From Veillonella parvula (lineage in GTDB: Bacteria; Bacillota; Negativicutes; Veillonellales; Veillonellaceae), in assembly GCA_959601155.1 (NCBI GenBank), contig CAUGOU010000003.1, positions 46,162 through 110,161 on the forward strand: a stretch of 64,000 bases of DNA, written 5' to 3'. Below are positions 1 through 64,000 of the stretch, in pieces. The notes under the pieces were generated by a model. The model ran no database searches, was not told the DNA's origin, and was given only the letters and a program-made list of their open reading frames with translations. The stretch's first letter is position 1; the number at the start of each line of letters is the position of its first letter. The translations under genes were made by a program, and so were the position numbers.

Positions 1-437
1 CGAACAAATTTATATGAAGCTACCAGTATTAATATTACCTTTATCAAGAATGGCAAATTACTCTGTAACAGCCAAATAAGCCCTATAACATATGCAGCAA
101 AAATAAATGCCCAATTTATTTTGCTTCTAGGGATAATATCAATACCTAACAACTTACCATGAAGGCCCAATAGAAAATAAAGATAAACTTTCCATTTCGA
201 CTGATAACGTTTATAGGCCTTTTGATAAATAAAATAATAAATCTTTCGTCGTCTGTATACCGGCCATAATACAGGTATGCAAAAAATATAAGCCGGAAAT
301 AAATAACCTAACAAAGATAAAGAAAAGGTATTGTTGCTTTTTTCATAAGCTGCAGCAATTGCAACAACCATAAATAGACCTGCGCCAATCCATCTCATTC
401 TAAAATCATTTAACAGATTTAAAACGTTCTTCTTCAT
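1..437 (-). CDS. Membrane protein, N-terminal fragment; the gene runs off the left window edge
   Basis: I translated the minus strand from ATG 437-435 (MKKNVLNLLNDFRMRWIGAGLFMVVAIAAAYEKSNN...). The frame stays open to base 3 and has several hydrophobic stretches. It is absent from the ORF track because there is no stop inside the window. I do not recognise the family. Confidence 0.4.
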   Translation of the reverse strand, partial: MKKNVLNLLNDFRMRWIGAGLFMVVAIAAAYEKSNNTFSLSLLGYLFPAYIFCIPVLWPVYRRRKIYYFIYQKAYKRYQSKWKVYLYFLLGLHGKLLGIDIIPRSKINWAFIFAAYVIGLIWLLQSNLPFLIKVILILVASYKFV

Positions 438-553
438 ATATAATCTGACCTATCATTAATGTTTATCTGTAATAATTCCATCCTTTTCATAGATTTGTGT
501 TTTAGCATAGCACAATCTTTGATATACATTCTTATAAATCTTTATTCTATCTA

Positions 554-1537
554 TCATAATGCATAATAAAAAATACTGTTACGTTCCTTGTCGTATAACG
601 CAGAGGTTTTATTATACAGCAGATACAATACATATATATTGATAATAGGGACAAATAAGCCAATAATCCAAAATATACTACTATTGCTATCTCTCAAACG
701 TCTAAAGATTATGTTGATAATAATATATATAAGATAAACATATAAAGCATATCGCAGAGCACAGTTTTCGATATTATAATTTAATATCATATTGTATATT
801 ATAAACGCTAAATATACATTAAACAGATTCCATTGTCGAACTGTGCTTCGTCCATTAGGCCAAAGACTGTCAATTAATATGCTTTTATAAAGATCTGTTA
901 AAAGAGGCCTTTTATCTTGGTGACTATAAAAAGAGTTTATAGCTTTAATTTGAGAGGTAGTTAAATCATTACGCTCACCCCAGAGTACATCTATAACCTT
1001 ATTATCAAAAATTATTCCCTTAAGTTCAACATTATTATCTTTTAACCAAAGTTTCCTAGGTACTACAGAAAACAATAACATTGATCCCAAAAGACATGGA
1101 TAGAATAAATCTGGTACATCAACGCCCCATAATATAATATTGTTGGACTCAAAAATAGCTTTTCCGTAAGAAAGGTCAAAATGCTTTCCACCCAATAATA
1201 TCAATAGTAAAAGTACAGTAATTATGATATTTACCCAATTAAATTGCACTTTTTTATAATAATTCAAGCTAGCATAATTTGTAAAAGCTACAAAAAGAAT
1301 ATAAATAACTGTGCCCACATAATATATAATGTCATAAATTTCTTGAGTATATACTATCTCCGGAAGAGTAGATAAAACAAAGATATTTATTCCTATACCA
1401 ATAAACACCAATAAGTTTATAGAAAGGTATGTCTGTATATTGACTGTAAATAATCTAATTGTTTTTAAACGTTGAACTAATATTAATAATTCAAGCTTAA
1501 ATTTTATTAATTCAGAATATAATAGTTGTCTCATCAT
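554..1537 (-). CDS. Multi-pass membrane protein with a C-terminal DUF805-like module
   Basis: 327-aa ORF with many hydrophobic segments. The C-terminal part carries a DUF805 (YhaH/YhaI-type) signature: GRSTVRQWNLF...RRLRDSNSSIFWIIGLFVPIINIYVLYLL. The coding sequence is very AT-rich. Confidence 0.55.
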   Translation of the reverse strand: MMRQLLYSELIKFKLELLILVQRLKTIRLFTVNIQTYLSINLLVFIGIGINIFVLSTLPEIVYTQEIYDIIYYVGTVIYILFVAFTNYASLNYYKKVQFNWVNIIITVLLLLILLGGKHFDLSYGKAIFESNNIILWGVDVPDLFYPCLLGSMLLFSVVPRKLWLKDNNVELKGIIFDNKVIDVLWGERNDLTTSQIKAINSFYSHQDKRPLLTDLYKSILIDSLWPNGRSTVRQWNLFNVYLAFIIYNMILNYNIENCALRYALYVYLIYIIINIIFRRLRDSNSSIFWIIGLFVPIINIYVLYLLYNKTSALYDKERNSIFYYAL

Positions 1538-1571
1538 TCTTCATCTTATGGTAAGTATTGTAATATATGCA

Positions 1572-2384
1572 CTAATTGGAAATATTATAACTTCGCAAAT
1601 ATGATGCTCCTGTTCTTTCATTACAAATTAATACAACTAAATAAGAAAAGTGCTTATCATGTATTAACACAGCGCCAAAACAAGATTCATTATCAACATA
1701 AACTTTTTTCAGCTTATTTCGGGTATTACTTAAACTAGTTAGAATTAAAATAGATTCATCTATGGCAATAAAATAATCACCATCCATATCAAATCGATAC
1801 CATTTCCTATATTCCATAGGAAATTTACGAATAAGACTATTATGCTGATATATCTCAATATCCTCCTCATATACTATCCATTTATTATCTATAAAGCCAA
1901 TACTATTTACACCTTTAATTTCACTTTCCCAATTCTTATATAAAGTGAGTTCATCAGAAGAAGATAGTCTATCAATAGCTGTAAAACTTAAATTATTATC
2001 GACAAAGTCCCAGTGTATCATAAGAGAATTGGCAAATAGGCTAATAGACTCTGATTTAAATACAGAAAAATACAAAATATAAATGCATTCACTCTCAAAA
2101 TTATACTTTATGAACTGTGAATAATGTCTATTTAAATCAATGTACCATAATCCTGCTTCTAAATGGAGTACAATTCTATTATTTTCAGAATCTACAAAAC
2201 TATTTACAATTATAACCTTTGTATTATCTAGTATATAAGAGTCGGCATACTCTAATTGAGGAGTATAAATTATTACTCCTCTATAATCATCATTAACGAT
2301 AACATAGTCTTGTGTCCTATTAATAAAATATAAATCATTTTGTTTAAGTGCAAATTTTATTTCATTTACTAAATTAATCTCCAT
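1572..2384 (-). CDS. Hypothetical soluble protein (270 aa), family not recognised
   Basis: Long ORF without hydrophobic helices. It is on the same strand as the DUF805 genes that flank it and lies 34 nt from the downstream one. I recognised no catalytic motif. Confidence 0.45.
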   Translation of the reverse strand: MEINLVNEIKFALKQNDLYFINRTQDYVIVNDDYRGVIIYTPQLEYADSYILDNTKVIIVNSFVDSENNRIVLHLEAGLWYIDLNRHYSQFIKYNFESECIYILYFSVFKSESISLFANSLMIHWDFVDNNLSFTAIDRLSSSDELTLYKNWESEIKGVNSIGFIDNKWIVYEEDIEIYQHNSLIRKFPMEYRKWYRFDMDGDYFIAIDESILILTSLSNTRNKLKKVYVDNESCFGAVLIHDKHFSYLVVLICNERTGASYLRSYNISN

Positions 2385-2510
2385 AACACCTCTCCCATCA
2401 ACATCATTTATTTATCTCTTGAATTACAATAAGTAATGCGACAAAATAAGTTGTTTTTTAATCTCTTATTTATATATATCAAATGGTATTTTAAACCCAA
2501 GACATTTCAT

Positions 2511-3440
2511 TTAGTCATCTATATGCCAAGATTTTTTAAACAAAAGATGATAACTAACAAAGATATTGATATACGGAATGAAAAGGCCAATAATCCATAA
2601 CCCGCTTAATAGAGAATCGTGAAGTCTACGTATACCTAATGTAATCATTGCGATGGTTGGCCATATTTGGATAACCATAAAACCCCAATGTGGTATATAA
2701 ATAGGTGTACCCAGCTGAACGATTAACGACACTATGGCAATAGCCATATACATAATGACATCCATGAAAATACGAGTTCCTACAAGACCAACCCCAAAGG
2801 CTGATACGGAAGATCTTCCTTTAATATCAAAGAGCTTAGCAAATAAAACATCCCATATACAACCACACACATAGTCAAATGTACCAACATCTTTTTCTTC
2901 ACTAACGGTGGAGCTTCTATCGTAGGCAATAATATAGTTATTATATTTATCCCGTCCTTCATCTAAGCCATACTCATTAGAATCTGGCACACTAAGAGGC
3001 AGGGCAAAACAAGCTAAGACGAAATACTGCCAAAAGAAACCCTCCCAATAAAAACTTTCATTTACAATAGTTCCGAATATAGCTTCCCAACTAAAATTCA
3101 TCCCCCAATACATCCATAAACTTAGGTATGCTATAGGAACCAAAATCATATACCACAAGGATGCCCCACAATCATTTAGTCTACGTTTAAGCAAAAAAAT
3201 AGTTGCAATTACATGTATAATCTGTAGGCATCCAAAATAAATATAAGACAAATACTGACTATCTTGAAGTGAACTACCTTGGATAAGCACTACCAATAAA
3301 CCAAACATAAGATAGGCTAAAAATTTGCTAACCATTACACCAAGCACAGCCCACAAATATGCTAATCGGCCTATACGTTGATTCACTCGTAGCATTTCTA
3401 TATTTTGTTTAAATAGTGAAAGTTCATTATCTAACCACAT
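2511..3440 (-). CDS. Membrane protein with two tandem DUF805-like modules
   Basis: 309 aa. Module 1: RIGRLAYLWAVLG...KRRLNDCGASLWYMILVPIAYLSLWMYW. Module 2: KGRSSVSAFGV...IRRLHDSLLSGLWIIGLFIPYINIFVSYHLL. Both match the GR..R..(Y/F)W ... RRLHD..(S)GW pattern of DUF805. Confidence 0.6.
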   Translation of the reverse strand: MWLDNELSLFKQNIEMLRVNQRIGRLAYLWAVLGVMVSKFLAYLMFGLLVVLIQGSSLQDSQYLSYIYFGCLQIIHVIATIFLLKRRLNDCGASLWYMILVPIAYLSLWMYWGMNFSWEAIFGTIVNESFYWEGFFWQYFVLACFALPLSVPDSNEYGLDEGRDKYNNYIIAYDRSSTVSEEKDVGTFDYVCGCIWDVLFAKLFDIKGRSSVSAFGVGLVGTRIFMDVIMYMAIAIVSLIVQLGTPIYIPHWGFMVIQIWPTIAMITLGIRRLHDSLLSGLWIIGLFIPYINIFVSYHLLFKKSWHIDD

Positions 3441-3780
3441 TAAAATAATTCTCTCTATACGCTCAAAATAATTTTTAATCTACTTTATTCTAATATAAAT
3501 ATATGTATATTAAAATATCAACACTATGAGTCCAGAATATTTATATTGTTTTCCTTTAAACACTAATAGTATACTGAAATTACATATGTTATCAGTTCCC
3601 ACTGATTATTTTGTGGAAAAGAGAGCCTAAGTTTTATTTTATCCATCAACTACTGGATTCAAGATACCAGTGCAAACGACAAACTTCCTGACTTAATATT
3701 GGGGATGAAGTCAAAAAGATATAGAATTACTATTTTTCTGGTACTATAAATTGTACTAAGACTAGTGAAGGAGAGATACT

Positions 3781-4959
3781 TTGGAAACCTGGAAACGTAC
3801 GGTGTATATAAGTTTAATATGTGTATTCTGTACATCCTTTGGGGTGAGCCAATTAGCACCTATTCTCCCTCTATATTTTCATGATCTAGGAGTTCAAACG
3901 CCATCGGCTATGTCTCTCTGGTCAGGTTTAGCAACCGGCGCAACCTATTTAATCGTATGTTTAGTTGCACCATTTTGGGGTCGTATAGCAGATAAAAAAG
4001 GTCGCAAAATTACATTAATACGATCTAGCTTTGGAATGGCTTTATGTAATCTATTGCTCGCCTTTCAAACAACACCTGAAGGGGTTGTAATAATTCGCCT
4101 TATACAAGGTTTAGTAAATGGTTTTTATTCTGCAACTATTACATTGATTGCTTCAGAATCTCCCATTGAACGAACTGGCTGGGCACTTGGCCTATTAGCT
4201 TCGGCCAATCTAGCAGGCTCTCTAATTGGACCTTTACTAGGTGGATATATTGCAGATACTATAGGTATTCGTAATGGCTTTATTTTAGTTGGTATTCTCA
4301 TGGGTTTCGCGGGTTTGCTAGCTACTATTTTTATCCATGAAAATTATGTACCGAAGCCTAATGTTGAAAAACTTTCTATTAGCAAACTAAAAGAACAAAT
4401 TCCTGAATTTAATAGTATTGTAGCATTGTGTATAGCATCCTTTATTTATGCTATATGCATCATGTCCTTACAACCTGTTATCTCCGTATATATTAAAGGT
4501 ATTGTTCCGAGCAACACTGAAAACCTAGCCTTTATTGCAGGAGCGGTGTTCTCTGCCATGGGCATTGCTCAATTAATAAGTAGTTCACCTCTCGGCAAGC
4601 TAGTTGACAAGATTGGTCCTCGCAAGGTATTAGTCGTATCTCTTATCTATGTAGGCTTATTTAACATTCCTCAAGCCTATGTAACTGATATTTACCAGCT
4701 AGCACTCATTCGATTTTTACAAGGCTTCGGCCTAGGTGGCATGTTACCGGCATTAAACACCTACCTTTCTTCAAAAACGCCTCGAGAATTTACGGGACAA
4801 GTATTCTCCTACAACCAATCATGTTTATTTCTTGGTTACTTCTTAGGCGCCGTCGGTGGTGCAAGCCTAATGGCATGGCTAGGTTTTACAACCTTATTCT
4901 GGGCAAGTGGCTGCTTATTTATAATTTCTGCTCTCTGGATTGGCTTAAAACTCAAATAA
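3781..4959 (+). CDS. MFS transporter, multidrug-efflux (MdtG/NorA-like) type
   Basis: 392 aa with about 12 hydrophobic segments and the MFS loop motif WGRIADKKGRK. TTG start at 3781 is preceded by RBS GAAGGAGAG (3766-3774). Confidence 0.75.
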   Translation: METWKRTVYISLICVFCTSFGVSQLAPILPLYFHDLGVQTPSAMSLWSGLATGATYLIVCLVAPFWGRIADKKGRKITLIRSSFGMALCNLLLAFQTTPEGVVIIRLIQGLVNGFYSATITLIASESPIERTGWALGLLASANLAGSLIGPLLGGYIADTIGIRNGFILVGILMGFAGLLATIFIHENYVPKPNVEKLSISKLKEQIPEFNSIVALCIASFIYAICIMSLQPVISVYIKGIVPSNTENLAFIAGAVFSAMGIAQLISSSPLGKLVDKIGPRKVLVVSLIYVGLFNIPQAYVTDIYQLALIRFLQGFGLGGMLPALNTYLSSKTPREFTGQVFSYNQSCLFLGYFLGAVGGASLMAWLGFTTLFWASGCLFIISALWIGLKLK

Positions 4960-4975
4960 TAACGATACATAAAAG

Positions 4976-5053
4976 AAAACCCTTCTATAGCTGATTATTA
5001 AGATTATATTCTCACGAATATGACATATCTAATCAGCATACAGAAGGGTTTTT
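4976..5053. terminator. Long hairpin between convergent genes (bidirectional terminator candidate)
   Basis: Arms AAAACCCTTCTATAGCTGATTA (4976-4997) and TAATCAGCATACAGAAGGGTTTTT (5030-5053) with one bulge. A-run before and T-run after. It lies between the MFS gene (+) and the dcuC-like gene (-). Confidence 0.6.
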
Positions 5054-5172
5054 ATTCTGTGTAATTATGATATTAATATAATTGTAGTGTTGATATAATT
5101 ATAATTTCAATATAACGATCATATTGAACTCACTATAATAACTATACTTTCAAATATATAACTAGTTTAAGA

Positions 5173-6426
5173 CTATAATAACAGTAGCATAATGACTACA
5201 GTCGCAATAATACAAGGCACGGCATTGCGTTTCGCCATTTCCATAGGGTTGATACCTGCAAGTCCCGCAATGATGATACCTGCTCCTGCTACAGGACTCA
5301 TGCTTCGACCGATACCAGCACCAATTTGAGCCATGGATCCAAGTTGCATAATACCATAACCAAAGTCTGCTGCATGCGGTGTTACAGCACCATTAAAAGC
5401 AAGAGCTGCCGCATTACCAGAACCAGAGATAACAGCCAATAAGAATGGACCAAAGGCTGCCCCGATTTGGGCGATTTGTTGAGAGTTCTTCATTCCATCA
5501 ATAAGGGCACTTGTAAGCCCGATGAGTTGCATCCCTGCTGTAAAGCATGCTGCTGCCGCCATAAGGCCAACGACATCACACATACCGTCACCAGTACCGC
5601 GGAAGAACTTCTTAACAGCGTCTGTCACATTAGGACGAACTGCAACGATACCAATCGCTGTACCGATGAGCATGGAAACGGGAACGGAAACTTCTGGAAT
5701 CACCGCTACTTGTTTACTACCAAGTACAAGCATAACAAGTGGAATGATAGGGATAATAGCATAGAAGTAATTTACCTTAAACTCTTTACCTTCCTCTACA
5801 GTATCATGTTTCATCACATACCCTGTATGCTCCTTCTTAACGATAGCAACGATATTAAGCAAAATAGCGGCCACTACGATACCGATAATGGCTTGCATGG
5901 AGAAGCTCGCAATAACTGTCATTACGTCTACGCCTGCCAGTTGCGCTACTTGAGGGTTGAACATAAGCCCTGGGCTCAAGGAGCTCCCCCATGTACCTAA
6001 GAAGATAGCAGAACCAGCCATCGCTGGGTGCACACCAGAACGAATTAAAGCCGGAATCAATAGCGCACCTACGGCAGCGGCACAGCCTGCCGCTGTAGGC
6101 AGTGCAATATTAATTAAGAATGTAATAATAACGGCACCTGGGATGATGATTTTAGTCATCTTTTTAAGCCCTGCGGAAATGAAATACACCATATGCTCCG
6201 TACATTTTGTATATTCCATAACGTAGCTAAAGCCAAGTACCGTACAGATAGTCGGTACAAGACCTGGATTTGTAAGTTCTTTTACAAAGGCTGTCGTACC
6301 AGCTCCAAGGTTGCCCCCAATAAAGCACATCAATAATCCCGATAATAATAATACGAGCCGTGTTTCAAACTGTTTAATAATAGCGATAAACGTTGCTACT
6401 ACGATAACAATACCTGTAATAACCAT
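5173..6426 (-). CDS. dcuC: Anaerobic C4-dicarboxylate carrier family (DcuC-type) transporter
   Basis: Polytopic protein of about 417 aa with DcuC-like N-terminus and length. The ORF track begins at a TTG (6456). ATG at 6426 (MVITGIV...) has RBS GGAGAG just upstream, so I prefer it. Confidence 0.6.
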   Translation of the reverse strand: MVITGIVIVVATFIAIIKQFETRLVLLLSGLLMCFIGGNLGAGTTAFVKELTNPGLVPTICTVLGFSYVMEYTKCTEHMVYFISAGLKKMTKIIIPGAVIITFLINIALPTAAGCAAAVGALLIPALIRSGVHPAMAGSAIFLGTWGSSLSPGLMFNPQVAQLAGVDVMTVIASFSMQAIIGIVVAAILLNIVAIVKKEHTGYVMKHDTVEEGKEFKVNYFYAIIPIIPLVMLVLGSKQVAVIPEVSVPVSMLIGTAIGIVAVRPNVTDAVKKFFRGTGDGMCDVVGLMAAAACFTAGMQLIGLTSALIDGMKNSQQIAQIGAAFGPFLLAVISGSGNAAALAFNGAVTPHAADFGYGIMQLGSMAQIGAGIGRSMSPVAGAGIIIAGLAGINPMEMAKRNAVPCIIATVVIMLLLL

Positions 6427-6596
6427 AACTCTCCTATCCGTGTACATAGGATGCAAGATAACTATATCCCCTCTATAAACGCTTTACACCCAATACACAA
6501 CTAACAACACTAAATACAATAGTCCTATCTATTTCTTACACCTAATAGGCCTAACAATAGTAAAAGTAATCACTTTATTATATACAGTATAATCAT

Positions 6597-6644
6597 ATAA
6601 CTATATAACTACTTATCTATATAACTACATAACTACATAACTAT
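6597..6644. repeat. Tandem 8-nt repeat ATAACTA(Y), about 6 copies
   Basis: Read directly: ataactat ataactac ttatctat ataactac ataactac ataactat. It sits immediately 3' of the stop codon of the M20 gene at 6658. Confidence 0.8.
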
Positions 6645-6657
6645 ATAAAGAAGTATA

Positions 6658-7902
6658 TTAAACAAGCTTTGTTTCTTCCAAGCTAAGTTTTCTAAGTACC
6701 TTGTCAAGTACCTCTGCACCCGTTACAATATCATCCATTTCAGCAAATTCTGCAGGATTATGACTGATGCCATCACGGCATGGAATAAAAATCATTCCCG
6801 TCGGAACTGCCTCTGCCCAATGCATCGCATCATGACCGGCACCACTCGGCATTGTCATGTACTCCACACCGACAGACTTAACAGCTTCTTCGATTTCTCG
6901 AATCATCGCCGGGTGCATCTCCACTGGATGGTCCTGTGCAATTGTTTCAATTGTATACGATAATCCACGTTTCTCGGCAGTAATGTCAATAAATTCTTTA
7001 ACAAGAGTAACTACAGAATTACGAGCTGCCTTAGATATGCTGCGAATGTCTACCCCTAGCTTCACAGCACCAGGAATGACATTCATCGCACCAGGCATAA
7101 CCTCTACAACACCAACAGTACCCACCACGGGTGGCACCTCTTGCATGGATGCAATCTCCTCGATGCCGAGGATGATTTTTGAGGCCCCACATAGAGCATC
7201 ATGACGCAAATTCATCGGCGTAGCTCCACTATGATCGGCATTACCACGAATGGTCACATAGAATCGCTCTGGCGCGGCAATACCAGTCACAATGCCAATC
7301 GTTTTCTGTTCGTGCTCCAGCACCTTGCCTTGCTCGATATGAATTTCTGTGAAAGACTTTACAGGTCGTATATATTCCATTTCTTCAATCCCATCGGGAT
7401 TTAAATTGCGACCTTTCAATGCTTCGTACAAGGAAACTCCTTGTTTATCTACCAAGCGGTGTAAGTCTTGTAATGTCAATTCACCGCGCATGGCCTTACT
7501 ACCTAGAGTAGCATCCCCAAAGCGACCGGACTCTTCGCACATAAAAGACACCACAGCGATGGTATGATCATGTTTATAGCCATCATCGGTCATGCTACGA
7601 ATTACTTCAATGGCAGACAATACGCCGACCACACCATCGTAATTGCCTCCATTGGGTACGCTATCCGTATGAGACCCCACCATGACAACTGGCAAATCTG
7701 GTTTCTTACCAATCTTATAGCCAATGACATTACCAAAATCGTCCATTTCAACGGATAAACCCGCATCAGTCATGCGATCTATAATATATTGACGTCCTGC
7801 CCAATCTGCATCGGTGAAAGCAAGGCGATTAATGCCCTCACCAGGAGCCGTCAATTGGGCCATAACCTCAAAATCCTTAACTAATCGCTCTCGTTGAATC
7901 AT
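6658..7902 (-). CDS. M20-family Zn-dependent hydrolase, allantoate amidohydrolase / N-carbamoyl-L-amino-acid hydrolase type
   Basis: Motifs GINRLAFTDADW and GSHTDSVPNGGNYDGVVGV are typical of AllC/AmaB-type M20 enzymes. ATG at 7902 has RBS GAGGTG; the track start at 7914 is a GTG. Confidence 0.75.
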   Translation of the reverse strand: MIQRERLVKDFEVMAQLTAPGEGINRLAFTDADWAGRQYIIDRMTDAGLSVEMDDFGNVIGYKIGKKPDLPVVMVGSHTDSVPNGGNYDGVVGVLSAIEVIRSMTDDGYKHDHTIAVVSFMCEESGRFGDATLGSKAMRGELTLQDLHRLVDKQGVSLYEALKGRNLNPDGIEEMEYIRPVKSFTEIHIEQGKVLEHEQKTIGIVTGIAAPERFYVTIRGNADHSGATPMNLRHDALCGASKIILGIEEIASMQEVPPVVGTVGVVEVMPGAMNVIPGAVKLGVDIRSISKAARNSVVTLVKEFIDITAEKRGLSYTIETIAQDHPVEMHPAMIREIEEAVKSVGVEYMTMPSGAGHDAMHWAEAVPTGMIFIPCRDGISHNPAEFAEMDDIVTGAEVLDKVLRKLSLEETKLV

Positions 7903-7965
7903 GTAACACCTCACAATCTATTACATCAATTACTGACAAACCATATGGTGGCTAGTCTGTAAAGT

Positions 7966-9261
7966 TTATTTTAAATAGTGAGCAGCAATTGTCCCTAATG
8001 CTACGATACCGTTTAACATATCCTCTTCATCGATATCAAAGAGCGGATTGTGATGTGGCGCTTTAATAGCAGACCCCACAACCATATAGGTCGCTCTTCC
8101 GCCACGATCGATGACACGATTCAAGAAATACGCACAGTCTTCACTACCGCCACCGCTGTAATCGAATGGCACCTCTTTAAAGATCCCAAGTGGTTCCACG
8201 ATAGCTTGTACTTCACGAGCTAAATCATCGCTGATGCGACCTGCAGGAGTTTCTCCTTGTTTTGTGATTTCAAAGGTACAATCGTGCATTTCTGCAGCAC
8301 CTTTAATAATAGTCTTAGACCGTTCAATCATGTAATCATTGATTTCTGTAGTGGCACCACGAGTTTCTAGTTTAAGCACCGCCACATCAGGCGTCACATT
8401 GCGACCTGTACCGCTTTCAAAAACACCTACATTCATGCGAGAAGCGCCTTGACTATGACGAGCGATGGCTTGTAAGTTAAGAACCGCTGTACAGCCGGCG
8501 AGCATTGCATTTTGTGCCTTTTCAGGGGAGCCACCAGCATGAGCAGAATAACCGTGGAATACCGCATCAAGTTTTGTAGTGGCTAAGAAGCCATGATCAC
8601 TACATGCAAAGCAATTGGATAATTTTTCGTTAAACCCAATATGCATGCCGAACATCAAATCCACATCATCTACTACGCCTGTTTCCGCCATCGCTTTAGC
8701 ACCGCGCACGCCTTCCTCTGCTGGTTGGAAAATAAGTTTAATGGTGCCTTTGAATTCATCCTTGTGAGTAGCCAAGTATTCGGCAAGACCTAACCCCATC
8801 GTCATATGTGCATCATGACCACAGGCGTGCATCGCTTTATCGTGACAAGAACGGAATCCTTCCTTTGTAGGCACATGGCTATCCTCTTTAGCTTCGATGA
8901 CATCGTTAGAGTCCATATCTACACGAAATGCTACTACAGGGCCTTCACCGCCAAAGTTCATAGTTGCAACAATGGCCGTTTTACCATAACTCATCTTTTC
9001 TACAAGCTCAGGATTTGCACCTTCTTCGATGGCTCGATCCATAGCAGCTTTCATGACCTCATCACTAGGCAAACCCATGCGAGAGTCTAAATCGAGTACA
9101 TCTGCGCCCAACGCCACATCATAGCCCAAAGAAATAAGCCTATCCGCTACCTTTGTAGCAGAGCGATACTCAAGCCAAGCAGGTTCAGGGTACATATGAA
9201 AATCTCGACGCATAGCGATTAACGCATCGCGCCGTTGTTGCACGAAATCTTTTACAGACAT
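7966..9261 (-). CDS. M20D-family amidohydrolase (aminoacylase / hippurate hydrolase / AbgA-like)
   Basis: 431 aa with MHACGHDAHMTMGLG metal-binding motif. ATG at 9261 is preceded by RBS GGAGGT. Confidence 0.75.
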   Translation of the reverse strand: MSVKDFVQQRRDALIAMRRDFHMYPEPAWLEYRSATKVADRLISLGYDVALGADVLDLDSRMGLPSDEVMKAAMDRAIEEGANPELVEKMSYGKTAIVATMNFGGEGPVVAFRVDMDSNDVIEAKEDSHVPTKEGFRSCHDKAMHACGHDAHMTMGLGLAEYLATHKDEFKGTIKLIFQPAEEGVRGAKAMAETGVVDDVDLMFGMHIGFNEKLSNCFACSDHGFLATTKLDAVFHGYSAHAGGSPEKAQNAMLAGCTAVLNLQAIARHSQGASRMNVGVFESGTGRNVTPDVAVLKLETRGATTEINDYMIERSKTIIKGAAEMHDCTFEITKQGETPAGRISDDLAREVQAIVEPLGIFKEVPFDYSGGGSEDCAYFLNRVIDRGGRATYMVVGSAIKAPHHNPLFDIDEEDMLNGIVALGTIAAHYLK

Positions 9262-9430
9262 AAATACCTCCGTAACAAACTAATAATCACGTATACATTT
9301 ACTATATGAATAGATAGGTAAATAGTCAACTAAATGGCACATGTATACAGTATCTAAAATATACTGTATGTTATAACAAAAAACACATATACCACGAAAT
9401 GATTTCTGTGATATATGTGTGCTTATCAAT

Positions 9431-10384
9431 TTATTCTAATATTGTTTTATTCAGTTTTGTCAGTACCTCTCGTTTAATAGTTCGTTGTCTATCCCAAGCA
9501 ATGATAACAACGGTAGCAATAATCATAGCCATACCAATTAGCCCTAATAGACTAAATTCATTTCCTAAAAAAGCCCACCCAAAGAAAGCCGCCGAAATAG
9601 GTTCAATAGATGACAAAATAGATCCTGGTACTGCCCCAATTCGTTTAACCCCTTCTAAATAGGCATTAAAAGATACTATCGTCCCTAGGAATATGACATT
9701 GAAACAACCAATAACAGTCCATACGTCCCACACTGCATATGAATTCGGTTGATGGAATAATATCGCGGCTACAATACCACTAATAAGCATCCCAAACCCT
9801 ACAATAGGCAATGTGCCATATTTGTAGAGTAAATCAACAGGAGAAATACTATATACGGCTACACCCACAGCAGATAAAAGCCCCCATACGAGAACCGCCA
9901 TTGGGAAGCTTTCAATAGAAAGACCATCACCATTCCCCATTAAACAAATGGTCCCCACTAAGGCCAGTATAACAGAAACCATTTCCCCCTTGGATGGTCG
10001 TTTACCATAGCGAACCAGCAGGTAAATAATAATCATAGACGGCGCCAGATATTGTAATACCGTTGCAATGCCAGCTCCAGCTAAAGCAATGGATCTGAAG
10101 TATGTATATTGGCATAATGCCATTCCAAATACGCCAAAAATAATGAGCCCTAGCGTATCCTTTATACTATGAAATACATTAAAGATAGAGTTTCCAAATC
10201 TAAACCATGCATAAATAACAGTTAGTAAACCTGCTGTAATCAATCGCATAGTTACTAGCCATTCCAAATTCATATCTCTAAAATTGCTTAAGAACTGTAC
10301 GGATGCACCTGATACGCCCCATAAAACAGCCCCTAATAGAGTTATAATAACACCAATAACTTCATATTGTTTCATGCTAGTCAC
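9431..10384 (-). CDS. EamA/DMT-family transporter
   Basis: 317 aa with 10 hydrophobic segments and a two-EamA-repeat architecture. GTG start at 10384 overlaps the upstream stop by 8 nt; an alternative ATG is at 10375. Confidence 0.7.
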   Translation of the reverse strand: MTSMKQYEVIGVIITLLGAVLWGVSGASVQFLSNFRDMNLEWLVTMRLITAGLLTVIYAWFRFGNSIFNVFHSIKDTLGLIIFGVFGMALCQYTYFRSIALAGAGIATVLQYLAPSMIIIYLLVRYGKRPSKGEMVSVILALVGTICLMGNGDGLSIESFPMAVLVWGLLSAVGVAVYSISPVDLLYKYGTLPIVGFGMLISGIVAAILFHQPNSYAVWDVWTVIGCFNVIFLGTIVSFNAYLEGVKRIGAVPGSILSSIEPISAAFFGWAFLGNEFSLLGLIGMAMIIATVVIIAWDRQRTIKREVLTKLNKTILE

Positions 10385-10853
10385 CGAGCAAAGATACGTG
10401 AACTTTCACAACCACCTTACGGATTTTAATAGGTTTATCGTTTACAGCAAGCAAAGGCCGATGAACATCAGAGGGGAAGAATACAGTGTAGTACCCTTCT
10501 GGGCAATGGATTTGCCCTTCATCAACCGCTTCATTAGGATAAAAATAGCAATCTCGATCTGGATAGGACTCCACAGGTTTAACGAGACCTTTATCTACGA
10601 AAAAGCCCATGTTTTCCTCGCCGCTCACCATAAATTGGATATCTACATAATTACGGTGCGATTCCGGTTTTGTAGCTTCAAATAGTTTTGTTTCTACATC
10701 GTCTACGTTAGCATACATCATGTCGCCTTCAATGGCATGACGTCCTCCAGGCAATGTTTTCAAATCTGTGTTTTTCAAGAAATCCAAAGCGCGCACGATG
10801 GCTTTAGGATAGCCCATTTTTGTATAATCTGCGGTAATACTAGAGAAAAACAT
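10377..10853 (-). CDS. YhcH/YjgK/YiaL (DUF386, EbgC-like) family protein
   Basis: About 158 aa. The N-terminus MFFSSITADYTKMGYP..ALDFLKNTDL..LPGGRHAIEGDMMYANV is typical of the family. ATG at 10853 has RBS AAAGGA. Confidence 0.65.
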   Translation of the reverse strand: MFFSSITADYTKMGYPKAIVRALDFLKNTDLKTLPGGRHAIEGDMMYANVDDVETKLFEATKPESHRNYVDIQFMVSGEENMGFFVDKGLVKPVESYPDRDCYFYPNEAVDEGQIHCPEGYYTVFFPSDVHRPLLAVNDKPIKIRKVVVKVHVSLLGD

Positions 10854-10957
10854 ACACAATCCTTTCACAATATCTATGGATATGGCACCACAATAAACTA
10901 ATTATATTACCTTTTATGTTAGCACATATATACATAAAGAACTAGCTATTCTCTTAT

Positions 10958-10993
10958 GTAAAAGCCCTCCATACGCTACATATATGGAGGGCC
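10958..10993 (-). terminator. Intrinsic terminator downstream of the EF-G paralogue
   Basis: Arms GCCCTCCATA (10964-10973) and TATGGAGGGC (10983-10992). On the minus strand they are followed by TTTTAC. Confidence 0.7.
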
Positions 10994-11037
10994 TCAGTAA
11001 AATACTATTCAAATTTATGACTTTCGTCAATTATTAC

Positions 11038-11085
11038 ACTATGAAATTGTTACAGTATTAAATTGTTACATTATGCAATTGTCTA
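11038..11085. repeat. Tandem 16-nt repeat, about 3 copies, in the 3' region of the EF-G paralogue
   Basis: actatgaaattgttac / agtattaaattgttac / attatgcaattgtcta. It lies between the stop codon (11136) and the terminator (10993). Confidence 0.7.
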
Positions 11086-11135
11086 TTCAGTTGTAATGAT
11101 TCAAACTGTATTAGATACAGCATGTGGCCATTACC

Positions 11136-13202
11136 TTATTCTTGGGTTTTATGAGCAGCGATAATTTCTTCCGCTTGCTTATGGGGAACCTCTTCATAGG
11201 TATAGAACTGACGGTTAAATACACCTTGTCCTTGTGTAATGGAGCGCAATGCAGTCACATAATCGGACATTTCAGCCAATGGTACTTGTGCTTTAACAAC
11301 GGAAATACCTGTTCTTTCACTTTGTTCCATGCCTAATACACGACCTCGACGGCTATTCAAATCACCCATGATGTCGCCCATGAAAGCATCTGGTGCAAAC
11401 ACGTTGACTTCATAGATTGGTTCTAATAGGACTGGTTTCGCCTTAGGAATCACATCCTTGATAGCCTGTGACGTAGCTACTTTAAATGCTAACTCTGAGG
11501 AGTCTACACTGTGGTAAGATCCATCCAAGAGTGTCACTTGCACGCCAATCATAGGATATCCTGCAATTAGACCTTTATCTAGGGTTTCTTTGGCACCCTT
11601 TTCCACTGCTGGTATGTATTGTTTAGGTACAGCACCACCAAAAATTTTGTCTACGAATGCAAATTCGCTACCATCATATAATGGATCCACTTGAATCTTA
11701 ACGTGACCATATTGACCATGACCGCCACTTTGTTTCTTATACTTAGACTCGGTTTCAGCAGAGCCTTTAATAGTTTCGCGGTATGGAATATATGAAGCCA
11801 CAAGTTTAGCTTGTACGCCGTATTTACGGTCCATTTTGTTGAGGATATGCTCAAGATGTACTTCGCCCATACAATCGATTTGTAATTGGCGAGCTTCAGC
11901 ATTTTTCACTACTACGCAAGTAGGATCTTCTTCCGCCACTTTAAGAACAGCACTAGCTAATTTTTCCTCCTCACCTTTTTTCACTGGCTCCATAGCCACA
12001 GTGTATAGAGGTTGAGGGAAACGAATAGCATCGTATGTGACTTTAAAGTCAGGAGCCGTTAATGTATCGCCGGTCTTAGCATTGGCCAATTTCGGTATCA
12101 CTACGATATCGCCAGCTTTAGCAGCGGATACAGGGATTTGTTGCTTCCCAATAAGGGTAACCATCTTGCCCCATTTTTCTTCTACATCTTGGTTCACATC
12201 AAAGAGGCGATCCCCTTCTTTCAGTTCACCAGAGAAGATACGTACAAAGCTTTGTTTGCCTGCGAATGGGTCTAACAATGTTTTAAATACGAATGCAGTT
12301 AATGGTTTATCTACATGTACAACACATTGTTCGCCGGTTTCCGCATCAGTTGCGGTCATCACTTTTTTAGTTGCATCCGGCATGTAACGGATCATACGAT
12401 CCAATACTTGATCTAAGCCAATACGAGATGTGGCACTGCCACACATGATTGGGCACACACGGCCACTAATCATCCCTTCACGCAAGCCTTGGCGGATTTC
12501 CTCTAAGGATAATTCTTCGCCTTCTAAATATTTTTCCAACAACTCATCGCTACCTTCAGCCGCGGCTTCTACGGTCATTTCCCGAATTTCTTGAGCCTTT
12601 TCGATAAGGTGAGCTGGTACAGCGACCTCTGTTGGTTGGCCGTCCTTATAAGTAAACGCAGTCATTTTTGCTACGTCTACAACGCCTTCAAAATCGGCGC
12701 CTTCACCGATAGGAATCTGCAACGGCATGATGCCTTTGCCAAATAATTCCCGCATTCTTTCAATAGTACCGAAGAAATCAGCACCATCGACATCCATTTT
12801 ATTGATAAATGCCATGCGAGGCATTTGTAATTCCACTGCATAATCCCATGCGCGAACTGTGTCAGTTTCTACACCAGATGTGGAGGAGAGCACCATCAAC
12901 ATGCCATCGCACGCACGCAAAGCGGCACGAACTTCGCCATGGAATTCATTATAGCCTGGAGTGTCTATGAAGTTAACCTTATGGTCATGCCACTCACATG
13001 GCGCCGTGCCCAATTGAATAGTTACATTACGTTTAATTTCTTCCGGTTCAAAGTCCATAATATGTTTATTATCTTGACCTTTACCTACGAAATCAACCGC
13101 ACCAGAAGTTAACAACAAGGATTCAACAAGAGCTGTTTTGCCCGCACCATCGTGGGAAACAACAGCAACGTTTCTAATTTTATCACTACTGTACTCTTTC
13201 AT
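11136..13202 (-). CDS. Elongation factor G paralogue (EF-G2-like translational GTPase)
   Basis: 688 aa. G1 motif reads SHDGAGKT, G3 is DTPGY, and the domain IV loop is SGGHGQYGHV. RBS AAGGAGG precedes the ATG. The gene is not in a str-operon context. Confidence 0.8.
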   Translation of the reverse strand: MKEYSSDKIRNVAVVSHDGAGKTALVESLLLTSGAVDFVGKGQDNKHIMDFEPEEIKRNVTIQLGTAPCEWHDHKVNFIDTPGYNEFHGEVRAALRACDGMLMVLSSTSGVETDTVRAWDYAVELQMPRMAFINKMDVDGADFFGTIERMRELFGKGIMPLQIPIGEGADFEGVVDVAKMTAFTYKDGQPTEVAVPAHLIEKAQEIREMTVEAAAEGSDELLEKYLEGEELSLEEIRQGLREGMISGRVCPIMCGSATSRIGLDQVLDRMIRYMPDATKKVMTATDAETGEQCVVHVDKPLTAFVFKTLLDPFAGKQSFVRIFSGELKEGDRLFDVNQDVEEKWGKMVTLIGKQQIPVSAAKAGDIVVIPKLANAKTGDTLTAPDFKVTYDAIRFPQPLYTVAMEPVKKGEEEKLASAVLKVAEEDPTCVVVKNAEARQLQIDCMGEVHLEHILNKMDRKYGVQAKLVASYIPYRETIKGSAETESKYKKQSGGHGQYGHVKIQVDPLYDGSEFAFVDKIFGGAVPKQYIPAVEKGAKETLDKGLIAGYPMIGVQVTLLDGSYHSVDSSELAFKVATSQAIKDVIPKAKPVLLEPIYEVNVFAPDAFMGDIMGDLNSRRGRVLGMEQSERTGISVVKAQVPLAEMSDYVTALRSITQGQGVFNRQFYTYEEVPHKQAEEIIAAHKTQE

Positions 13203-13258
13203 TGGAATCGCCTCCTTACTGGCAAATTACGGCTTTGCTAATACATTTCGACACTACA

Positions 13259-13307
13259 ATAAAAAAATCCTCTTTTTCTGAGAAAAATTTCTTAGAAAAG
13301 GAGGATT
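13259..13307 (-). terminator. Hairpin plus U-run in the leader of the EF-G paralogue
   Basis: 14-bp stem, AATCCTCTTTTTCT (13266-13279) with AGAAAAGGAGGATT (13294-13307). On the minus strand it is followed by TTTTTTT (13261-13267), about 55 nt upstream of the ATG. Confidence 0.5.
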
Positions 13308-13408
13308 ATATACTAATACTAAATTATAACGAAAATTTTAGTATTCCTATGTAGATCCTAAACTTAATTAAACTTAATTAAATTATTAATAAGACTTTAT
13401 CGGTATAT

Positions 13409-13558
13409 CCTATATATAGATGGGACTAGTGCCCTCACAAAGTTATAAAAAAGACGGTCTGTACTTGTGCAGCGACATCAGGAACGAGAAGCAAACAAGT
13501 ATAGGCCGTCTTTTTTAATTAAATTGTCGTTATATAACGGGGCCCCATCTATATATGG
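13409..13558. repeat. 150-bp element with nested inverted repeats (MITE-like or structured RNA)
   Basis: Outer inverted repeat: CCTATATATAGATGGG (13409-13424) with CCCATCTATATATGG (13544-13558). Inner 21-bp stem: AAAAAAGACGGTCTGTACTTG (13447-13467) with CAAGTATAGGCCGTCTTTTTT (13496-13516), separated by a 28-nt loop. Confidence 0.6.
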
Positions 13559-13614
13559 ACAATACTAAGGACAAAGATATAGTCAACTAAATAATTTAAT
13601 TAGAACATAGAATA

Positions 13615-14733
13615 CTAAAATTTCCCCGTCCGTTTACCGTAGTGCTTGGAGTCCCCATTTTGTTTCCAACCTACTGTATCACCGATGGACATTACGCGGC
13701 GCGTCAAGCAGTCTTTACATTGTTCTGCATTGTCGTCCACGCATGGCTTATTATCGTATAGCAAATATTTTGCACGGTGTTCAGGAATGGTGATGATAGG
13801 CATTAGGATATTCGCCCCTGCAGCTAAGCCTTTTTCACGGCCTAGTTTGTCTAATGCTTGTAATGCAGTAGTGGCTGCGATGTTTACGTCTTTCAAGAAT
13901 AGACGTGTTAAGGCAATCATCTTAAGCCCTAGTTGAACGCGGCGCAATTTACCTGCTTCATCATCGATGCCCATAGCCAAAGCTTCTTGACCTAGTGGCG
14001 TATCATGATGCACCACATAAGGGCCCATACCGATCATGTCAATATCCATATCGCGATAGAACAAGATATCATTCACAAGATCTTCTTCTGTTTGACCAGG
14101 TAGGCCAATCATAACACCCGTGCCAACTTGGAAGCCTACGCGGCGCAAACGACGTAAGCATTCTACGCGCGTTTCGAAGGAGTGCAATTCATCACGAGGA
14201 TGAATCTTATGGTATAAATCTGTATTGGTTGTTTCAATGCGTAATAAATAACGACTCGCACCGGCTTCACGCATGCGACGGTACGCCTCTTCGCTTTGTT
14301 CCCCTACACACATCGTTATGCCAAGAGAACCATCACCAATGGCTTTAATATCGCGAATTAAATCCACAACATAGTCTACAAAGACATCATCACAGCGTTC
14401 ACCAGATTGAAGTGTAATGGAACCATATTCATGATCGTACGCCCACTGTGCCATCTTGATGATATCTTCGCGATTCATATCAAAGCGTTCCGTCTTGTCA
14501 TTTTCACGGCGGATACCGCAATAATTACAATTTTTAATGCATCGGTTTGAGAACTCGATGAGGCCGCGATAGTATGCTACAGGCTTTACGTATTTTGCCT
14601 TCACTTCGTAGGCCTTTTTATATATCAACTGCAACTGTTCTTCATCAGTTACAGACATGAGAAATCGCAATTCCTCCTCGGCCAGCCATTCATCGCCGAC
14701 GAGGTCTTTTGCAAGAATGTCTTGCACTTGCAA
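13615..14733 (-). CDS. hydE: [FeFe]-hydrogenase maturase HydE (radical SAM)
   Basis: 372 aa. GLIEFSNRCIKNCNYCGIRREN carries the CxxxCxxC cluster in HydE-type context, followed by ITLQSGE. Confidence 0.7.
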   Translation of the reverse strand: MQVQDILAKDLVGDEWLAEEELRFLMSVTDEEQLQLIYKKAYEVKAKYVKPVAYYRGLIEFSNRCIKNCNYCGIRRENDKTERFDMNREDIIKMAQWAYDHEYGSITLQSGERCDDVFVDYVVDLIRDIKAIGDGSLGITMCVGEQSEEAYRRMREAGASRYLLRIETTNTDLYHKIHPRDELHSFETRVECLRRLRRVGFQVGTGVMIGLPGQTEEDLVNDILFYRDMDIDMIGMGPYVVHHDTPLGQEALAMGIDDEAGKLRRVQLGLKMIALTRLFLKDVNIAATTALQALDKLGREKGLAAGANILMPIITIPEHRAKYLLYDNKPCVDDNAEQCKDCLTRRVMSIGDTVGWKQNGDSKHYGKRTGKF

Positions 14734-14737
14734 ACAA

Positions 14738-15484
14738 TCACTTCCTTTCGTAACGAACCGTCATCGATTCGCTTGGTATGGTAATGGATTCAATGTCAGA
14801 GACACAAGTAAATCCATTAACTTCGTGGGGCAAGTCCCGCACATGTTTCACTTGTTGAGTTAAACATTCATGAGCCATCACACCGCGACTCATTTTGGAG
14901 GACGTACTCATTTGCTTAAATGTGTCGCCCCGTAATTCCCAAAATTCAATGGTTACCACCTTCGGATGGTTCACCATTTTTGCATATTCTTTAGATGCTA
15001 GGTTTAGGATCCAATCTTCCTTGTGAAAGTATGCATCCACTGCTTCACGCCATGTATCGTATAAATTAACGCCTACCTTATCAACCATATCGAGTCGATA
15101 GTCGCGCACACCCATATTAGGCTCAACGACACCGTACAACGCGGACATCACAACAAGATGGCTTTCACCAAAGGTCTTGGCTTCATCAGATAAGTTCGAC
15201 CAGTCTAAATATTTAAAAGCAATACCATCGTAGCTTTCACAGGCACGACCTACGGGATGGGACTCAAAGGACTGATAAAAATCAAAAAGAGCCTGTGCCT
15301 TATCATCCTTAAGTTTTAATGCCTTTCCAAGAGCCGCTACATCAAGAGATTGTACATGTGTTACAATTTCTTTCGTGATGTTCGGCTGAAATTGACCATC
15401 TCGAGCTGCATGATGTACTGCCTCATCGTTGCTAGCAACATCGGCAATCGTTTTTGTCTTACTAGGAGAGAGGACGATTTTCAT
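14738..15484 (-). CDS. yaaA: Peroxide stress protein YaaA (UPF0246)
   Basis: N-terminus MKIVLSPSKTK and a length of 248 aa are typical of YaaA. Confidence 0.75.
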   Translation of the reverse strand: MKIVLSPSKTKTIADVASNDEAVHHAARDGQFQPNITKEIVTHVQSLDVAALGKALKLKDDKAQALFDFYQSFESHPVGRACESYDGIAFKYLDWSNLSDEAKTFGESHLVVMSALYGVVEPNMGVRDYRLDMVDKVGVNLYDTWREAVDAYFHKEDWILNLASKEYAKMVNHPKVVTIEFWELRGDTFKQMSTSSKMSRGVMAHECLTQQVKHVRDLPHEVNGFTCVSDIESITIPSESMTVRYERK

Positions 15485-16064
15485 GAGATAATTCCGCCTT
15501 AATAGATTCCTCTGTCAAATTGTCGATTAATTCAGGGTTCCACAACATGAGAGGCACCGCCACTACGTGGCTTGCTTTCAATTCTTTACATAATTTAATG
15601 CATTCTTTGAGATAATTAGAATCTTCATCTACAAGATCGCATACAATAACCACGTGACGCCCTTTAAGATTTACACCTTCATAATCGATGCTTTCAGCAG
15701 ATACTGTAAGCATGCCGGTTTCCAAGCGACCTTCGCTCATATCGTTCAAACGAGACATCAATACATGCTCAAGCATAGTAGATACAGGTGTCACTACGCG
15801 GCCAATGCCGATAAGAGCCTCAGGTTGTGCATGAACGATAACTGTTTTCTTCCGTTTATCCGTTCTGAACTCAATAAGAGCTTTTTCTAAAGCACCAAAA
15901 AATACGAATAACTGCCAAGGATCAAAGGAGCCTGTTTGGAACATATCGATAACAGAACCATCCTCATCCATATTGAGGCGCGTCAATAACTCTTCAGCAA
16001 TATCGTTAACCACAACACTAAAATCAGATTGTATTGTCTCTTGTACGTTGATTTCCTTTGCCAT
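15462..16064 (-). CDS. Hypothetical protein, possibly a degenerate phosphoribosyltransferase-like fold
   Basis: 200 aa. GRHVVIVCDLVDEDSN resembles a PRPP-binding loop only loosely. Its 3' end overlaps the yaaA start by 23 nt. Confidence 0.35.
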   Translation of the reverse strand: MAKEINVQETIQSDFSVVVNDIAEELLTRLNMDEDGSVIDMFQTGSFDPWQLFVFFGALEKALIEFRTDKRKKTVIVHAQPEALIGIGRVVTPVSTMLEHVLMSRLNDMSEGRLETGMLTVSAESIDYEGVNLKGRHVVIVCDLVDEDSNYLKECIKLCKELKASHVVAVPLMLWNPELIDNLTEESIKAELSHENRPLS

Positions 16065-16239
16065 TAGGGCCTCCTAGTTTTCCATATATCACACTGCTAA
16101 GGAATACTCCCAACAGATATTATATTATCCTTAAAAATATTATTCTTATATTATACTATTTTTAATTGTACCATATTTTATACCCCTCTTGGGTATTCAA
16201 AGATACGCGTTTCACATAATAGATACGTTAGCAACATGA

Positions 16240-16266
16240 CAAAAGGACCGCCATAGCGGTCCTTTG
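16240..16266 (-). terminator. Intrinsic terminator of mntH
   Basis: Arms AAAGGACCGC (16242-16251) and GCGGTCCTTT (16256-16265). On the minus strand they are followed by TTTTGT. Confidence 0.7.
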
Positions 16267-16267
16267 C

Positions 16268-16345
16268 ATTCTAATATTGTACTCTAATCTTGTATTCTAA
16301 TGTTGTATTCTAATTCTGTATTCTAATGTTGAATTCTAATGTTGA
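16268..16345. repeat. Tandem 13-nt repeat ATTCTAATGTTGT, 6 copies, in the mntH 3' UTR
   Basis: attctaatattgt actctaatcttgt attctaatgttgt attctaattctgt attctaatgttga attctaatgttga. It lies between the stop codon (16387) and the terminator (16266). Confidence 0.9.
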
Positions 16346-16386
16346 CTTTATAAGAAACCTTTTGGAAACTAACAAAGAATATGCTC

Positions 16387-17646
16387 TTAGCCTACAATCA
16401 ATAAGTAAATGTTCATAATAGTAACGATGATACCTATACCCCATAAGAGAATATTTGTAAATTTACGGTTCGCATATTCTCCCATGACCTTGCGGCTGCT
16501 TGTCATGTAAAGTTGCAAGAATATGGTGATAGGTAATTGCAAGCTCAAGAACATTTGAGAGAACAATAATGCTTGGAAGGAATCTGTAATAAACACGATC
16601 AATAATAATGCTGGAACATATGTTAGTGCCAAGCCTAATCGCGTATGGAAGTCTTTCATATCATAAGATTCGCCAAACATTCCTGCAAAGATACTTGCCC
16701 CCGCCATACCTGCCGTAGCAGATGAGGCAAAACCTGCAAATAACAATGCTATCGCAAAAATAATACCCGCTGCGGGTCCAATGAGTGGTCTCAACAACTC
16801 CTCAGCCTGTTCAAGTTCTGTTACTTCAATACCATGAGCAAAGAAGACAGCCGCCGCCAATATAATCATGGCGGAGTTAATCATCCACCCAATCCCCATA
16901 GATAACAAAGTATCGAGGAATTCATAGCGCAACTGCCGTTTCATTATCGCTGGATCTTGTGTATTGAACTGGCGACTTTGGATGATTTCAGAGTGCAAAA
17001 ACAAGTTGTGAGGCATAATTACGGCCCCTAATATACTCAAAATAACGAGCATCGATGTATTAGGAATATTAGGATCCACCCAACCGATACCAGCCGCTGC
17101 CCAATCCACATTGACCATATTTACCTCAACAAGGTACGCCAATGCTATAAGGGATACAAAACCAGCAATGATTCGCTCTAATTTACGATAGGAGTTCGTA
17201 ATGAGCATGACCGTACAGATAAGAGCCGTCAGAATGCTGCCTATCAAGATAGGAATACCAAAGAGCATCTTCAAGGCGATAGCGGCGCCAATAAACTCAG
17301 CCAAGGCCGTCGCTGCCGCCGCAATTCCTGCCGTGCTAAGCACAAAGCGAGATGCATAACGCGGTAAAAACTCATAAGCACATTCCGACAAGCATTGACC
17401 GCGTACAATGCCTAAATGCGCCACATTATGCTGTAATAAAATGAGCATAATTGTGGATAGTGTGACTACCCACAATAATTCGTAACCATAACTAGCACCA
17501 GCTGCCAAATTAGCAGCCCAGTTGCCCGGATCGATAAATCCAACGGTTACGATTATACCAGGTCCTATATATTTAAAGACCTCACTTACCTGCTGTTTAC
17601 CGTTTTGATGGACAGTAAACAACTGTTTCTTAAAAAAATCAATCAT
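16387..17646 (-). CDS. mntH: Nramp-family divalent metal (Mn2+/Fe2+) transporter MntH
   Basis: 419 aa, polytopic. GPGIIVTVGFIDPGNWAANL is the Nramp DPGN signature. Confidence 0.85.
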   Translation of the reverse strand: MIDFFKKQLFTVHQNGKQQVSEVFKYIGPGIIVTVGFIDPGNWAANLAAGASYGYELLWVVTLSTIMLILLQHNVAHLGIVRGQCLSECAYEFLPRYASRFVLSTAGIAAAATALAEFIGAAIALKMLFGIPILIGSILTALICTVMLITNSYRKLERIIAGFVSLIALAYLVEVNMVNVDWAAAGIGWVDPNIPNTSMLVILSILGAVIMPHNLFLHSEIIQSRQFNTQDPAIMKRQLRYEFLDTLLSMGIGWMINSAMIILAAAVFFAHGIEVTELEQAEELLRPLIGPAAGIIFAIALLFAGFASSATAGMAGASIFAGMFGESYDMKDFHTRLGLALTYVPALLLIVFITDSFQALLFSQMFLSLQLPITIFLQLYMTSSRKVMGEYANRKFTNILLWGIGIIVTIMNIYLLIVG

Positions 17647-17665
17647 TATAACCCCTTACTAAGAG

Positions 17666-18415
17666 TTATAGAGTGAACGTCATCTCCGTCTGCATACGAG
17701 CATCTGTTTTGGACTTTTTATCCTTGGAATCAGCATAACGAATACGCACTTCATTATTTACCTTAACGCGAGAATCATCAATTTTGAATTTCTTCATTTT
17801 TTCTTTGATTTGTTCATCTGTTAAAGCACGTTCTTCCGGTTTTGCTACTTCATCGCCAACCTTATCAAGGGCTTCTTGTTGATCCTTGGATATTTGATAG
17901 GTCTTACCAGATTTTTTAGCCTTTTCAGCACGCTTTTCATCTAGTTTTTGACGGCGCTCGTCAGTAACTTTTTTATCGCGAGCAATACGGTAATCCATTA
18001 CATCACGCATATTTTCTTGGTAAATACGCAATGCATATTCCCGATCATTGTCGTTCATTTGCTCACGTTTTGTGACTACCTCATCGATAAGAGGCATAAG
18101 CTCATCCTTTGTATAGCTAGCACCATCAAAAGTATATCCATGGGTATCTGTAATGGCACCATGTTTAATGAGCCTTTGTAACGCTGTATATGTCCAATCA
18201 TTAGGCGTAATAACATTTGAGTTTATATGCTGTTGTCCTTTACTAGAACTACTAACAGTCTCTACATCAGCACTTACACCATCCACCATAGGACGTGCAC
18301 TTGGGATGGCAATACTTTCAGCATGACTAAACCCAACAGACGCAACGAGGCACAATGCACTAATGCCTAACGCTCGACGGATACGATTCATTTGACGTGT
18401 ATGTTTTCTATTCAT
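17666..18415 (-). CDS. Secreted SLH-like domain / coiled-coil protein (OmpM-like N-terminal part without a porin barrel)
   Basis: Signal peptide ALGISALCLVASVGFSHAES. SLH-like NDWTYTALQRLIKHGAITD. A long charged helical region follows, and the protein ends after about 2 strand-like segments (VRIRYADSK...EMTFTL). It is 19 nt upstream of mntH. Confidence 0.5.
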   Translation of the reverse strand: MNRKHTRQMNRIRRALGISALCLVASVGFSHAESIAIPSARPMVDGVSADVETVSSSSKGQQHINSNVITPNDWTYTALQRLIKHGAITDTHGYTFDGASYTKDELMPLIDEVVTKREQMNDNDREYALRIYQENMRDVMDYRIARDKKVTDERRQKLDEKRAEKAKKSGKTYQISKDQQEALDKVGDEVAKPEERALTDEQIKEKMKKFKIDDSRVKVNNEVRIRYADSKDKKSKTDARMQTEMTFTL

Positions 18416-18590
18416 AAGAGTCTCCTTAAAATTACATTTTATACAATCTATTATATGAAACCCCTAGACATACGTCAACTCTATACCCTTACACACCTGT
18501 GTCATTTAATACTGATAAGGCCTCGGACTCACTCGAATCCTCACAAATTTTGGGCCTATATAAATAATATAACAAATCACTATATTATAC

Positions 18591-18621
18591 AAAAAGACCC
18601 CACATCGAGTGATGTGAGGTC
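18591..18621 (-). terminator. Intrinsic terminator after tRNA-Ser
   Basis: Arms GACCCCACATC (18596-18606) and GATGTGAGGTC (18611-18621). On the minus strand they are followed by TTTTTG. Confidence 0.7.
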
Positions 18622-18627
18622 TTTACA

Positions 18628-18718
18628 TGGCGGAGGATTAGGGATTCGAACCCTAGCGACGGTAACCCGCCCTAACGATTTAGCAAACCGTCCTCTTCAG
18701 CCTCTTGAGTAATCCTCC
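18628..18718 (-). tRNA. tRNA-Ser (anticodon GCU), CCA encoded
   Basis: Minus-strand sequence: GGAGGATTACTCAAGAGGCTGAAGAGGACGGTTTGCTAAATCGTTAGGGCGGGTTACCGTCGCTAGGGTTCGAATCCCTAATCCTCCGCCA. Acceptor stem is GGAGGAT/ATCCTCC. Anticodon stem is ACGGT/ATCGT with loop TTGCTAA. It has a long variable arm and T-arm TAGGG-TTCGAAT-CCCTA. Confidence 0.93.
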
Positions 18719-18768
18719 ATGCTTTACTGGGTAATCATATCATACCCAATAAGGCATTGTCAATCGTC

Positions 18769-19203
18769 TTATTTCAGCATAGATTCGATGAACCAGATTT
18801 GTTTTACATAGTATGCAACGTGATCTTCCATCATGCTTACGAGCAAGAAATCACCTTCTTCATCAGCTGCTGCACGAATTGCTACAGCTTGATCATTCAT
18901 GTATTTAAAATCCTTAAGAAGGATATCAATTACCTTTGCTTGAGGGATGTCTTCTTGTCCCAATTCTTCGATTTTAGTCAATTTTGCGTATTCTCCGGAA
19001 TTTACCAATGGAAATTGACCTTGCATTTTCACATGTTCTGCTACGGCATCAAAGTATTCAAAGGCTTCATCATAAATGGATTCCAAGTATTCATGAATAG
19101 ATTTGAATTGCGGACCAGTTACATTGAAGTGTAGGTTATGTAATTTTACATTCCATACGGAAAGATCTGCTAAATATTGATTTACTTGTTGTACGTTTTT
19201 CAT
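18769..19203 (-). CDS. dps: Dps-family DNA-binding ferritin-like protein
   Basis: 144 aa. LHNLHFNVTGPQFKSIHEYLESIYDE is the Dps ferroxidase-site region. Confidence 0.85.
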   Translation of the reverse strand: MKNVQQVNQYLADLSVWNVKLHNLHFNVTGPQFKSIHEYLESIYDEAFEYFDAVAEHVKMQGQFPLVNSGEYAKLTKIEELGQEDIPQAKVIDILLKDFKYMNDQAVAIRAAADEEGDFLLVSMMEDHVAYYVKQIWFIESMLK

Positions 19204-19302
19204 AATAAAACTCCTTTTTTCACTTAATTCTCAATTATAGTTTATTCTAAAAGCAGAACAAACACAGTTGGCTTCTACGCCATCAATTCGTTTATTTAAT
19301 TT

Positions 19303-19320
19303 ATAATCAATATTGATTAT
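19303..19320. promoter_or_regulatory. Perfect 18-bp palindrome, candidate PerR/Fur-family operator of dps
   Basis: ATAATCAATATTGATTAT is identical to its reverse complement. It lies just downstream of the predicted dps -10 element. Confidence 0.5.
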
Positions 19321-19326
19321 GTTTAT

Positions 19327-19355
19327 ATTCTACCAATAATGATTTTCCATGTCAA
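19327..19355 (-). promoter_or_regulatory. dps promoter (sigma-A type)
   Basis: Minus strand: TTGACA (19355-19350), a 17-nt spacer, then TAGAAT (19332-19327). Confidence 0.55.
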
Positions 19356-19491
19356 TATATGAATAGATATTTTTGTATAAAAGTTTAATGAAAACATTAT
19401 AACCATACTAAATCAAACATATCCCCAATCCAATACAATACATACCAAATCTAAATCCAATAATTCACGGAATCATGTTTCTACGAATCAT

Positions 19492-19531
19492 AAAAAACCT
19501 CTAACTACTAGTTAATCTAATAGTTAGAGGC
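19492..19531 (-). terminator. Intrinsic terminator of cysE
   Basis: Arms CCTCTAACTA (19498-19507) and TAGTTAGAGG (19521-19530). On the minus strand they are followed by TTTTTTATG. Confidence 0.7.
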
Positions 19532-19535
19532 TTGT

Positions 19536-19603
19536 ATGATTCTATATTCAATATGACTCTATATTAAAAATGATTATATATTAAATACGTTTCTATATTA
19601 AAT
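19536..19603. repeat. Tandem 17-nt repeat, 4 copies, spanning the cysE stop codon
   Basis: atgattctatattcaat atgactctatattaaaa atgattatatattaaat acgtttctatattaaat. The last unit contains the TAA stop (19598-19600). Confidence 0.8.
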
Positions 19604-20209
19604 ATAGTATTCTATGTAATTATCAGGGATTTTTTTCTCCTCTGCTTGTGCAGCGGTTGCATTGCGACTAGGTTTACGGACATACATATTTTCTGGATCT
19701 GTTTCAAAGATTACCATATCCTTAGGAATATCATGTTTGATAACGAGATTACAGCCAATCTTCGTGCGCGCCCCAATCGTAATATCTCCTAAAATTTTTG
19801 TACCCGTACCGATGAGTACATCGTCTTCAATGGTCGGATGACGCTTTACCTTTTTAGAAGACATCCCACCTAGTGTTACTTGATGGAACAAGGTTACATT
19901 ATCGCCTACAATAGCCGTTTCACCAATAACAACCCCCATACCGTGATCGATAAAGAGACCGCGACCAATCGTCGCACCTGGATGGATTTCAATGCCCGTT
20001 ACATGACGAGAATGGAGAGCCACACGACGAGCCAAGATGGGCCACCCCGCCTTATATAAACGGTGGGCAAAGAAATGCCAGAACAAAGCCGTAATATGCG
20101 GATATGTCCATATAACCATCCATACACTTGTGGCAGCTGGGTCAGAATCCATTACACGCTTAATATTATATTGAATTTTGCCCCATAATTCGCGCAAACC
20201 TTGCATCAT
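19598..20209 (-). CDS. cysE: Serine O-acetyltransferase
   Basis: 203 aa with hexapeptide repeats (GIEIHPGATIGRGLFIDHGMGVVIGETA). RBS GGAG is upstream. Confidence 0.85.
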   Translation of the reverse strand: MMQGLRELWGKIQYNIKRVMDSDPAATSVWMVIWTYPHITALFWHFFAHRLYKAGWPILARRVALHSRHVTGIEIHPGATIGRGLFIDHGMGVVIGETAIVGDNVTLFHQVTLGGMSSKKVKRHPTIEDDVLIGTGTKILGDITIGARTKIGCNLVIKHDIPKDMVIFETDPENMYVRKPSRNATAAQAEEKKIPDNYIEYYI

Positions 20210-20371
20210 AGTGACTCCATCTCAAATAACTCTACTTACATTCTACAGAAATATAGATATATCTAGTATACAACATATTTGGTCTATATTCCTATATATA
20301 AGGCTTTATATCTATATAGAACCTATTCTTATACCAATCCAAAATTCCGTATTGTATCTATTTAAAATCTA

Positions 20372-21286
20372 TTATTTAACGTATTCGTTGTTGCCGAAGT
20401 CCAAGAGGGATAAATATTTCTCTACTCCATCAGGTGCAATAACAACGATGTTCGCCTTAGGTAACTCACGAGCCATCCGTTTTGCCGCTACAATGGCCGC
20501 CCCCGCGGAAAGGCCAATAGAAATACCACTTTCACGCATAAAGGTTTGCACCTCGCTAAAAGCTTCTTCGTCACTTACAGTTTGCACGCCATCCATCAAT
20601 GTTTGGTCAAAGTTTTCAGGAATAAACCCAGCCCCAATCCCTTGAATTTTGTGAGGGCCGCCCTTACCTTCGGTAATAGCAGGAGATCCCGTTGGCTCTA
20701 CAGCAATGGCTTTTAGATTAGGATTATGTTCTTTCAATCGTCTTGTAACGCCTGTGAAAGTACCACCCGTGCCGATACCCGCTACAAATACATCAACATT
20801 CGGCACTTGTTCTACAATTTCAGTACCCGTCGTGCGGTAATGCATATCTGGGTTTGCAGGATTTACGAATTGGCCCAAGGTGAAAGCATTTGGATACTTC
20901 TCTAAAATTTCATTGGCCCGCTCAAGAGCCCCCTTCATACCTGTTTCTTTTGGTGTTAAGATGAGCTGCGCCCCATACGCCTTAATAAGCTCACGGCGTT
21001 CTTTACTCATACTTTCAGGCATGATAATCACTGTTTTAATATGTAAAATAGCGCCTACCATAGCAAGAGCGATCCCCGTATTACCACTTGTGGCTTCTAC
21101 GATGATGCTATCCTCATGGATGCGACCTTGCTCTCTTGCAGCCTGTAACATACCGAGAACGGCACGGTCTTTTACAGAACCGCCTACATTATATTTTTCA
21201 AGTTTTACATAAATATTGGTATTTGGCAATTGATATATCGGTGTTTTACCAATAAGTTCAGTTGTTTGGTTTGTTACTATACTCAT
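20372..21286 (-). CDS. cysK: Cysteine synthase A (O-acetylserine sulfhydrylase)
   Basis: 304 aa. KLEKYNVGGSVKDR is the PLP-lysine motif; SGNTGIALA and GIGTGGTFTG are also present. Confidence 0.9.
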   Translation of the reverse strand: MSIVTNQTTELIGKTPIYQLPNTNIYVKLEKYNVGGSVKDRAVLGMLQAAREQGRIHEDSIIVEATSGNTGIALAMVGAILHIKTVIIMPESMSKERRELIKAYGAQLILTPKETGMKGALERANEILEKYPNAFTLGQFVNPANPDMHYRTTGTEIVEQVPNVDVFVAGIGTGGTFTGVTRRLKEHNPNLKAIAVEPTGSPAITEGKGGPHKIQGIGAGFIPENFDQTLMDGVQTVSDEEAFSEVQTFMRESGISIGLSAGAAIVAAKRMARELPKANIVVIAPDGVEKYLSLLDFGNNEYVK

Positions 21287-21313
21287 CTAATTCTCCCTCT
21301 AGCGATAGATGAT

Positions 21314-21350
21314 AAAAATCGTCCTTAGGAACATCCCAAGGACGATTTTA
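21314..21350 (-). terminator. Intrinsic terminator inside the cysK leader (attenuator candidate; also ends the upstream gene)
   Basis: Arms AAAATCGTCCTT (21315-21326) and AAGGACGATTTT (21338-21349). On the minus strand they are followed by TTTTTATC. It ends only 28 nt upstream of the cysK ATG. Confidence 0.6.
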
Positions 21351-21416
21351 TATTGCACCTTGTTATTCACCATATACGGAGTATAACCGTTTATGTATTC
21401 CAATTAATACAACCAT

Positions 21417-21446
21417 ACTCTAACATTTGAATCATTTCATTGTCAA
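21417..21446 (-). promoter_or_regulatory. Candidate promoter upstream of the cysK leader terminator
   Basis: Minus strand: TTGACA (21446-21441), an 18-nt spacer, then TAGAGT (21422-21417). Confidence 0.45.
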
Positions 21447-21500
21447 GAGAATGAGAACGACTTTTAAAACCCTAAAAATACAGGAAATAACTAGCTTTAT

Positions 21501-22361
21501 CTATTTTTTTGTAAGTGCGTCAAGTACCCCATCCCATGTGATGGGTACCATTATAATCATGAGGGCCAATCCAATAAAGAAAATTGCTCCTACCAAGACT
21601 GTAAGACGAGGGATAAGAGATATAGCCATGCTACTAGCTAAGTGCGATACTTTAGTTATATCATGATGTAACGCTACATGCCCCCATAAGAAACCAGCAA
21701 CTACATAGGTGATAATATATGGGTCGAAAATGATTAGGGTAGTTAATTCATTATCAACATGCATAATTCGGTTAATACTCGGAGACACTAGTACATTTAC
21801 AAGTATAGCTAGGATTTTAAACCATACTAGACACACGATATAAGGCCACATTGTTTTTATCGTCATTCTCAACATATAGAGCAAGCCCAACAAGCTCGCT
21901 CCAAGAAAGCCTCTTTGACTCCCCATGTACCGCTCCATCCAAGAAGGCTTATGTTTACCTGCATCTACTTGGTCATAATAAAAGGATAAATCCCGTTCTC
22001 CATGAGCTAAATCAACTAGCCCTAACACTTGAAACAACACAAGCGAAAAGACTAAAATAACGCCTATTTGAAAGCTTTCACTAAAGAACATATCCATCAG
22101 ATCGAAATCAAGATAACCAATGTTCAAAAGATTACCATATACATCGTGAAACGCAATATATATACCATTCGTTACGAGCACATCTAGCACAAATAGGAGC
22201 AACACAAACATGATATATCCGTTCCAGCGAGTCCATTTACTTTGTTCTCTTAAATGAGTGTGAGCCCCTACGATTATTGATGCAGGTTGTAAAGACAAGG
22301 TCACACCCATCATAAAACAAGTAATAAAGGATGCGACCATTGTTAAATATTCGTATGCCAT
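21501..22361 (-). CDS. Polytopic membrane protein of unknown family, coupled to queF
   Basis: 286 aa with about 8 hydrophobic segments. Its ATG (22361) lies 1 nt after the queF stop codon. Confidence 0.5.
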   Translation of the reverse strand: MAYEYLTMVASFITCFMMGVTLSLQPASIIVGAHTHLREQSKWTRWNGYIMFVLLLFVLDVLVTNGIYIAFHDVYGNLLNIGYLDFDLMDMFFSESFQIGVILVFSLVLFQVLGLVDLAHGERDLSFYYDQVDAGKHKPSWMERYMGSQRGFLGASLLGLLYMLRMTIKTMWPYIVCLVWFKILAILVNVLVSPSINRIMHVDNELTTLIIFDPYIITYVVAGFLWGHVALHHDITKVSHLASSMAISLIPRLTVLVGAIFFIGLALMIIMVPITWDGVLDALTKK

Positions 22362-22362
22362 A

Positions 22363-22860
22363 TTAACGGTATGCTACGCGCTCAGGCTGCATGTCGTGGA
22401 AATGAAGGCGCTCTTTTGCCGTCTTTTCCCACTCAGTACCAGGCTTGCCGTAATTTGCGTATGGATCGATGGACAAACCACCGCGCGGCGTGAACTTACC
22501 CCACACCTCGATATATTTAGGATCCATCAACTTCATAAGATCTTTCATGATGATGTTTATGCAATCCTCGTGAAAGTCCCCATGATTGCGGAAACTAAAC
22601 AGATATAACTTCAAAGACTTGGACTCTACCATTTTCTTATCTGGCACATAAGAAATATAGATTGTGGCAAAGTCTGGTTGACCTGTCATAGGACACAAAC
22701 TTGTGAACTCAGGGCAATTAAACTTAACGAAGTAATCATTGTCAGGGTGTTTATTATCAAACGCCTCCAACACCTGTGGCGCATAATCAGTAGGATAATC
22801 GGTCTTGTGACCTAACATCGTTACCCCTTGTAACTCTTTTTCAGATCTGCCAGATGCCAT
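22363..22860 (-). CDS. queF: NADPH-dependent 7-cyano-7-deazaguanine (preQ0) reductase QueF, unimodular type
   Basis: Motif [22 protein letters not shown] and catalytic-Cys region [19 protein letters not shown] at 22860 (MASGRS...) has RBS AAGAGG. The track start at 22905 adds 15 unlikely residues. Confidence 0.85.
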
Positions 22861-22914
22861 AAGGAACCTCTTTCTATAAAATATAAATTCTGCGAAATCA
22901 TTCAATATAAATAA

Positions 22915-22923
22915 ATTATATCA
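22915..22923 (-). promoter_or_regulatory. Extended -10 element (TGATATAAT) upstream of queF
   Basis: Minus-strand TGATATAAT lies about 55 nt upstream of the queF ATG. I saw no clear -35 element. Confidence 0.35.
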
Positions 22924-23012
22924 TACGTAGTGCTAAAAAAGTCCTCCTCCAGTTCTAGTTAAACAGTTAGTAGCAACTAATGCATCTAATAACATGCGCT
23001 CAAATATCAAAT

Positions 23013-23094
23013 CCACAAAAACTAAAAGGACACTATGGCTCCACCCATTCAGTAATACCGCTCACTGAAGATTAGACTATAGCGTCCTTTTTTA
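23013..23094 (-). terminator. Structured terminator after the toxin/immunity pair
   Basis: Outer stem AAAAGGACACTAT (23024-23036) with ACTATAGCGTCCTTTT (23077-23092). An inner hairpin TTCAGT...ACTGAA is enclosed. On the minus strand it is followed by TTTTAGTTTTTG. Confidence 0.6.
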
Positions 23095-23162
23095 GATTCA
23101 TATACCTTATATTAGCATTATACGTTAATCAATAGAACCTGCTATATGTACGGTCAGAATAT

Positions 23163-23504
23163 CTAATAATAGGTCAAAATATATAAATATATGTATAAAG
23201 CTACTAGAAATAACCAAACATATACGCCAGCTTTAAAGTTAAACTGATATTTTTCTACTTTATCACTTTCAAACTCATTATTTTTAAGCATAAAGTACAT
23301 TCCAACTAAAGAAATCCCCATACAAAATATCCACCAAAACAACATAGTAAATGGAGATATTAAATTACGTATGAAAAATATTCCAAACCCGAGTACTAAG
23401 CTAAAAGTATAGATAATTCGAGCTAAGCTAAGCTTACCTTTATGCGTAATAAGTTTGTATATGAGGAATATAATACCAAGTATTATAATCAGATCTTGAT
23501 ACAT
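23163..23504 (-). CDS. Small membrane protein, candidate immunity protein for the upstream toxin domain
   Basis: 113 aa with 3-4 hydrophobic helices. Its ATG overlaps the toxin stop (TAATG, 23502-23506). It is AT-rich like the toxin gene. Confidence 0.55.
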   Translation of the reverse strand: MYQDLIIILGIIFLIYKLITHKGKLSLARIIYTFSLVLGFGIFFIRNLISPFTMLFWWIFCMGISLVGMYFMLKNNEFESDKVEKYQFNFKAGVYVWLFLVALYIYLYILTYY

Positions 23505-25567
23505 TACTTATCTACATCCTTTTTCAAATTAAATTTAATTTCATCTTTAATGCGATCGCCAAATGTTGCACCAGCAACACCAACAGCAAAAGCTCCTACA
23601 GGACCAGCACCACTTCCTACAAGTCCGCCACCTAATCCAGTAGCTACAGGAATTAAATCAGCTCCCCAGGCCTTTGCTAGTTCACGCCCACTGTATACTT
23701 GATAGTCCATATATAAGTCCTTAGCTAAATAACCAATTAAAACAGGTCCTCCAGTTCGAGAAACAGTACGTGCAAATTTTGATGCCTTTTCAGCATAATG
23801 AACATATCCAACCCATGGTTGATTTCCTACTTCAGATAGCATATTTTGAGCAACAGACTTGCCTAAATCATCTTTAGTCCAAACAAATCCAGGTTTAATT
23901 ATAGTCTTAGGAGTTATATTTTCATTACGCTTAACAAAGCCTAATTTCTCTCTATCCAACGGAGTAAGATTTTTGTCATAATATCGTCTAATTCCTATCG
24001 ATTTAAATATAGAGCTTCGTCCATTATGTGGTAACCCAAAAGTTTTAAATGATGATTTATAATCTCTATACCCATTTTCATTACGATCTAAGGTTGGTAA
24101 ATTACCCATTTTAAAATAATACCCATGCCGTGCAAACAAAGCTCTTACAGCATTATAATACTCTGATACCTTACTAGGATTATTAACACCGACTTCATCC
24201 TTAATTATTTTATTGTGTAATACATACATCTCATTAAGAATTTCACGAGCTTGTTGAAAATAAATTTCTTTCCACTTTGCGTCTATTGCTTCGCGCTCTT
24301 CATTACTTTTTGCTTTTGAATATTCCTGTTTATATAATTTTATTTGCTCATGTGTCAAATAATTATTCTGTGTAGCAGATAATGAAATACCAGAACCCAA
24401 TGAAGAGTATGAAACTGTATTACCTAATATTGCACTAGCAATTTTATATACATCAGAATTATCAACATACTTACCATTAGCGTCTACCGTACTATTAGGA
24501 TGTTTAGCTAATTCTTTAGCAATAGCTCCTACCATCACCTCATTAGCACTAGATACTGTAAACCCTTCTAAGCTAGAGCCTCCAGCCATATTAGAGACTA
24601 CTGCACCGAAACCGCCATGTAAGGCAACTTTATAAATACCGCCATCTTTCCATTTATCAGCTTCTTTTTGGTATCGTTTTTTTAGAGCTTCATCAGTAGT
24701 AGTGGCGGCTTTTTCTTCATACTTCTGAGCTTGCTTCATGGCTATATCCCCAATTAATTTAAAACCTTCATCAGATACAGCATTAACGTATTCCATACGC
24801 TCTTTTACATCAGCCTTATCAAATATTGGTTTAATACTATTGAGTGCGTCTTCAGTATCTCTGTTAATAGTAGTAAGAGGTTTACCCTCTACTTCTACTA
24901 ATATAGTATCACTAATAGCAGATTTCGTGGTAGATTGGGCCTCATCTGATACAGGAATAGAGACTACTGGAGATAGCCCTAACGGGTTGATTTTACCGAG
25001 AATACCTTTTGCTGTCAATCCAGATGTATTCATGGCTAAACCAGATTTCTTAGCCTTATAAGATGCTTCATTATGAAGGTCTTCCATAACTAGAGATTTG
25101 GTAGATAGCTTATTTTTTTCAGGTGTAGCCTTACTAGTTATAGTAGCACCTTTTAATGTTGTCGTATTGCCAACAGTAATATTTACACCATCATTACCTG
25201 CATAAATACCAGATTGATCTGTAACACTTTTATAAGTACTATCAATATTACCTTTTACATTAACACCATTAATCGTAGGTTGAGATATAAAGTTTGCGCC
25301 AGAGATAGAAATACCCTTGTTCTTAGATGTTTCATGATAGATTCGACTGTCTTGCAAGCTCTCTACAGTCAGATTATTACCTACTTTCGCCGTTACACCT
25401 CGTCCAGAGATAGTAGAACCGATAAGGTTAGTATCATTGCCACTTTCGATAGATACGTTATTAGTACCTACAACATGTGTCCCTGTATGAGTAGTAGTAT
25501 CTTCTATGCCATTTTCTGACCCTTTATAAGCGGATGCCGACCAGCCTACGAGCCCACCAGTTCTCAT
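23504..25567 (-). CDS. 5'-truncated filamentous-haemagglutinin / CdiA-type exoprotein fragment: repeats, pre-toxin region, TQNN boundary and a novel C-terminal domain. The open frame actually extends to 25774
   Basis: FHA-type repeats (VTAKVGNNLTVESLQDS, GVNITVGNTTTLKGATITS). Conserved pre-toxin segments (DLHNEASYKAKKSG, RDTEDALNSIKPIFDKADVKERMEY, ALHGGFGAVVSNMAGG). VENN-like TQNN at 24362-24373. C-terminal glycine zipper ATGLGGGLVGSGAGPVGAFAVGVAGATFG. I found no signal peptide, TPS domain or RBS. Confidence 0.7.
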   Translation of the reverse strand: MRTGGLVGWSASAYKGSENGIEDTTTHTGTHVVGTNNVSIESGNDTNLIGSTISGRGVTAKVGNNLTVESLQDSRIYHETSKNKGISISGANFISQPTINGVNVKGNIDSTYKSVTDQSGIYAGNDGVNITVGNTTTLKGATITSKATPEKNKLSTKSLVMEDLHNEASYKAKKSGLAMNTSGLTAKGILGKINPLGLSPVVSIPVSDEAQSTTKSAISDTILVEVEGKPLTTINRDTEDALNSIKPIFDKADVKERMEYVNAVSDEGFKLIGDIAMKQAQKYEEKAATTTDEALKKRYQKEADKWKDGGIYKVALHGGFGAVVSNMAGGSSLEGFTVSSANEVMVGAIAKELAKHPNSTVDANGKYVDNSDVYKIASAILGNTVSYSSLGSGISLSATQNNYLTHEQIKLYKQEYSKAKSNEEREAIDAKWKEIYFQQAREILNEMYVLHNKIIKDEVGVNNPSKVSEYYNAVRALFARHGYYFKMGNLPTLDRNENGYRDYKSSFKTFGLPHNGRSSIFKSIGIRRYYDKNLTPLDREKLGFVKRNENITPKTIIKPGFVWTKDDLGKSVAQNMLSEVGNQPWVGYVHYAEKASKFARTVSRTGGPVLIGYLAKDLYMDYQVYSGRELAKAWGADLIPVATGLGGGLVGSGAGPVGAFAVGVAGATFGDRIKDEIKFNLKKDVDK

Positions 25568-25914
25568 ACCAATATTAGCAGAGACATTCCAGCCACTAGA
25601 CTTACTATTTGTTTCAATACGTTGCGTATTTGAACCTGCCTCTAGATTGATAGTATTGGAAGCAGCTAATTGTACATTCTTCCCTTTGATTTGCTCTCCA
25701 ATTGCAGTAATATTACCTTTAATTGAATCTGCACTATTAGCATGAAGTAAAATAGTTCCATCAGAATAGCATAATTAAAGTTTTGTTGTAAAGTATAAAT
25801 ATATTTCTTCTTTTTAGTTTTATAAAATTAAAATTTATAATATAATATTCATATATCCATGTTATAGTACCCATTATGATTTATCGTTACGTTTTATACA
25901 CAATGGAGGTTACC

Positions 25915-26646
25915 ATGAAATTAAAACAACTGATTTTGTCCGGTATAGCCGTTGGAGCGCTAGCTTTCACAAGCGGAATGGTACAGCCTGCACAGGCAGC
26001 AGTCGGTATGGATACGCCTGCACCGACGCAAAGTTTAAAGAGACCTGCATCAGTAACGACACAGCATTATATCAATGTAGATGGCATATTATTAGAGCCC
26101 ATAGATAATAAACCAAATGTTATCTATGTTGACGGTCAGCCACTCGTAGCGTTACGTCAAGTATCAGAAGCATTAGGTTATAAAGTATCTTGGGATACCC
26201 CTACAAAAACGGCATTAATCGATATGAACATTGCTACCTTAGCGGTACAACCAGACTCTAAACAAGTCGTGCGCAAAGGTAAACTGCAAATCATCAACCT
26301 TGATACATCCGAATCTTTACTCCCTGCAGCACGTATGGTAGACGGAATTCTATATGTAAGTCCGAACGCATTCAAACTCTTGTTAAATGATGTAACCATC
26401 AATAAAGACGAAATATATATCGTTCCACAACAAAGTCAATTGGCCACTGATTCAAACACGCAAAAAGGCAAACGAAACGGTATCGAAACATTTTTACCGG
26501 ATCAAGGAGATAAAGTAATTCCATACGAAGAAAAGGAAACCAAAGAAAAGAAACCTCTTATTACGGTAAAACGAACTAACACCAAAACAGATACCAAAGA
26601 CACAGAAAATACCGAATATGTACGCTCTAACGGATTAAACAGATAA
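25915..26646 (+). CDS. Secreted protein with a copper-amine-oxidase N-terminal (stalk-like) domain and a K/T/E-rich tail
   Basis: RBS GGAGG (25905-25909) then ATG at 25915. Signal peptide MKLKQLILSGIAVGALAFTSGMVQPAQA. VDGQPLVALRQVSEALGYKVSWDTPTKTALI is typical of the Cu_amine_oxidN1 fold. Confidence 0.55.
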   Translation: MKLKQLILSGIAVGALAFTSGMVQPAQAAVGMDTPAPTQSLKRPASVTTQHYINVDGILLEPIDNKPNVIYVDGQPLVALRQVSEALGYKVSWDTPTKTALIDMNIATLAVQPDSKQVVRKGKLQIINLDTSESLLPAARMVDGILYVSPNAFKLLLNDVTINKDEIYIVPQQSQLATDSNTQKGKRNGIETFLPDQGDKVIPYEEKETKEKKPLITVKRTNTKTDTKDTENTEYVRSNGLNR

Positions 26647-26691
26647 TAAAATCTTTCGTATAGCTATATATAATTTAGCACCTTATAACTT

Positions 26692-26733
26692 AAAGAAGGC
26701 AACTCATCACCATGATGGATTGCCTTCTTTTTA
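26692..26733. terminator. Bidirectional terminator hairpin
   Basis: Arms AAAGAAGGCAA (26692-26702) and TTGCCTTCTTT (26720-26730) with a T-run after. It lies between convergent genes. Confidence 0.6.
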
Positions 26734-26814
26734 TAATATTTGCTAGTTTATTATTTTTGTTACTTTATATTATTACTTTATTGTTTCTTCTTACCCTTTA
26801 CGGCTCAATACAGT

Positions 26815-28440
26815 TTATTGCTTACTGTTTTTTGACAGATTATCTAAGCTATCTTTTGCCGTATCCATACTCCGCTTCAGATCCTTCATGGATTCTTTCA
26901 TGTCCGGCGCTATAAGCCCAGATTTGTCGATGCCCTTTGCAGAGTCAGAGGCACGTCTACTATTTTCCCTGGCTTGTTTCATATCGTCTTTAATGCGAGT
27001 CATATTTTCATCAATTTCGTCAAATGACTCATCATACAAAATAAAATTACTGCCCCCGTGGGACGTAATATTTAGCGGCCCCATCGTGAGCTGTCCATCA
27101 TCGATACGCAAAGCATCCGTAGTAATAGTAGTGATTTTCGTATGTACGTTCACATCGCTAAAGGATAAATGCCGTCCTTTATTGTGAAAGTTTCCCGTAA
27201 TGCTTTGAATCGGAATTAGCATATAGTGCCCTTCACCAGACCAGAAGTTACCCCATACCTCCATGTCTCGAGGTTGGCCTTCACTTTTAAAGTTCAAATT
27301 TGCCGATACGGGCACGAGAAACTCAGGAGCCTTGAGGGCTACACTGCTATCTAAATCCTTTGCTACGCCTGTAATCGTATAGGCTCGAGTGTCCAAATTA
27401 TATACACCTTTAGCCTCCAATTTACCGCTGTATACATTGGCACTAACGTTTTCAAAATTTAAAATACCATCTTGGTACGTCACATCTCCTACTACATTCT
27501 CAAAAGTAAGTGCAGGAATGCGTAAAATAGGCATCGTCACACGACCTTTAGCTAAGGGACGATTAAAATCACCTGTTACCTTTGTAAGCAAGGTCATAGC
27601 ATCATGAATATTCTCACCAAAGCCTAGTGATGATGGATCCACCCCTTTCACATCAAATTGTAGATCCAGTTGAGGCATGCGATGCTTTAAAACATCCTTT
27701 AAATCTACACGACCTTTTAATACGAGACCATCCCCTATGGCGGTACCACCAAATTTGCCCGTCTCCATATCGATACGAATCGCTCGCTTACTATCAAGAT
27801 CAATTTTTGAGTTTACATTCTTTATCACATAATGGCGATTTCTATTAAAAACCTCTAACTGACTATTTCTAAGTGTAATCTTAAGATCTAAATGTTGACC
27901 TTGCCAATTAAAGTTACGTACTTTCTTACCTAGTTCCTCTTGCCGTTCTTGTGTGGTCTTTTTAGGTGCTTTTGGACGAGGCTCTACCTCATTAATTGGT
28001 TTATTTACATCTGGAGATATGGGCGCGAAATCCAACCGATTATTATCGTCCAAATCAATGACTATAACCGCATCATCTAATTCAATGCCCTTGATAGCGG
28101 AGGACTTAAAATTACGTGTCACCACATCCCACATATTGACGCGGACTTTCCCACTTGGTGCATTGAGCAACTCATGCCCTTCTGGGTCCTTCCAAACAAG
28201 GCCTGTAAAAGTCAAAGTTCCCCATGGTGTAGCAGATAAACTTTCAACAGTAACCGTACCGCGCATCATAGTTTGTCGAGCCATAACCTCATTAAAAATA
28301 ACGCCCATTCCACGACTAGCAATGGTTGCTAGTACAAAGACTATAATCGCTCCAATGGCAAGAAAGGCAGCAATGCCTTTTAGGCCTTTCTTATACAATT
28401 GTTTATATTTTGTCCAATAAGAACGTATATAATGTTTCAT
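26815..28440 (-). CDS. N-terminally anchored envelope protein, AsmA/TamB-like (tentative)
   Basis: 541 aa with a single N-terminal TM (GIAAFLAIGAIIVFVLATIA). A long beta-rich region then follows, beginning GTVTVESLSATPWGTLTFTGLVWKDPEG as in AsmA-like proteins. The C-terminal tail is charged. Confidence 0.4.
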   Translation of the reverse strand: MKHYIRSYWTKYKQLYKKGLKGIAAFLAIGAIIVFVLATIASRGMGVIFNEVMARQTMMRGTVTVESLSATPWGTLTFTGLVWKDPEGHELLNAPSGKVRVNMWDVVTRNFKSSAIKGIELDDAVIVIDLDDNNRLDFAPISPDVNKPINEVEPRPKAPKKTTQERQEELGKKVRNFNWQGQHLDLKITLRNSQLEVFNRNRHYVIKNVNSKIDLDSKRAIRIDMETGKFGGTAIGDGLVLKGRVDLKDVLKHRMPQLDLQFDVKGVDPSSLGFGENIHDAMTLLTKVTGDFNRPLAKGRVTMPILRIPALTFENVVGDVTYQDGILNFENVSANVYSGKLEAKGVYNLDTRAYTITGVAKDLDSSVALKAPEFLVPVSANLNFKSEGQPRDMEVWGNFWSGEGHYMLIPIQSITGNFHNKGRHLSFSDVNVHTKITTITTDALRIDDGQLTMGPLNITSHGGSNFILYDESFDEIDENMTRIKDDMKQARENSRRASDSAKGIDKSGLIAPDMKESMKDLKRSMDTAKDSLDNLSKNSKQ

Positions 28441-28525
28441 AGCCCTATTATAGCATGTTCAAATAACAATACCAATGCGGTGTTGCCTGTATCAAATATA
28501 TTGACCATAAGAAACTCTTTTCCAT

Positions 28526-28569
28526 ATAAAAAGCGCCTTGCTCACAGAAAACTCTGCATGCAAGGCGCC
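28526..28569 (-). terminator. Intrinsic terminator of cstA
   Basis: Arms GCGCCTTGC (28533-28541) and GCAAGGCGC (28560-28568). On the minus strand they are followed by TTTTTAT. Confidence 0.65.
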
Positions 28570-28663
28570 GTTACCTAACTATTTTATAAAAAAGGCAGCA
28601 AATTTATAGAGTAAAAGTGCACCCACAAATGTGAGTGCACTGTATATATTGCAATAATCAATA

Positions 28664-30496
28664 TTATGCTTTTACTTCTTTACCGTATTTTACAAGGCTT
28701 TCAGCTTCGATTTCAGCTTGAGTCCGATAGTCTTGAGGAATATTGGACAAGCGAATCCAGCTACGTACAGCTTCAATTAATACGATAAGGATCATGAGGA
28801 ACATAGCAGCACTAAATGCTACTAGAATCCATTTACCAGCAGGAATATAGCTGTAGAATACATTTTCATAGTCTGCAGCGATAGCCACGATAGCCATTAA
28901 GATACAAGGAATACCTGTTACCCATGCATAGCGTTTGCGGCCAAGTCTCATGATAACTGTAGTACCTACAGCCAATGTCATAGTACCTAATAATTGGTTA
29001 GATACACCGAATAGAGGCCAGATAATACCGATGTTACCTTGTAGAACTAGGTAGCCCCACAAGATACAAATTAAAGCGGCACAACCATACACACCAGGAG
29101 CCCAGTGTTGGTCGTTGAATTTAGGATGGAAATGACCTAATAATTCTTGAAGTAAGTAACGACCTACACGAGTACCAGCATCGATCAATGTCATGATGAA
29201 CAATGCTTCGAACATGATACAGAAGTGATACCAGTAACCCATCAAGTGAGCCATATTAGGCAATCTGGAGAAGATATGAGCCATACCTACTGCAAGGGAT
29301 ACGGCACCACCAGGACGGTGCATCAAGTCTTCACCAACCATTGCAGACAATGCTGGCAATTCATGAACTTGAAGGCCTAAAGCTTTGAAAGACTCAACTG
29401 TGGAGTTAATCGCAAAGTAATCATCTGGATGCAATGCAGTAGCAGCAATTAACGCCATCATAGCGATGAAGCCTTCTGTTAACATCGCACCATAACCGAT
29501 AGGTAAAATTTCTCGTTCATTAGTAAGCATTTTAGGTGTTGTACCTGTAGCAATAACAGTATGGAAGCCAGATAACGCACCACATGCGATAGTAATGAAG
29601 ATGTAAGGGAATACGGAACCTTTCAATACAGGACCGCCGCCCCAGATGTAAGGAGTTACGGCTGGCATTTGAATTTCAGGCATTACAATGATAATACCAA
29701 GTGCCAATGCACCGATTGTACCGATTTTAAGGTATGTGGACAAATAGTCACGAGGAGCAAGTAACAACCATACTGGCAATGCAGCTGCAAAGAAACCATA
29801 CACAGCAAGCATAATTTCAATGGTTTGCAAGTCGTATGTAAACCAAGATGCATATTCGCTAGCCGCTATATTTGGGCCGTAGATGATAGCTGCGAAGATT
29901 AAGGCTACCCCAATAATAGTCGCCTCTTGGATTTTACCAGGACGCAACCATTTCAAATAAATACCAATAAAAATAGCGATTGGAATGGTAGCAAATACGG
30001 AGAAGAATCCCCAAGGAGAGTTATGCAATGCATTAGCTACTACTACAGCCATACCAGCAAGGGTAATGATCAATAGGAATAAGGTAGCGAGCATAGCACC
30101 AAAACCAGCAAGTTTACTGATTTCTTCGCGAGCAATATCCGCAATCGATTTACCATCGTAACGAACGGAAGCAAACAAGATAACCATATCATGTACAGCA
30201 CCGGCTAATACGGAACCAATTAGGATCCATAATGCCCCAGGCAAATATCCAAACTGTGCTGCGATAACAGGACCTACAAGTGGCCCTGCACCAGCAATTG
30301 CTGCAAAGTGATGACCAAAGGTTACCCATTTGTTGGTTGGCACGTAATCGTGACCATCATTGTGAACCATAGCTGGCGTTGGACGATATTGATCCAATGT
30401 CAGTACCTTAGCCGCTATAAAAGCCCCATAAAAGCGGTACGCTAAAATTAGAATACACGCGGAGGCAATAACTAAGTAAATACCATTCATAACCAT
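28664..30496 (-). CDS. cstA: Carbon starvation protein A (CstA-family peptide/pyruvate transporter)
   Basis: About 610 aa, polytopic. The N-terminus MVMNGIYLVIASACILILAYRFYGAFIAAKVL is typical of CstA. RBS GGAGGTG precedes the ATG at 30496. Confidence 0.85.
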   Translation of the reverse strand: MVMNGIYLVIASACILILAYRFYGAFIAAKVLTLDQYRPTPAMVHNDGHDYVPTNKWVTFGHHFAAIAGAGPLVGPVIAAQFGYLPGALWILIGSVLAGAVHDMVILFASVRYDGKSIADIAREEISKLAGFGAMLATLFLLIITLAGMAVVVANALHNSPWGFFSVFATIPIAIFIGIYLKWLRPGKIQEATIIGVALIFAAIIYGPNIAASEYASWFTYDLQTIEIMLAVYGFFAAALPVWLLLAPRDYLSTYLKIGTIGALALGIIIVMPEIQMPAVTPYIWGGGPVLKGSVFPYIFITIACGALSGFHTVIATGTTPKMLTNEREILPIGYGAMLTEGFIAMMALIAATALHPDDYFAINSTVESFKALGLQVHELPALSAMVGEDLMHRPGGAVSLAVGMAHIFSRLPNMAHLMGYWYHFCIMFEALFIMTLIDAGTRVGRYLLQELLGHFHPKFNDQHWAPGVYGCAALICILWGYLVLQGNIGIIWPLFGVSNQLLGTMTLAVGTTVIMRLGRKRYAWVTGIPCILMAIVAIAADYENVFYSYIPAGKWILVAFSAAMFLMILIVLIEAVRSWIRLSNIPQDYRTQAEIEAESLVKYGKEVKA

Positions 30497-30679
30497 ATAA
30501 ACACCTCCAATAATCACGTGACATGGAGTATATGAATATTACTGATAAAACTTATGTATCGTATCCATGCCACAATGGCTTCCTAAAATGTTAGTACTTA
30601 CAACATTATTGTATAACTAATCAACAAGGTGTCAATTATTAATTTCTCATTTTGAAAGTTAAGTATAACTATAAAGCAT

Positions 30680-30715
30680 AATAACGGCATTCTCTACCTA
30701 TGAGATGCCGTTATT
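30680..30715 (-). terminator. Hairpin downstream of hisH (weak U-run)
   Basis: Arms AATAACGGCAT (30680-30690) and ATGCCGTTATT (30705-30715). Confidence 0.4.
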
Positions 30716-30777
30716 ATCCTAGATATATTGGTTACTGAATGACTTATTCCTATCTGTAATGAAAGATAGCTATATCC

Positions 30778-31404
30778 CTATTCTCCTGCTGTTCTATAAG
30801 TTTTTGTAATAGTCCCAAATGTACGCAACAAATTTAAACCTACGACACCACTTTTTTCAGGATGGAATTGCATTCCATATACTCTACCTCGTTCTACAAT
30901 GCCAGGTACATCGATACCATAATTTGCAGTAGATGTGATATATTCAGGATCTGTATCCACATAATAGGAATGAACGAAATATGTATATTGATCATCTACA
31001 TTGCTAAAAGCGCTATGAGGCTGGTGTACTACATTTTTATTCCAACCCATATGAGGCACGCTAAGGCCAAGGTTGCGAGGAATTTCTTTTACCTTACCGG
31101 GAATAAGCCCTAAACCGGGCGTTGGGCCGTATTCTTCAGATTCTTCAAATAAAAGTTGCATCCCTAAACAAATACCTAATAAAGGTATATCCCGTTTTAC
31201 TACTTCATGGATGACATCGACTAAACCACGCTCTTTTAAAACTGCCATCGCCGGCGCATATGCTCCTACACCTGGCAAGAGAACACCATCAGCATTTAAT
31301 ATAGTCGCCAAATCTGCCGTTAGCACTGCATCAAGACCGATATAAGCTAATGCTTTCTGAACATTGAAGGTATTCCCTGCATCATAATCTATAATGGCAA
31401 TCAT
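30778..31404 (-). CDS. hisH: Imidazole glycerol phosphate synthase, glutamine amidotransferase subunit
   Basis: MIAIIDYDAGN...GICLGMQLL...HSY. RBS GGAG lies 6 nt before the ATG at 31404. Confidence 0.9.
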   Translation of the reverse strand: MIAIIDYDAGNTFNVQKALAYIGLDAVLTADLATILNADGVLLPGVGAYAPAMAVLKERGLVDVIHEVVKRDIPLLGICLGMQLLFEESEEYGPTPGLGLIPGKVKEIPRNLGLSVPHMGWNKNVVHQPHSAFSNVDDQYTYFVHSYYVDTDPEYITSTANYGIDVPGIVERGRVYGMQFHPEKSGVVGLNLLRTFGTITKTYRTAGE

Positions 31405-31482
31405 AATAAACTCCATTCTATAGGGTAAAACACGATAAGATTAAACAAAACGTATTACGAATTGTATGTTATTCTGTACGAA

Positions 31483-32559
31483 TTAATTCATGAAATCTCT
31501 TAATATCCTGCGCATAACATCCCCATCTTGAGACATAGGAATCGTAAGACGCAACCACCCTTCACGTTGACCTCGGCGCACTTGGTAACCTGATTTGAGC
31601 CAAGCATCTGCAAGACCTTCTGCATCAGGCGCTGCAAAGAAAATAAAATTAGCCTCACTCTTATAGTAGTGAATACCTAGCTCATCTAAGAGGCTTTCCC
31701 ATTTTGCCCGTTCCTCTGCATTTTGAGAGACCGTTCTCGCCACGAATTCTTGATCACCGAAAGCGGCTTCTGCAGCCACTTGAGATAAGGTATTCAAATT
31801 GTACGGCAAGCGAATGGTTTGCATATAATTTGCCAACTCTATAGGTGTCATCATGTAACCTACACGGTAATTGGCAAGGCCATAGGCTTTCGAGAAGGTA
31901 CGCATGATAGCCACATTAGGGAACTCATCCAAGAGCGCACGTGCCGTAGGAACTGCTACAGAGGTAACAAAATCGATATACGCCTCGTCTATGATGACCA
32001 AGGTTTCCTTTGGTATAGCTGCTACAAATTTGCGGATATCTTCAACAGACTCATAGGTACCCGTTGGATTATTAGGATTACAAATCCACACGAGGCGTGT
32101 CGTTTCATCTACAGCTTTCACGAGAGCAGAAAAATCATACTGTCCTGTTTCAAAATCAGCTGGCACCTCGCGGATCTCAGCACCTTCCACGAGGCCATTC
32201 AAGGCATATTCCGAGAAGGCTGGCACGCTTACTACGATGGAGTCACCCGTAGTAATCAATGTTTTATTGACCATGGCGATGACTTCATCGAGACCTACTC
32301 CGATGATGAGTTGCTCAGGTTGTACCTGCCAGTAGTCAGCGAGTTTCATACGCAAATCGGAGGCGTTGCCATCTGGATAGTAGTTAGCATCATTATGAGT
32401 TACATAGCTAAGAATAGCCTCCCGTACCAATGGCGATGTACCGTAGGGATTTTCATTCGCCGACAAGCGCACCAATCGCTCTACACCAAGGCGCTCTTTC
32501 ACCGCTTCAGCCGGCTCCTCAGGTATATAAGGTTTCAATGTGCGAATTATCTCTTTCAT
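31483..32559 (-). CDS. hisC: Histidinol-phosphate aminotransferase
   Basis: 358 aa class-II aminotransferase. LSANENPYG, NPNNPTG and the FSKAYGLA PLP-lysine motif are present. Confidence 0.9.
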   Translation of the reverse strand: MKEIIRTLKPYIPEEPAEAVKERLGVERLVRLSANENPYGTSPLVREAILSYVTHNDANYYPDGNASDLRMKLADYWQVQPEQLIIGVGLDEVIAMVNKTLITTGDSIVVSVPAFSEYALNGLVEGAEIREVPADFETGQYDFSALVKAVDETTRLVWICNPNNPTGTYESVEDIRKFVAAIPKETLVIIDEAYIDFVTSVAVPTARALLDEFPNVAIMRTFSKAYGLANYRVGYMMTPIELANYMQTIRLPYNLNTLSQVAAEAAFGDQEFVARTVSQNAEERAKWESLLDELGIHYYKSEANFIFFAAPDAEGLADAWLKSGYQVRRGQREGWLRLTIPMSQDGDVMRRILRDFMN

Positions 32560-32587
32560 AGGCTATCCTTTCTAACTATTTTCTTAA

Positions 32588-32614
32588 CGCATATAACGCA
32601 TATAACTCATATAA
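32588..32614. repeat. Tandem 9-nt repeat CGCATATAA, 3 copies, in the hisE-hisC spacer
   Basis: Read directly: cgcatataa cgcatataa ctcatataa. Confidence 0.8.
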
Positions 32615-32678
32615 CACACAAAAGACACATATGAACTCCACCAGAGCTCATATGTCCAAGCTCATAATAGGATATACA

Positions 32679-33005
32679 TTATAAGTTTGTAATTTCTGGG
32701 CGATCCGTAGTCTTGCTAACAACCCCTTCGCGGCTCGCTAGCTCAGCTTCAATGGCTTCGTATGGGATATTTTTCTCCGCTAATAACACGAGCAAGTGAT
32801 ATAACACGTCTGCTGTTTCGTAAATCAGCTCCTGTGGATCTTCATTTTTTGCGGCGATTACTACCTCTGTAGCCTCTTCACCAACTTTTTTCAAGATTTT
32901 ATCGAGCCCTTTGTCGAATAAATAATTCGTATAAGAACCTTCCTTTGGCTGTGCCTTACGGTTTTTAATAATTTCGTATAATTCGTTCAGTGTTTGCTGT
33001 GCCAT
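32679..33005 (-). CDS. hisE: Phosphoribosyl-ATP pyrophosphatase
   Basis: 108 aa. SYTNYLFDKGLDKILKKVGEEATEVVIAAKN is typical of HisE. Confidence 0.9.
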   Translation of the reverse strand: MAQQTLNELYEIIKNRKAQPKEGSYTNYLFDKGLDKILKKVGEEATEVVIAAKNEDPQELIYETADVLYHLLVLLAEKNIPYEAIEAELASREGVVSKTTDRPEITNL

Positions 33006-33007
33006 GT

Positions 33008-33325
33008 TTAACTCCGTTCTACTTCATTAAAGAAACAGCTTGTACGCCCAGTATGACAGGCAGGACCTTCAGGCTTAACTTGAATGAGCAAGGTATCGCC
33101 ATCACAATCTAGGGCCATGCTCACCACGTGCTGCACATTACCGCTAGTGCCACCCTTATGCCATAGTTCTTGACGAGATCGAGACCAAAACCACGTTTCC
33201 CTTGTTTCCAGTGTCTTGTGAAAGCTTTCTTCGTTCATCCACGCCACCATGAGGACGTCCTTAGTCTCTGCATCCTGCACAACCGTCGGCAACAAGCCAT
33301 TTCCTTTTTCAAAATCCGGTTTCAT
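33008..33325 (-). CDS. hisI: Phosphoribosyl-AMP cyclohydrolase
   Basis: 105 aa. GLLPTVVQD...[10 protein letters not shown]...[17 protein letters not shown]...DCDGD. Confidence 0.9.
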
Positions 33326-33494
33326 ATTCTATCCTTTATTAAAAGTAATCAATAATCTGTAATCCTATATTAGCTTGTATCTCTATCTATCGCTATTTCT
33401 ATTTTCTGTTTATCTATAAATAAACTATTTAACTAACTCTGGACATATAAAATAGTAAAGAACTTACGAGAGATAATAATTTTTTAAATCTGTT

Positions 33495-34253
33495 TTAGCG
33501 TACTGTAATTCCGTGAGCTCGTAGTTCTTGTTTGAGTTCAGGAATTTTAACTTCTCCGAAGTGGAATATAGATGCCGCCAGTGCACCGGTAACGCTGGTT
33601 TGCTTAAAGAGATCTATAAAATCCTCAACCTTACCTGCCCCTCCAGAGGCGATGATAGGTACATTTACGACGGACTCTAGAGCCTTATATAGTTCAATAT
33701 CAAAGCCGGATTTTGTGCCATCTTTGTCCATGCTCGTCACTAGCAACTCTCCTGCTCCACGAGCTACGGCCTCTTTAGCCCAGTCGAGAGCTTTCCACTC
33801 TGTACGGTTGCGCCCACCATGAGTGTAAGCATACCATTCACCAGTTTTTTCATCGGTTTTCACGTCGATGGCTACCACCATACATTGATTGCCAAACTTT
33901 TGAGCCCCTTCTGTGATGAGCTCAGGGTTAGCGAGAGCCGCGGAGTTCAAAGATACCTTGTCCGCACCAGCTTTCAACAAAGCCGTCATATCATCAATGC
34001 TCTTGATACCACCACCCACGGTGAGTGGCATAAATACTTGTGTGGAGATTTCTTGAACCACATCGCGCATAGTGGTCCGCGCATCAACGGTGGCCGTAAT
34101 GTCTAAAAATACGAGCTCATCAGCTTGTTGCTGCTCATAGGAGGACGCAATATCTACTGGATTGCCTACGTCTACGAGATTAACAAAGTTAACCCCTTTT
34201 TTTACGCGTCCATCATCTACATCTAGGCAAGGAATAATCCGTTTCGCTAACAT
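33495..34253 (-). CDS. hisF: Imidazole glycerol phosphate synthase, cyclase subunit
   Basis: [20 protein letters not shown]...LTVGGGI...SGGAG. I prefer ATG at 34253 (RBS AAAGGAG) to the track start at 34268. Confidence 0.9.
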
Positions 34254-34337
34254 AACGCTCCTTTCCATCGAGTGTCACTCAATATATTCCATTGGTTGCA
34301 GTCAATAATTAATTTAAGAACATCACGATCATTTCTA

Positions 34338-35060
34338 TTATTTCTGCTGATTGTACTCGGCGATTTCCTCTAGTGTAATCGTGCCCTCGTACAGAGCCTT
34401 ACCCACGATACTATCCTTAACGCCTTTTTGTTCTAGGGATTTAATATCCGCCAAATTACGAACACCCCCAGAGGCAACGATGCGTGCAGTAGGAAATTCG
34501 TTTTGCAAATTTCCAAGTAACTCTTCATTGGCACCCTGCATCGTACCGTCTCGGTCTACATCGGTAACGATGAAATACTTTGCCCCACCTTCAACCATGG
34601 CACCGATTAAATCGGTCATCGGCACGTCGGATTGGTCGAGCCAACCTTCAGCGGCAACCTTGCCATTTTTTCCATCTACACCGATAACGATGCGCTCCGT
34701 ACCGTATTCCGCGATAACCTGCTTTGTAAGTTCCGGATTTTTAAGCGCTACAGAGCCTAAGATAACCCGATCTACGCCCAAGCCTAAATAGAGGTCAACC
34801 GCCTCTTTATCTCGGATGCCGCCTCCAATTTCAAGGATGCCTGTAAAAGCTGCACGCACTGCTTTTACAATATCTACATTTACAGGCTTGCCCGCCTTGG
34901 CACCATCTAAATCGACAAGGTGTAAGGCCCCCACCTTAGTTGCTTCATATTGTTTTGCTTGATTTACTGGATCAGGATTGATGACCGTTTCCTGTGCGAA
35001 GTCACCTTTATAGAGACGAACACTTCGACCATCTTGTAAATCTATAGCTGGAAAAATCAT
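34338..35060 (-). CDS. hisA: ProFAR isomerase
   Basis: MIFPAIDLQDGRSVRLYKGDF...LHLVDLDGA...GGGIR. Confidence 0.9.
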   Translation of the reverse strand: MIFPAIDLQDGRSVRLYKGDFAQETVINPDPVNQAKQYEATKVGALHLVDLDGAKAGKPVNVDIVKAVRAAFTGILEIGGGIRDKEAVDLYLGLGVDRVILGSVALKNPELTKQVIAEYGTERIVIGVDGKNGKVAAEGWLDQSDVPMTDLIGAMVEGGAKYFIVTDVDRDGTMQGANEELLGNLQNEFPTARIVASGGVRNLADIKSLEQKGVKDSIVGKALYEGTITLEEIAEYNQQK

Positions 35061-35086
35061 AGGTTCTCCTTTATTAAATGACTGTA

Positions 35087-35677
35087 TTAAATAACGCCCT
35101 TTGTAGAATTTACGCCTTGGATATCTGGGTTGATAGTAACTGCTTTGCGCAACGCACGGCCCGTTGCCTTAAACATGCTTTCAATAATGTGGTGTGTATT
35201 GCGACCATATAAATTGCGCACATGTAAGTTCATAGCAGCGCTCATCGCAAGAGCTTGGAAGAAATCCTCCACCAACTCTGTTTCAAAGTTGCCACCTAGA
35301 ATCGGCGTACTCCATTCCCCTTGAAAAACGAGGTATGGACGACCGCTCAAATCGATTACAACTTGCGTCAATGCTTCATCCATAGGAACCCAAGCATCGC
35401 CATAGCGCTCGATACCAGCCTTATCGCCAAGAGCTTTCACCAAGGCCTGACCTAATGCAAGTCCAACGTCCTCAACCGTATGATGAGCATCCACATATGT
35501 ATCGCCCTTTGCCTCTACCATAAGTTCAAAACGGCCGTGCTTCGCCAATAGCGTCAACATGTGGTCAAAAAAGCCAATCCCTGTGGATATGGAGCTTGTT
35601 TGTGCCCCATCAAGGGTAATTTCTACTGTAATATCTGTTTCTTGAGTGGTGCGTTGCACCGTACCTGTGCGTATCAT
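35087..35677 (-). CDS. hisB: Imidazoleglycerol-phosphate dehydratase
   Basis: 196 aa. RTTQETDI...GIGFFDHML...[14 protein letters not shown]...NTHHIIES. Confidence 0.9.
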
Positions 35678-35684
35678 AACGACC

Positions 35685-35749
35685 TCTATACTTCAAATCT
35701 ATTTTTATAATCTATATTTCTAATCTATGTTTTCACTGTATATTTTAAA
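35685..35749. repeat. Tandem 13-nt repeat, about 5 copies, in the hisD-hisB spacer
   Basis: tctatacttcaaa tctatttttataa tctatatttctaa tctatgttttcac tgtatattttaaa. It starts 8 nt upstream of the hisB ATG. Confidence 0.75.
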
Positions 35750-35799
35750 TACACATATAAATATAGATACCAAATTTATTTTCTAATATTTTTTATAAG

Positions 35800-37077
35800 C
35801 TATTTTTCAAATCGTACTTCGATGGCACGAGCATGCGCTTCGAGACCTTCCGTACGAGCCAATGTAGTAATGTGTTTTGCCACTTCTTCTAAACGTTCTT
35901 TTGTAAATTGTGTGAAAGATGTACGTTTCACGAAATCATATACGCCTAACGGAGATGAGAATCGCGCCGTACTACTAGTAGGCAATACGTGGTTCGTACC
36001 ACCTACATAATCGCCCAATGGCTCAGACGCATAAGCGCCGAGGAATACGGAGCCTGCATTTTGAACGAGGCTCATGTAATTCATTGGATCTGGCAATTGG
36101 ATTTCCAAATGCTCTGGAGCCACTTCGTTCATCACCGTGAACATGTCTTCAATGTTGTCCATAATGGCAATATAACTGTTGTTTTCAATAGCTGGACGAG
36201 CGATACTTTCACGAGGTAACAGTTTAAGTTGACGTTCCACCTCATCGGATACGGCATTTGCTAAACTTTCACTAGTAGTCACCATAATAGCGCGCGCACG
36301 AGGATCATGTTCAGCTTGAGATAAGAGATCTGCTGCGAGGTGAACTGGATTTGCGCTGTCATCGGCGATAACACCGATTTCACTTGGACCCGCAATCATG
36401 TCGATATCGACTTGGCCAAATACTTGACGTTTCGCCGTTGCCACGTAAATATTGCCAGGGCCTACGATTTTATCTACCTTTGGAATCGTTTCCGTACCAT
36501 AAGCAAGGGCCGCCACACCTTGGGCACCGCCCACTTGATATACCGCATCAACGCCGGCAAGCTTTGCAGCACCTAATACGGCAGGATTAATGCCATCCTT
36601 TTGAGGGGGCGTAACCATAACGATTTCTCTCACCCCTGCGATTTTTGCAGGCAAAGCAGTCATGATAATGGTCGAAGGGTACGCGGCTGTACCTCCAGGG
36701 ACGTAGAGACCAACGCGAGCCAAGGGAATGACCTTTTGACCGCGGATGATGCCTGGTGTGTCCATGTCCACAAAACCTTGCTCGATTTCGCGGCTGTGGA
36801 ATTCTGTAATGTTTGCCTTTGCCTTTAATAATGCGGCTTTCAAATCATCAGATAAAGACTCATAAGCTGCGTCGATTTCCTCTTGAGGCACCTTGAAATC
36901 TTCAATGGAAACACCGTCAAATTTTTCAGAATACGATTTGAGCGCCGCATCACCGTTAGTGCGGACCTCAGCGATGATATCGTACACCCGACGTTCAATC
37001 TCCATATCTGTGGTTTGCTGTGTGTAATTCCGTACGATGGCAAGCATCGCCTCTAATGATTCCTTATATATTTTCAT
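35800..37077 (-). CDS. hisD: Histidinol dehydrogenase
   Basis: 425 aa. YVPGGTAAYPSTIIM, AGPSEI, LSQAEHD and GDY..GTNHVLPT motifs are present. Confidence 0.9.
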   Translation of the reverse strand: MKIYKESLEAMLAIVRNYTQQTTDMEIERRVYDIIAEVRTNGDAALKSYSEKFDGVSIEDFKVPQEEIDAAYESLSDDLKAALLKAKANITEFHSREIEQGFVDMDTPGIIRGQKVIPLARVGLYVPGGTAAYPSTIIMTALPAKIAGVREIVMVTPPQKDGINPAVLGAAKLAGVDAVYQVGGAQGVAALAYGTETIPKVDKIVGPGNIYVATAKRQVFGQVDIDMIAGPSEIGVIADDSANPVHLAADLLSQAEHDPRARAIMVTTSESLANAVSDEVERQLKLLPRESIARPAIENNSYIAIMDNIEDMFTVMNEVAPEHLEIQLPDPMNYMSLVQNAGSVFLGAYASEPLGDYVGGTNHVLPTSSTARFSSPLGVYDFVKRTSFTQFTKERLEEVAKHITTLARTEGLEAHARAIEVRFEK

Positions 37078-37142
37078 CTGTCATCCTTCTTCCTATTTGA
37101 GCTATCCGTATTGCTAGTTAAATATATGATTCACTCTACATC

Positions 37143-38774
37143 TTACTTATTAATTGCTTCTGAAAGCTGATCTATGAGTTTAAAAATGGTATTCCTCTTT
37201 TGTTTTAATGCTAATGGATTTGCTACTAAGCGTGTAGATATGGGCTGTAACCAATCGAAGATTTCTAGATTGTTTTCACGCAAAGTGGTACCCGTTTCCG
37301 TAATATCTACGATAGCATCCGCTAGTCCTACAAGTGGGGCCAGCTCAACAGAGCCTTCAATCTTGATGATTTCCACGTCTTGAGCGCCAAAGTACTGTTT
37401 TGTAACGGTTGGATATTTCGTACCAATTCGTTGGCGGCGACCTTCTTTAGGATTATAGCCCGCTAAGGACGCCAAGATAAATTGGCATTTACCCGTTTGT
37501 AAATCTAACATTTCATAGCTCGTATCGTCTTGTTCATCGAGCACATCGCTACCGACGATACCAAGGTCAACAACACCATTTTTCAAATACGTCGTTACAT
37601 CTGGCCCCTTTGCAAGGATTACCTCCATAGAATCGCCTAAAGAGATAATGAGCTTACGCGCCTTATTATGTAATGGCTCGCAATTAATGCCACATGCTTC
37701 TAGGAGTGGAATAAAATCCTTTTCTACGCGCCCTTTCGTAAGAGCGATACGCAATGTATCATTATCTTGAGCTTTGCTTTCACCCTGCAAGGTAACATCA
37801 GTCAAGACGTCGATATTAAAAGCCATCCCTACTGCCGGCATCGGCGTACCATCAAAGCTAGATAGCAAGCCATCATAGCGACCGCCACTGACGATGTATT
37901 GAGACACGCCGTCCACATAGCCTCTAAAAGTAAGGCCTGTGTAATAGGATTGAAGCGGTTCCGTAGATACATCGATGCGAACCTGTTGCCCCGTTGCTTC
38001 CACTTGATTTGCCATATCTACAAGATTATCTAAAATGCGCTGTGCCGCTGCTGGCAAGATAATTTGATTAAGCTCATCCTTTATATCTTGAACCGTACCA
38101 AACAAGCGAGGCCATACAGTTAAGAAAGGATATAGCGCACTATTTTTAAAGTCAGAAATCAACTCGTTATATCGTGGCAAGTATTTAGTGAATAACGCCT
38201 CTAAGAGCTCCGCTTTTTCATCATCTCTGAGTCCTAGAGCATCGGTAATAGCACGAGAAAAACGAGCATCCCCAATTTCAAGCAATAAATTGTTGCCCAA
38301 CTGAGCTTCGTTCACCTCTTTAATAATCTTGAAACACTCTTGCTCAGCCTCAAGCCCTTCGTAGCCTACCATCTCGATGCCACCTTGCGTCACTTGGTTA
38401 ACATCGCCACGGTGCTTTTTATTTTTCATAAATACATCGCCCAAGTAGTAGAACGTGCGAGGCAATTCAATATTTGTAGTCGCTAAGAAACGACCAATAG
38501 GCATGGTCAAATCAGGACGAATTACGACGGACACTTCAGAACTATCCATGAATTCGTACATATGCTGACCGCGCCCCATTGCATAGCCATTGAATACATC
38601 TTTGTACTCTACGAGAGGCGTAGAGATCTTTGTGTATTGACGATTTCGACAAAGACCGAGTACATATTGACTCACATCATCCTTACGCTCTGCTACAACC
38701 CCTATATCATCGCGGAAACCAGTAGGTAATTGCTGCTGTACCATCGTAAACATCCTTTCTATCAATTGATTCAT
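37143..38774 (-). CDS. hisG: Fused HisZ-like regulatory domain and short-form ATP phosphoribosyltransferase (HisG-S)
   Basis: 543 aa in one frame. About 330 aa are HisRS-like HisZ (LPTGFRD..., GGRYDGL). About 210 aa are HisG-S (LRIALTKGRVEKDF, GIVGSDVL, DITETGTTLRENNL). Alternative start ATG at 38744 has RBS AAAGGA. Confidence 0.8.
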   Translation of the reverse strand: MNQLIERMFTMVQQQLPTGFRDDIGVVAERKDDVSQYVLGLCRNRQYTKISTPLVEYKDVFNGYAMGRGQHMYEFMDSSEVSVVIRPDLTMPIGRFLATTNIELPRTFYYLGDVFMKNKKHRGDVNQVTQGGIEMVGYEGLEAEQECFKIIKEVNEAQLGNNLLLEIGDARFSRAITDALGLRDDEKAELLEALFTKYLPRYNELISDFKNSALYPFLTVWPRLFGTVQDIKDELNQIILPAAAQRILDNLVDMANQVEATGQQVRIDVSTEPLQSYYTGLTFRGYVDGVSQYIVSGGRYDGLLSSFDGTPMPAVGMAFNIDVLTDVTLQGESKAQDNDTLRIALTKGRVEKDFIPLLEACGINCEPLHNKARKLIISLGDSMEVILAKGPDVTTYLKNGVVDLGIVGSDVLDEQDDTSYEMLDLQTGKCQFILASLAGYNPKEGRRQRIGTKYPTVTKQYFGAQDVEIIKIEGSVELAPLVGLADAIVDITETGTTLRENNLEIFDWLQPISTRLVANPLALKQKRNTIFKLIDQLSEAINK

Positions 38775-38930
38775 ATCATTTCTCGTGTTTTTGAAAACTA
38801 TATACCTATATTAACCTTTTAAGTTATATGACGATTTAAGTCATCTAGCTATTCAGTTTGCTATGAGAAAAAATTTACCTATATCGATACTTTTCTATTT
38901 TATCGCTTTACTTTATTAAAGTATGAAATC

Positions 38931-38959
38931 ATAATATAACGGTTCTATAGAATTGTCAA
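38931..38959 (-). promoter_or_regulatory. Candidate his-operon promoter
   Basis: Minus strand: TTGACA (38959-38954), a 17-nt spacer, then TATTAT (38936-38931). The -35 element sits in the loop of the hairpin at 38937-38970. Confidence 0.5.
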
Positions 38960-38970
38960 TAGAACCGTTA
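38937..38970 (-). terminator. Hairpin downstream of the histidinol phosphatase gene
   Basis: Arms TAACGGTTCTAT (38937-38948) and ATAGAACCGTTA (38959-38970). The sequence downstream on the minus strand is moderately T-rich. Confidence 0.45.
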
Positions 38971-39005
38971 ATATTTCATGTATTTACTATAATAATGATT
39001 TTATG

Positions 39006-39869
39006 CTAGCCCCAAACTCGTTCTATATCTGCCACGCTATGTGCATCAGACCCCAATACAAATGGCACACCGATGATAGCCGCCATGCCTTGAATGAAGC
39101 GACTTGGGTACATTTCACGGCAGTCTGGTTTGAAGAACCCGCTCATGTTGTAGTCTAGCTCACGACCTTGGACGCGCATGATATGCAAAATATCGCTTAC
39201 CACCTGCGCATTGCGACGATCTAAATGACGTTCAAAGCCAAAGTGATGTTGGTATTTCTTGATTAAATCAAAATGACCTATGCGTTTAGGTGTATATTCA
39301 CCGAGGTCAGCACGCACGGCTTGGCGCACGGTGGAGTAATATTTGTAATATAACTCATATTGTTTTTCGATCCACGGACCAAATCCCTTTTCAAATTCTT
39401 TAGGACTGTAGTCTAAGCAGTAAAAGGCATTATTAACGCCTTCCATAAAGTGAACGGATAAAATATTATCATCCGTCAACGGACCATAGCGATCCAAGAA
39501 CTCTTGAATGTCTGATTCAAAGCCTGGAATATAATCGACTTCAAAACCGAGAGAAATATCGATATGTGTGCCATACGCACGTTGTAATTGACGACCCAAC
39601 TCTAAGTAAGTATCAACTTCATTTAATTTCAAAGACGCTGTGTCATAGGCCTTTTTATCACCACCATATTCTGCAGCAAAAGCTGTTGGCAATGGTGCAT
39701 GTTCTGTAAGGCATACCTTTTCGATACGCAACTCGATGGCCTTTTCTATCATCATCGCAGTTCGGTCCCCACTACCATGTGGACACAATTCCGTATGCAC
39801 ATGACCGTCCACGAGACGGCTACGATATTTACTATATCCAACGAACTGCCGTTCATCTTTCATGTTCAT
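39006..39869 (-). CDS. hisJ: Histidinol-phosphatase, PHP (HisJ/HisK) family
   Basis: 287 aa. DGHVHTELCPHGSGD is an N-terminal PHP motif, and the C-terminal GSDAHS is present. Confidence 0.8.
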   Translation of the reverse strand: MNMKDERQFVGYSKYRSRLVDGHVHTELCPHGSGDRTAMMIEKAIELRIEKVCLTEHAPLPTAFAAEYGGDKKAYDTASLKLNEVDTYLELGRQLQRAYGTHIDISLGFEVDYIPGFESDIQEFLDRYGPLTDDNILSVHFMEGVNNAFYCLDYSPKEFEKGFGPWIEKQYELYYKYYSTVRQAVRADLGEYTPKRIGHFDLIKKYQHHFGFERHLDRRNAQVVSDILHIMRVQGRELDYNMSGFFKPDCREMYPSRFIQGMAAIIGVPFVLGSDAHSVADIERVWG

Positions 39870-39969
39870 TCAATCACCCCTATTCGCCCTAACCCCTGGC
39901 GAACCCTTATCTATAATCTATACATCATTAGTATAACGTATTAATATCTATCTTTTACTATACTAATTA

Positions 39970-40470
39970 TTATACCAATAATGCGTATGTTTCGGTATCC
40001 TGATATTTACCATGTTTGAATCCAACTTGAGGCGTTAAACCACAATAGGTAAAGCCAAATCGCGCGTGTAACTTAGTGCTACCTTCATTGCCAGCCGTAA
40101 TAACGGATACCACATTGTGCAATAACGGATCATTTTTTGCTATTTCTAAAATATGAGCCATCAGTTGTGTAGCGATCCCCCTACCGCGATAATCTTGATG
40201 GATATAGATAGATAATTCGACGGTACTTTTATAAGCCTCTTTAGGTCGATATGGTGAAAGCGATGCATAGCCTGCTACAATCCCATCAATGGTACCTACC
40301 ACAATAGGATGGTGCTCATCGCTATGAGACTCATACCACTCCTGCCACTCTGACAACGTGCGAGGTTCAAGATCAAGCGTGGCTACGCCGTTTACAACCT
40401 CGTAATTATAAATATCTAAACATGAGACTATATCATCAATTCTAGCACGACGAATATTTAAATTATTCAT
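39970..40470 (-). CDS. GNAT N-acetyltransferase, phosphinothricin-acetyltransferase-like
   Basis: 166 aa. IRRARIDD...IYNYEV.N..AT...EP and YRGRGIATQLM (acetyl-CoA loop). Confidence 0.7.
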   Translation of the reverse strand: MNNLNIRRARIDDIVSCLDIYNYEVVNGVATLDLEPRTLSEWQEWYESHSDEHHPIVVGTIDGIVAGYASLSPYRPKEAYKSTVELSIYIHQDYRGRGIATQLMAHILEIAKNDPLLHNVVSVITAGNEGSTKLHARFGFTYCGLTPQVGFKHGKYQDTETYALLV

Positions 40471-40490
40471 AGTAACTCTTCTTTCATATA

Positions 40491-41711
40491 TTACTGAATA
40501 GAATTCAATATAGATTTCTTTAACTTAAAATGCTCTGTTTTACCTACTTTTTGGACTTTAAGATGTTCACGTGGTATATGTTTGATACGTTCATACACGG
40601 TCTTTCTACTCTTACCTAAATTTTTCCATAATTCTTCTCTAGTAATCCCTGGCCCAATCATAAATAAAGATGTCTGTAATAAGATATAATATATGTCTTG
40701 AACCAGTTCATCTGTAATCCCTTGGTTAATAAAAAACTGATCTAATTGATCACAGGCATTACGTAATCGTTCTAACCGTGTATTAAGCAATTCACTTAAA
40801 TTATCAACGGTATCAACTAAAAAAATTAAAAATTGAATGATAAATGGAGTCAAATCCCCTCCATTGCGCTCTGACGTAGTATTAGTAAAGCTTTTATAAT
40901 ATTTGGAACGATTAGCTTTTATTAAAGCAGATAAACGCAACGCTACCAGTGGATGAAATTCCTTTGATAAATACGAAGAAGAAATATATCTATTCACACG
41001 GCCATTACCATCATAAAAAGGATGAATATAACCAAACATATAATGAAATACCGCCACACGAATTGGTAATTGTATCTCATCATTATTCAAAAACTCTAGT
41101 GCTACGGTCATAAGTTTGATGATTTGTGATTCCGGTGTAGTTCCTATATGAATCTCTCTATCATAACCATCATAAACTGAAACAGAGTCGCGTCTAAAAA
41201 TCGCTCCATCTAGTTTATTTTTCTCTTCAATTTCATTTGATACTAACTCATCATATAGAGCTCTAATATCTTCATTTATATAAAATTCTTTCTTCCCTGA
41301 TGTATTTAATATATCTCTGTATTTTGAAACAATGCTACTAAACCTTTTTACCTCAGTAACATTTGTATCAATAGCCTCTTGAATCTCTCTTCTGCTACTA
41401 TGAACACCTTCAATATCATTACTAGCCTTGATTTCTTCTACCAAAAATGTGTTTAGTAAGTGAGGATGCATAATTAACGGAACTTGTTTTAATAAATCTA
41501 AAAAAGCTGAATGTTTCCGCTCTAATTGGATCATTATATCAAGAATATCCTTATGATACATAAAAAAAGCAGAAAAACTCTTTTTTCTATTGATTTGTGC
41601 TATTGATATACTTATATGTTGCGTATTTTCAGATGCATATCGTGCATCAAGAATCTCTTGCCACTTTTCTTCGCATTTATAAAATACTTTATATAAAGGT
41701 TCATATGACAT
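40491..41711 (-). CDS. Fic-family protein (class II, autoinhibited) with a C-terminal winged-helix-like region
   Basis: Fic motif HPFYDGNGRVNR (residues 230-241). Upstream inhibitory motif SNDIEG (S-x-x-x-E-G, residues 97-102). Confidence 0.8.
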   Translation of the reverse strand: MSYEPLYKVFYKCEEKWQEILDARYASENTQHISISIAQINRKKSFSAFFMYHKDILDIMIQLERKHSAFLDLLKQVPLIMHPHLLNTFLVEEIKASNDIEGVHSSRREIQEAIDTNVTEVKRFSSIVSKYRDILNTSGKKEFYINEDIRALYDELVSNEIEEKNKLDGAIFRRDSVSVYDGYDREIHIGTTPESQIIKLMTVALEFLNNDEIQLPIRVAVFHYMFGYIHPFYDGNGRVNRYISSSYLSKEFHPLVALRLSALIKANRSKYYKSFTNTTSERNGGDLTPFIIQFLIFLVDTVDNLSELLNTRLERLRNACDQLDQFFINQGITDELVQDIYYILLQTSLFMIGPGITREELWKNLGKSRKTVYERIKHIPREHLKVQKVGKTEHFKLKKSILNSIQ

Positions 41712-41778
41712 AGCTTTTCACCTTTCACAATCCATTAAAATGTAAAAATTGTAAATTTTACCTTTATACACCCAATAT

Positions 41779-41819
41779 AACAAAACTGAGTGGTAAAAAC
41801 AACGTTTTTTACCACTCAG
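41779..41819 (-). terminator. Intrinsic terminator after the ECF operon
   Basis: Arms CTGAGTGGTAAAAA (41786-41799) and TTTTTACCACTCAG (41806-41819). On the minus strand they are followed by TTTTGTT. Confidence 0.7.
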
Positions 41820-41957
41820 CATATACGTTTTGAAGCATATATAAGTAAAAAGCTCTTATTTTACTTATATACTTTTATCATATTTTTTATTATAACTATT
41901 AAAGCTAGTACATTTCTATAGGAGCAAAAACATACTCTTACTTGATTTATAAGAAAA

Positions 41958-42626
41958 TTACACAATAACAAATAAAAGTATTGTAATAGCAATTAAAGCA
42001 CCAATCACAGTATAGTCGATTCTTTTCAATCCTACAGAGGCAGCAAAGCTGTGTGTTGGACCACCGAAGCCACGTAGTTCTAGGGACAATGCCATTGTTT
42101 CGGAGCGCCCCAAGGATTTTAGCAGTAATGGTTGGATAACAGATGCATAGGATTTGATTCGTTTAATAAAGTTGCCTTCTAAAGACAAACCACGGCAGGC
42201 TTGAGCCTCTTGTACAGCATGGCTTTCAGCAATGAAATCAGGCACAAAGCGAAGCGCAGCAGTGAACATAAAAGCATATTCGTAAGGAATTTTACATTGT
42301 GTTACGAGTGCAGCTGTAAGGTCTTGCAATTTTGTAGTTGCTAACAGTCCAATGAACACAAGTGTCATAGCGAGCATACGTAAGCCAGATACAATGGCAG
42401 ATGTCACATCGCCGCTGCCGAGGAATTGGATAAGACCAAGGAATACGGCAAAGCTAGTTAATGCCAACACTGCTTTGTGTTGTTTGAACAACAAACCCGC
42501 TACAAACAATACACCGAGTTCTACTACGACTAATACCAATAGAGATACCCAGTCGCGCAACAGGATGGCCCACACGGATACGGCGAGGGTCATCAAGATT
42601 TTTGTTAACGGTACTAAACGTTCCAT
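41958..42626 (-). CDS. ecfT: ECF transporter transmembrane (T) component, CbiQ/EcfT family
   Basis: 222 aa with 5-6 TM segments and ARG-containing coupling helices (ALRFVP..., ALSLELRGFG). Confidence 0.75.
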   Translation of the reverse strand: MERLVPLTKILMTLAVSVWAILLRDWVSLLVLVVVELGVLFVAGLLFKQHKAVLALTSFAVFLGLIQFLGSGDVTSAIVSGLRMLAMTLVFIGLLATTKLQDLTAALVTQCKIPYEYAFMFTAALRFVPDFIAESHAVQEAQACRGLSLEGNFIKRIKSYASVIQPLLLKSLGRSETMALSLELRGFGGPTHSFAASVGLKRIDYTVIGALIAITILLFVIV

Positions 42627-42635
42627 ATGTCCCTC

Positions 42636-43448
42636 CTATTTTCCACTCAACTGAGCCACTAACTTAGATTTCAATTCATCCATAGATTTGCAATAGCCCA
42701 AGGATGGTACCGCTAGTGAAAGTTCCACACTTGGCGGCTTCGTAAGGCCTAAATCTTGCAATTCATCCGTAGACTTTTTGAATAATTCTTCTGGACTGCC
42801 ATCAAAGGCTACGGTTTGGTTGCCCATGATGATAGCACGGCTACATTCGCTAGCCATGATTTCCATATCATGTGTAATGAGAAGGATCGTGATACCTTCC
42901 TCATTGAGCTGACGCAATAATGCTAATAGCTCTTTTGTTTCCTTACCATCTTGACCACTTGTTGGCTCGTCGAGGATGAGGATTTTAGACTTCATAGCCA
43001 AGGCGGAAGCAATGGCTACGCGTTGCTTTTCACCACGGCGCAATGTCGGAGGGTATGCTTCACGCAAGTGAGCAATACCTGTACGTTGCAATACTTCATC
43101 AACGATGCGTTTCACTTCGGATTTAGTACGACCCAAAGACTCAGGGCCAAAGGCAACCTCAGTGGCTACAGTCGGTCTAAACATTTGACGATCTGGCTGT
43201 TGGAATACATAGCCGATAAATTGCCCCCGTTTAGACGGTGGCATGGACGTAATGTCCCTACCGTTATAATACATGCGGCCTTCGCTAGCCTTTTCGAGGC
43301 CTACGAGCAAACGAGTTATGGTCGTTTTACCGCAACCATTACGACCACCGATGGCGATATATTCGCCTCCTTCGATGGTGAAAGTCACGTCTCGGAAAAT
43401 ATCTACGGATGGCACATAGCCAAAGCGGATGTTTTCAACCTTAAGCAT
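42636..43448 (-). CDS. ecfA: ECF/ABC transporter ATP-binding protein
   Basis: Walker A GRNGCGKTT, signature GEKQRVAIASAL, Walker B ILILDEPTSGQD. ATG at 43448 (MLKVENIRFGY) overlaps the upstream stop as ATGCTTAA. The track start at 43484 is less likely. Confidence 0.8.
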   Translation of the reverse strand: MLKVENIRFGYVPSVDIFRDVTFTIEGGEYIAIGGRNGCGKTTITRLLVGLEKASEGRMYYNGRDITSMPPSKRGQFIGYVFQQPDRQMFRPTVATEVAFGPESLGRTKSEVKRIVDEVLQRTGIAHLREAYPPTLRRGEKQRVAIASALAMKSKILILDEPTSGQDGKETKELLALLRQLNEEGITILLITHDMEIMASECSRAIIMGNQTVAFDGSPEELFKKSTDELQDLGLTKPPSVELSLAVPSLGYCKSMDELKSKLVAQLSGK

Positions 43449-45066
43449 GAGCGCCACCGTCCTTTCCTTGTACATCATCAACACGTTGAACTGGTTGTCT
43501 ATTTTCTACTATATTAGAATGATCAGCAAGATTATCTACTATATTTCTTTGATTAGCTGGAGAGTTGCTTTTACCATGTACCTCGGTTTGAATAGCATGA
43601 GCCATTTCAATTTGGTGCAAGCCCTTGATAGCAGACTCGATGCTGAGCCAAGGTTCATCACTGTGGAAACCGGCTTGTTCAAGTTCCATGTACGTAGTAA
43701 ACACGGATGGCAATGCATCGACGTGAATGTTATGCTCGTACATGTAACGAAGCGTAGTAGGTACATCGTCATCACATGCGATAGAGCCATCCACCATGAG
43801 AGCCATGCGGTTAGCGTACGGCAATACAGCATGCAAATCATGGTCGATAACGACAACGGTGATACCGTGTTTTTGGTTCAAGTCACCTACGAGGCGATAT
43901 AATTCAGCGGTTCCATCTGGATCGAGGGAGCTAGTCGGTTCATCAAGAACAAGTACGGTTGGGTTCGTAGCCAATACGGAAGCGATAGCCAAACGTTGGC
44001 GTTGACCACCAGATAGACTTGTAATCTTGCGGTCTTCTAATCCCACAAGACCAACTTGTTCAAACACCTCTTGAGAGCGAGAGGTAATCGTTTCACGGTC
44101 GTAACCACGGTTTTCCATGGCAAAGGCCACTTCTTCACGAACCGTCATCGTTACGAGCTGTGTATCGTAATCGGCAAGAACTACACCGATATGGTTCGCC
44201 AGCTCTGGGATTTCCATTTGCGTAGTCGCATGACCATCTACGAAGACCATGCCTTCTAGCCGTCCACCATAGAATTTAGGCACCGCCCCTACCATCGCCA
44301 TACAAAGGGTGCTTTTACCACAGCCTGCAGGGCCTGTAACAACGAGAAAATCACCTTCATTTACATCGAGATTGATATTTTCAAGGGATGGTGTAGTCGC
44401 CTTAGGATGATAGTAATTTACGTGCTCAATGGATATTTTAGCTTGGCGCTCAGGCAAGATAGTCAAGCGACTATGATCAGATGTCAATTGGTCCGCATTT
44501 GGCAACATGCCACGTTTAGAAAATAGACGTTGTGCCGGAATATACAAGATTGGTGTAATGGCACCATTCAAGGCCCCTACGATAAGTACCAATGGCCACA
44601 TGCCGTACATGTACACATTATTTGGCAACCCAAGCACTTGCCACAAAATGGTAACAAAGATACCGCCAGATACAACAGTTGCTAAAAAGCCAGACACGAC
44701 AGGCGTTAAATCAAAACCACCAATTTTACGGAACTTCATGGACAACATAGCGCGCGTTACGAGAGCCGCCGTCAAAGCACCACCCGGCTCAGACAATAAG
44801 TTGCCGTAAGGGAACGCTGACTTAGACGTCAAAACATTGATGAGAGCCGCCACGAGACCAATCCCCAAGGTTTGACTCAAACTAGGACGAGTCAATAAAA
44901 TAGCTACGCAGTACGTAGCAATCGTCCAGTTCGGCGTTACCCCAGCCACACTAGGGCTCACCAAATGCAATATCGTGCCCAATGCGAGCATCAATGTGCT
45001 GACAGTAACCCATCTAAACTGGCCACCCTGCACATGCGTGTACACAAGATCCTGAATCCGTTCCAT
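43441..45066 (-). CDS. Fusion of an S-component-like integral membrane domain (about 190 aa) with an ECF-type ABC ATPase, plus a C-terminal tail of about 60 aa
   Basis: The N-terminal part has about 6 hydrophobic helices. It is followed by Walker A GPAGCGKST, signature SGGQRQRLAIASVL and Walker B VLVLDEPTSSLD. RBS GAGG precedes the ATG at 45066. Confidence 0.7.
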   Translation of the reverse strand: MERIQDLVYTHVQGGQFRWVTVSTLMLALGTILHLVSPSVAGVTPNWTIATYCVAILLTRPSLSQTLGIGLVAALINVLTSKSAFPYGNLLSEPGGALTAALVTRAMLSMKFRKIGGFDLTPVVSGFLATVVSGGIFVTILWQVLGLPNNVYMYGMWPLVLIVGALNGAITPILYIPAQRLFSKRGMLPNADQLTSDHSRLTILPERQAKISIEHVNYYHPKATTPSLENINLDVNEGDFLVVTGPAGCGKSTLCMAMVGAVPKFYGGRLEGMVFVDGHATTQMEIPELANHIGVVLADYDTQLVTMTVREEVAFAMENRGYDRETITSRSQEVFEQVGLVGLEDRKITSLSGGQRQRLAIASVLATNPTVLVLDEPTSSLDPDGTAELYRLVGDLNQKHGITVVVIDHDLHAVLPYANRMALMVDGSIACDDDVPTTLRYMYEHNIHVDALPSVFTTYMELEQAGFHSDEPWLSIESAIKGLHQIEMAHAIQTEVHGKSNSPANQRNIVDNLADHSNIVENRQPVQRVDDVQGKDGGAHA

Positions 45067-45101
45067 AATAGCCTCATTTCTATAAAAATATATATGGACT
45101 T

Positions 45102-45129
45102 ATTTTATCATTCTTCGAGAATTTGTGAA
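45102..45129 (-). promoter_or_regulatory. Candidate promoter of the ECF operon
   Basis: Minus strand: TTCACA (45129-45124), a 16-nt spacer, then extended -10 TGATAAAAT (45110-45102). Confidence 0.4.
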
Positions 45130-45229
45130 AGCCTAGAGACTATCAAGGGACTTTAAGTAAAGCCCATAAAAAAAGCACCATCTATTAATGATAGTGCTTT
45201 TGGTGCATAGCTAATTTGATTATTCATAA

Positions 45230-45475
45230 TTAAATCCCCAATTCACTCTTTAGTTGCTCTGATGAAATCCAGCCTTGTTCTTCACCAGATTTACGACCTG
45301 TCTCTAAAGCGCCCATAAGTTTTATTGTAGCCATTAGACGTTCATAATCTTGAATATCCATAATTGCATATCGGCCTCTACCATTTTTAGTTAAGAATAC
45401 GGGACTATCTATAGTAACATCACGTAAAACTTCAGAATAGTTTCGTAAATCTGAAATAGGTTTTATATTCGGCAT
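45230..45475 (-). CDS. Phd/YefM-type type II antitoxin with no adjacent toxin gene
   Basis: 81 aa from ATG at 45475 (RBS GGAGGTG). IKPISDLRNYSEVLRDV...PVFLTKNGRGRYAIMDIQDYERL is a typical Phd/YefM N-terminal fold sequence. Confidence 0.6.
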   Translation of the reverse strand: MPNIKPISDLRNYSEVLRDVTIDSPVFLTKNGRGRYAIMDIQDYERLMATIKLMGALETGRKSGEEQGWISSEQLKSELGI

Positions 45476-45692
45476 ACTATCACCTCCAGAATACTTTAGT
45501 GATATACTACTCATTTTTCTAATATCTTATCACTATTGTAGTTAAATTATCGCGTAAATTCAACATTAAATTTTACAGCATCCTTTAAAATTACTATCAA
45601 CATCTATGATACTTCTTTCTTCCTTTGCTTGTTATATACTTATGATATAATGCGCATAGATACTTATTTACGAATAAAAAAGGAAATATATC

Positions 45693-46214
45693 ATGGCACA
45701 AGCATTAATCGTAATCGATATACAAGAAGGCTTAGTTAAAGAAAACCCTTACAATGCGAAAAATCTTATCGCTAATACAAAAGCAATCATTCAATATTAT
45801 AGAGATCAGAATATAGAAGTTATTTTTATCAGACATTCTGAAGATGAAGGCTTATTAGCAACGGGCAGTGATAATTGGCAAGTCTATCATGAATTAAAAC
45901 CGCAAGAAAACGAAAAGATTTTTAACAAATATTACAATAGCATCTTCAAAGATAGTGAGTTAAAGGAATATTTAAACCGAAAAAATATTACCGATGTAAC
46001 ATTTGTAGGAATGCAAGTGGAATTTTGCATTGATACATCTGTGAAAGTAGGCTTTGAGTATGGTTATAATATCACCATCGTCGAAGATGCTATCTCAACC
46101 TTTGATAATGAGTATCTACCAGCCGATACAATCCTGTCCTTTTACAAAGAAAAGATTTGGCGGAATCGATTTGCACAGCTAAAAACAACAAACGAAATGT
46201 TAAGCATCAATTAA
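45693..46214 (+). CDS. Isochorismatase-family cysteine hydrolase
   Basis: 173 aa. ALIVIDIQEG is at the N-terminus, and VGMQVEFCIDTS contains the catalytic Cys. Confidence 0.75.
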   Translation: MAQALIVIDIQEGLVKENPYNAKNLIANTKAIIQYYRDQNIEVIFIRHSEDEGLLATGSDNWQVYHELKPQENEKIFNKYYNSIFKDSELKEYLNRKNITDVTFVGMQVEFCIDTSVKVGFEYGYNITIVEDAISTFDNEYLPADTILSFYKEKIWRNRFAQLKTTNEMLSIN

Positions 46215-46321
46215 ATTGTGAAAAATTTATAAAGATTTCTATAATTTTTCTCACGTATTTGTCATATATGTATGTTAAAATTTCATTAAATATTTATGCC
46301 CGAACATAGGAGGTCTTTTTT

Positions 46322-46978
46322 ATGTATAAGTATATTACGATTTTAGGAGCTGCGGGCCAAATAGCTCAAAAGTTGACTGCTACACTATTAACATATACAG
46401 ATATGCACATTACATTATATGGTCGTCAGTTGAAAACACGTATACCTCCAGAGATTATCGACCATGAACGCGTTACAGTGATTGAAGGTTCGTTCCAAAA
46501 TCCAGGTAAATTAGAACAAGCTGTAACAAATGCGGAGGTTGTATTTGTAGGTGCTATGGAGTCTGGTAGTGATATGGCGTCCATCGTGAAAGCATTGAGC
46601 CGCAAAAATATACGCCGTGTTATCGGTGTGTCCATGGCTGGACTTTCTGGTGAATTCCCTGTAGCACTTGAAAAATGGACCTTCGATAACTTGCCGATTA
46701 GCTATGTTCAAGGTGAGCGCCAAGCACGCAATGTATTACGCGAATCCAACTTAAATTACACCATCTTGCGCCTCACATGGCTTTACAATGATCCAGAGAA
46801 AACTGATTACGAACTCATCCCTGAAGGAGCTCAATTCAACGATGCCCAGGTTTCACGCGAAGCAGTGGTAAAAGCCATCTTTGATATCTTACACGCTGCG
46901 GATGAAACGCCTTTCCATCGCACAAGCATCGGTGTAGGTGAACCAGGTACACACTATGACAAACCAAGCTTTCACTAA
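46322..46978 (+). CDS. NAD(P)H-binding (atypical SDR / NmrA-like) protein
   Basis: 218 aa. ITILGAAGQIAQ is a Rossmann motif. RBS AGGAGG is upstream. Confidence 0.7.
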   Translation: MYKYITILGAAGQIAQKLTATLLTYTDMHITLYGRQLKTRIPPEIIDHERVTVIEGSFQNPGKLEQAVTNAEVVFVGAMESGSDMASIVKALSRKNIRRVIGVSMAGLSGEFPVALEKWTFDNLPISYVQGERQARNVLRESNLNYTILRLTWLYNDPEKTDYELIPEGAQFNDAQVSREAVVKAIFDILHAADETPFHRTSIGVGEPGTHYDKPSFH

Positions 46979-47014
46979 TATATAGCTATATTAACAATAA
47001 AGGCCTGATAGACT

Positions 47015-47197
47015 ATGAAAATAGATAAAAGCTACAGTAATACAATAAATATTGACGATAATGCAACTAATATTTTACAAGCTAAGGTAGATATATTATC
47101 TGCTCTTGTACAAGGCCAAAATGACATCATTCAAGGTCGTATTCTATCTTTAGAGAAATCTTTTGATAGTATAGATAAAATGTTAGATAAAATATAA
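47015..47197 (+). CDS. Small hypothetical protein (60 aa), possibly an antitoxin-like remnant
   Basis: The ORF is followed by a strong terminator. The C-terminal half (ALVQGQNDIIQGRILSLEKSFDSIDKMLDK) resembles the tails of RelB/Phd-type antitoxins. This is weak evidence. Confidence 0.25.
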   Translation: MKIDKSYSNTINIDDNATNILQAKVDILSALVQGQNDIIQGRILSLEKSFDSIDKMLDKI

Positions 47198-47226
47198 ATA
47201 GTATAATATATTAATTCTTTAATAAT

Positions 47227-47296
47227 AAGGTATATCCAAGATCTAAAGAGTACATTTTTACTCATGTAACATAGATTTTGGATATACCTTTTTTAT
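47227..47296 (+). terminator. Intrinsic terminator with a 19-bp stem
   Basis: Arms AAGGTATATCCAAGATCTA (47227-47245) and TAGATTTTGGATATACCTT (47272-47290), followed by TTTTTATT. Confidence 0.7.
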
Positions 47297-47519
47297 TCCT
47301 ACATTTTATAGATATTTATATAGATAAACTCACGTATTTACGCTATACTAATAAATGATTAATATACACTTATAGGTATGTGAAAGCAAATGCCTCTTAG
47401 ATTATCAATTATATTTATATATACAGTTCGTTGTATAAAATGTGCAAGATTCTATGTATAAAAATAAATGATAGTCATTTTTAGTCCCAGTTAGGGCAGA
47501 GGCTTATTAAGGAGTTATT

Positions 47520-48410
47520 ATGAATCGTATTGTTGTTATTGGCAGTTGCAACATGGATATTGTAGTCCTCGCGGATAAACGCCCTACTGCGGGCGAAACA
47601 ATTATGGGCAACGAATTGCACATCGCTCACGGTGGCAAGGGTGCAAACCAAGCGGTGGCTGCAGCTCGTCTAGGTGCAGAGGTCACAATGGTCGGCTGTA
47701 TCGGTGAGGATGCATACGGCCAAATGATTTTAGATAATTTAAAAGAAAATTTCATCAATACAGATTACATCGTTACGGTACCGAATACTACAACCGGTAC
47801 AGCACACATTACATTAGCTGAAGGCGATAATAGCATCATCGTGATTGCAGGCGCTAATGCTAAGGTAGACCAGTCCGTAGTAGATAACGCTTGGTCTGCT
47901 ATCGAGCACGCCGATCTCGTAATGGTTCAAAACGAGATTCCTATTCCAACTATTGAATACATCGTTCGTCGTTGTCACGAGGCGAATGTGAAAGTCCTCT
48001 TAAATCCTGCTCCTGCAGCCGACCTCGATTCGGAATGGTTAAAATTAGCAACCTATATTACGCCAAACGAACATGAGCTATCTTCGCTCTACCCTAACCA
48101 ATCTACAGAGGAGACCTTACTAGCTAACGAAAACAAAATCATCGTTACCCTTGGTAGCAAGGGCGTAGGTTATGCTGACAACGGTGAAATCCGCATCGTA
48201 CCTGGCTTCAAGGTTGAGCCCATAGATACAACAGGCGCTGGCGATACATTTAACGGTGCCTTTGCAACGGCTATCGTTAATGGTAAAAGCTTAGCCGACG
48301 CTCTACACTACGGCAATGCAGCAGCTGCCCTCTCCATCCAACGCTTGGGAGCTCAAGGAGGCATGCCAACAAAGGACGAGGTCGCCGCATTCCTAGCAGA
48401 ACACATATAG
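47520..48410 (+). CDS. rbsK: Ribokinase
   Basis: GGKGANQAVAAARLG and DTTGAGDTFNGAFA motifs. RBS AAGGAG is upstream. Confidence 0.9.
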   Translation: MNRIVVIGSCNMDIVVLADKRPTAGETIMGNELHIAHGGKGANQAVAAARLGAEVTMVGCIGEDAYGQMILDNLKENFINTDYIVTVPNTTTGTAHITLAEGDNSIIVIAGANAKVDQSVVDNAWSAIEHADLVMVQNEIPIPTIEYIVRRCHEANVKVLLNPAPAADLDSEWLKLATYITPNEHELSSLYPNQSTEETLLANENKIIVTLGSKGVGYADNGEIRIVPGFKVEPIDTTGAGDTFNGAFATAIVNGKSLADALHYGNAAAALSIQRLGAQGGMPTKDEVAAFLAEHI

Positions 48411-48428
48411 ATTGAAAAGGAGTTTACC

Positions 48429-48842
48429 ATGCAACGACACGGCATTTTAAATAGCCATATCGCTAAGGTTCTTGCAGATTTAGGTCACACAGATACCATT
48501 TGTATCTCTGATTGTGGCTTACCGGTACCTGAAGGGGTTCAAAAAATCGACTTAGCCTTGGATTTTGGTGTACCTAGCTTTGAGCAAGTAGTATCCATCA
48601 TCGCTAAACATATGAAATCCGAAGCGATTCATGTGGCAACAGAAATTAAAGAAAATAATCCTAAGGCTTACGCCTTCTTAGAGTCTACCTTCCCATCCGA
48701 GCAATACGAATGGATTGAAACGAGCCATGAAGCTTTCAAGGAAGCTACAAAACAATGCAAGTGCATCATTCGAACTGGTGAAGCATCTCCGTATGCGAAC
48801 ATTATCTTACGTGCCGATTGTATTTTCAGCGATCGTCCGTAG
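48429..48842 (+). CDS. rbsD: D-ribose pyranase
   Basis: GILNSHIAKVLADLGHTDTICISDCGLPVP is the RbsD signature. Confidence 0.9.
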   Translation: MQRHGILNSHIAKVLADLGHTDTICISDCGLPVPEGVQKIDLALDFGVPSFEQVVSIIAKHMKSEAIHVATEIKENNPKAYAFLESTFPSEQYEWIETSHEAFKEATKQCKCIIRTGEASPYANIILRADCIFSDRP

Positions 48843-48887
48843 AATAATAGATTAAGATATACTTTCACCAGTCATATAGGAGTAGTT

Positions 48888-50369
48888 ATGGAAATTGTTA
48901 TGTCAGGCATTGCAAAGGCATTTGGTACGAATCAAGTGTTGCGCGATGTAAGTATTACCCTCAAGGAGGGCGAGGTTCACGCCTTGATGGGCGAAAATGG
49001 GGCCGGCAAGTCCACCCTCATGAATATCCTCACCGGTATTCACAAGGCTGACTCTGGCACCATCACCATCGACGGCGTAGAGCGCACCTTCCCGAACCCG
49101 AGAGAGGCCGAGCTAAACGGTGTGGCCTTCATCCACCAAGAGCTCAACATTTGGCCAAATCTAACATTGTTAGAAAATCTATATTTAATGAGACCAAAGC
49201 GCAACAAATTTGGTATGCTCGACAAAAAGGCGATGCTCACTGAGGCTGAAAACACATGCCGCGAACTAGGGATCGAATTGCCACTCACAACAGAAGCAGG
49301 CCTTTGCTCCGTTGGTCACCAACAAATGACGGAAATTCTTCGTATCTTGATGTTAGATGCAAAGGTTGTCATCATGGACGAACCGACAGCAGCCCTCACA
49401 GAGCGTGAAACGGCGACATTGTTCAACATGATGCGCAAAATGAAAGCACGCGGCGTTGCTATCGTATATATCTCTCATCGTATGGAAGAGGTATTTAGCG
49501 AATGTGACACAATTACGGTTATGCGTGATGGTCACACAATTATCACTAAACCAACATCTGAGATTTCTGTAGACGAAGTGGTACGCCACATGGTAGGCCG
49601 TTCCATCGACGAGTTCTACCCTGCTCGCACTACAACACCGGGCGATGTGGTTATGAACGTGGATAACCTCAAACCAGAAGGTTTTAACAACGATATTTCC
49701 TTCTCCTTGCGCAAAGGGGAAATTCTTGGCGTAGCAGGCCTTATGGGTGCTGGTCGTACAGAAATCATGCGCGCCATCTTCGGTGTAGATAAACACAATG
49801 GCGGTACCGTAACGGTAAACGGTTCCGTTCTCAACTGTAAAAAGCCAGAAGATGCCATCAAGGCTGGCATTGCTTTCATCACAGAAAATAGAAAGAGCGA
49901 AGGCTTGATCCTCGATTTCTCCATTGGTTCTAACATTACATTGCCGAATCTTGGCGAAATTTGCCCCTCTCATGTACTAGATAAGGGCAAACTTACGTCT
50001 TTTGCTGACGAATTGTCTAAAAAACTGGGCGTTAAAACACAATCTATTCACGAACCCGCATCGTCCCTATCCGGTGGTAACCAACAAAAAGTGGTTATCG
50101 CGAAATGGGTTGGTAAAAAACCATCCATTATCATCATGGATGAACCAACACGGGGGATCGATATCGGGGCGAAACGTGATATTTATGATTTAATGAACGA
50201 ATTAACGAATGACGGTGTGTCCATTATCATGGTGTCCTCTGAGTTACCTGAAGTGCTCGGCATGAGCGACCGCGTTATGGTCATTCATGAAGGTCGCGTA
50301 GCAGGTATCTTGGACCGTAGCGATGCAACACCAGAATCGATTATGACATTAGCCACAGGAGGACAATAA
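48888..50369 (+). CDS. rbsA: Ribose ABC transporter ATP-binding protein (duplicated ATPase)
   Basis: 493 aa with two ABC cassettes (GENGAGKST; LSGGNQQKVVIAKW; IIIMDEPTRGID). Confidence 0.9.
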   Translation: MEIVMSGIAKAFGTNQVLRDVSITLKEGEVHALMGENGAGKSTLMNILTGIHKADSGTITIDGVERTFPNPREAELNGVAFIHQELNIWPNLTLLENLYLMRPKRNKFGMLDKKAMLTEAENTCRELGIELPLTTEAGLCSVGHQQMTEILRILMLDAKVVIMDEPTAALTERETATLFNMMRKMKARGVAIVYISHRMEEVFSECDTITVMRDGHTIITKPTSEISVDEVVRHMVGRSIDEFYPARTTTPGDVVMNVDNLKPEGFNNDISFSLRKGEILGVAGLMGAGRTEIMRAIFGVDKHNGGTVTVNGSVLNCKKPEDAIKAGIAFITENRKSEGLILDFSIGSNITLPNLGEICPSHVLDKGKLTSFADELSKKLGVKTQSIHEPASSLSGGNQQKVVIAKWVGKKPSIIIMDEPTRGIDIGAKRDIYDLMNELTNDGVSIIMVSSELPEVLGMSDRVMVIHEGRVAGILDRSDATPESIMTLATGGQ

Positions 50370-51304
50370 TGGACAGCAAAGCTCTACAATATGTAAAAAA
50401 ATTAGGCCCCCTCATCGGCCTCATCCTATTATTTGTAATTATCTCTGTCATGAACGACAGTTTCCTTGAATTCTCTAACTTGCGTAACTTGTTGCGCCAA
50501 GTATCCATCAATGCGATCATCGCCTTTGGTATGACCTTCGTCATCTTAACTGGCGGTATCGACTTATCCGTTGGTTCCATCCTCGCCCTCTCCAGTGCAG
50601 TGATGGCCAACCTCATCGTAACTGGTACTGACCCTGTATTGGCTATCGTGTTGGCTGCCGGTGCAGGCCTTGTATTGGGCGGTATTAACGGTCTCGTTAT
50701 TACTTATGGTCGCGTAGCTCCATTTATTGCTACCTTGGCAACCATGACAATCTACCGTGGTGCAACGCTAGTATTCACAGACGGTAACCCAATCTCCGGC
50801 CTTACTCAAGATCCTCTATTCCACGGCTTTGGCCAAGGGGATATTGCAGGCCTTCCAGTTCCAGCGATCACAATGTTCCTAGCTTTCATCGCCCTTTGGT
50901 TCGTATTGAGCCGCACATCCTTAGGCCGTAAAACATACGCCGTAGGTGGTAGTGAAAAGGTAAGTTACATTGCTGGTATCAAGATTGACCGCGTTAAAAT
51001 CTTCGTGTATGCCTTAACCGGTATGCTCTGTGGTATCGCGGGTGCAATCATCACCTCTCGTCTTAACTCTGCACAACCGACAGCAGGTGCAGGCTATGAA
51101 CTTGACGCTATTGCAGCGGTGGTTCTTGGCGGCACAAGCCTTGCTGGTGGTCGTGGTCATATTGTTGGCACATTAATTGGTGCCCTCATTATCGGTACCC
51201 TCAACAACGGGTTAAATATTCTCGACGTTTCCAGTTTCTATCAACAAGTTGTAAAAGGTATTGTCATTTTATTGGCGGTTCTTGCAGACCGCAAGAAAGC
51301 CTAG
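50369..51304 (+). CDS. rbsC: Ribose ABC transporter permease
   Basis: 311 aa, polytopic. LTGGIDLSVGS is a typical RbsC motif. The start overlaps the rbsA stop. Confidence 0.9.
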   Translation: MDSKALQYVKKLGPLIGLILLFVIISVMNDSFLEFSNLRNLLRQVSINAIIAFGMTFVILTGGIDLSVGSILALSSAVMANLIVTGTDPVLAIVLAAGAGLVLGGINGLVITYGRVAPFIATLATMTIYRGATLVFTDGNPISGLTQDPLFHGFGQGDIAGLPVPAITMFLAFIALWFVLSRTSLGRKTYAVGGSEKVSYIAGIKIDRVKIFVYALTGMLCGIAGAIITSRLNSAQPTAGAGYELDAIAAVVLGGTSLAGGRGHIVGTLIGALIIGTLNNGLNILDVSSFYQQVVKGIVILLAVLADRKKA

Positions 51305-51313
51305 GAGGTTCCT

Positions 51314-52216
51314 ATGAAAAAACTATTGTTACTGTTGGCGATGGCTATCATGGTTATCGGTCTTGTAGCAGGCTGTGGTAAAAGCGCTGATAACGGCGGC
51401 GACAAAAAATCCGGCACAATCGGCTTCTCTGTTTCCACATTGAACAACCCATTCTTCGTAACTATGAAGGAAGGCGTTGAGGCTCAAGCTAAAGCGCTTG
51501 GTCTTAAAGTTAAAATCGTTGATGCTCAAAATGACCCTGCAAAACAAGCAAACGATATTTCCGACTTACTTGAAAGCGGCGTTTCTGTATTGATCATCAA
51601 CCCTGTAGACTCTGCAGCTATCTCTACTTCCGTAGAAGCAGCAAATGCTAAAAACATTCCTGTAATCACTGTTGACCGCTCTGCTGATAAAGGCAAAGTA
51701 GTAGCTCACATCGCTTCCGATAACGTAAAAGGCGGCGAAATGGCCGCTCAACTTATCGCTGAAAAAGTAGGCAAAGCTGCAAAAGTTGCAGAAATCGAAG
51801 GTATCCCTGGTGCTTCCGCCACACGTGAACGCGGCCAAGGTTTCCACAACGTAGCTGACAAAGACTTAACAGTAGTAGCAAAACAAAGTGCTGACTTTGA
51901 CCGTACAAAAGGTTTAAACGTAGCAACAAACATTTTGCAAGCTAACCCTGATGTACAAGCTATCTTCGCTCATAACGACGAAATGGCATTAGGCGCTATC
52001 CAAGCAGCTAAATCCGCAGGCAAAACAATCTTCATCGTAGGCTTTGACGGTACTGCTGATGCAGACAAAGCTGTTAAAGACGGCACATTGGCTGCAACAA
52101 TTGCGCAACAACCGGATCAAATGGGTAAAATCGCTATTGATACAGCTCAAAAAGTTATCAAAGGCGAAGCTGTAGAAGCTAAAATCCCTGTAGATCTTAA
52201 AGTTGTTACAAAATAA
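51314..52216 (+). CDS. rbsB: Ribose-binding lipoprotein
   Basis: Lipobox LVAGCG. TIGFSVSTLNNPFFV and the periplasmic-binding-protein type I pattern are present. Confidence 0.9.
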   Translation: MKKLLLLLAMAIMVIGLVAGCGKSADNGGDKKSGTIGFSVSTLNNPFFVTMKEGVEAQAKALGLKVKIVDAQNDPAKQANDISDLLESGVSVLIINPVDSAAISTSVEAANAKNIPVITVDRSADKGKVVAHIASDNVKGGEMAAQLIAEKVGKAAKVAEIEGIPGASATRERGQGFHNVADKDLTVVAKQSADFDRTKGLNVATNILQANPDVQAIFAHNDEMALGAIQAAKSAGKTIFIVGFDGTADADKAVKDGTLAATIAQQPDQMGKIAIDTAQKVIKGEAVEAKIPVDLKVVTK

Positions 52217-52237
52217 TTGTAAATAGAAACTGGGTAC

Positions 52238-52277
52238 AAAAAAGAGTCGCATCCTTTGATGCGACTCTTTTTATTTT
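52238..52277 (+). terminator. rbs operon terminator (bidirectional; overlaps the convergent gene's stop codon)
   Basis: Arms AAAGAGTCGCATC (52241-52253) and GATGCGACTCTTT (52258-52270), followed by TTTTATTTT. Confidence 0.8.
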
Positions 52278-52678
52278 GGCTCTCGTTCCAAAAATTCTTT
52301 GAAAAACTCAATAAACTTTGGCAAATATGTTTGATCTAAACTTTCAATTGTCATATTACATTTGTAATTATAAGTAGTACAGATAGTAACATCTATCGCC
52401 AATGCACCCTTTTGATCTAACGAGAATGTTAAGGTATCCCCTTCTCCAGTTAATACATGGGTAAAGGTTGCTTTGCCTTTACACTTCTCATACAAATCGA
52501 CTAATTCTTGATAGCCTTTACGAATTCCGGACCAATCGCTAGGATCAATATAGCCAGAACAGATATTATAGCCTCGTTTAATATATACGCCAAACACACC
52601 AAATTCAGATAACTCTACATCCATATCAAAAGCTATTGTTAAATTTGGTTCATTTACGATTTCATACATACTATTCAC
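52271..52678 (-). CDS. Hypothetical small soluble protein (135 aa)
   Basis: An isolated AT-rich ORF convergent with rbsB. I recognised no motif. Confidence 0.4.
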   Translation of the reverse strand: MNSMYEIVNEPNLTIAFDMDVELSEFGVFGVYIKRGYNICSGYIDPSDWSGIRKGYQELVDLYEKCKGKATFTHVLTGEGDTLTFSLDQKGALAIDVTICTTYNYKCNMTIESLDQTYLPKFIEFFKEFLEREPK

Positions 52679-52802
52679 ACTCCACAGACAAAAACAATTT
52701 CATTTATTATAACGTAACTATATGTAAAAATAAAATAGCGACTAGTTGATTATCTTAACTAGTCGCTATTTGTATGGTAGGACTTTAAAATTAGAGTTCT
52801 TA

Positions 52803-53285
52803 TTACAGTGTTTTCTTAAAGAATATGGTCGTATGTACCTTTCCAGGTAGTTGTTTCCGTTTATATTCTTTAAAGCCAAAGCCTTCATACATTTTGGCAA
52901 GCCATGGGTGTTCTGCGGCAGTACCTAGTGTTACGGCTGGTGTTTTATATACATTGCGCAGTAGATTTTCTGCTTCAGTTAAAACTTCACGAGCATAGCC
53001 CTTTCCCTTATGTTCAGGGGCTGTCACAAAGTGTGCAATGTGCGGATATACGTCTGGCGTAGCTTTGGGAATCCAAGGCATGCGGAATGAAATAGAGCAT
53101 ACTAAGGAACCATCTACGTAGAGACCAAATACAGGATATTTTAAGATCCACACCCGAGATTCTTCTGGGCTAAAGTTAATAGCATCGAAGGATATAGGGT
53201 AGTTCTTATTCTCCGCATATCCTGCAATTAACACCTCGTGATATTCAGCCGCATCATCTACGGTTAATTGTCTAAATTCTTTCAT
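52803..53285 (-). CDS. GNAT-family acetyltransferase (paralogue A)
   Basis: 160 aa. HFVTAPEHKGKGYAREVL is the acetyl-CoA loop. By eye it is about two-thirds identical in protein sequence to the ORF at 62160-62645. Confidence 0.7.
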   Translation of the reverse strand: MKEFRQLTVDDAAEYHEVLIAGYAENKNYPISFDAINFSPEESRVWILKYPVFGLYVDGSLVCSISFRMPWIPKATPDVYPHIAHFVTAPEHKGKGYAREVLTEAENLLRNVYKTPAVTLGTAAEHPWLAKMYEGFGFKEYKRKQLPGKVHTTIFFKKTL

Positions 53286-53361
53286 ATGTACCTCGTTTAA
53301 AGCGACCTAATTCTAAAAATATTAGGTCGCCATGAATTTCTATATTACTAGGATAGCACGC

Positions 53362-53426
53362 ATTATTATGCTCTGCATTATTTATAGAGCAGTATTTTTA
53401 TAGAGCAGTACTATTTATAAAGCTGC
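53362..53426. repeat. Tandem 15-17-nt repeat, about 4 copies, spanning the stop codon of the ABC ATPase gene
   Basis: attattatgctctgc attatttatagagcagt atttttatagagcagt actatttataaagctgc. The last unit contains the final 3 codons plus the TAA stop (53415-53417). Confidence 0.75.
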
Positions 53427-54188
53427 ACTATCTAGTGGCTGTTCGCTATCTAGTGTAAGGTAACGGCTCAAGAATTTGCGTGTTCGTTCTTCTGTTGGAT
53501 GTTCAAGGACAACCTTAGGATCCCCTTGTTCTACGATGACGCCGCCTTCCATAAATACGACTTGGTCAGCCACTTCTTTGGCAAAGCCAATTTCGTGAGT
53601 TACGATAATCATCGTAACCTTGAGCTCTTTCGCAATCTTGCGTATAACAGCTAATACTTCACCTACGAGCTCTGGATCGAGGGCTGATGTAGGTTCGTCA
53701 AAGAGGATAACCTCTGGGTCCATCGCAAGGGCACGAGCGATGCCAATACGTTGTTGTTGACCACCGGAAAGTTGTACCGGATAGTAATCATCATAACCTT
53801 CCATGCCTACTTCCTTGAGGAAGCGTTGTGCGATTTCACGGGCTTGAGATTTCTTCATCTTCTTAACCGTTACAAGGCCTTCCATAATATTTTCAATAAC
53901 GGTCTTATTAGAGAACAAGTTATAAGATTGGAACACCATGGATGTGTTACGGCGTGCGTTTAAGATTTCCTTGTTAGACGCTTTATGGAGGTCTACAGAA
54001 ATATCATTTAACTGCATTGTCCCTGCATCGGCCTTTTCAAGGAAGTTAAGCGTTCTAAGGAATGTCGTCTTACCACTACCGGATGGGCCAAGGATAACCG
54101 TTACAGACCCTGTTGGCACATGTAAGTCGATGCCCTTTAAAATTTCACGGTTCCCGAAGGATTTGTGAACTTGTTTAATATCTATCAT
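53415..54188 (-). CDS. Polar amino-acid ABC transporter ATP-binding protein
   Basis: [24 protein letters not shown] and [11 protein letters not shown]. GlnQ/TcyC-like. Confidence 0.85.
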
Positions 54189-54901
54189 AATGCATTACCT
54201 CGTTTATACTTGCTTGCATAGATTTCTAAACGATGGAAGATAAATTCAAATACAATCCCCATCACCCAGAATAGACCGGCCACCACGATGTAGGCCTCAA
54301 AATATTGTGAATTTTCCTCTGTATATAACTTTGCAGCGCCAAATAGTTCAATAACTGTGATGACAAATACGATACTCGTACTCTTCATGGTGTTAAGGAA
54401 CTGATTTGTAAATAGTGGCAACGCAAAGACTGTAGCCTGTGGCAATACGATGCGACGGAACGCTTGGAACCAAGTCATACCGATGGCCTGAGCCGCTTCC
54501 ATTTGCCCTTTCGGTACCGATTGTAAGGCAGCCCGGAAGATTTCACTCAAATAGGCTCCTGTGTGCAAGGTTAAACCTACAACGGCTACAAAGGTAGCTG
54601 GCACCTTTTCAAAGGGCACATGCACCCCTGTTTGATCCTCTAGCGCGAGGAATAGAATTGGTAAACCATAGTACACGAGGTATAAGAGAACCATGTTCGG
54701 AATACTACGGCACAATAATACATATAGGTAGCTGAGCTGACTGAGCACAGGCACTTTATTTTGTTGTAGCACGCAACTTAATAACCCTAGGATTGTACCC
54801 AAACCAACGCTGAGGAAGGTAATCATAAGGGTGACTTTCACATAAGGAATGACAGCAAAGAAGGTGCCATAAATATAGGTTGAATCGATTATATGTCCCA
54901 T
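54185..54901 (-). CDS. Amino-acid ABC transporter permease
   Basis: 238 aa, HisM/GlnP-type. [22 protein letters not shown] is the EAA loop. Confidence 0.85.
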
Positions 54902-54907
54902 ACGCCC

Positions 54908-55624
54908 CTACTCCTCACTGATCAAAATGCGTTGCGTTTCCTTGCCCGCAACGGTAAAACGTTTTTCAAGCAATCGGCCCAAGAGAGACACGATGATAAT
55001 TAGAATACCATAAATGATGGCCGCATCGACGAATAGCTCAAGATAGCGCTGACTATTGCCGCCCATGAGGTCCGCCTTACGCATCATATCGACAACGCCG
55101 ACGTTAAAAATGAGCGCCGTCCCTTTCAACATGCCGATAACGAGGTTCGTCAACGGTGGAATGCTCATGGTGAAAGCCTGCGGCAAGATGATGCGCACAT
55201 AGCTTTGGAACTCGGTCATACCAAGACTTTTAGCGGCTTCCTTCTCACCAGGAGCCACCGCATCAATACTGGAGCGCATGATTTCAGCGCTGTAAGCTGC
55301 AATGTGCAATGTAAATACGGCGTATACGAATACGAGGCCTGGCACATTTTTCATGTTAAGCCCCATATGGGACATGATTTCTGGTACCCCAAAGTAAATA
55401 AGGAAGAGCTGTACCAAGAACGGAGTGCCCCGCATAAAGGAGATAAATACGATAAATAATTGGTTTAATACTGGTACCTTCTTGAGGCGAATGATGGCTA
55501 TGATAGAGCCCAAAATAACACCTAAGATGGCAGAAATAACGGTGATAAGCACCGTTACGTGCACATAATTCAAGAGCTGTGGAAACGCTTGGATCATGTA
55601 GGACACATCAAAATACTTGCCCAC
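54908..55624 (-). CDS. Amino-acid ABC transporter permease
   Basis: 238 aa. EAAKSLGMTEFQSYVRIILPQA is the EAA loop. Confidence 0.85.
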   Translation of the reverse strand: MGKYFDVSYMIQAFPQLLNYVHVTVLITVISAILGVILGSIIAIIRLKKVPVLNQLFIVFISFMRGTPFLVQLFLIYFGVPEIMSHMGLNMKNVPGLVFVYAVFTLHIAAYSAEIMRSSIDAVAPGEKEAAKSLGMTEFQSYVRIILPQAFTMSIPPLTNLVIGMLKGTALIFNVGVVDMMRKADLMGGNSQRYLELFVDAAIIYGILIIIVSLLGRLLEKRFTVAGKETQRILISEE

Positions 55625-55679
55625 AGTAACACCTCGCTTCTAGACATAATAGAATAAGGCCGCCAAGGCGGCCTATCCG

Positions 55680-56519
55680 TTATTTTTGTGTTGGATCGAA
55701 TGTGTAATCCCCACCAAGATATTGTTCAGAAAGTTTTTTCAACGTACCATCTGCACGCATTTCTTTCATAGTTTTATCGATTTTTTCGTTTACTTGTTTC
55801 ATGTCATCTGTACGTTTAGACAAGAAATAAGTTGGTACTACGGCCAATACATCACCTACGGCTTTAAGTGGCAAGCCACGGTCTTTAATAGCAGAGTTAA
55901 TTACGTATTCATACTCACCTGCTGCATCAGCACGGCCTGTAGCAACGAGGTTTAATGTTTCTGCACCTGCTTTATCTGTATAGATAACTTCGATTTGAGG
56001 ATTTGCTGTTTCGTTGAATTGTTTTACTAACTCGTTGAACTCAGAGGATGTAGTAACGGCGATTTTCTTGCCTTTCAAATCATCCAATTTAGAGATGTCG
56101 TTGCGATCGTTTTTAACTACTAATTTACGTGTAGAGTAGTTGTTAACCTCATTTGTGTAGTAGTATTTTGCTTCACGTGTCGGGTTGCGACGCATTTGGT
56201 TTGCAATCATGTCCACTTGGCCTGCATCCATTGCTACAAAGGCAGCATCAACGGCCATTGGCTTGAAGTTGAAGTGAAGGTCTGGATTACGACGCTCAAT
56301 TTCTTTCAACAATTCTACGTCAAAACCAGTAAGGTTGCCATTATCATCTGTATAGGAATAGGGGCGAACTGTACCGCGTGTAGCTACGTTAATTACTTTA
56401 GCATCAGGATTTACCTTTGCGTCCTTAGATGTATCGTCACCGCAACCAGCTACGACAAGCACGCCTAGTGCCAACGCGCCGATGGCGAATAATTTCGTTA
56501 ATTTCTTTGTATTAAACAT
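55680..56519 (-). CDS. Amino-acid ABC transporter substrate-binding lipoprotein (cystine/polar amino-acid type)
   Basis: Lipobox VVAGCG. It has the family 3 SBP pattern (VATRGTVRPYSYTD, GFDVELLKEI). Its start overlaps the stop of the upstream MmgE/PrpD gene by 8 nt. Confidence 0.8.
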   Translation of the reverse strand: MFNTKKLTKLFAIGALALGVLVVAGCGDDTSKDAKVNPDAKVINVATRGTVRPYSYTDDNGNLTGFDVELLKEIERRNPDLHFNFKPMAVDAAFVAMDAGQVDMIANQMRRNPTREAKYYYTNEVNNYSTRKLVVKNDRNDISKLDDLKGKKIAVTTSSEFNELVKQFNETANPQIEVIYTDKAGAETLNLVATGRADAAGEYEYVINSAIKDRGLPLKAVGDVLAVVPTYFLSKRTDDMKQVNEKIDKTMKEMRADGTLKKLSEQYLGGDYTFDPTQK

Positions 56520-58002
56520 GTAAAACTCCTTCTTTTCGCAATGTTTGCAGGAATGACTCTACCTTATCTGTATGGGTAAAAGCCTCAATAACTCTATCTA
56601 TTTGGTCAGCCTCCAAGGTGAGACCTAATTTAATGCGTATATCCTCCATAGTAAGAGGATTCTTCGGCGATCCTTTAGGATTATTCACCGTTTCTGTGAA
56701 AGTATCTCCATTTTTCAAGGTAACGGTTACTTTCGTAATCCGCTCTGTTTGAGATACCTTCGGCAAGCCATAGACACGCTCTATGCGCGACATACAGTCT
56801 CGTACATCTGTGTCTATGGCATCTATCTTGAACAACTCATCCTGTACCGACCCATACGCGAGGACTTGGTACACGATGTACTCTATGGAAAACTGCCCTT
56901 CTCGACCTGTTGTTGGCGATGTATAACGCAATGCCGCATCAGCACCAGGTGGGAAGTGAACAGTCACTCGATTTATCTCATCCCAAAGGGAGAAATCGGG
57001 GGTGGTACATAATCTACATTGATCTTGTTCCTCTGTATCTGGTGAAAGGTAGTTGTGTTTAGACACATACGAAGAAGATGTATATAGTCTATGTACCACG
57101 ATTTCTGCTGCTTCAGCGCCACAAATGGCTGCCGAGCAATACGGGTGAACTTTCATCCACAAACCAGGATCAATGAGTTGTCCTGGTGCTAGCCAACGGC
57201 TAGCAATGTCATTTGATGTAACGGTAATATTACCGATAGTTTTAAACCAACCCCGTTCAGGGTCAAATGGTTTTGTACTTGTTCGCAGTGATGTATGTTG
57301 TAACAGTTCGTAAGCCCATACGCCATTGCGTGCCGCCAGTCCCGCATGGAGCGGCTTACCATCTGTGCCACTTTGAAAGAACATGCCCGCCGATTGAGTA
57401 GCAGCCAAAGACAGGAGCTGAGCCAAGCTTTCACCATGAAGGCCTCGCAAAGCGCCTATAGCGGCCGCCGCCCCAATAACACCAACGGTCCCCGTAGAAT
57501 GCCATCCTTGGGTCCGATGGGCAGGATTGATAAGGGAACCAATAATCCCTTCTAACTCGGCACCGATGATATAGGCCCGAAAGAATTCGTGCCATGTATC
57601 CGTCGGCTCGAGCACTGCCAGTAAAGCAGAGTATAAAACAGTACTGAAATGACCTGCTAGATTTGCCTGGGCGTCATCAGAATCTAAATAATGGGAGGCA
57701 AAGCCATAATATAAGGCCTTATCAACCTTAGATACATTCTCTATTGCTAAGCCAGTATTGCCCGCTGATATAACCTTGCCACTGAAAACAGAGGAGTTCA
57801 TATGACGGCCAACATCCAATCCTATAGATGACTTAGCTCCTATGAACCGAGCCAAGTCTCGAACGGCTTGTTTGTTCTCTGCTGGTGCTAAGGATGCTAG
57901 ATAATCTAGGAAGGCAATGCGAGCCACTGACAGGAGGTCCTCACGGTTCGTCACATCCGTTTGTTCTATGTAGTTCACAATCGTCTGTGTTACGGAATCC
58001 AT
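56512..58002 (-). CDS. MmgE/PrpD-family protein (2-methylcitrate-dehydratase fold, substrate unknown)
   Basis: 496 aa. The N-terminal pattern (VARIAFLDYLAS...) and overall length are typical of MmgE/PrpD. Confidence 0.65.
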   Translation of the reverse strand: MDSVTQTIVNYIEQTDVTNREDLLSVARIAFLDYLASLAPAENKQAVRDLARFIGAKSSIGLDVGRHMNSSVFSGKVISAGNTGLAIENVSKVDKALYYGFASHYLDSDDAQANLAGHFSTVLYSALLAVLEPTDTWHEFFRAYIIGAELEGIIGSLINPAHRTQGWHSTGTVGVIGAAAAIGALRGLHGESLAQLLSLAATQSAGMFFQSGTDGKPLHAGLAARNGVWAYELLQHTSLRTSTKPFDPERGWFKTIGNITVTSNDIASRWLAPGQLIDPGLWMKVHPYCSAAICGAEAAEIVVHRLYTSSSYVSKHNYLSPDTEEQDQCRLCTTPDFSLWDEINRVTVHFPPGADAALRYTSPTTGREGQFSIEYIVYQVLAYGSVQDELFKIDAIDTDVRDCMSRIERVYGLPKVSQTERITKVTVTLKNGDTFTETVNNPKGSPKNPLTMEDIRIKLGLTLEADQIDRVIEAFTHTDKVESFLQTLRKEGVLHV

Positions 58003-58124
58003 GGAGCCTTCCTTTCAGTTATCTATAATTAAATATATTGATCGATTCGTCAGTAATGTATCAGATTTCATAGTAAAAGATGTACTAAATACGGCTCATC
58101 CAACATATGAATTTACCGTCTATT

Positions 58125-59240
58125 TTATTTACCAAATTTTTCAGCCCGGTCATTTGGTTCTAACCAAATGGAATCGTCTGGTCCTTTTGGAACGAGGCGT
58201 GGTAGATCCTCAAATGGCGTATGATCTACATAGTAGAAGCGTTTGCGCATGGAGTCGAAGTCCGTTGTGCCACCGAATGCAGGATTGGAGTACAAATCTT
58301 TCGCATAGTTCCAAAGATTTGGATAGTCTACAAGACGTTTCTTATTCACCAAGTATTTTTGGTAGAATACAAGGTCAAAACGAGCCAATGTTGGGAAAAT
58401 ACGAATATCTGGGTCTGTGATTGTGTCGCCCATCAAGTAACGTTGCTTGCTAAGGCGTTCTTCGAGCCAATCTAAGCGAGCAAAGATACGATCATAGTAA
58501 TATTCGTAATCTTTTTGGTTTGTTACAAGAGCTGCCAAGTTTACAGCCAAGTTGAAGTCAGCGTAGATGATAACATTCAATGCATCGATGTCGGCACGCA
58601 ATTCCTCAGGATAAATATCTGGTGCATCAGGGGACACAAAATCTTTAAAACCCACTGCCAATTCTGTAGTCAATGCATGGTAGTCGTTGTTGACTACCGC
58701 ACCAGTCGTAACATCTACGATAGCTGGTACTGTGGAGCGTGCATCGTAGTTAGGATCACCTTTGCGGTACGCTTCACCTAAGGAGTGAATGCCCAATACA
58801 GGGTCCTTTTCATCCTTATCAAGGGTAAAGAACCAGTCTGCAATAACGCCTGCTGGACGCAATGGATCAACCGTGCCTTTGGAGATTACCTTATCTAGGC
58901 CAAGCAAATCAATGGCAATAGCAATACGGTGAGCCCAAGGGCAATGCTTAGACCATACAAGGCGGTAACGGTCCTTTTCTACAGGTAGAAACCCTGGTTC
59001 ACTGCCAAAAGGTGTTGTGAATTGAGGCTCTTCACTATCAGAATATTTTTGACGACGGTTAAAATTCGATGCATCTTTACCTTCATACTCCTTCTGCTCC
59101 CCTTGAGAACGAGGGTTACTAGATTGAAACTCAGAAAAATCGATAGGACAAGGATTCATAGCGCGTTGAAACTCAACTTCTTTTCGAGCCGCCGCAATGG
59201 TAGGATCCTTGATTTTACTTACATCTACGTGTTCACTCAT
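58125..59240 (-). CDS. Xi-class glutathione transferase / glutathionyl-hydroquinone reductase (YqjG/ECM4 family)
   Basis: EKDRYRLVWSKHCPWAHRIAIAIDLLGL contains the diagnostic CPWA active-site motif. The N-terminal extension is longer than in E. coli YqjG as I recall it. Confidence 0.7.
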   Translation of the reverse strand: MSEHVDVSKIKDPTIAAARKEVEFQRAMNPCPIDFSEFQSSNPRSQGEQKEYEGKDASNFNRRQKYSDSEEPQFTTPFGSEPGFLPVEKDRYRLVWSKHCPWAHRIAIAIDLLGLDKVISKGTVDPLRPAGVIADWFFTLDKDEKDPVLGIHSLGEAYRKGDPNYDARSTVPAIVDVTTGAVVNNDYHALTTELAVGFKDFVSPDAPDIYPEELRADIDALNVIIYADFNLAVNLAALVTNQKDYEYYYDRIFARLDWLEERLSKQRYLMGDTITDPDIRIFPTLARFDLVFYQKYLVNKKRLVDYPNLWNYAKDLYSNPAFGGTTDFDSMRKRFYYVDHTPFEDLPRLVPKGPDDSIWLEPNDRAEKFGK

Positions 59241-59504
59241 TCTATACTCCTTATAAAGGTCATCCCCATTAGCTTTATTCCACTTTTTATGGTGAAAGCT
59301 TTTGTGATATCCCTCAACTATTCCTACTAACTCAATATGAATATAAACCTATATTATATTATTTAAAAACCTATGTCAATAGTGGGTATTTAAAATTTAT
59401 AATATCTATTACAAACAAAAATCTCGAGTTATATCGTTTCTAGATATAACTCGAGCTTTATTTAAATTATGTGTATTAAACAAACACTAGTATTGGTAAT
59501 ATTT

Positions 59505-60161
59505 TTATTCGTGAGGTGTTGTATAGTTAATATCTTGTGCCTTGTAACTTTCACCATGAGCTAATACATGAACGATGGTTTCCAATGTGGCACGTACAGT
59601 TTCAACAGCCATGCTTGGTTGATTTGGTTTATCCACCACTTGGGATGGCAAGTATGGGATGTGCATAAAGCCCGCCTTAATATTGCCCTTTTGCGCGGCA
59701 TAGTGACATACACCATACATCAAGTGGTTGCATACGAAGGTTCCCGCTGTATTGGAGACCTTAGCAGGAATACCGTTTTGATGTAACGCATTGACGATAT
59801 TTTTTATGGGCAATGTCGCAAAATAGGCACTAGGGCCATCGGCTACAACAGGCTCATCTTCCGGTTGGTTGCCCCCATTATCTGGGATGCGAAAATCGTC
59901 GCAGTTAATAGCAACGCGTTCCACTGTAATATCAGGACGACCACCTGCTTGACCTACACACAGGATAAAATCTGGTTGGCACTGTTCAGCTGCTGCTTTT
60001 ACAGTATCAACAGATTTATAACGAATGGTAGGAACCATTTGTGTCACTACCTTGTAATCACCATCGGTATAACCATCCATTGTTTTGACCGCTTCCCAAG
60101 CCGGATTAATAGGTTCACCGCCAAATGGATCAAAGCCGGTAATTAAAATTGTTTTCATCAC
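59505..60161 (-). CDS. pcp: Pyroglutamyl-peptidase I
   Basis: MKTILITGFDPFGGEPINPAWE. GTFVCNHLMY contains the catalytic Cys. Confidence 0.9.
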   Translation of the reverse strand: MMKTILITGFDPFGGEPINPAWEAVKTMDGYTDGDYKVVTQMVPTIRYKSVDTVKAAAEQCQPDFILCVGQAGGRPDITVERVAINCDDFRIPDNGGNQPEDEPVVADGPSAYFATLPIKNIVNALHQNGIPAKVSNTAGTFVCNHLMYGVCHYAAQKGNIKAGFMHIPYLPSQVVDKPNQPSMAVETVRATLETIVHVLAHGESYKAQDINYTTPHE

Positions 60162-60270
60162 ACTACCTCATAACGATATCTTATGGTTCATTAGAATAAT
60201 CAAGCATGATACATAACCTTACAAGATATATCATATAGTTTCATAAGCATATCGTACTTTCACAAAAGGG

Positions 60271-61200
60271 TTAAATAAAGTAATACATTAATAGAATATT
60301 CAATACGAGCATGATTAATGCAATTGGAAGTTGTGCTTTAATAACGCCGTATTGGTCGCGCATTTCAAGGAGCGCTACCGGTACGATGTTAAAGTTGGCG
60401 GCCATAGGTGTCATCAAAGTACCGCAATAGCCAGCAAGCATTGCTATAGCACCAACAGCCGCAGGGTTCGCACCATGAGCTACAACGAGCATTGGGATAC
60501 CGATGGCACTTGTAATCATCGCAAATGCGGCAAATGCGTTACCCATGATCATTGTGAAGATAACCATACCAATGCAATATGCCACAACAACGAGGAATAC
60601 ATTATCTGCTGGTACTACACTTGCGACTGCACTAGAGATAAGTTTACCAACGCCAGCCAAATTAAATAGATACCCAAGAGCCGCTAATAACTGGGACAAA
60701 ATTGCAGTCCAACTGATAGCATCGATAAGACGACGACCTTCATGGAAACCTTGGTTAAGTTCGCCCTTTGTAATAAAAAGAGCAGCACACATAGCTATGA
60801 TTGCGGCAATACCTAGACCAACAAGAGCGCCTAACTTAGTAAAGAAACCAATGAAGAATGTAATAATACCAACAAGTAACGCTGGTACAAAGATTACATT
60901 ACCAATACGAATAGCTTCGCCTTTTTTGAATTCGATAGGAGACTCAAAGTAATGGCCTTTGCCGAGTTGTTTTACTAATACGATAGCTGCCATAGCAATG
61001 ACAAGCCAGCCATTAATTTCCTTGGAGAGATAAGAACCAAAGATAAAGGATACGCTATATAAGAGCCAAAATAAGCCTGTACCAATACGATATTTATGTT
61101 CTTTATCTAGAAATGATTGAATAGCAAAGATAAATAGAATAATCCCTACGAGAAGATATACATAATCTAAGGGCTGCATTTTATAGAATATTTCTAACAT
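60271..61200 (-). CDS. DUF979-family membrane protein
   Basis: 309 aa, polytopic. Size, position next to pcp and pairing with a DUF969-type gene fit the family. The assignment comes from recollection of this gene pair, not a search. Confidence 0.55.
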   Translation of the reverse strand: MLEIFYKMQPLDYVYLLVGIILFIFAIQSFLDKEHKYRIGTGLFWLLYSVSFIFGSYLSKEINGWLVIAMAAIVLVKQLGKGHYFESPIEFKKGEAIRIGNVIFVPALLVGIITFFIGFFTKLGALVGLGIAAIIAMCAALFITKGELNQGFHEGRRLIDAISWTAILSQLLAALGYLFNLAGVGKLISSAVASVVPADNVFLVVVAYCIGMVIFTMIMGNAFAAFAMITSAIGIPMLVVAHGANPAAVGAIAMLAGYCGTLMTPMAANFNIVPVALLEMRDQYGVIKAQLPIALIMLVLNILLMYYFI

Positions 61201-61201
61201 A

Positions 61202-61951
61202 TTATTCAGCCTCCTCCTTCAATTCTTCTGGTGTAACAAGAATATTTAACTCATTAGGTACTAATTTACCAGCTTTCATATCCGCTTCGTCACGAGCTAC
61301 AGAGGCTTGAATTGTTTTATCAAAGATAATAAAGCGAATAAAGTTAACGATATAGGCACAAACAGCAGTTGGCAATCCGTACAATACCATATCTGTTAAT
61401 TCTACAGAATAACCTAATTGTTCCATAACGCCTTTGATGAGTAATAACCCACCAGCAGCAAGGAATAAGTTTTGACCGAAGAAGTTACCTATATTATCTG
61501 CAGAAGCAGCCACACCGCGCACCTTATCAAGCGTACGTTGAGATACTGGGCGGCCTTGTGCTACCGCAGCTTCACTCATAGGAGCGATCAATGGACGAAC
61601 CATGGCAACCATACCGGACATGTTAATGCCAAAGGCTACAGTTACTTGACGCACAAATAAGTAAATCATAAAGATACGACCTGCCGTAGCAGCGTTGATC
61701 TTGCTAATTAAAATTTCTGCCCGTTCACGCAAGCCGTGACGTTCCATAAGACCGATAACAGGTAAAATCAAAATAAATAATGACATATAACGATTTTTAA
61801 CAAAGGCCTCTCCAATAGCACCAACGATATCGTTAATACTGAGACCACCTGCCAGGCCTGTTACAAAGCCTGCGGCTACGACAACTAACAAGGCATTAAA
61901 GCGCAGCATCAGACCGATGACCATCACTAAAATACCAGACAAAATCAACAT
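61202..61951 (-). CDS. DUF969-family membrane protein
   Basis: 249 aa, polytopic. There is a 1-nt gap to the DUF979-type gene. The caveat given for the DUF979 gene applies here too. Confidence 0.55.
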   Translation of the reverse strand: MLILSGILVMVIGLMLRFNALLVVVAAGFVTGLAGGLSINDIVGAIGEAFVKNRYMSLFILILPVIGLMERHGLRERAEILISKINAATAGRIFMIYLFVRQVTVAFGINMSGMVAMVRPLIAPMSEAAVAQGRPVSQRTLDKVRGVAASADNIGNFFGQNLFLAAGGLLLIKGVMEQLGYSVELTDMVLYGLPTAVCAYIVNFIRFIIFDKTIQASVARDEADMKAGKLVPNELNILVTPEELKEEAE

Positions 61952-62159
61952 ATGGACACATCCTTTCTACAAATCATCCATAACACATATAACCATAAAG
62001 ATACGTTATATGTATATATTATATACTGAATAGTCATAATCTTACACAAAAAAATACCTTGTATCTAAATTTAGTGAATGTCCCTGATCTGCGATCAGAG
62101 CATAAAACACTCAAATAGAGTACAAGGTAATTTACGTAATTAATATAACGTTTTCTTAA

Positions 62160-62645
62160 TTAATTTAATTCTTTCTTGAATAATATAGTTGTATGCTGTT
62201 TTCCTCTAAAATGAACCTTATCATACGCCGTAAACCCAAAGGATTCATACATTTTAGGCAACCACGGATGCTCCTTAGCCGTTCCTAATGTAACAATATG
62301 TGTTTTAAACTGTTCTTTTAAAAGCTCCTCTGCATAGCCCAAGACTTCCCGTGCATATCCTTTGCCTTTGAAAGCTGGCGCCGTCACAAAATGAGCAATA
62401 TGCGGATATTTATCCGGCGTTGAGTATTTCACCCAAGGCATACAAAACGTAATAGAACTAACTAATTGCCCATCAATATACAAGCCGTATACAGGATAAT
62501 TTTCAATCCATTCCTTAGATTCCTCTTCCGTAAAATCAATAGCGTCGAAGCTAATGGGATAGTCTTTTATAGCTGCGTAACCATCGATTAATACCTTATG
62601 ATATTCTGCTGTGTCTGCAACTGTTAATTGTCTAAATTCTTTCAT
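62160..62645 (-). CDS. GNAT-family acetyltransferase (paralogue B)
   Basis: 161 aa. It shares MKEFRQLTV.D.AEYH.VLI.GYA, YPHIAHFVTAP..KGKGYAREVL and HTTI.FKK with the ORF at 52803-53285. Confidence 0.7.
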   Translation of the reverse strand: MKEFRQLTVADTAEYHKVLIDGYAAIKDYPISFDAIDFTEEESKEWIENYPVYGLYIDGQLVSSITFCMPWVKYSTPDKYPHIAHFVTAPAFKGKGYAREVLGYAEELLKEQFKTHIVTLGTAKEHPWLPKMYESFGFTAYDKVHFRGKQHTTILFKKELN

Positions 62646-62905
62646 GGTCTTTCCCTCATATCTATATTTTTATTCACAAACTACGAATATTAATTCACTT
62701 TGTGAAAGTAATTATACACCTATATGTATTTATTTGCAATACAATTACATAAATATTATATGAAATTATAATATCTATAAAGAGGATCTCATATGGAGTG
62801 CCATAATATATACACAGAAGAAACTAATAACAAGATAAAACTATTGAGACAAATAAGTTATCAACTACGCCATATTGATAGATTTATATTACGTATTCTA
62901 TTTTT

Positions 62906-62946
62906 AATCAAAAAGAATGACACCAACCATAAAATGATTGGTGTCA
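62906..62946 (-). terminator. Second of two tandem terminators downstream of the adhesin gene
   Basis: Arms TGACACCAA (62918-62926) and TTGGTGTCA (62938-62946). On the minus strand they are followed by TTCTTTTTG. Confidence 0.6.
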
Positions 62947-62984
62947 AAAAATACTCATAAGATAAAATTGTAATATTTGACGGA

Positions 62985-63041
62985 TAGCAAAAATAAATTA
63001 TGTCTCCTTAATAATAGTATTATACATATAAGGAGACATAA
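62985..63041 (-). terminator. First terminator downstream of the adhesin gene
   Basis: 13-bp arms TTATGTCTCCTTA (62998-63010) and TAAGGAGACATAA (63029-63041). On the minus strand they are followed by TTTATTTTTG. Confidence 0.65.
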
Positions 63042-63163
63042 CTCAAAATCTTTTTAAAACACTTTTAAAAATATACGTTATAAATGATATATTTACGCCC
63101 TATCATTGGACATCCAATCACAATAAAACAGATTTTTTCTCATATGAAAATCTTTCGATTCTA

Positions 63164-64000
63164 TTAACCGCGACCTTTAATAACGTGAACACGTTGAATA
63201 TCAGGCGTACCATCTTTATGTTTAGAAATAGTATCTACTCTGATACGTTCAAGTTCTGGTTGGAATTCTTTAAGTGCTCTAACCATTTGATCATCGGCGA
63301 CAGCACCGTTTTGAATAGCCCTGTAAATTAATGCAGCCATTTCATAACGAGTCATCATACGATCTCCACCAAATTTACCGTCTGGATAACCCACAATAAT
63401 ACCATTACCTGCTAATGTCGCCACATAGTCGTATGCCCAATGGTTTTCAGGTATATCTGGGAAAAGTTGCATCTTATCCAAATCCAAGGAGTTGAGCTGT
63501 TTCCCCTCAGAAACCTTCATGAGTATGCCCTTCACATTTTCAAGCTCAGCACGAAGATCTTTGATTTCTTTCGCCATTGCTACTCTAGAAGTAGACACAT
63601 GATTGCCTTGACCGATTTTCATGCTAACACCAGCGTTCAACATATTTTCACCGCCGCCGAAGGAACCACCTACACTAAATAGAGTATCCTCATTTGGACG
63701 ATAGAATGCACCGATTGAAGCTGCATGAGCATCTTTGTAGTTACCATAGCCTGCAGCGATATCCCATTTATCATCAGGATCGAAATCTAGAGGGTGAAGT
63801 GCTGCCAATGCGGCTGCCCCTGCACCAACCCTATTCATACGACTATCAATATTCTTGATATTTCCACCGATTTCTTTTAATTGACTTACATTAACGGCAT
63901 CCGAATCAGACGTACCTGCTGCAACATTGGTGATTTTCTTATTACCTGCATTGATACCAGTTTCTGTGATGCTAGGACCATTCTTAATTGTCAAGCCATT
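63164..64000 (-). CDS. C-terminal part of a trimeric autotransporter adhesin: YadA-type anchor followed by a coiled coil and an SLH domain. The gene continues past the right window edge
   Basis: [20 protein letters not shown] neck/stalk motif. YadA-anchor pattern [78 protein letters not shown]-type [46 protein letters not shown]. The codon the track shows as M at 63994 is an internal TTG, and the frame is open to 64000. Confidence 0.85.

Follow-up and report, generated by a model that had tools for sequence, protein, structure and literature searches.

The locus under study lies in a window of 64,000 nucleotides of Veillonella parvula DNA, i.e., the whole stretch analyzed, and is a deletion allele: a single ancestral 6.6-kb event via a 9-bp microhomology took out the whole of tpsB together with tpsA up to codon ~1595. 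The lost part of tpsA comprises the signal peptide, the TPS domain and most of the filament, and the allele retains the tail of the FHA-2-type repeats together with the pre-toxin region, a T(Q/E)NN boundary, a two-part C-terminus (CT) and an overlapping gene for a 113-aa membrane protein (Table 1). As an explanation of the whole, we consider it likely that this is a deletion allele of a tpsB–tpsA–immunity locus (CDI-type, type Vb) with a non-exportable ionophore-type toxin and its immunity retained, and immunity is probably the retained function in this strain.

Table 1 Features of the deletion allele and its surroundings, in window coordinates.
Feature	Position	Strand	Remarks
Right flank: queF	22363..22905	-	Right border of the whole tpsBA/orphan array, conserved in all loci
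Recombination block: C-terminal three-quarters of toxin module and immunity gene	23142..23888	-	blastn
Immunity-type gene	23163..23504	-	113 aa; ATG overlaps toxin stop (TAATG)
Truncated tpsA/cdiA-like gene	23504..25774	-	756 open codons and stop; codons ~1596 to end of the full-length gene (translation, blastn, tblastn)
Terminal toxin module	23507..23956	-	aa 607-756, 150 aa; DYxxYSGxxLxxAWGxDxxP motif, then glycine zipper
CT N-terminal part, entry-domain-like	23957..24361	-	aa 472-606; predicted helical
TQNN, VENN-like boundary motif	24362..24373	-	aa 468-471
Conserved pre-toxin region	24374..25318	-	aa 153-467; 79-95% protein identity with tpsA or orphan copies of other strains
Fil_haemagg_2 (FHA-2-type) repeat domain, N-terminally cut	25319..25741	-	aa 12-152; Pfam PF13332
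First possible start codon, ATG	25565..25567	-	No convincing Shine-Dalgarno upstream (...gctaatattggtATG)
Deletion junction, 9-bp microhomology ATTCTGATG	25759..25767	-	Common to tpsB leader and tpsA codon ~1596
Promoter-like element	25763..25792	-	TTTACA-18 nt-TATTCT with upstream TG; kept from tpsB upstream region
In-frame TAA closing the frame upstream	25775..25777	-	Part of former tpsB 5' leader, not tpsA
Left flank: divergent Cu_amine_oxidN1-domain gene	25876..26646	+	Constant tpsB neighbor in full-length loci

The ORF listing gives a 687-aa ORF (23504..25567, minus strand), which an earlier note, made from the sequence alone, had taken for only the part of a longer frame that follows the first ATG. 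Translation bears this out: upstream of that ATG the frame stays open for 69 further codons (LCYSDGTILLHANS...), none of them ATG, GTG or TTG, as follows from the listing beginning an ORF at ATG. The note had read these codons as haemagglutinin repeat already, and the Fil_haemagg_2 model indeed matches the 756-aa frame from aa 12 on (E=4.1e-30, profile positions 32-169 of 170), so that the repeat begins before the ATG and is itself N-terminally cut. Of the models suggested in the note, this one was matched, whereas PT-VENN and DUF637, like the TPS domain (PF05860), had no match in the frame at E<=0.1, and the pre-toxin region matches no Pfam model. The frame is also, as claimed, devoid of a signal peptide, a TPS domain and a convincing ribosome-binding site, the gene upstream of it is divergent, and no TpsB/CdiB gene lies nearby: in tblastn with full TpsB and TpsA queries, the sole match in the 64-kb window was 25765-24110.

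That this is a 5'-truncated TpsA/CdiA-type polymorphic toxin gene, as the note had proposed, was confirmed by full-length orthologues at the same site in other strains. In L006, the tpsA at the site encodes 2442 aa, in which the TPS domain (E=3e-47) and Fil_haemagg_2 are both recognized, and the tpsB encodes POTRA and ShlB domains. Both genes are intact in L007, L009-L011 and L013, with 568 codons for tpsB and 2368-2491 aa for tpsA, and in L017 tpsB is intact and tpsA is cut by the contig end; overall, tpsB is present at this site in L006-L011, L013 and L017. The flanks are constant throughout the loci, with the Cu_amine_oxidN1-domain gene on one side and queF on the other. The cassette had further been described as AT-rich relative to its surroundings; the difference is real and smaller than quoted, with a GC content of 34.7% for the cassette against 43.6% for the his genes and 39.9% for the whole window, the lowest figure (26.9%) being that of the immunity ORF by itself. 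In other strains, full-length tpsA (36.7%) is as low in GC as the cassette.

Comparison with the full-length loci placed a 6,602-bp deletion between 61 nt upstream of the tpsB start and tpsA codon 1596, its length being measured in L011 coordinates from the left microhomology copy (3397) to the right one (9999). By blastn, window 28999-25750 corresponds to L006 167-3416 and window 25765-24338 to L006 10001-11428, and by tblastn aa 1597-2148 of the L011 TpsA correspond to window 25765-24110. Full-length loci share the left-flank sequence ...CTTTAATTATGCTATTCTGATG without a difference, and the first three codons of the frame (L-C-Y) come from the tpsB leader. The junction string CTATTCTGATGGAAC is identical in 11 fetched loci besides the window, from at least 9 separate samples, and the deletion is therefore real and old; the remnants that bear it show protein differences of up to ~8%. 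Misassembly is in general common for repeat-rich adhesin genes, and the note had named a sequencing or assembly error near 25775, hiding a long upstream ORF, as a way in which its reading could fail. We reject this: no support for it was found, the identical junction recurs in different samples and assemblers, the longest contig of a fetched locus reaching 442 kb, and the sequence on either side is collinear with full-length loci, which leaves an artefact with a negligible probability.

The note had also placed a VENN-like boundary at TQNN, with a variable C-terminus behind it, and 35 distinct boundary strings, once aligned, agree with this. The family consensus is SAT(Q/E/K/T)NN followed by (Y/F/W)LTH(E/D), some full-length alleles having SATENN, and homologues diverge directly after it: DNA homology to full-length tpsA stops at 24338, and protein end-points cluster at aa 475-489. 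Judged by sequence, SAT(Q/E/K/T)NN-YLTH is the putative functional analogue of VENN in this family; in the window frame the PT-VENN and DUF637 models have no match. Alternative C-termini behind the same constant region include a barnase-type RNase (PF00545; P0083), and a barstar-family ORF follows the L007 tpsA. Proteins ending in the barnase-type RNase share homology through the CT N-terminal part, on to aa ~627; here, helices are predicted with a pLDDT of 56-75 over the first ~80 residues.

The terminal toxin module belongs to no Pfam family. It recurs behind many different N-termini. Searching 1.84 billion representatives returned 42 relatives, which were checked for Pfam domains; one relative is a full-length TpsA, whose homologous tail matches Gly-zipper_Omp weakly. 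The window's own glycine zipper (GGGLVGSGAGPVGAFAVGVAGATFG, ~23558-23656) follows the conserved DYxxYSGxxLxxAWGxDxxP motif, and Gly-zipper models did not match the module even at E<=1; P0221, a distant relative, scored 18.5 bits against the Pfam glycine-zipper models (Gly-zipper_Omp PF13488 and relatives), whose cut-off is 25. Hydrophobicity of the tail is modest (Kyte-Doolittle maximum 1.45). A first AF2 model was poor (pLDDT 41); later, residues 70-150 of the module were modelled as three long helices (pLDDT 66-80), five were not recovered, and the structure had no match in the PDB. From its composition, this moderate-confidence model and the membrane-type partner, we infer that the 150-aa glycine-zipper module may be an ionophore-like, membrane-inserting toxin.

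The ORF whose ATG overlaps the toxin stop, recognized as immunity-type in the note, encodes a protein with four TM-like segments (Kyte-Doolittle >=1.6, centred near residues 12, 37, 60 and 101). An ORF of this family directly follows the toxin module in 15/16 cases (13 loci), every copy of the toxin module found upstream of such an ORF directly adjoins it, and the identities of the paired proteins co-vary (rho=0.60, p=0.02). The exact 113-aa protein is found on at least 999 contigs, whereas the truncated toxin in its exact form is found on 95. Of eight junction-bearing alleles compared, five have the 113-aa protein unchanged (100%), and it is invariant within its type; the one junction carries two CT/immunity types, the immunity proteins of the alleles of the window's type and of L027-L029 being 48% identical. 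Since the ATG overlaps the toxin stop and is preceded by a weak, distant GGA only, translational coupling is plausible.

The note had further supposed the cassette to be silent. For the immunity gene this is doubtful, because the deletion leaves a promoter-like element of tpsB that V. parvula and V. rogosae-type loci (L006-L013) have in common in conserved form and whose -10 overlaps the junction. In a consensus scan, the number of such matches in the region was not above chance; the element may nevertheless act as a promoter, as its sequence suggests. The truncated toxin is non-secretable because signal peptide, TPS domain and tpsB are all missing. With the toxin no longer exported, the strain would cease to attack its neighbors through this locus, and the retained function would be immunity against neighbors still delivering this toxin family, the four-segment protein presumably neutralizing an ionophore-type toxin within the membrane. 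The immunity gene would probably be transcribed from the tpsB promoter region left by the deletion and translated by coupling to the upstream frame, and the remnant would remain a recombination substrate, its CT/immunity module apparently re-swapped since the deletion.

Comparison across strains, as suggested in the note, showed that CT/immunity swapping at this locus is real. Within a longer match, the recombination block has 97.8% identity to the final orphan module in L008, and it has 95.7% identity to the second orphan of L004. The CT/immunity module appears to combine main-gene and orphan sequences in a mosaic. Between same-junction alleles, the constant region can reach a dS of 0.28 (remnant dS 0.14-0.28), yet toxin, immunity and downstream genes are identical. 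Neither stops nor frameshifts were found in eight diverged junction-bearing alleles, although a pseudogene in decay would be expected to gather both; in some alleles the frame has even acquired an ATG further upstream (707/708-aa forms). Compared pairwise, the alleles give an omega of about 0.15-0.21, and omega is ~0.30 for substitutions private to junction-bearing alleles (22 synonymous, 22 nonsynonymous, p=1e-4). An intact frame with low omega fits immunity as the only function imperfectly, and suggests either import by recombination from functional copies or selection on the remnant. Given the frequent recombination that the mosaic divergence indicates, low omega can be inherited from functional donor genes. 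In this naturally recombining oral and gut commensal, selection may also have kept the frame itself, because its translation is needed to express the immunity gene or as a landing pad that captures the CT/immunity modules of neighbors through homologous recombination (an "immunity collector" without a weapon); for this we see the two CT/immunity types on one junction, the absence of stops in eight alleles and an omega of ~0.3, and hold it as a tentative possibility.

The locus has been inactivated by at least six independent routes, the window deletion included: a second, separate deletion (L004, L016, L018), IS30-like ORFs/insertion (L021), a tpsB nonsense mutation (L008), a tpsB frameshift (L006) and a tpsA nonsense mutation (L005). 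Such repeated inactivation suggests that selection to keep the whole system is weak or fluctuates, and speaks for a neutrally decaying pseudogene, with neither toxin part nor immunity gene retaining a function. However, the deletion is old, as the dS between alleles shows, and both ORFs are nonetheless undisrupted, the immunity protein is invariant within its type besides being extremely widespread, and no degraded allele has lost its last CT/immunity pair beside queF, all of which makes neutral decay very unlikely. We regard it as unlikely that the truncated protein is made from the ATG at 25567 and has its own function, either in an intracellular toxin-immunity addiction pair that would stabilize the region or in the coupled expression of the immunity gene. 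The ORF, intact in all eight diverged alleles with the earlier ATGs and low omega values described above, and the overlapping start of the immunity gene with its weak GGA would fit such a role; but the ATG is preceded by no recognizable ribosome-binding site, the low omega can come from functional donors under frequent recombination, and colicins of the pore-forming type reportedly have no toxic effect when they act from the cytosol (PMC11630599). A beta-helical filament fragment without a secretion signal also has, to our knowledge, no known cytoplasmic role.

The note itself had favored a classical orphan cassette, i.e., a silent, 5'-less CT/immunity reservoir for a full-length tpsA elsewhere in the genome. 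Other strains (L025, L007, L008, L016) do have true orphans of this family, which lie downstream of full-length tpsA and carry 200-900 codons of repeat and pre-toxin sequence; L025 has a classical orphan array, with orphans of 935 and 699 aa, and the L007 orphan has 884 codons. The near-identity of the toxin/immunity block to the terminal orphan of L008 points the same way, as do the two TPS pairs reported in V. parvula DSM 2008 (PMC5491611), and a reservoir under selection whenever it is drawn upon would be in keeping with an intact frame of low omega. Against this, no full-length tpsA or tpsB lies upstream at the locus or in the 64-kb window, so that no partner is visible in cis and exchange would need the DNA of other strains, and the other Veillonella repeat-protein family has a constant region of only 42-45% identity, too little for homologous exchange. 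Orphans lie downstream of a full-length cdiA, whereas the left end of the window fragment adjoins the tpsB leader and not the immunity gene of a preceding module, and the fragment is the main locus's own remnant; a classical orphan is thus distinctly unlikely.

As a deletion remnant with retained immunity, the locus can be set against known systems. CdiB/CdiA/CdiI loci (E. coli EC93, UPEC 536, Burkholderia, Neisseria TpsBA) resemble the full-length Veillonella locus in having a TpsB with POTRA and ShlB domains, a TpsA of ~2400 aa with TPS and Fil_haemagg_2 domains, an NN-ending motif before a polymorphic C-terminus, the immunity gene next and orphan modules after the main gene. They differ from the window, which has lost tpsB and, from the N-terminal side, two thirds of tpsA, and from Veillonella in motif (VENN versus SAT(Q/E)NN-YLTH) and host, here a diderm Firmicute. 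Orphan cdiA-CT/cdiI modules and tpsC cassettes, the latter described with IORFs in Neisseria meningitidis (Arenas et al. 2013, PMC3848433), share with the window a 5'-less toxin fragment without translation or secretion signals, some constant sequence, a boundary motif, an intact immunity gene and evidence of exchange with main genes. However, these cassettes lie downstream of an intact main gene, and the window fragment, joined to the tpsB leader, has no full-length partner in cis. An orphan CdiI was found to be expressed and protective with the orphan CdiA-CT not made (Poole et al. 2011, PMC3150448), and immunity collection has been proposed as the benefit of such cassettes (PMC3150448, PMC3848433). 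The remnant is of an ordinary type, and is well documented here.

Ionophoric CdiA-CTs consist of an entry domain and a helical membrane domain, the latter carrying a putative glycine zipper, and their CdiI is a hydrophobic membrane protein (Halvorsen et al. 2024, PMC11630599). The window resembles the CdiA-CT(EC93) ionophores in architecture, with a two-part CT, a predicted helical N-terminal module that in Veillonella also stands before a barnase-type RNase, a glycine-zipper module modelled as helical and a small, very hydrophobic, putatively multi-pass immunity protein, but the five-helix bundle of the former stands against three moderate-confidence helices in the window module. Among glycine-zipper, membrane-depolarizing effectors of other secretion systems, the T7SS LXG toxins TelE and EsxX and Caulobacter CdzC/D are reported to need a C-terminal GxxxG-type zipper for toxicity, and membrane-associated immunity is common; their delivery systems and N-terminal domains differ from the window protein, to which they have no detectable homology.

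Veillonella ranks among the most abundant genera in the human mouth and gut, and we know of no experimental work on competition between its strains; tools for genetic work are available in V. parvula SKV38 and V. atypica OK5. The note had held contact-dependent inhibition to be uncharacterized in Negativicutes, which stands insofar as no experimental CDI or growth inhibition was found in the literature searched, and needs amending insofar as a computational catalogue of 2012 (PMC3482391) covers polymorphic toxins linked to T5SS/TpsB in Veillonella and Selenomonas, and CdiA-related proteins of Negativicutes have been mentioned (PMC8510554). Between the Cu_amine_oxidN1-domain gene and queF, Veillonella thus has a polymorphic tpsBA toxin locus at one fixed site, with interchangeable tips (RNase/barstar, glycine-zipper/membrane immunity) and orphan arrays, which offers a concrete test case for contact-dependent inhibition in a diderm Firmicute. 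Its repeated disarmament, with CT/immunity pairs kept, would be expected if the weapon is dispensable or costly and immunity still useful. The analysis also flags a family of 150-aa putative toxin modules that no Pfam model covers, and for annotation, the 687-aa "hemagglutinin repeat protein" becomes a truncated tpsA remnant and the 113-aa ORF a putative immunity protein.

The truncated haemagglutinin-repeat element is real and well resolved, and comparison with other genomes indicates that it is the 3' part of a tpsA gene left behind by a deletion. Translation of 23100-25900 bore out the earlier note's reading that the frame stays open for 69 codons (LCYSDGTILLHANSADSIKGN...) before the first ATG, up to a TAA at 25775-25777, and none of these codons is ATG, GTG or TTG. 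The claims that haemagglutinin repeat already precedes the ATG and that the frame lacks a TPS secretion domain both held in a Pfam scan of the 756-aa frame, where Fil_haemagg_2 matched aa 12-152 (E=4e-30) and the TPS, PT-VENN and DUF637 models gave no match. Since the Fil_haemagg_2 match enters at profile position 32 of 170, at aa 12, the repeat domain begins ahead of the ATG and is cut short at its own N-terminus. An NCBIfam scan of the same frame added nothing to the Pfam result, and Fil_haemagg_2 was the sole significant match in the Pfam and NCBIfam scans of the frame, the parts of the variable C-terminal region (CT) and the immunity ORF; weak matches to DUF995, Mkg_C, DUF3754 and DUF6861 were dismissed as noise. 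Nor does a tpsB gene lie nearby, as had been noted: tblastn with full TpsB and TpsA returned no other match in the 64-kb window.

The missing sequence is present in other genomes. At eight homologous loci (L006-L011, L013 and L017, L006 being the complete genome of V. parvula f34), ~6.7 kb of extra sequence separates the Cu_amine_oxidN1-domain gene from the position at which the window frame starts. This stretch holds tpsB (POTRA_2, POTRA_3, ShlB) and the 5' part of tpsA (TPS domain, E=3e-47; Fil_haemagg_2). Complete tpsA genes encode 2368-2491 aa; L007, L009-L011 and L013 carry intact copies of both genes, and in L017 tpsB is intact and tpsA is interrupted by the contig end. Aligned to L006 by blastn, the window yields two collinear blocks that overlap by 16 bp in the window, 28999-25750 against 167-3416 (96.6% identity) and 25765-24338 against 10001-11428 (91.9% identity). 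The left flank (...CTTTAATTATGCTATTCTGATGATACG), the right flank (...GGTGCTATTGATTCTGATGGAACT) and the window (...CTTTAATTATGCTATTCTGATGGAACT) show that the join passes through a 9-mer. In L011 coordinates the deletion measures 6,602 bp; it starts 61 nt ahead of the tpsB GTG and ends at codon 1596 of the 2422 in tpsA. Given this position, the in-frame TAA, like the opening L-C-Y codons, derives from the tpsB leader and tpsA proper begins at SDGTILLH, which explains why all protein alignments begin at residue 4.

An assembly error at the frame start could produce a similar picture; we rejected it because the identical junction occurs in many assemblies. The junction string was found in the window and in 11 fetched loci (L001-L003, L022-L024 and L026-L030), which cover nine or more separate samples, assembled with different programs, and whose remnants differ from that of the window by up to ~8% in protein sequence. 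One junction recurring in so many samples behind remnants this diverged identifies the deletion as a single ancestral event rather than an artefact; it is both real and old. The earlier note had instead proposed a silent orphan cassette. Orphans are 5'-less CT/immunity fragments downstream of a full-length tpsA, and the window element does not occupy that position, being the decapitated main gene. It would nevertheless act much like an orphan module, as a toxin fragment that cannot be exported beside a usable immunity gene. Foreign origin, which low GC might suggest, was also rejected. The cassette is indeed more AT-rich than its flanks, as claimed, but the contrast is smaller than had been stated (GC is 34.7% in the cassette and 26.9% in the 113-aa ORF; the window as a whole has 39.9% and the his genes 43.6%). 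Full-length genes of other strains are equally low (36.7% for tpsA, 37.2% for tpsB), so that low GC goes with the gene family and does not point to recent import.

Homologues came from Veillonella (V. parvula, V. caviae, V. rogosae and uncultured Veillonella), and the identical 687-aa protein was present on 95 contigs. A single gene order (his operon, cstA, 541-aa gene, divergent Cu_amine_oxidN1-domain gene, truncated gene, 113-aa ORF, queF, 286-aa gene, cysK) was seen in 23 of the 24 contigs read, i.e., in all 23 with enough flank. A scan with the constant region, limited to one genome per species, returned 17 loci, 16 of which were from Veillonella or had the window's flanking genes; L020 (Hydrogenophaga borbori, 34% identity) was set aside as an unrelated distant match. 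The 541-aa ORF is conserved beside the locus in all strains; its product carries a hydrophobic segment at the N-terminus, matched no Pfam family and, in NCBIfam, gave just a GspN-like match below threshold. The hairpin-like element is kept in L006 despite wholly different CT/immunity content. It was not called by a simple terminator scan, an Rfam scan of 22800-23200 (the interval between the immunity gene and queF, with the element) found no family, and it could be an array terminator or a queF leader element.

Coordinates of features in the window and at homologous loci (L-numbers)
Feature	Sequence	Coordinates	Strand	Remark
ATG-started ORF, 687 aa	window	23504..25567	minus	from ORF listing
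113-aa immunity-type ORF	window	23163..23504		
9-mer ATTCTGATG at the join	window	25767-25759		
Retained tpsB upstream element, TTTACA-18-TATTCT	window	25792-25763		extended -10 TG; conserved
541-aa ORF	window	26815-28440	minus	
Hairpin-like conserved element, AAAAAGGACGCTATAG...CCATAGTGTCCTTTT	window	23023-23090	minus	between immunity ORF and queF
tpsB upstream region	L006-L013	~3370-3466		
Gene with the window's junction	L027	3001-5127		
Second deletion	L004, L016, L018	L011 ~3359 to 8483		1270-1403 codons left
Second-deletion remnants	L004; L016; L018	752-4564; 2447-6658; 851-3050		
IS30-like allele	L021	1193-2305		IS30-like ORFs (HTH_38) at left point of second deletion; 348-codon remnant
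tpsB CAA>TAA, codon 222	L008	3458-5164		
tpsB A7>A6 frameshift	L006	3459-5164		sequencing error or phase variation possible
tpsA CAA>TAA, codon 481	L005 (V. caviae DSM 20738)	5210-12265		
Second-family orphan fragments	L007; L005	12903-16552; 12947-14431		

The proposed VENN-like TQNN boundary found support in the homologues, which diverge just after it, though the Pfam PT-VENN model gives no match. For 120 relatives, homology breaks off mostly within aa 475-489, just past TQNN (468-471), and DNA homology to full-length tpsA stops at 24338. The boundary motif, drawn from 35 distinct strings, is SAT(Q/E/K/T)NN followed by (Y/F/W)LTH(E/D), with SATENN in some full-length alleles and SAVDNN followed by WLTHDD in the most distant relatives. 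Beyond it, the CT of the window is bipartite (aa 472-606 and 607-756). The first part is predicted to be helical, and homology with RNase-ending proteins continues to ~aa 627; some relatives end in a barnase-type RNase (PF00545), and a Barstar-family ORF follows tpsA in L007 (E=1e-8). The second part, the toxin module, recurs behind many different N-termini; among 1.84 billion representative proteins it had no more than 42 relatives, including a full-length TpsA (P0221) whose homologous tail matches Gly-zipper_Omp below threshold. The module has a core DYxxYSGxxLxxAWGxDxxP and then a glycine zipper. AlphaFold2 reached a pLDDT of 41 for the whole 285-aa CT (44 homologues), a model that was discarded for this reason, and 58 for the 150-aa module (36 more diverse sequences), in which only residues 70-150 were usable, modelled as three long helices (pLDDT 66-80). 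Foldseek against the PDB returned just generic helical bundles, none below E=2, and a sequence profile search of the PDB gave only weak matches of glycine-zipper composition (tape-measure protein, E=0.007; SlyB, E=0.3).

As the earlier note described, the ATG of the next ORF overlaps the toxin stop. Its 113-aa product has four TM-like segments, showed no change in five of the eight junction-bearing alleles that were compared, and is found as the exact sequence on at least 999 contigs. The toxin module directly precedes 15 of 16 ORFs of this family (imm113; 13 loci), and module and imm113 identities co-vary across pairs (Spearman 0.60, p=0.02). CDI ionophores are paired with hydrophobic membrane CdiI proteins (PMC11630599), and by analogy we infer a putative membrane-depolarising toxin with a membrane immunity protein. 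A classical array is seen in L025: tpsA (2323 aa, TPS domain), imm113, a 935-aa orphan, imm113, a 699-aa orphan, a 132-aa ORF and queF. A second, distant family of truncated haemagglutinin-repeat fragments (constant region 38-39% identical) also occurs as orphans in the same array; the 884-codon fragment of L007 has a weak Tle1-like phospholipase match and a 334-aa ORF downstream of it, and the similar proteins P0104-P0120 (1000-1240 aa) are all 5'-truncated too.

The remnants are themselves mosaic. Window 23888-20000 matches the last orphan module of L008, together with its downstream flank, at 97.8% identity. For the toxin/immunity block (23888-23142), identity to the second orphan of L004 reaches 95.7%, whereas aa 479-628 resemble the first module of L004 and L016 (~85% nucleotide identity). 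Between the window and L022, both with the junction, the constant region shows a dS of 0.28 (dN/dS 0.15), the toxin module is 99.3% identical in amino acids, and immunity gene, queF, 286-aa gene and cysK are identical; against L026, also with the junction, the constant-region dS is 0.14 (dN/dS 0.19), with an identical left flank and a very diverged right flank. Such mosaic divergence between junction alleles indicates that recombination tracts often cross the remnant. CT/immunity swapping across strains, which the earlier note had suggested looking for, is seen in L027-L029, which carry the window's exact junction with a different CT/immunity type (immunity protein 48% and toxin module 86% identical), so that the module was exchanged after the deletion. 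Eight diverged junction-bearing alleles contained no stop codons or frameshifts. Private codon variants in the constant region comprised 22 synonymous, 22 nonsynonymous and no stop changes (omega ~0.30, p=1e-4 against neutrality), with 8 synonymous and 8 nonsynonymous in the CT. Since only 16 non-deletion copies were sampled as potential donors, import from unsampled functional genes can yield the same signal, and mosaic divergence confounds dN/dS as a test of function because recombination with functional copies can lower omega. We therefore do not take the low omega as proof of remnant function.

Transcription driven by the retained tpsB upstream element would begin within the remnant and extend through to the immunity gene. 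No convincing ribosome-binding site precedes the ATG at 25567; a GGA lies 12 nt upstream of the immunity ATG. A promoter and terminator scan, which cannot carry weight alone, gave 16 promoter-like sites against 14.6 expected and zero terminators. For E. coli EC93, transcription of the orphan region and a working orphan CdiI have been described, with no orphan toxin produced (PMC3150448). From the TTTACA element to the GTG, V. parvula and V. rogosae-type genomes share a highly conserved tpsB upstream sequence; conservation ends further upstream, and the leader holds a TCATGA...TCATGA repeat that may be an operator.

The window element belongs to an already known kind of toxin locus, with a toxin module that has no Pfam family. 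Orphan modules and tpsC cassettes are familiar from earlier work (PMC3150448, PMC3848433), a computational catalogue of 2012 included TpsB-linked polymorphic toxins from Veillonella and Selenomonas (PMC3482391), and PMC8510554 mentions CdiA-related effectors in Negativicutes. Two TpsA/TpsB pairs were reported for V. parvula DSM 2008, and its outer-membrane proteome contained one of them (PMC5491611); the TPS genes of strain SKV38 are not discussed by Béchon et al. 2020, and the literature searched held no experimental CDI study in Negativicutes.

The locus has also been inactivated in other ways (see table). Point inactivations are often present in strains that retain the full-length locus. 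A second, independent deletion may be IS-mediated, as the IS30-like ORFs of L021 sit at the same left point. All degraded alleles retain at least one CT/immunity pair beside queF.

Follow-up and report, generated by a model that had tools for sequence, protein, structure and literature searches.

The window, a 64-kb stretch of Veillonella DNA, probably carries an orphan CdiA-CT/CdiI-type module of a Veillonella T5bSS toxin, in which a membrane-depolarising toxic tip is paired with an immunity protein possessing four hydrophobic segments. The toxin gene is a 5′-truncated orphan with no start codon and is not exportable as it stands. The toxin family, found in Veillonella and its relatives, has no name; the kind of system it represents, however, is already known. 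Veillonella is among the most abundant genera of the human mouth and the infant gut and, to our knowledge, its contact-dependent weapons are essentially uncharacterised. Negativicutes are described as carrying T5SS polymorphic toxins (PMC3482391). The architecture, truncation, distribution, pairing, co-variation and helical-bundle prediction reported below were all obtained by computation.

The truncated toxin gene and its surroundings

The module is composed of the following elements, given in window positions.

23014..23091, minus strand: terminator-like long hairpin followed by a U-rich run, closing the module
23163..23504, minus strand: candidate immunity gene, 113 aa, four hydrophobic segments
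23504..25567, minus strand: toxin ORF, 687 aa, an orphan fragment of a TpsA/CdiA-like exoprotein with a Fil_haemagg_2 repeat, a pre-toxin region and a C-terminal region (CT)
23507..23899, minus strand: conserved 131-aa toxin domain, aa 557–687, a predicted five-helix bundle
23558..23644, minus strand: glycine zipper, aa 642–670, running from the end of helix 4 through a GSGAGP turn into the first part of helix 5
23900..24361, minus strand: variable N-terminal sub-domain of the CT, aa 403–556 (~155 aa), a candidate membrane-entry domain
24362..24373, minus strand: TQNN, a VENN-like boundary motif, aa 399–402
25568..25774, minus strand: 69 codons of haemagglutinin-repeat sequence, in frame, ahead of the first ATG
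25768..25818, minus strand: deletion junction relative to the syntenic locus L003, with ~50 nt found only in the window allele

A Pfam search placed the Fil_haemagg_2 repeat at aa 5–83 of the 687-aa ORF, in which no signal peptide and no TPS domain were found. The reading frame stays open for the 69 codons preceding the first ATG (25567), and these contain no ATG, GTG or TTG start; the gene is therefore truncated at its 5′ end. No RBS-like sequence lies ahead of ATG 25567. The frame is closed by an in-frame stop codon (25775–25777) inside the deletion junction, which stands where L003 has the RBS, the start codon and the first ~1.5 kb of the exoprotein gene. In L003, the syntenic ‘parent’ ORF is likewise devoid of a TPS domain.

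The orphan is alone amid housekeeping genes (cstA … queF, cysK). The larger ORFs of the window encode EF-G, CstA, HisZ/HisG, ABC transporters, PrpD, QueF and CysK or have no Pfam match, and no TpsB or TPS-domain gene was found among them with Pfam. Since only the Fil_haemagg_2 repeat is kept, with neither TPS domain nor TpsB, the window copy is an orphan fragment, and the toxin is not deployable from this locus because the start codon, the signal peptide, the TPS domain and a TpsB within 64 kb have been lost. Most likely, the locus has been kept for its immunity gene and as a reservoir with which a full-length gene elsewhere could recombine. An Rfam search returned nothing within 21000–27000; the DNA of the terminator-like hairpin is also conserved 3′ of the V. 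caviae toxin/immunity pair.

The C-terminal region and its glycine zipper

The CT that follows TQNN comprises 285 aa (aa 403–687, window 23507–24361). As with CdiA-type toxins, related genes diverge abruptly after the VENN-like pre-toxin motif. Identity between the window and L003's first ORF is 94% as far as 24342, after which the two are unrelated; the homologous DNA shared with the adjacent exoprotein gene in L003 stops 6–7 codons past TQNN (TQNNYLTHEQ). At the boundary, Veillonella has TQNNYLTHEQ and protein P0207 has VDNNWLTH; no Pfam PT-VENN match was obtained there. Comparison of the sequences indicates that the CT is bipartite, consisting of a variable, swappable sub-domain and a conserved toxin domain, and the same 127–131-aa toxin domain stands behind two distinct pre-toxin motifs and at least three N-terminal sub-domains that are unrelated to one another. 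Three helices are predicted, with moderate confidence, in the first ~80 aa of the variable sub-domain.

The preliminary description had suggested that the ~230 residues before the zipper could be a receptor or translocation domain of a new type. This delimitation has to be revised: only aa 403–556 are variable, with at least three variants, and the 70–85 residues preceding the zipper (helices 1–3) are part of the conserved toxin domain, not of a separate one. ‘New type’ is also too strong for the mechanism, as a bipartite CT, a zipper bundle and membrane immunity were described for CDI ionophores in 2024. The view of the CT as an unrecognised region carrying a glycine zipper was correct. Sequence searches of Pfam, NCBIfam and PDB gave no match above threshold for the CT, the zipper or the 113-aa ORF, and Pfam contained no glycine-zipper, colicin pore-forming or Tox-WTIP family matching the window toxin domain at E ≤ 1. 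A structural match to a cytoplasmic enzyme, which would have spoken against the preliminary view, was not obtained for the conserved domain.

AlphaFold2 modelling of the 131-aa domain together with remote homologues resulted in an all-helical model of five helices including the zipper hairpin (pLDDT 81, pTM 0.72; the model rests on 28 sequences only), while the result for the entire 285-aa CT, modelled from Veillonella sequences alone, was unusable (pLDDT 41.6). The predicted helices occupy aa 565–591, 597–604, 607–624, 627–654 and 656–679. A Foldseek comparison of the domain model with the PDB found no fold match, the best hits being generic helical bundles (best E 0.63, TM < 0.45). The family alignment is characterised by the motifs S..N..SE..N.P, K.GG and D...D[YW]..YSG..L..AWG.DLIP, the zipper and GD..K..IK; it has conserved Ser, Asp, Tyr and Asn residues and no conserved His, Cys or Glu.

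The zipper, ATGLGGGLVGSGAGPVGAFAVGVAGATFG (residues 642–670), contains 11 Gly in 29 residues, four GxxxG and 11 small-xxx-small spacings; the Gly content of the whole protein is 10%. Across 39 Veillonella homologues, the Gly and Pro residues of the zipper are invariant or almost so, and the Gly-rich hairpin is retained in 25–40%-identical relatives from other genera, so the zipper is not a chance run. Within the toxin domain, variation is also greatest in the zipper, and it is here that the sequence co-varies with the immunity protein.

An HMM search of 1.84 billion proteins yielded 52 cluster representatives of the toxin domain, each of which is either a short fragment or the C-terminus of a TPS/Fil_haemagg_2 protein; those with a name belong to Selenomonas and Megasphaera. 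A homologue search with the remote-only alignment A4 returned eight proteins, none with a taxonomic label, and a genome-contig locus search with a single protein query returned six loci. No occurrence of the domain was found other than at the C-terminal end of two-partner-secretion exoproteins from Negativicutes (Veillonella, Selenomonas, Megasphaera). A V. caviae locus (L004) contains a ShlB-type TpsB, a TPS-domain ORF, a 1825-aa repeat ORF ending in the CT and a 113-aa ORF. A Selenomonas-like locus (L007) encodes TpsB, a 2027-aa TpsA with a 25–30%-identical toxin domain at its end and a 147-aa ORF with four hydrophobic segments, which is followed on the contig by an orphan toxin copy with a 146-aa paralogue. 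A position at the extreme C-terminus of a TPS exoprotein beside TpsB thus applies to V. caviae L004 and to Selenomonas-like L007 and L008, not to the window copy. Orphans form tandem arrays in sister genomes (L003, L007, L010 and L013).

The candidate immunity gene, the proposed mechanism and its alternatives

The toxin stop codon and the start of the 113-aa ORF have one base in common (TAATG). In a metagenome locus search with alignment A2, an immunity homologue occupied the −1 position in 56 of 56 testable loci, being intact in 54 and interrupted by a single in-frame stop in two. The remote toxin relatives are each followed by an ORF of 109–147 aa with four hydrophobic segments. When the 113-aa protein was compared by BLASTP with its 147-aa counterpart from Selenomonas, no similarity was found, so position and topology are all that the immunity proteins are seen to share across genera.

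Across 39 unique pairs, drawn from related and thus not fully independent metagenome sequences, the identity of the immunity proteins follows that of helices 4–5 (Mantel r 0.64, p 5e-4) and does not track helices 1–3 (Mantel r 0.04). Helices 1–3 were at least 95% identical while the immunity proteins were less than 70% identical in 45 comparisons; no comparison combined helices 4–5 at least 95% identical with immunity proteins less than 85% identical. These data support the assignment of the 113-aa protein as the cognate membrane immunity partner of a polymorphic toxin CT. The proposal of a toxin CT with a membrane immunity partner, made initially from the multi-TM character of the downstream ORF, has thereby gained comparative evidence, and two further expectations were borne out: the small ORF is conserved together with the CT elsewhere, and the pair occurs on full-length exoproteins in Negativicutes, in the TpsB/TpsA operons of V. 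caviae and Selenomonas.

In the complete V. caviae and Selenomonas systems, TpsB would export the long haemagglutinin-repeat exoprotein, and everything past TQNN(YLTHEQ) would constitute a swappable, two-part toxic tip. The variable ~155-aa sub-domain may help the toxin to reach or enter the cytoplasmic membrane of the target; the zipper hairpin of helices 4 and 5 would then insert into this membrane, ions would leak and the membrane potential would collapse. The 113-aa protein, the gene for which we infer to be expressed, would bind the zipper hairpin inside the membrane and neutralise it there. By analogy with the E. coli CDI ionophores (PMC11630599), the tip probably makes the membrane of a rival leak ions.

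A possible, if minor, alternative is a membrane-active toxin family that arose independently in diderm Firmicutes, with the 131-aa domain not a diverged relative of EC93; an exchangeable cassette, the zipper hairpin plus the four-segment immunity protein, would then alone determine self and non-self. The DNA of the zipper and the immunity gene is 98–100% identical between genomes whose flanking genes differ by 10–35%, which suggests recent exchange or selection. A cassette moving between Veillonella species at nearly 100% DNA identity is a part of the independent-family reading. If true, that reading would offer a compact natural system for the study of intramembrane helix–helix recognition and of warfare between strains of a commensal that is dominant in mouth and gut.

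It seems rather unlikely that the whole locus is an inert relic in which the truncated toxin ORF and its small neighbour are both unexpressed and under no selection. The lack of a start codon, of an RBS before the ATG, of a TPS domain and of TpsB in 64 kb is consistent with a relic, as is the number of promoter-like sites, which was not above chance (15 versus 14.5 expected); the terminator scan likewise gave no signal. However, the exact 687-aa product recurs in the assembly collection, where 162 blocks index it, and, in the contigs with the truncated allele that were read, it adjoins the 113-aa gene in the same synteny. Furthermore, 11 loci with a zipper frameshift in the toxin retain an intact immunity gene, and the near-identity of zipper and immunity DNA despite diverged flanks also argues against decay. 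Orphan cdiA-CT/cdiI modules, which occur downstream of CDI loci, are a functional reservoir in CDI systems.

The preferred reading, a module with a depolarising tip, also has to be weighed against a membrane-directed domain that conducts no ions and blocks an essential inner-membrane protein or lipid carrier (translocon, transporter, lipid II), the immunity protein competing for the same surface of helices 4–5. This is quite unlikely: glycine zippers are typical of channel-forming helix packing, known CDI toxins with such an architecture and membrane immunity depolarise cells, and no candidate target is known. In favour of blocking, the hydrophobic stretch (LIPVATGL...ATFG) is no longer than ~33 residues, so that neither hairpin arm reaches the length of a typical bilayer-spanning helix, and the strictly conserved polar motif D...D[YW]..YSG and helices 1–3 vary little and do not co-vary with immunity, as would befit a surface for a conserved target. 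E. coli ionophores do rely on specific membrane proteins (PMC11630599).

An enzymatic role for the conserved domain, for example as a lipid- or cell-wall-directed hydrolase with the zipper as a mere membrane anchor, is very improbable. It could be accommodated by the conserved Ser, Asp, Tyr and Asn and by the lack of any positive annotation from Pfam, NCBIfam or PDB, but the model is an all-helical 131-aa bundle with no PDB enzyme match and no conserved His, Cys or Glu; moreover, the part linked to immunity is the variable zipper, not a putative active site, and the immunity protein is an integral membrane protein with four hydrophobic segments instead of a soluble inhibitor. Hardly tenable, too, is the view that the locus encodes no toxin pair, with an adhesin that ends in a structural or anchoring segment beside an unrelated small membrane protein: the VENN-like boundary, tandem orphan arrays, cassette swapping, strict one-base-overlap pairing in 56 of 56 loci and co-variation are all hallmarks of polymorphic toxin/immunity systems.

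The toxin domain has no database name, yet the domain and the immunity gene are very common in human metagenomes. For genome annotation, ‘hypothetical protein’ pairs of this kind are orphan toxin/immunity modules. If the toxin is an ionophore, the CDI ionophore strategy would extend from Proteobacteria to diderm Firmicutes, and the zipper/immunity pairs would be a compact set, diversified by nature, in which intramembrane specificity could be studied.

Comparison with known systems

The W...IP motif of the family recalls the Tox-WTIP pore-forming domain, which has RxxR and Wx[ST]IP motifs and is found in Proteobacteria with T2SS or PVC delivery (PMC3482391). Both are small, non-enzymatic, hydrophobic C-terminal toxins with two helices and a conserved Trp and IP near the membrane helices. 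The Veillonella-family motif AWGxDLIP, however, has another spacing, and the family has no RxxR and possesses three extra helices; Tox-WTIP was rejected on the grounds of motif spacing and the lack of a Pfam match.

The glycine-zipper membrane toxins Tse5-CT, LXG toxin TelE and CdzC/CdzD are delivered by T6SS, T7SS and T1SS, respectively. They would share with the Veillonella toxin a presumed membrane-active element in the form of a Gly-rich GxxxG hairpin. Matches to the Pfam glycine-zipper families PF13488, PF13441 and PF05433 were sub-threshold only and occurred in 1–4 of 28 family members.

As an orphan, the window module resembles the cdiA-CT/cdiI orphans of CDI loci in that a 5′-truncated toxin, retaining pre-toxin homology for recombination, is followed by an intact immunity gene; sister genomes contain tandem arrays, and the toxin decays while immunity is kept. 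Unlike those orphans, it has no full-length gene or TpsB within 64 kb. Standalone toxin cassettes were described by Zhang et al. 2012 (PMC3482391).

According to Halvorsen et al. 2024, the CDI ionophores of E. coli consist of a variable entry domain and a five-helix bundle with a glycine zipper; they have hydrophobic membrane CdiI proteins, depolarise target cells and need specific membrane proteins (PMC11630599). In the EC93 type, CdiI is a two-helix membrane hairpin of 72–100 aa, and the zipper, GxxxGxxxG, lies in helix 4 (PMC11630599). An EC93 sequence for comparison was recovered from plasmid pCP127; the EC93-type CdiI proteins recovered have 79–92 aa. An hhalign comparison of family alignment A3 with five EC93-type domains (A6) gave a probability of 33% and an E of 4.5e-4 over 70 Gly/Ala-rich columns.

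This comparison does not establish sequence homology between the two groups, and the named hits of the Veillonella-family HMM are all from Negativicutes. The boundary in the toxin family is TQNN or TKWNY, not VENN; the zipper spans the hairpin of helices 4 and 5, whereas that of EC93 is confined to helix 4; the immunity proteins have 109–147 aa and four hydrophobic segments versus 72–100 aa and two; and the hosts are diderm Firmicutes. The likenesses concern the entire layout. In both cases, the toxic tip of a TpsA/CdiA exoprotein lies past an xxNN boundary motif, the CT is divided into a variable N-terminal and a conserved C-terminal domain, a glycine zipper sits in the predicted five-helix bundle of the latter, and the gene directly downstream specifies a small, hydrophobic immunity protein of the membrane. 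Toxin variation is concentrated at the expected immunity-binding site, and orphan copies exist. Among known systems, the Veillonella toxin would work most like the E. coli CDI ionophores of the EC93 type.

The module and its truncated toxin gene

The locus is a real, well-supported orphan toxin/immunity module, unsurprising in principle and relevant to bacterial-competition specialists and annotators of oral and gut commensals. It comprises the following features (CT, the C-terminal region after TQNN, which occupies residues 399–402).

23504–25567, minus strand: toxin ORF, 687 aa
23163–23504, minus strand: small (immunity) ORF, 113 aa
23507–24361, minus strand: CT, 285 aa
23558–23644, minus strand: glycine zipper, residues 642–670
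23014–23091, minus strand: terminator-like hairpin just past the immunity gene, with a 13-bp outer stem and an inner stem, then UUUUAGUUUUU

The two ORFs overlap by one base (TAATG). The zipper has 11 glycines in 29 residues, compared with 10% glycine across the whole 687-aa protein, and the 113-aa product contains four hydrophobic segments. A Fil_haemagg_2 repeat at residues 5–83 is the only real domain match in either ORF; Pfam, NCBIfam and PDB sequence searches with the 687-aa ORF beyond this repeat, the CT alone, the zipper alone and the 113-aa product gave nothing above threshold. The ORFs, the glycine count and the empty searches confirm the preliminary description of an unassignable 285-aa CT with a zipper and a multi-transmembrane partner. 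The hairpin was missed by a simple terminator scan; its DNA is also conserved after the V. caviae pair.

Upstream of the first ATG the frame stays open for 69 codons, up to a stop at 25775–25777; none of these codons is a possible start, no Shine–Dalgarno-like sequence precedes the ATG at 25567, and neither a signal peptide nor a two-partner secretion (TPS) domain was found in the 687-aa ORF. The larger ORFs scanned in the 64-kb window are housekeeping genes or lack a Pfam match, and none encodes a TPS transporter (TpsB) or a TPS-domain protein. The flanks match those of L003, a locus of an uncultured Veillonella: genes for a 541-aa protein and for a Cu_amine_oxidN1 protein lie to one side, queF and the gene of a 286-aa protein to the other. 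The L003 interval contains a 1382-aa repeat ORF and its 157-aa partner, then two orphan ORFs, of 466 aa and 261 aa, each with a 113-aa ORF. Relative to L003, about 1.5 kb of the first gene's 5′ end is absent from the window, and a unique junction of about 50 nt (25768–25818) stands in place of the RBS and start codon. The match to the L003 first gene stops at 24342, six to seven codons past TQNN, where the CT of an orphan module takes over. In the public assembly collection, 162 blocks index an identical 687-aa product, and the contigs read show the same synteny; the truncated gene is therefore no assembly artefact but an allele fixed in a common lineage.

The flanking 541-aa ORF (26815–28440, minus strand) has an N-terminal membrane segment and no Pfam match; it is conserved in L003, L021 and L022, where it holds the same position. 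The 286-aa multi-pass membrane ORF (21501–22361, minus strand), also lacking a Pfam match, adjoins queF and lies two genes downstream of the module, with queF in between. It is hypervariable: its DNA identity to the related loci L001–L003 is 64–80%, as against 86–98% for its neighbours.

Two-part architecture and predicted fold

The CT homologues found in a 5.8-billion-protein index are all from Veillonella and all 500 aa or less. Most share only residues ~538–687 of the ORF, and the domain conserved in the alignment runs from FVWTK (residue 561) through to the stop codon. Ahead of this one domain lie sub-domains of at least three unrelated kinds and two distinct pre-toxin motifs (TQNNYLTHEQ and AQYGTKWNQL), so the CT is bipartite: residues 403–556 are a swappable sub-domain and residues 557–687 the conserved toxin domain. 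The stretch of 230 residues ahead of the zipper, earlier proposed as a single domain, divides into the swappable part and helices 1–3 of the toxin domain. In a 471-aa JGI metagenome protein (P0007), ORF residues 508–687, including the toxin domain, follow an N-terminal region that is unrelated, has a precomputed PF20693 match and contains no haemagglutinin fragment; the fusion arose by recombination or through chimeric assembly.

A whole-CT model from Veillonella sequences only was poor (pLDDT 41.6), with only three N-terminal helices reaching ~70. After remote homologues were added, the 131-aa domain model reached pLDDT 81 and pTM 0.72, with five predicted helices (ORF residues 565–591, 597–604, 607–624, 627–654 and 656–679). 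In the model, helix 4 ends and helix 5 begins within the zipper, with a GSGAGP turn between them. A Foldseek search of the PDB with this model found no match, returning only generic helical bundles (best E 0.63, TM below 0.45), and so no confident match to a cytoplasmic enzyme fold, the result named earlier as telling against membrane action.

Pairing and co-variation with the immunity protein

A total of 151 homologues of the 113-aa protein were found, almost all 113–114 aa long; those with source names are from Veillonella. Among 80 metagenome loci, 65 have an intact toxin ORF, 56 of them with enough downstream sequence. An immunity homologue starts at −1 in 56/56, intact in 54 and with a single in-frame stop in two; the 113-aa ORF is conserved with the CT and is the cognate partner of the toxin. 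In the metagenome loci, 22 toxin ORFs extend to the edge of the 3-kb flank and are therefore parts of long exoproteins. The ORFs directly after the toxin domain in remote relatives (109, 138, 138, 146 and 147 aa) have four hydrophobic segments each and no detectable similarity to the Veillonella protein.

In 39 unique Veillonella pairs, immunity identity correlated with helices 4–5 (Mantel r 0.64, p 5e-4) and was uncorrelated with helices 1–3 (r 0.04, p 0.11). Helices 1–3 at least 95% identical accompanied immunity proteins less than 70% identical in 45 comparisons; none of the comparisons combined helices 4–5 at least 95% identical with immunity below 85%. Against L001, L002 or L003, window DNA is 98–100% identical over the zipper and immunity gene and 64–80% identical in the adjoining 286-aa gene. 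When the window is compared with the other L003 module, the identity breaks off precisely at the zipper. The high identity and this break identify the zipper hairpin plus the immunity gene as the exchangeable unit.

Eleven loci share one frameshift within the zipper, the immunity gene being still intact in all, as is usual when orphan modules decay. The carriers are metagenome loci L080 and L088–L097, with V. parvula-type 390-aa proteins (P0043–P0064). The frameshifted end, reading ...GPVGFLLLVLLERHLGIIIRIESNLI, recurs in many independent assemblies with the downstream 113-aa gene intact; it marks a site prone to slippage or a pseudogene that has become fixed.

The toxin family and known systems

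A 131-aa domain profile searched against 1.84 billion cluster representatives (E ≤ 1e-3) found 52 proteins. Distant members (25–40% identity; source names Selenomonas artemidis and Megasphaera cerevisiae) form the C-terminal ends of Fil_haemagg_2 proteins; among these is a complete 2027-aa exoprotein (TpsA) with a TPS domain. The family, which is unnamed and restricted to Negativicutes, reaches past Veillonella yet is confined to TPS exoproteins. Its members have in common the motifs S..N..SE..N.P, K.GG..G, D...D[YW]..YSG..L..AWG.DLIP and GD..K..IK..IPTD.E, as well as a Gly-rich hairpin whose length varies. The family alignment has no conserved His, Cys or Glu, and a Pfam scan of all 28 aligned members gave only sub-threshold matches, to glycine-zipper-type families.

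A pair on a full exoprotein operon occurs in V. caviae DSM 20738, where it closes the operon TpsB – TPS-domain ORF – 1825-aa repeat ORF. The exoprotein there (L004, 3401–10456) lies in two ORFs, the 481-aa TPS-domain ORF and the repeat ORF, ~130 nt apart; the gene may be broken, the sequence may contain an error, or the arrangement as two ORFs may be real. A similar split occurs in L008/L009. Sister loci hold tandem arrays of other exoprotein fragments (L003 2510–7286; L013 5593–8143; L010 1–2835 and 6275–7805), with unrelated CTs and small partner ORFs of 157, 130, 194 and 196 aa. Neither these CTs nor their partners have Pfam matches; the arrays represent additional toxin/immunity families of Negativicutes that lack annotation.

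T5SS polymorphic toxins in Veillonella and Selenomonas were already noted by Zhang et al. 2012, who list Tox-WTIP as the only pore-forming domain (PMC3482391); its motifs do not fit the toxin domain. The papers searched contain no description of the 131-aa domain or of contact-dependent inhibition (CDI) in Veillonella.

The CDI ionophores of E. coli consist of an entry domain that varies and a five-helix bundle carrying a glycine zipper, paired with a hydrophobic immunity protein of the membrane (CdiI); target cells become depolarised, and the entry domains make use of specific inner-membrane proteins (PMC11630599). The window-type toxin has the same anatomy, with a variable sub-domain, a predicted five-helix zipper bundle and a hydrophobic membrane partner, and the same logic is therefore proposed for complete versions of the system. 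The exoprotein would be displayed in a TpsB-dependent manner and the CT delivered into the target's periplasm; the zipper hairpin would insert in the membrane, helped by the variable sub-domain, ions would leak, and the four-segment immunity protein would neutralise the toxin inside the membrane. With a hydrophobic stretch of just some 33 residues in the toxin domain, the hairpin is likely to be re-entrant or oligomeric. The domain may instead block a target without conducting ions; by analogy with the ionophores, the family is probably membrane-depolarising.

The EC93 CdiA-CT was recovered from plasmid pCP127, plus four relatives with 79–92-aa CdiI proteins. The hhalign comparison of the toxin-family and EC93-type profiles gave 33% probability over 70 Gly/Ala-rich columns. 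The immunity protein has four hydrophobic segments, unlike the two of the E. coli family, and the toxin is therefore not filed in the EC93 family. By analogy, it would function like that family and is placed in the wider class of CdiA-CT/CdiI-type modules.
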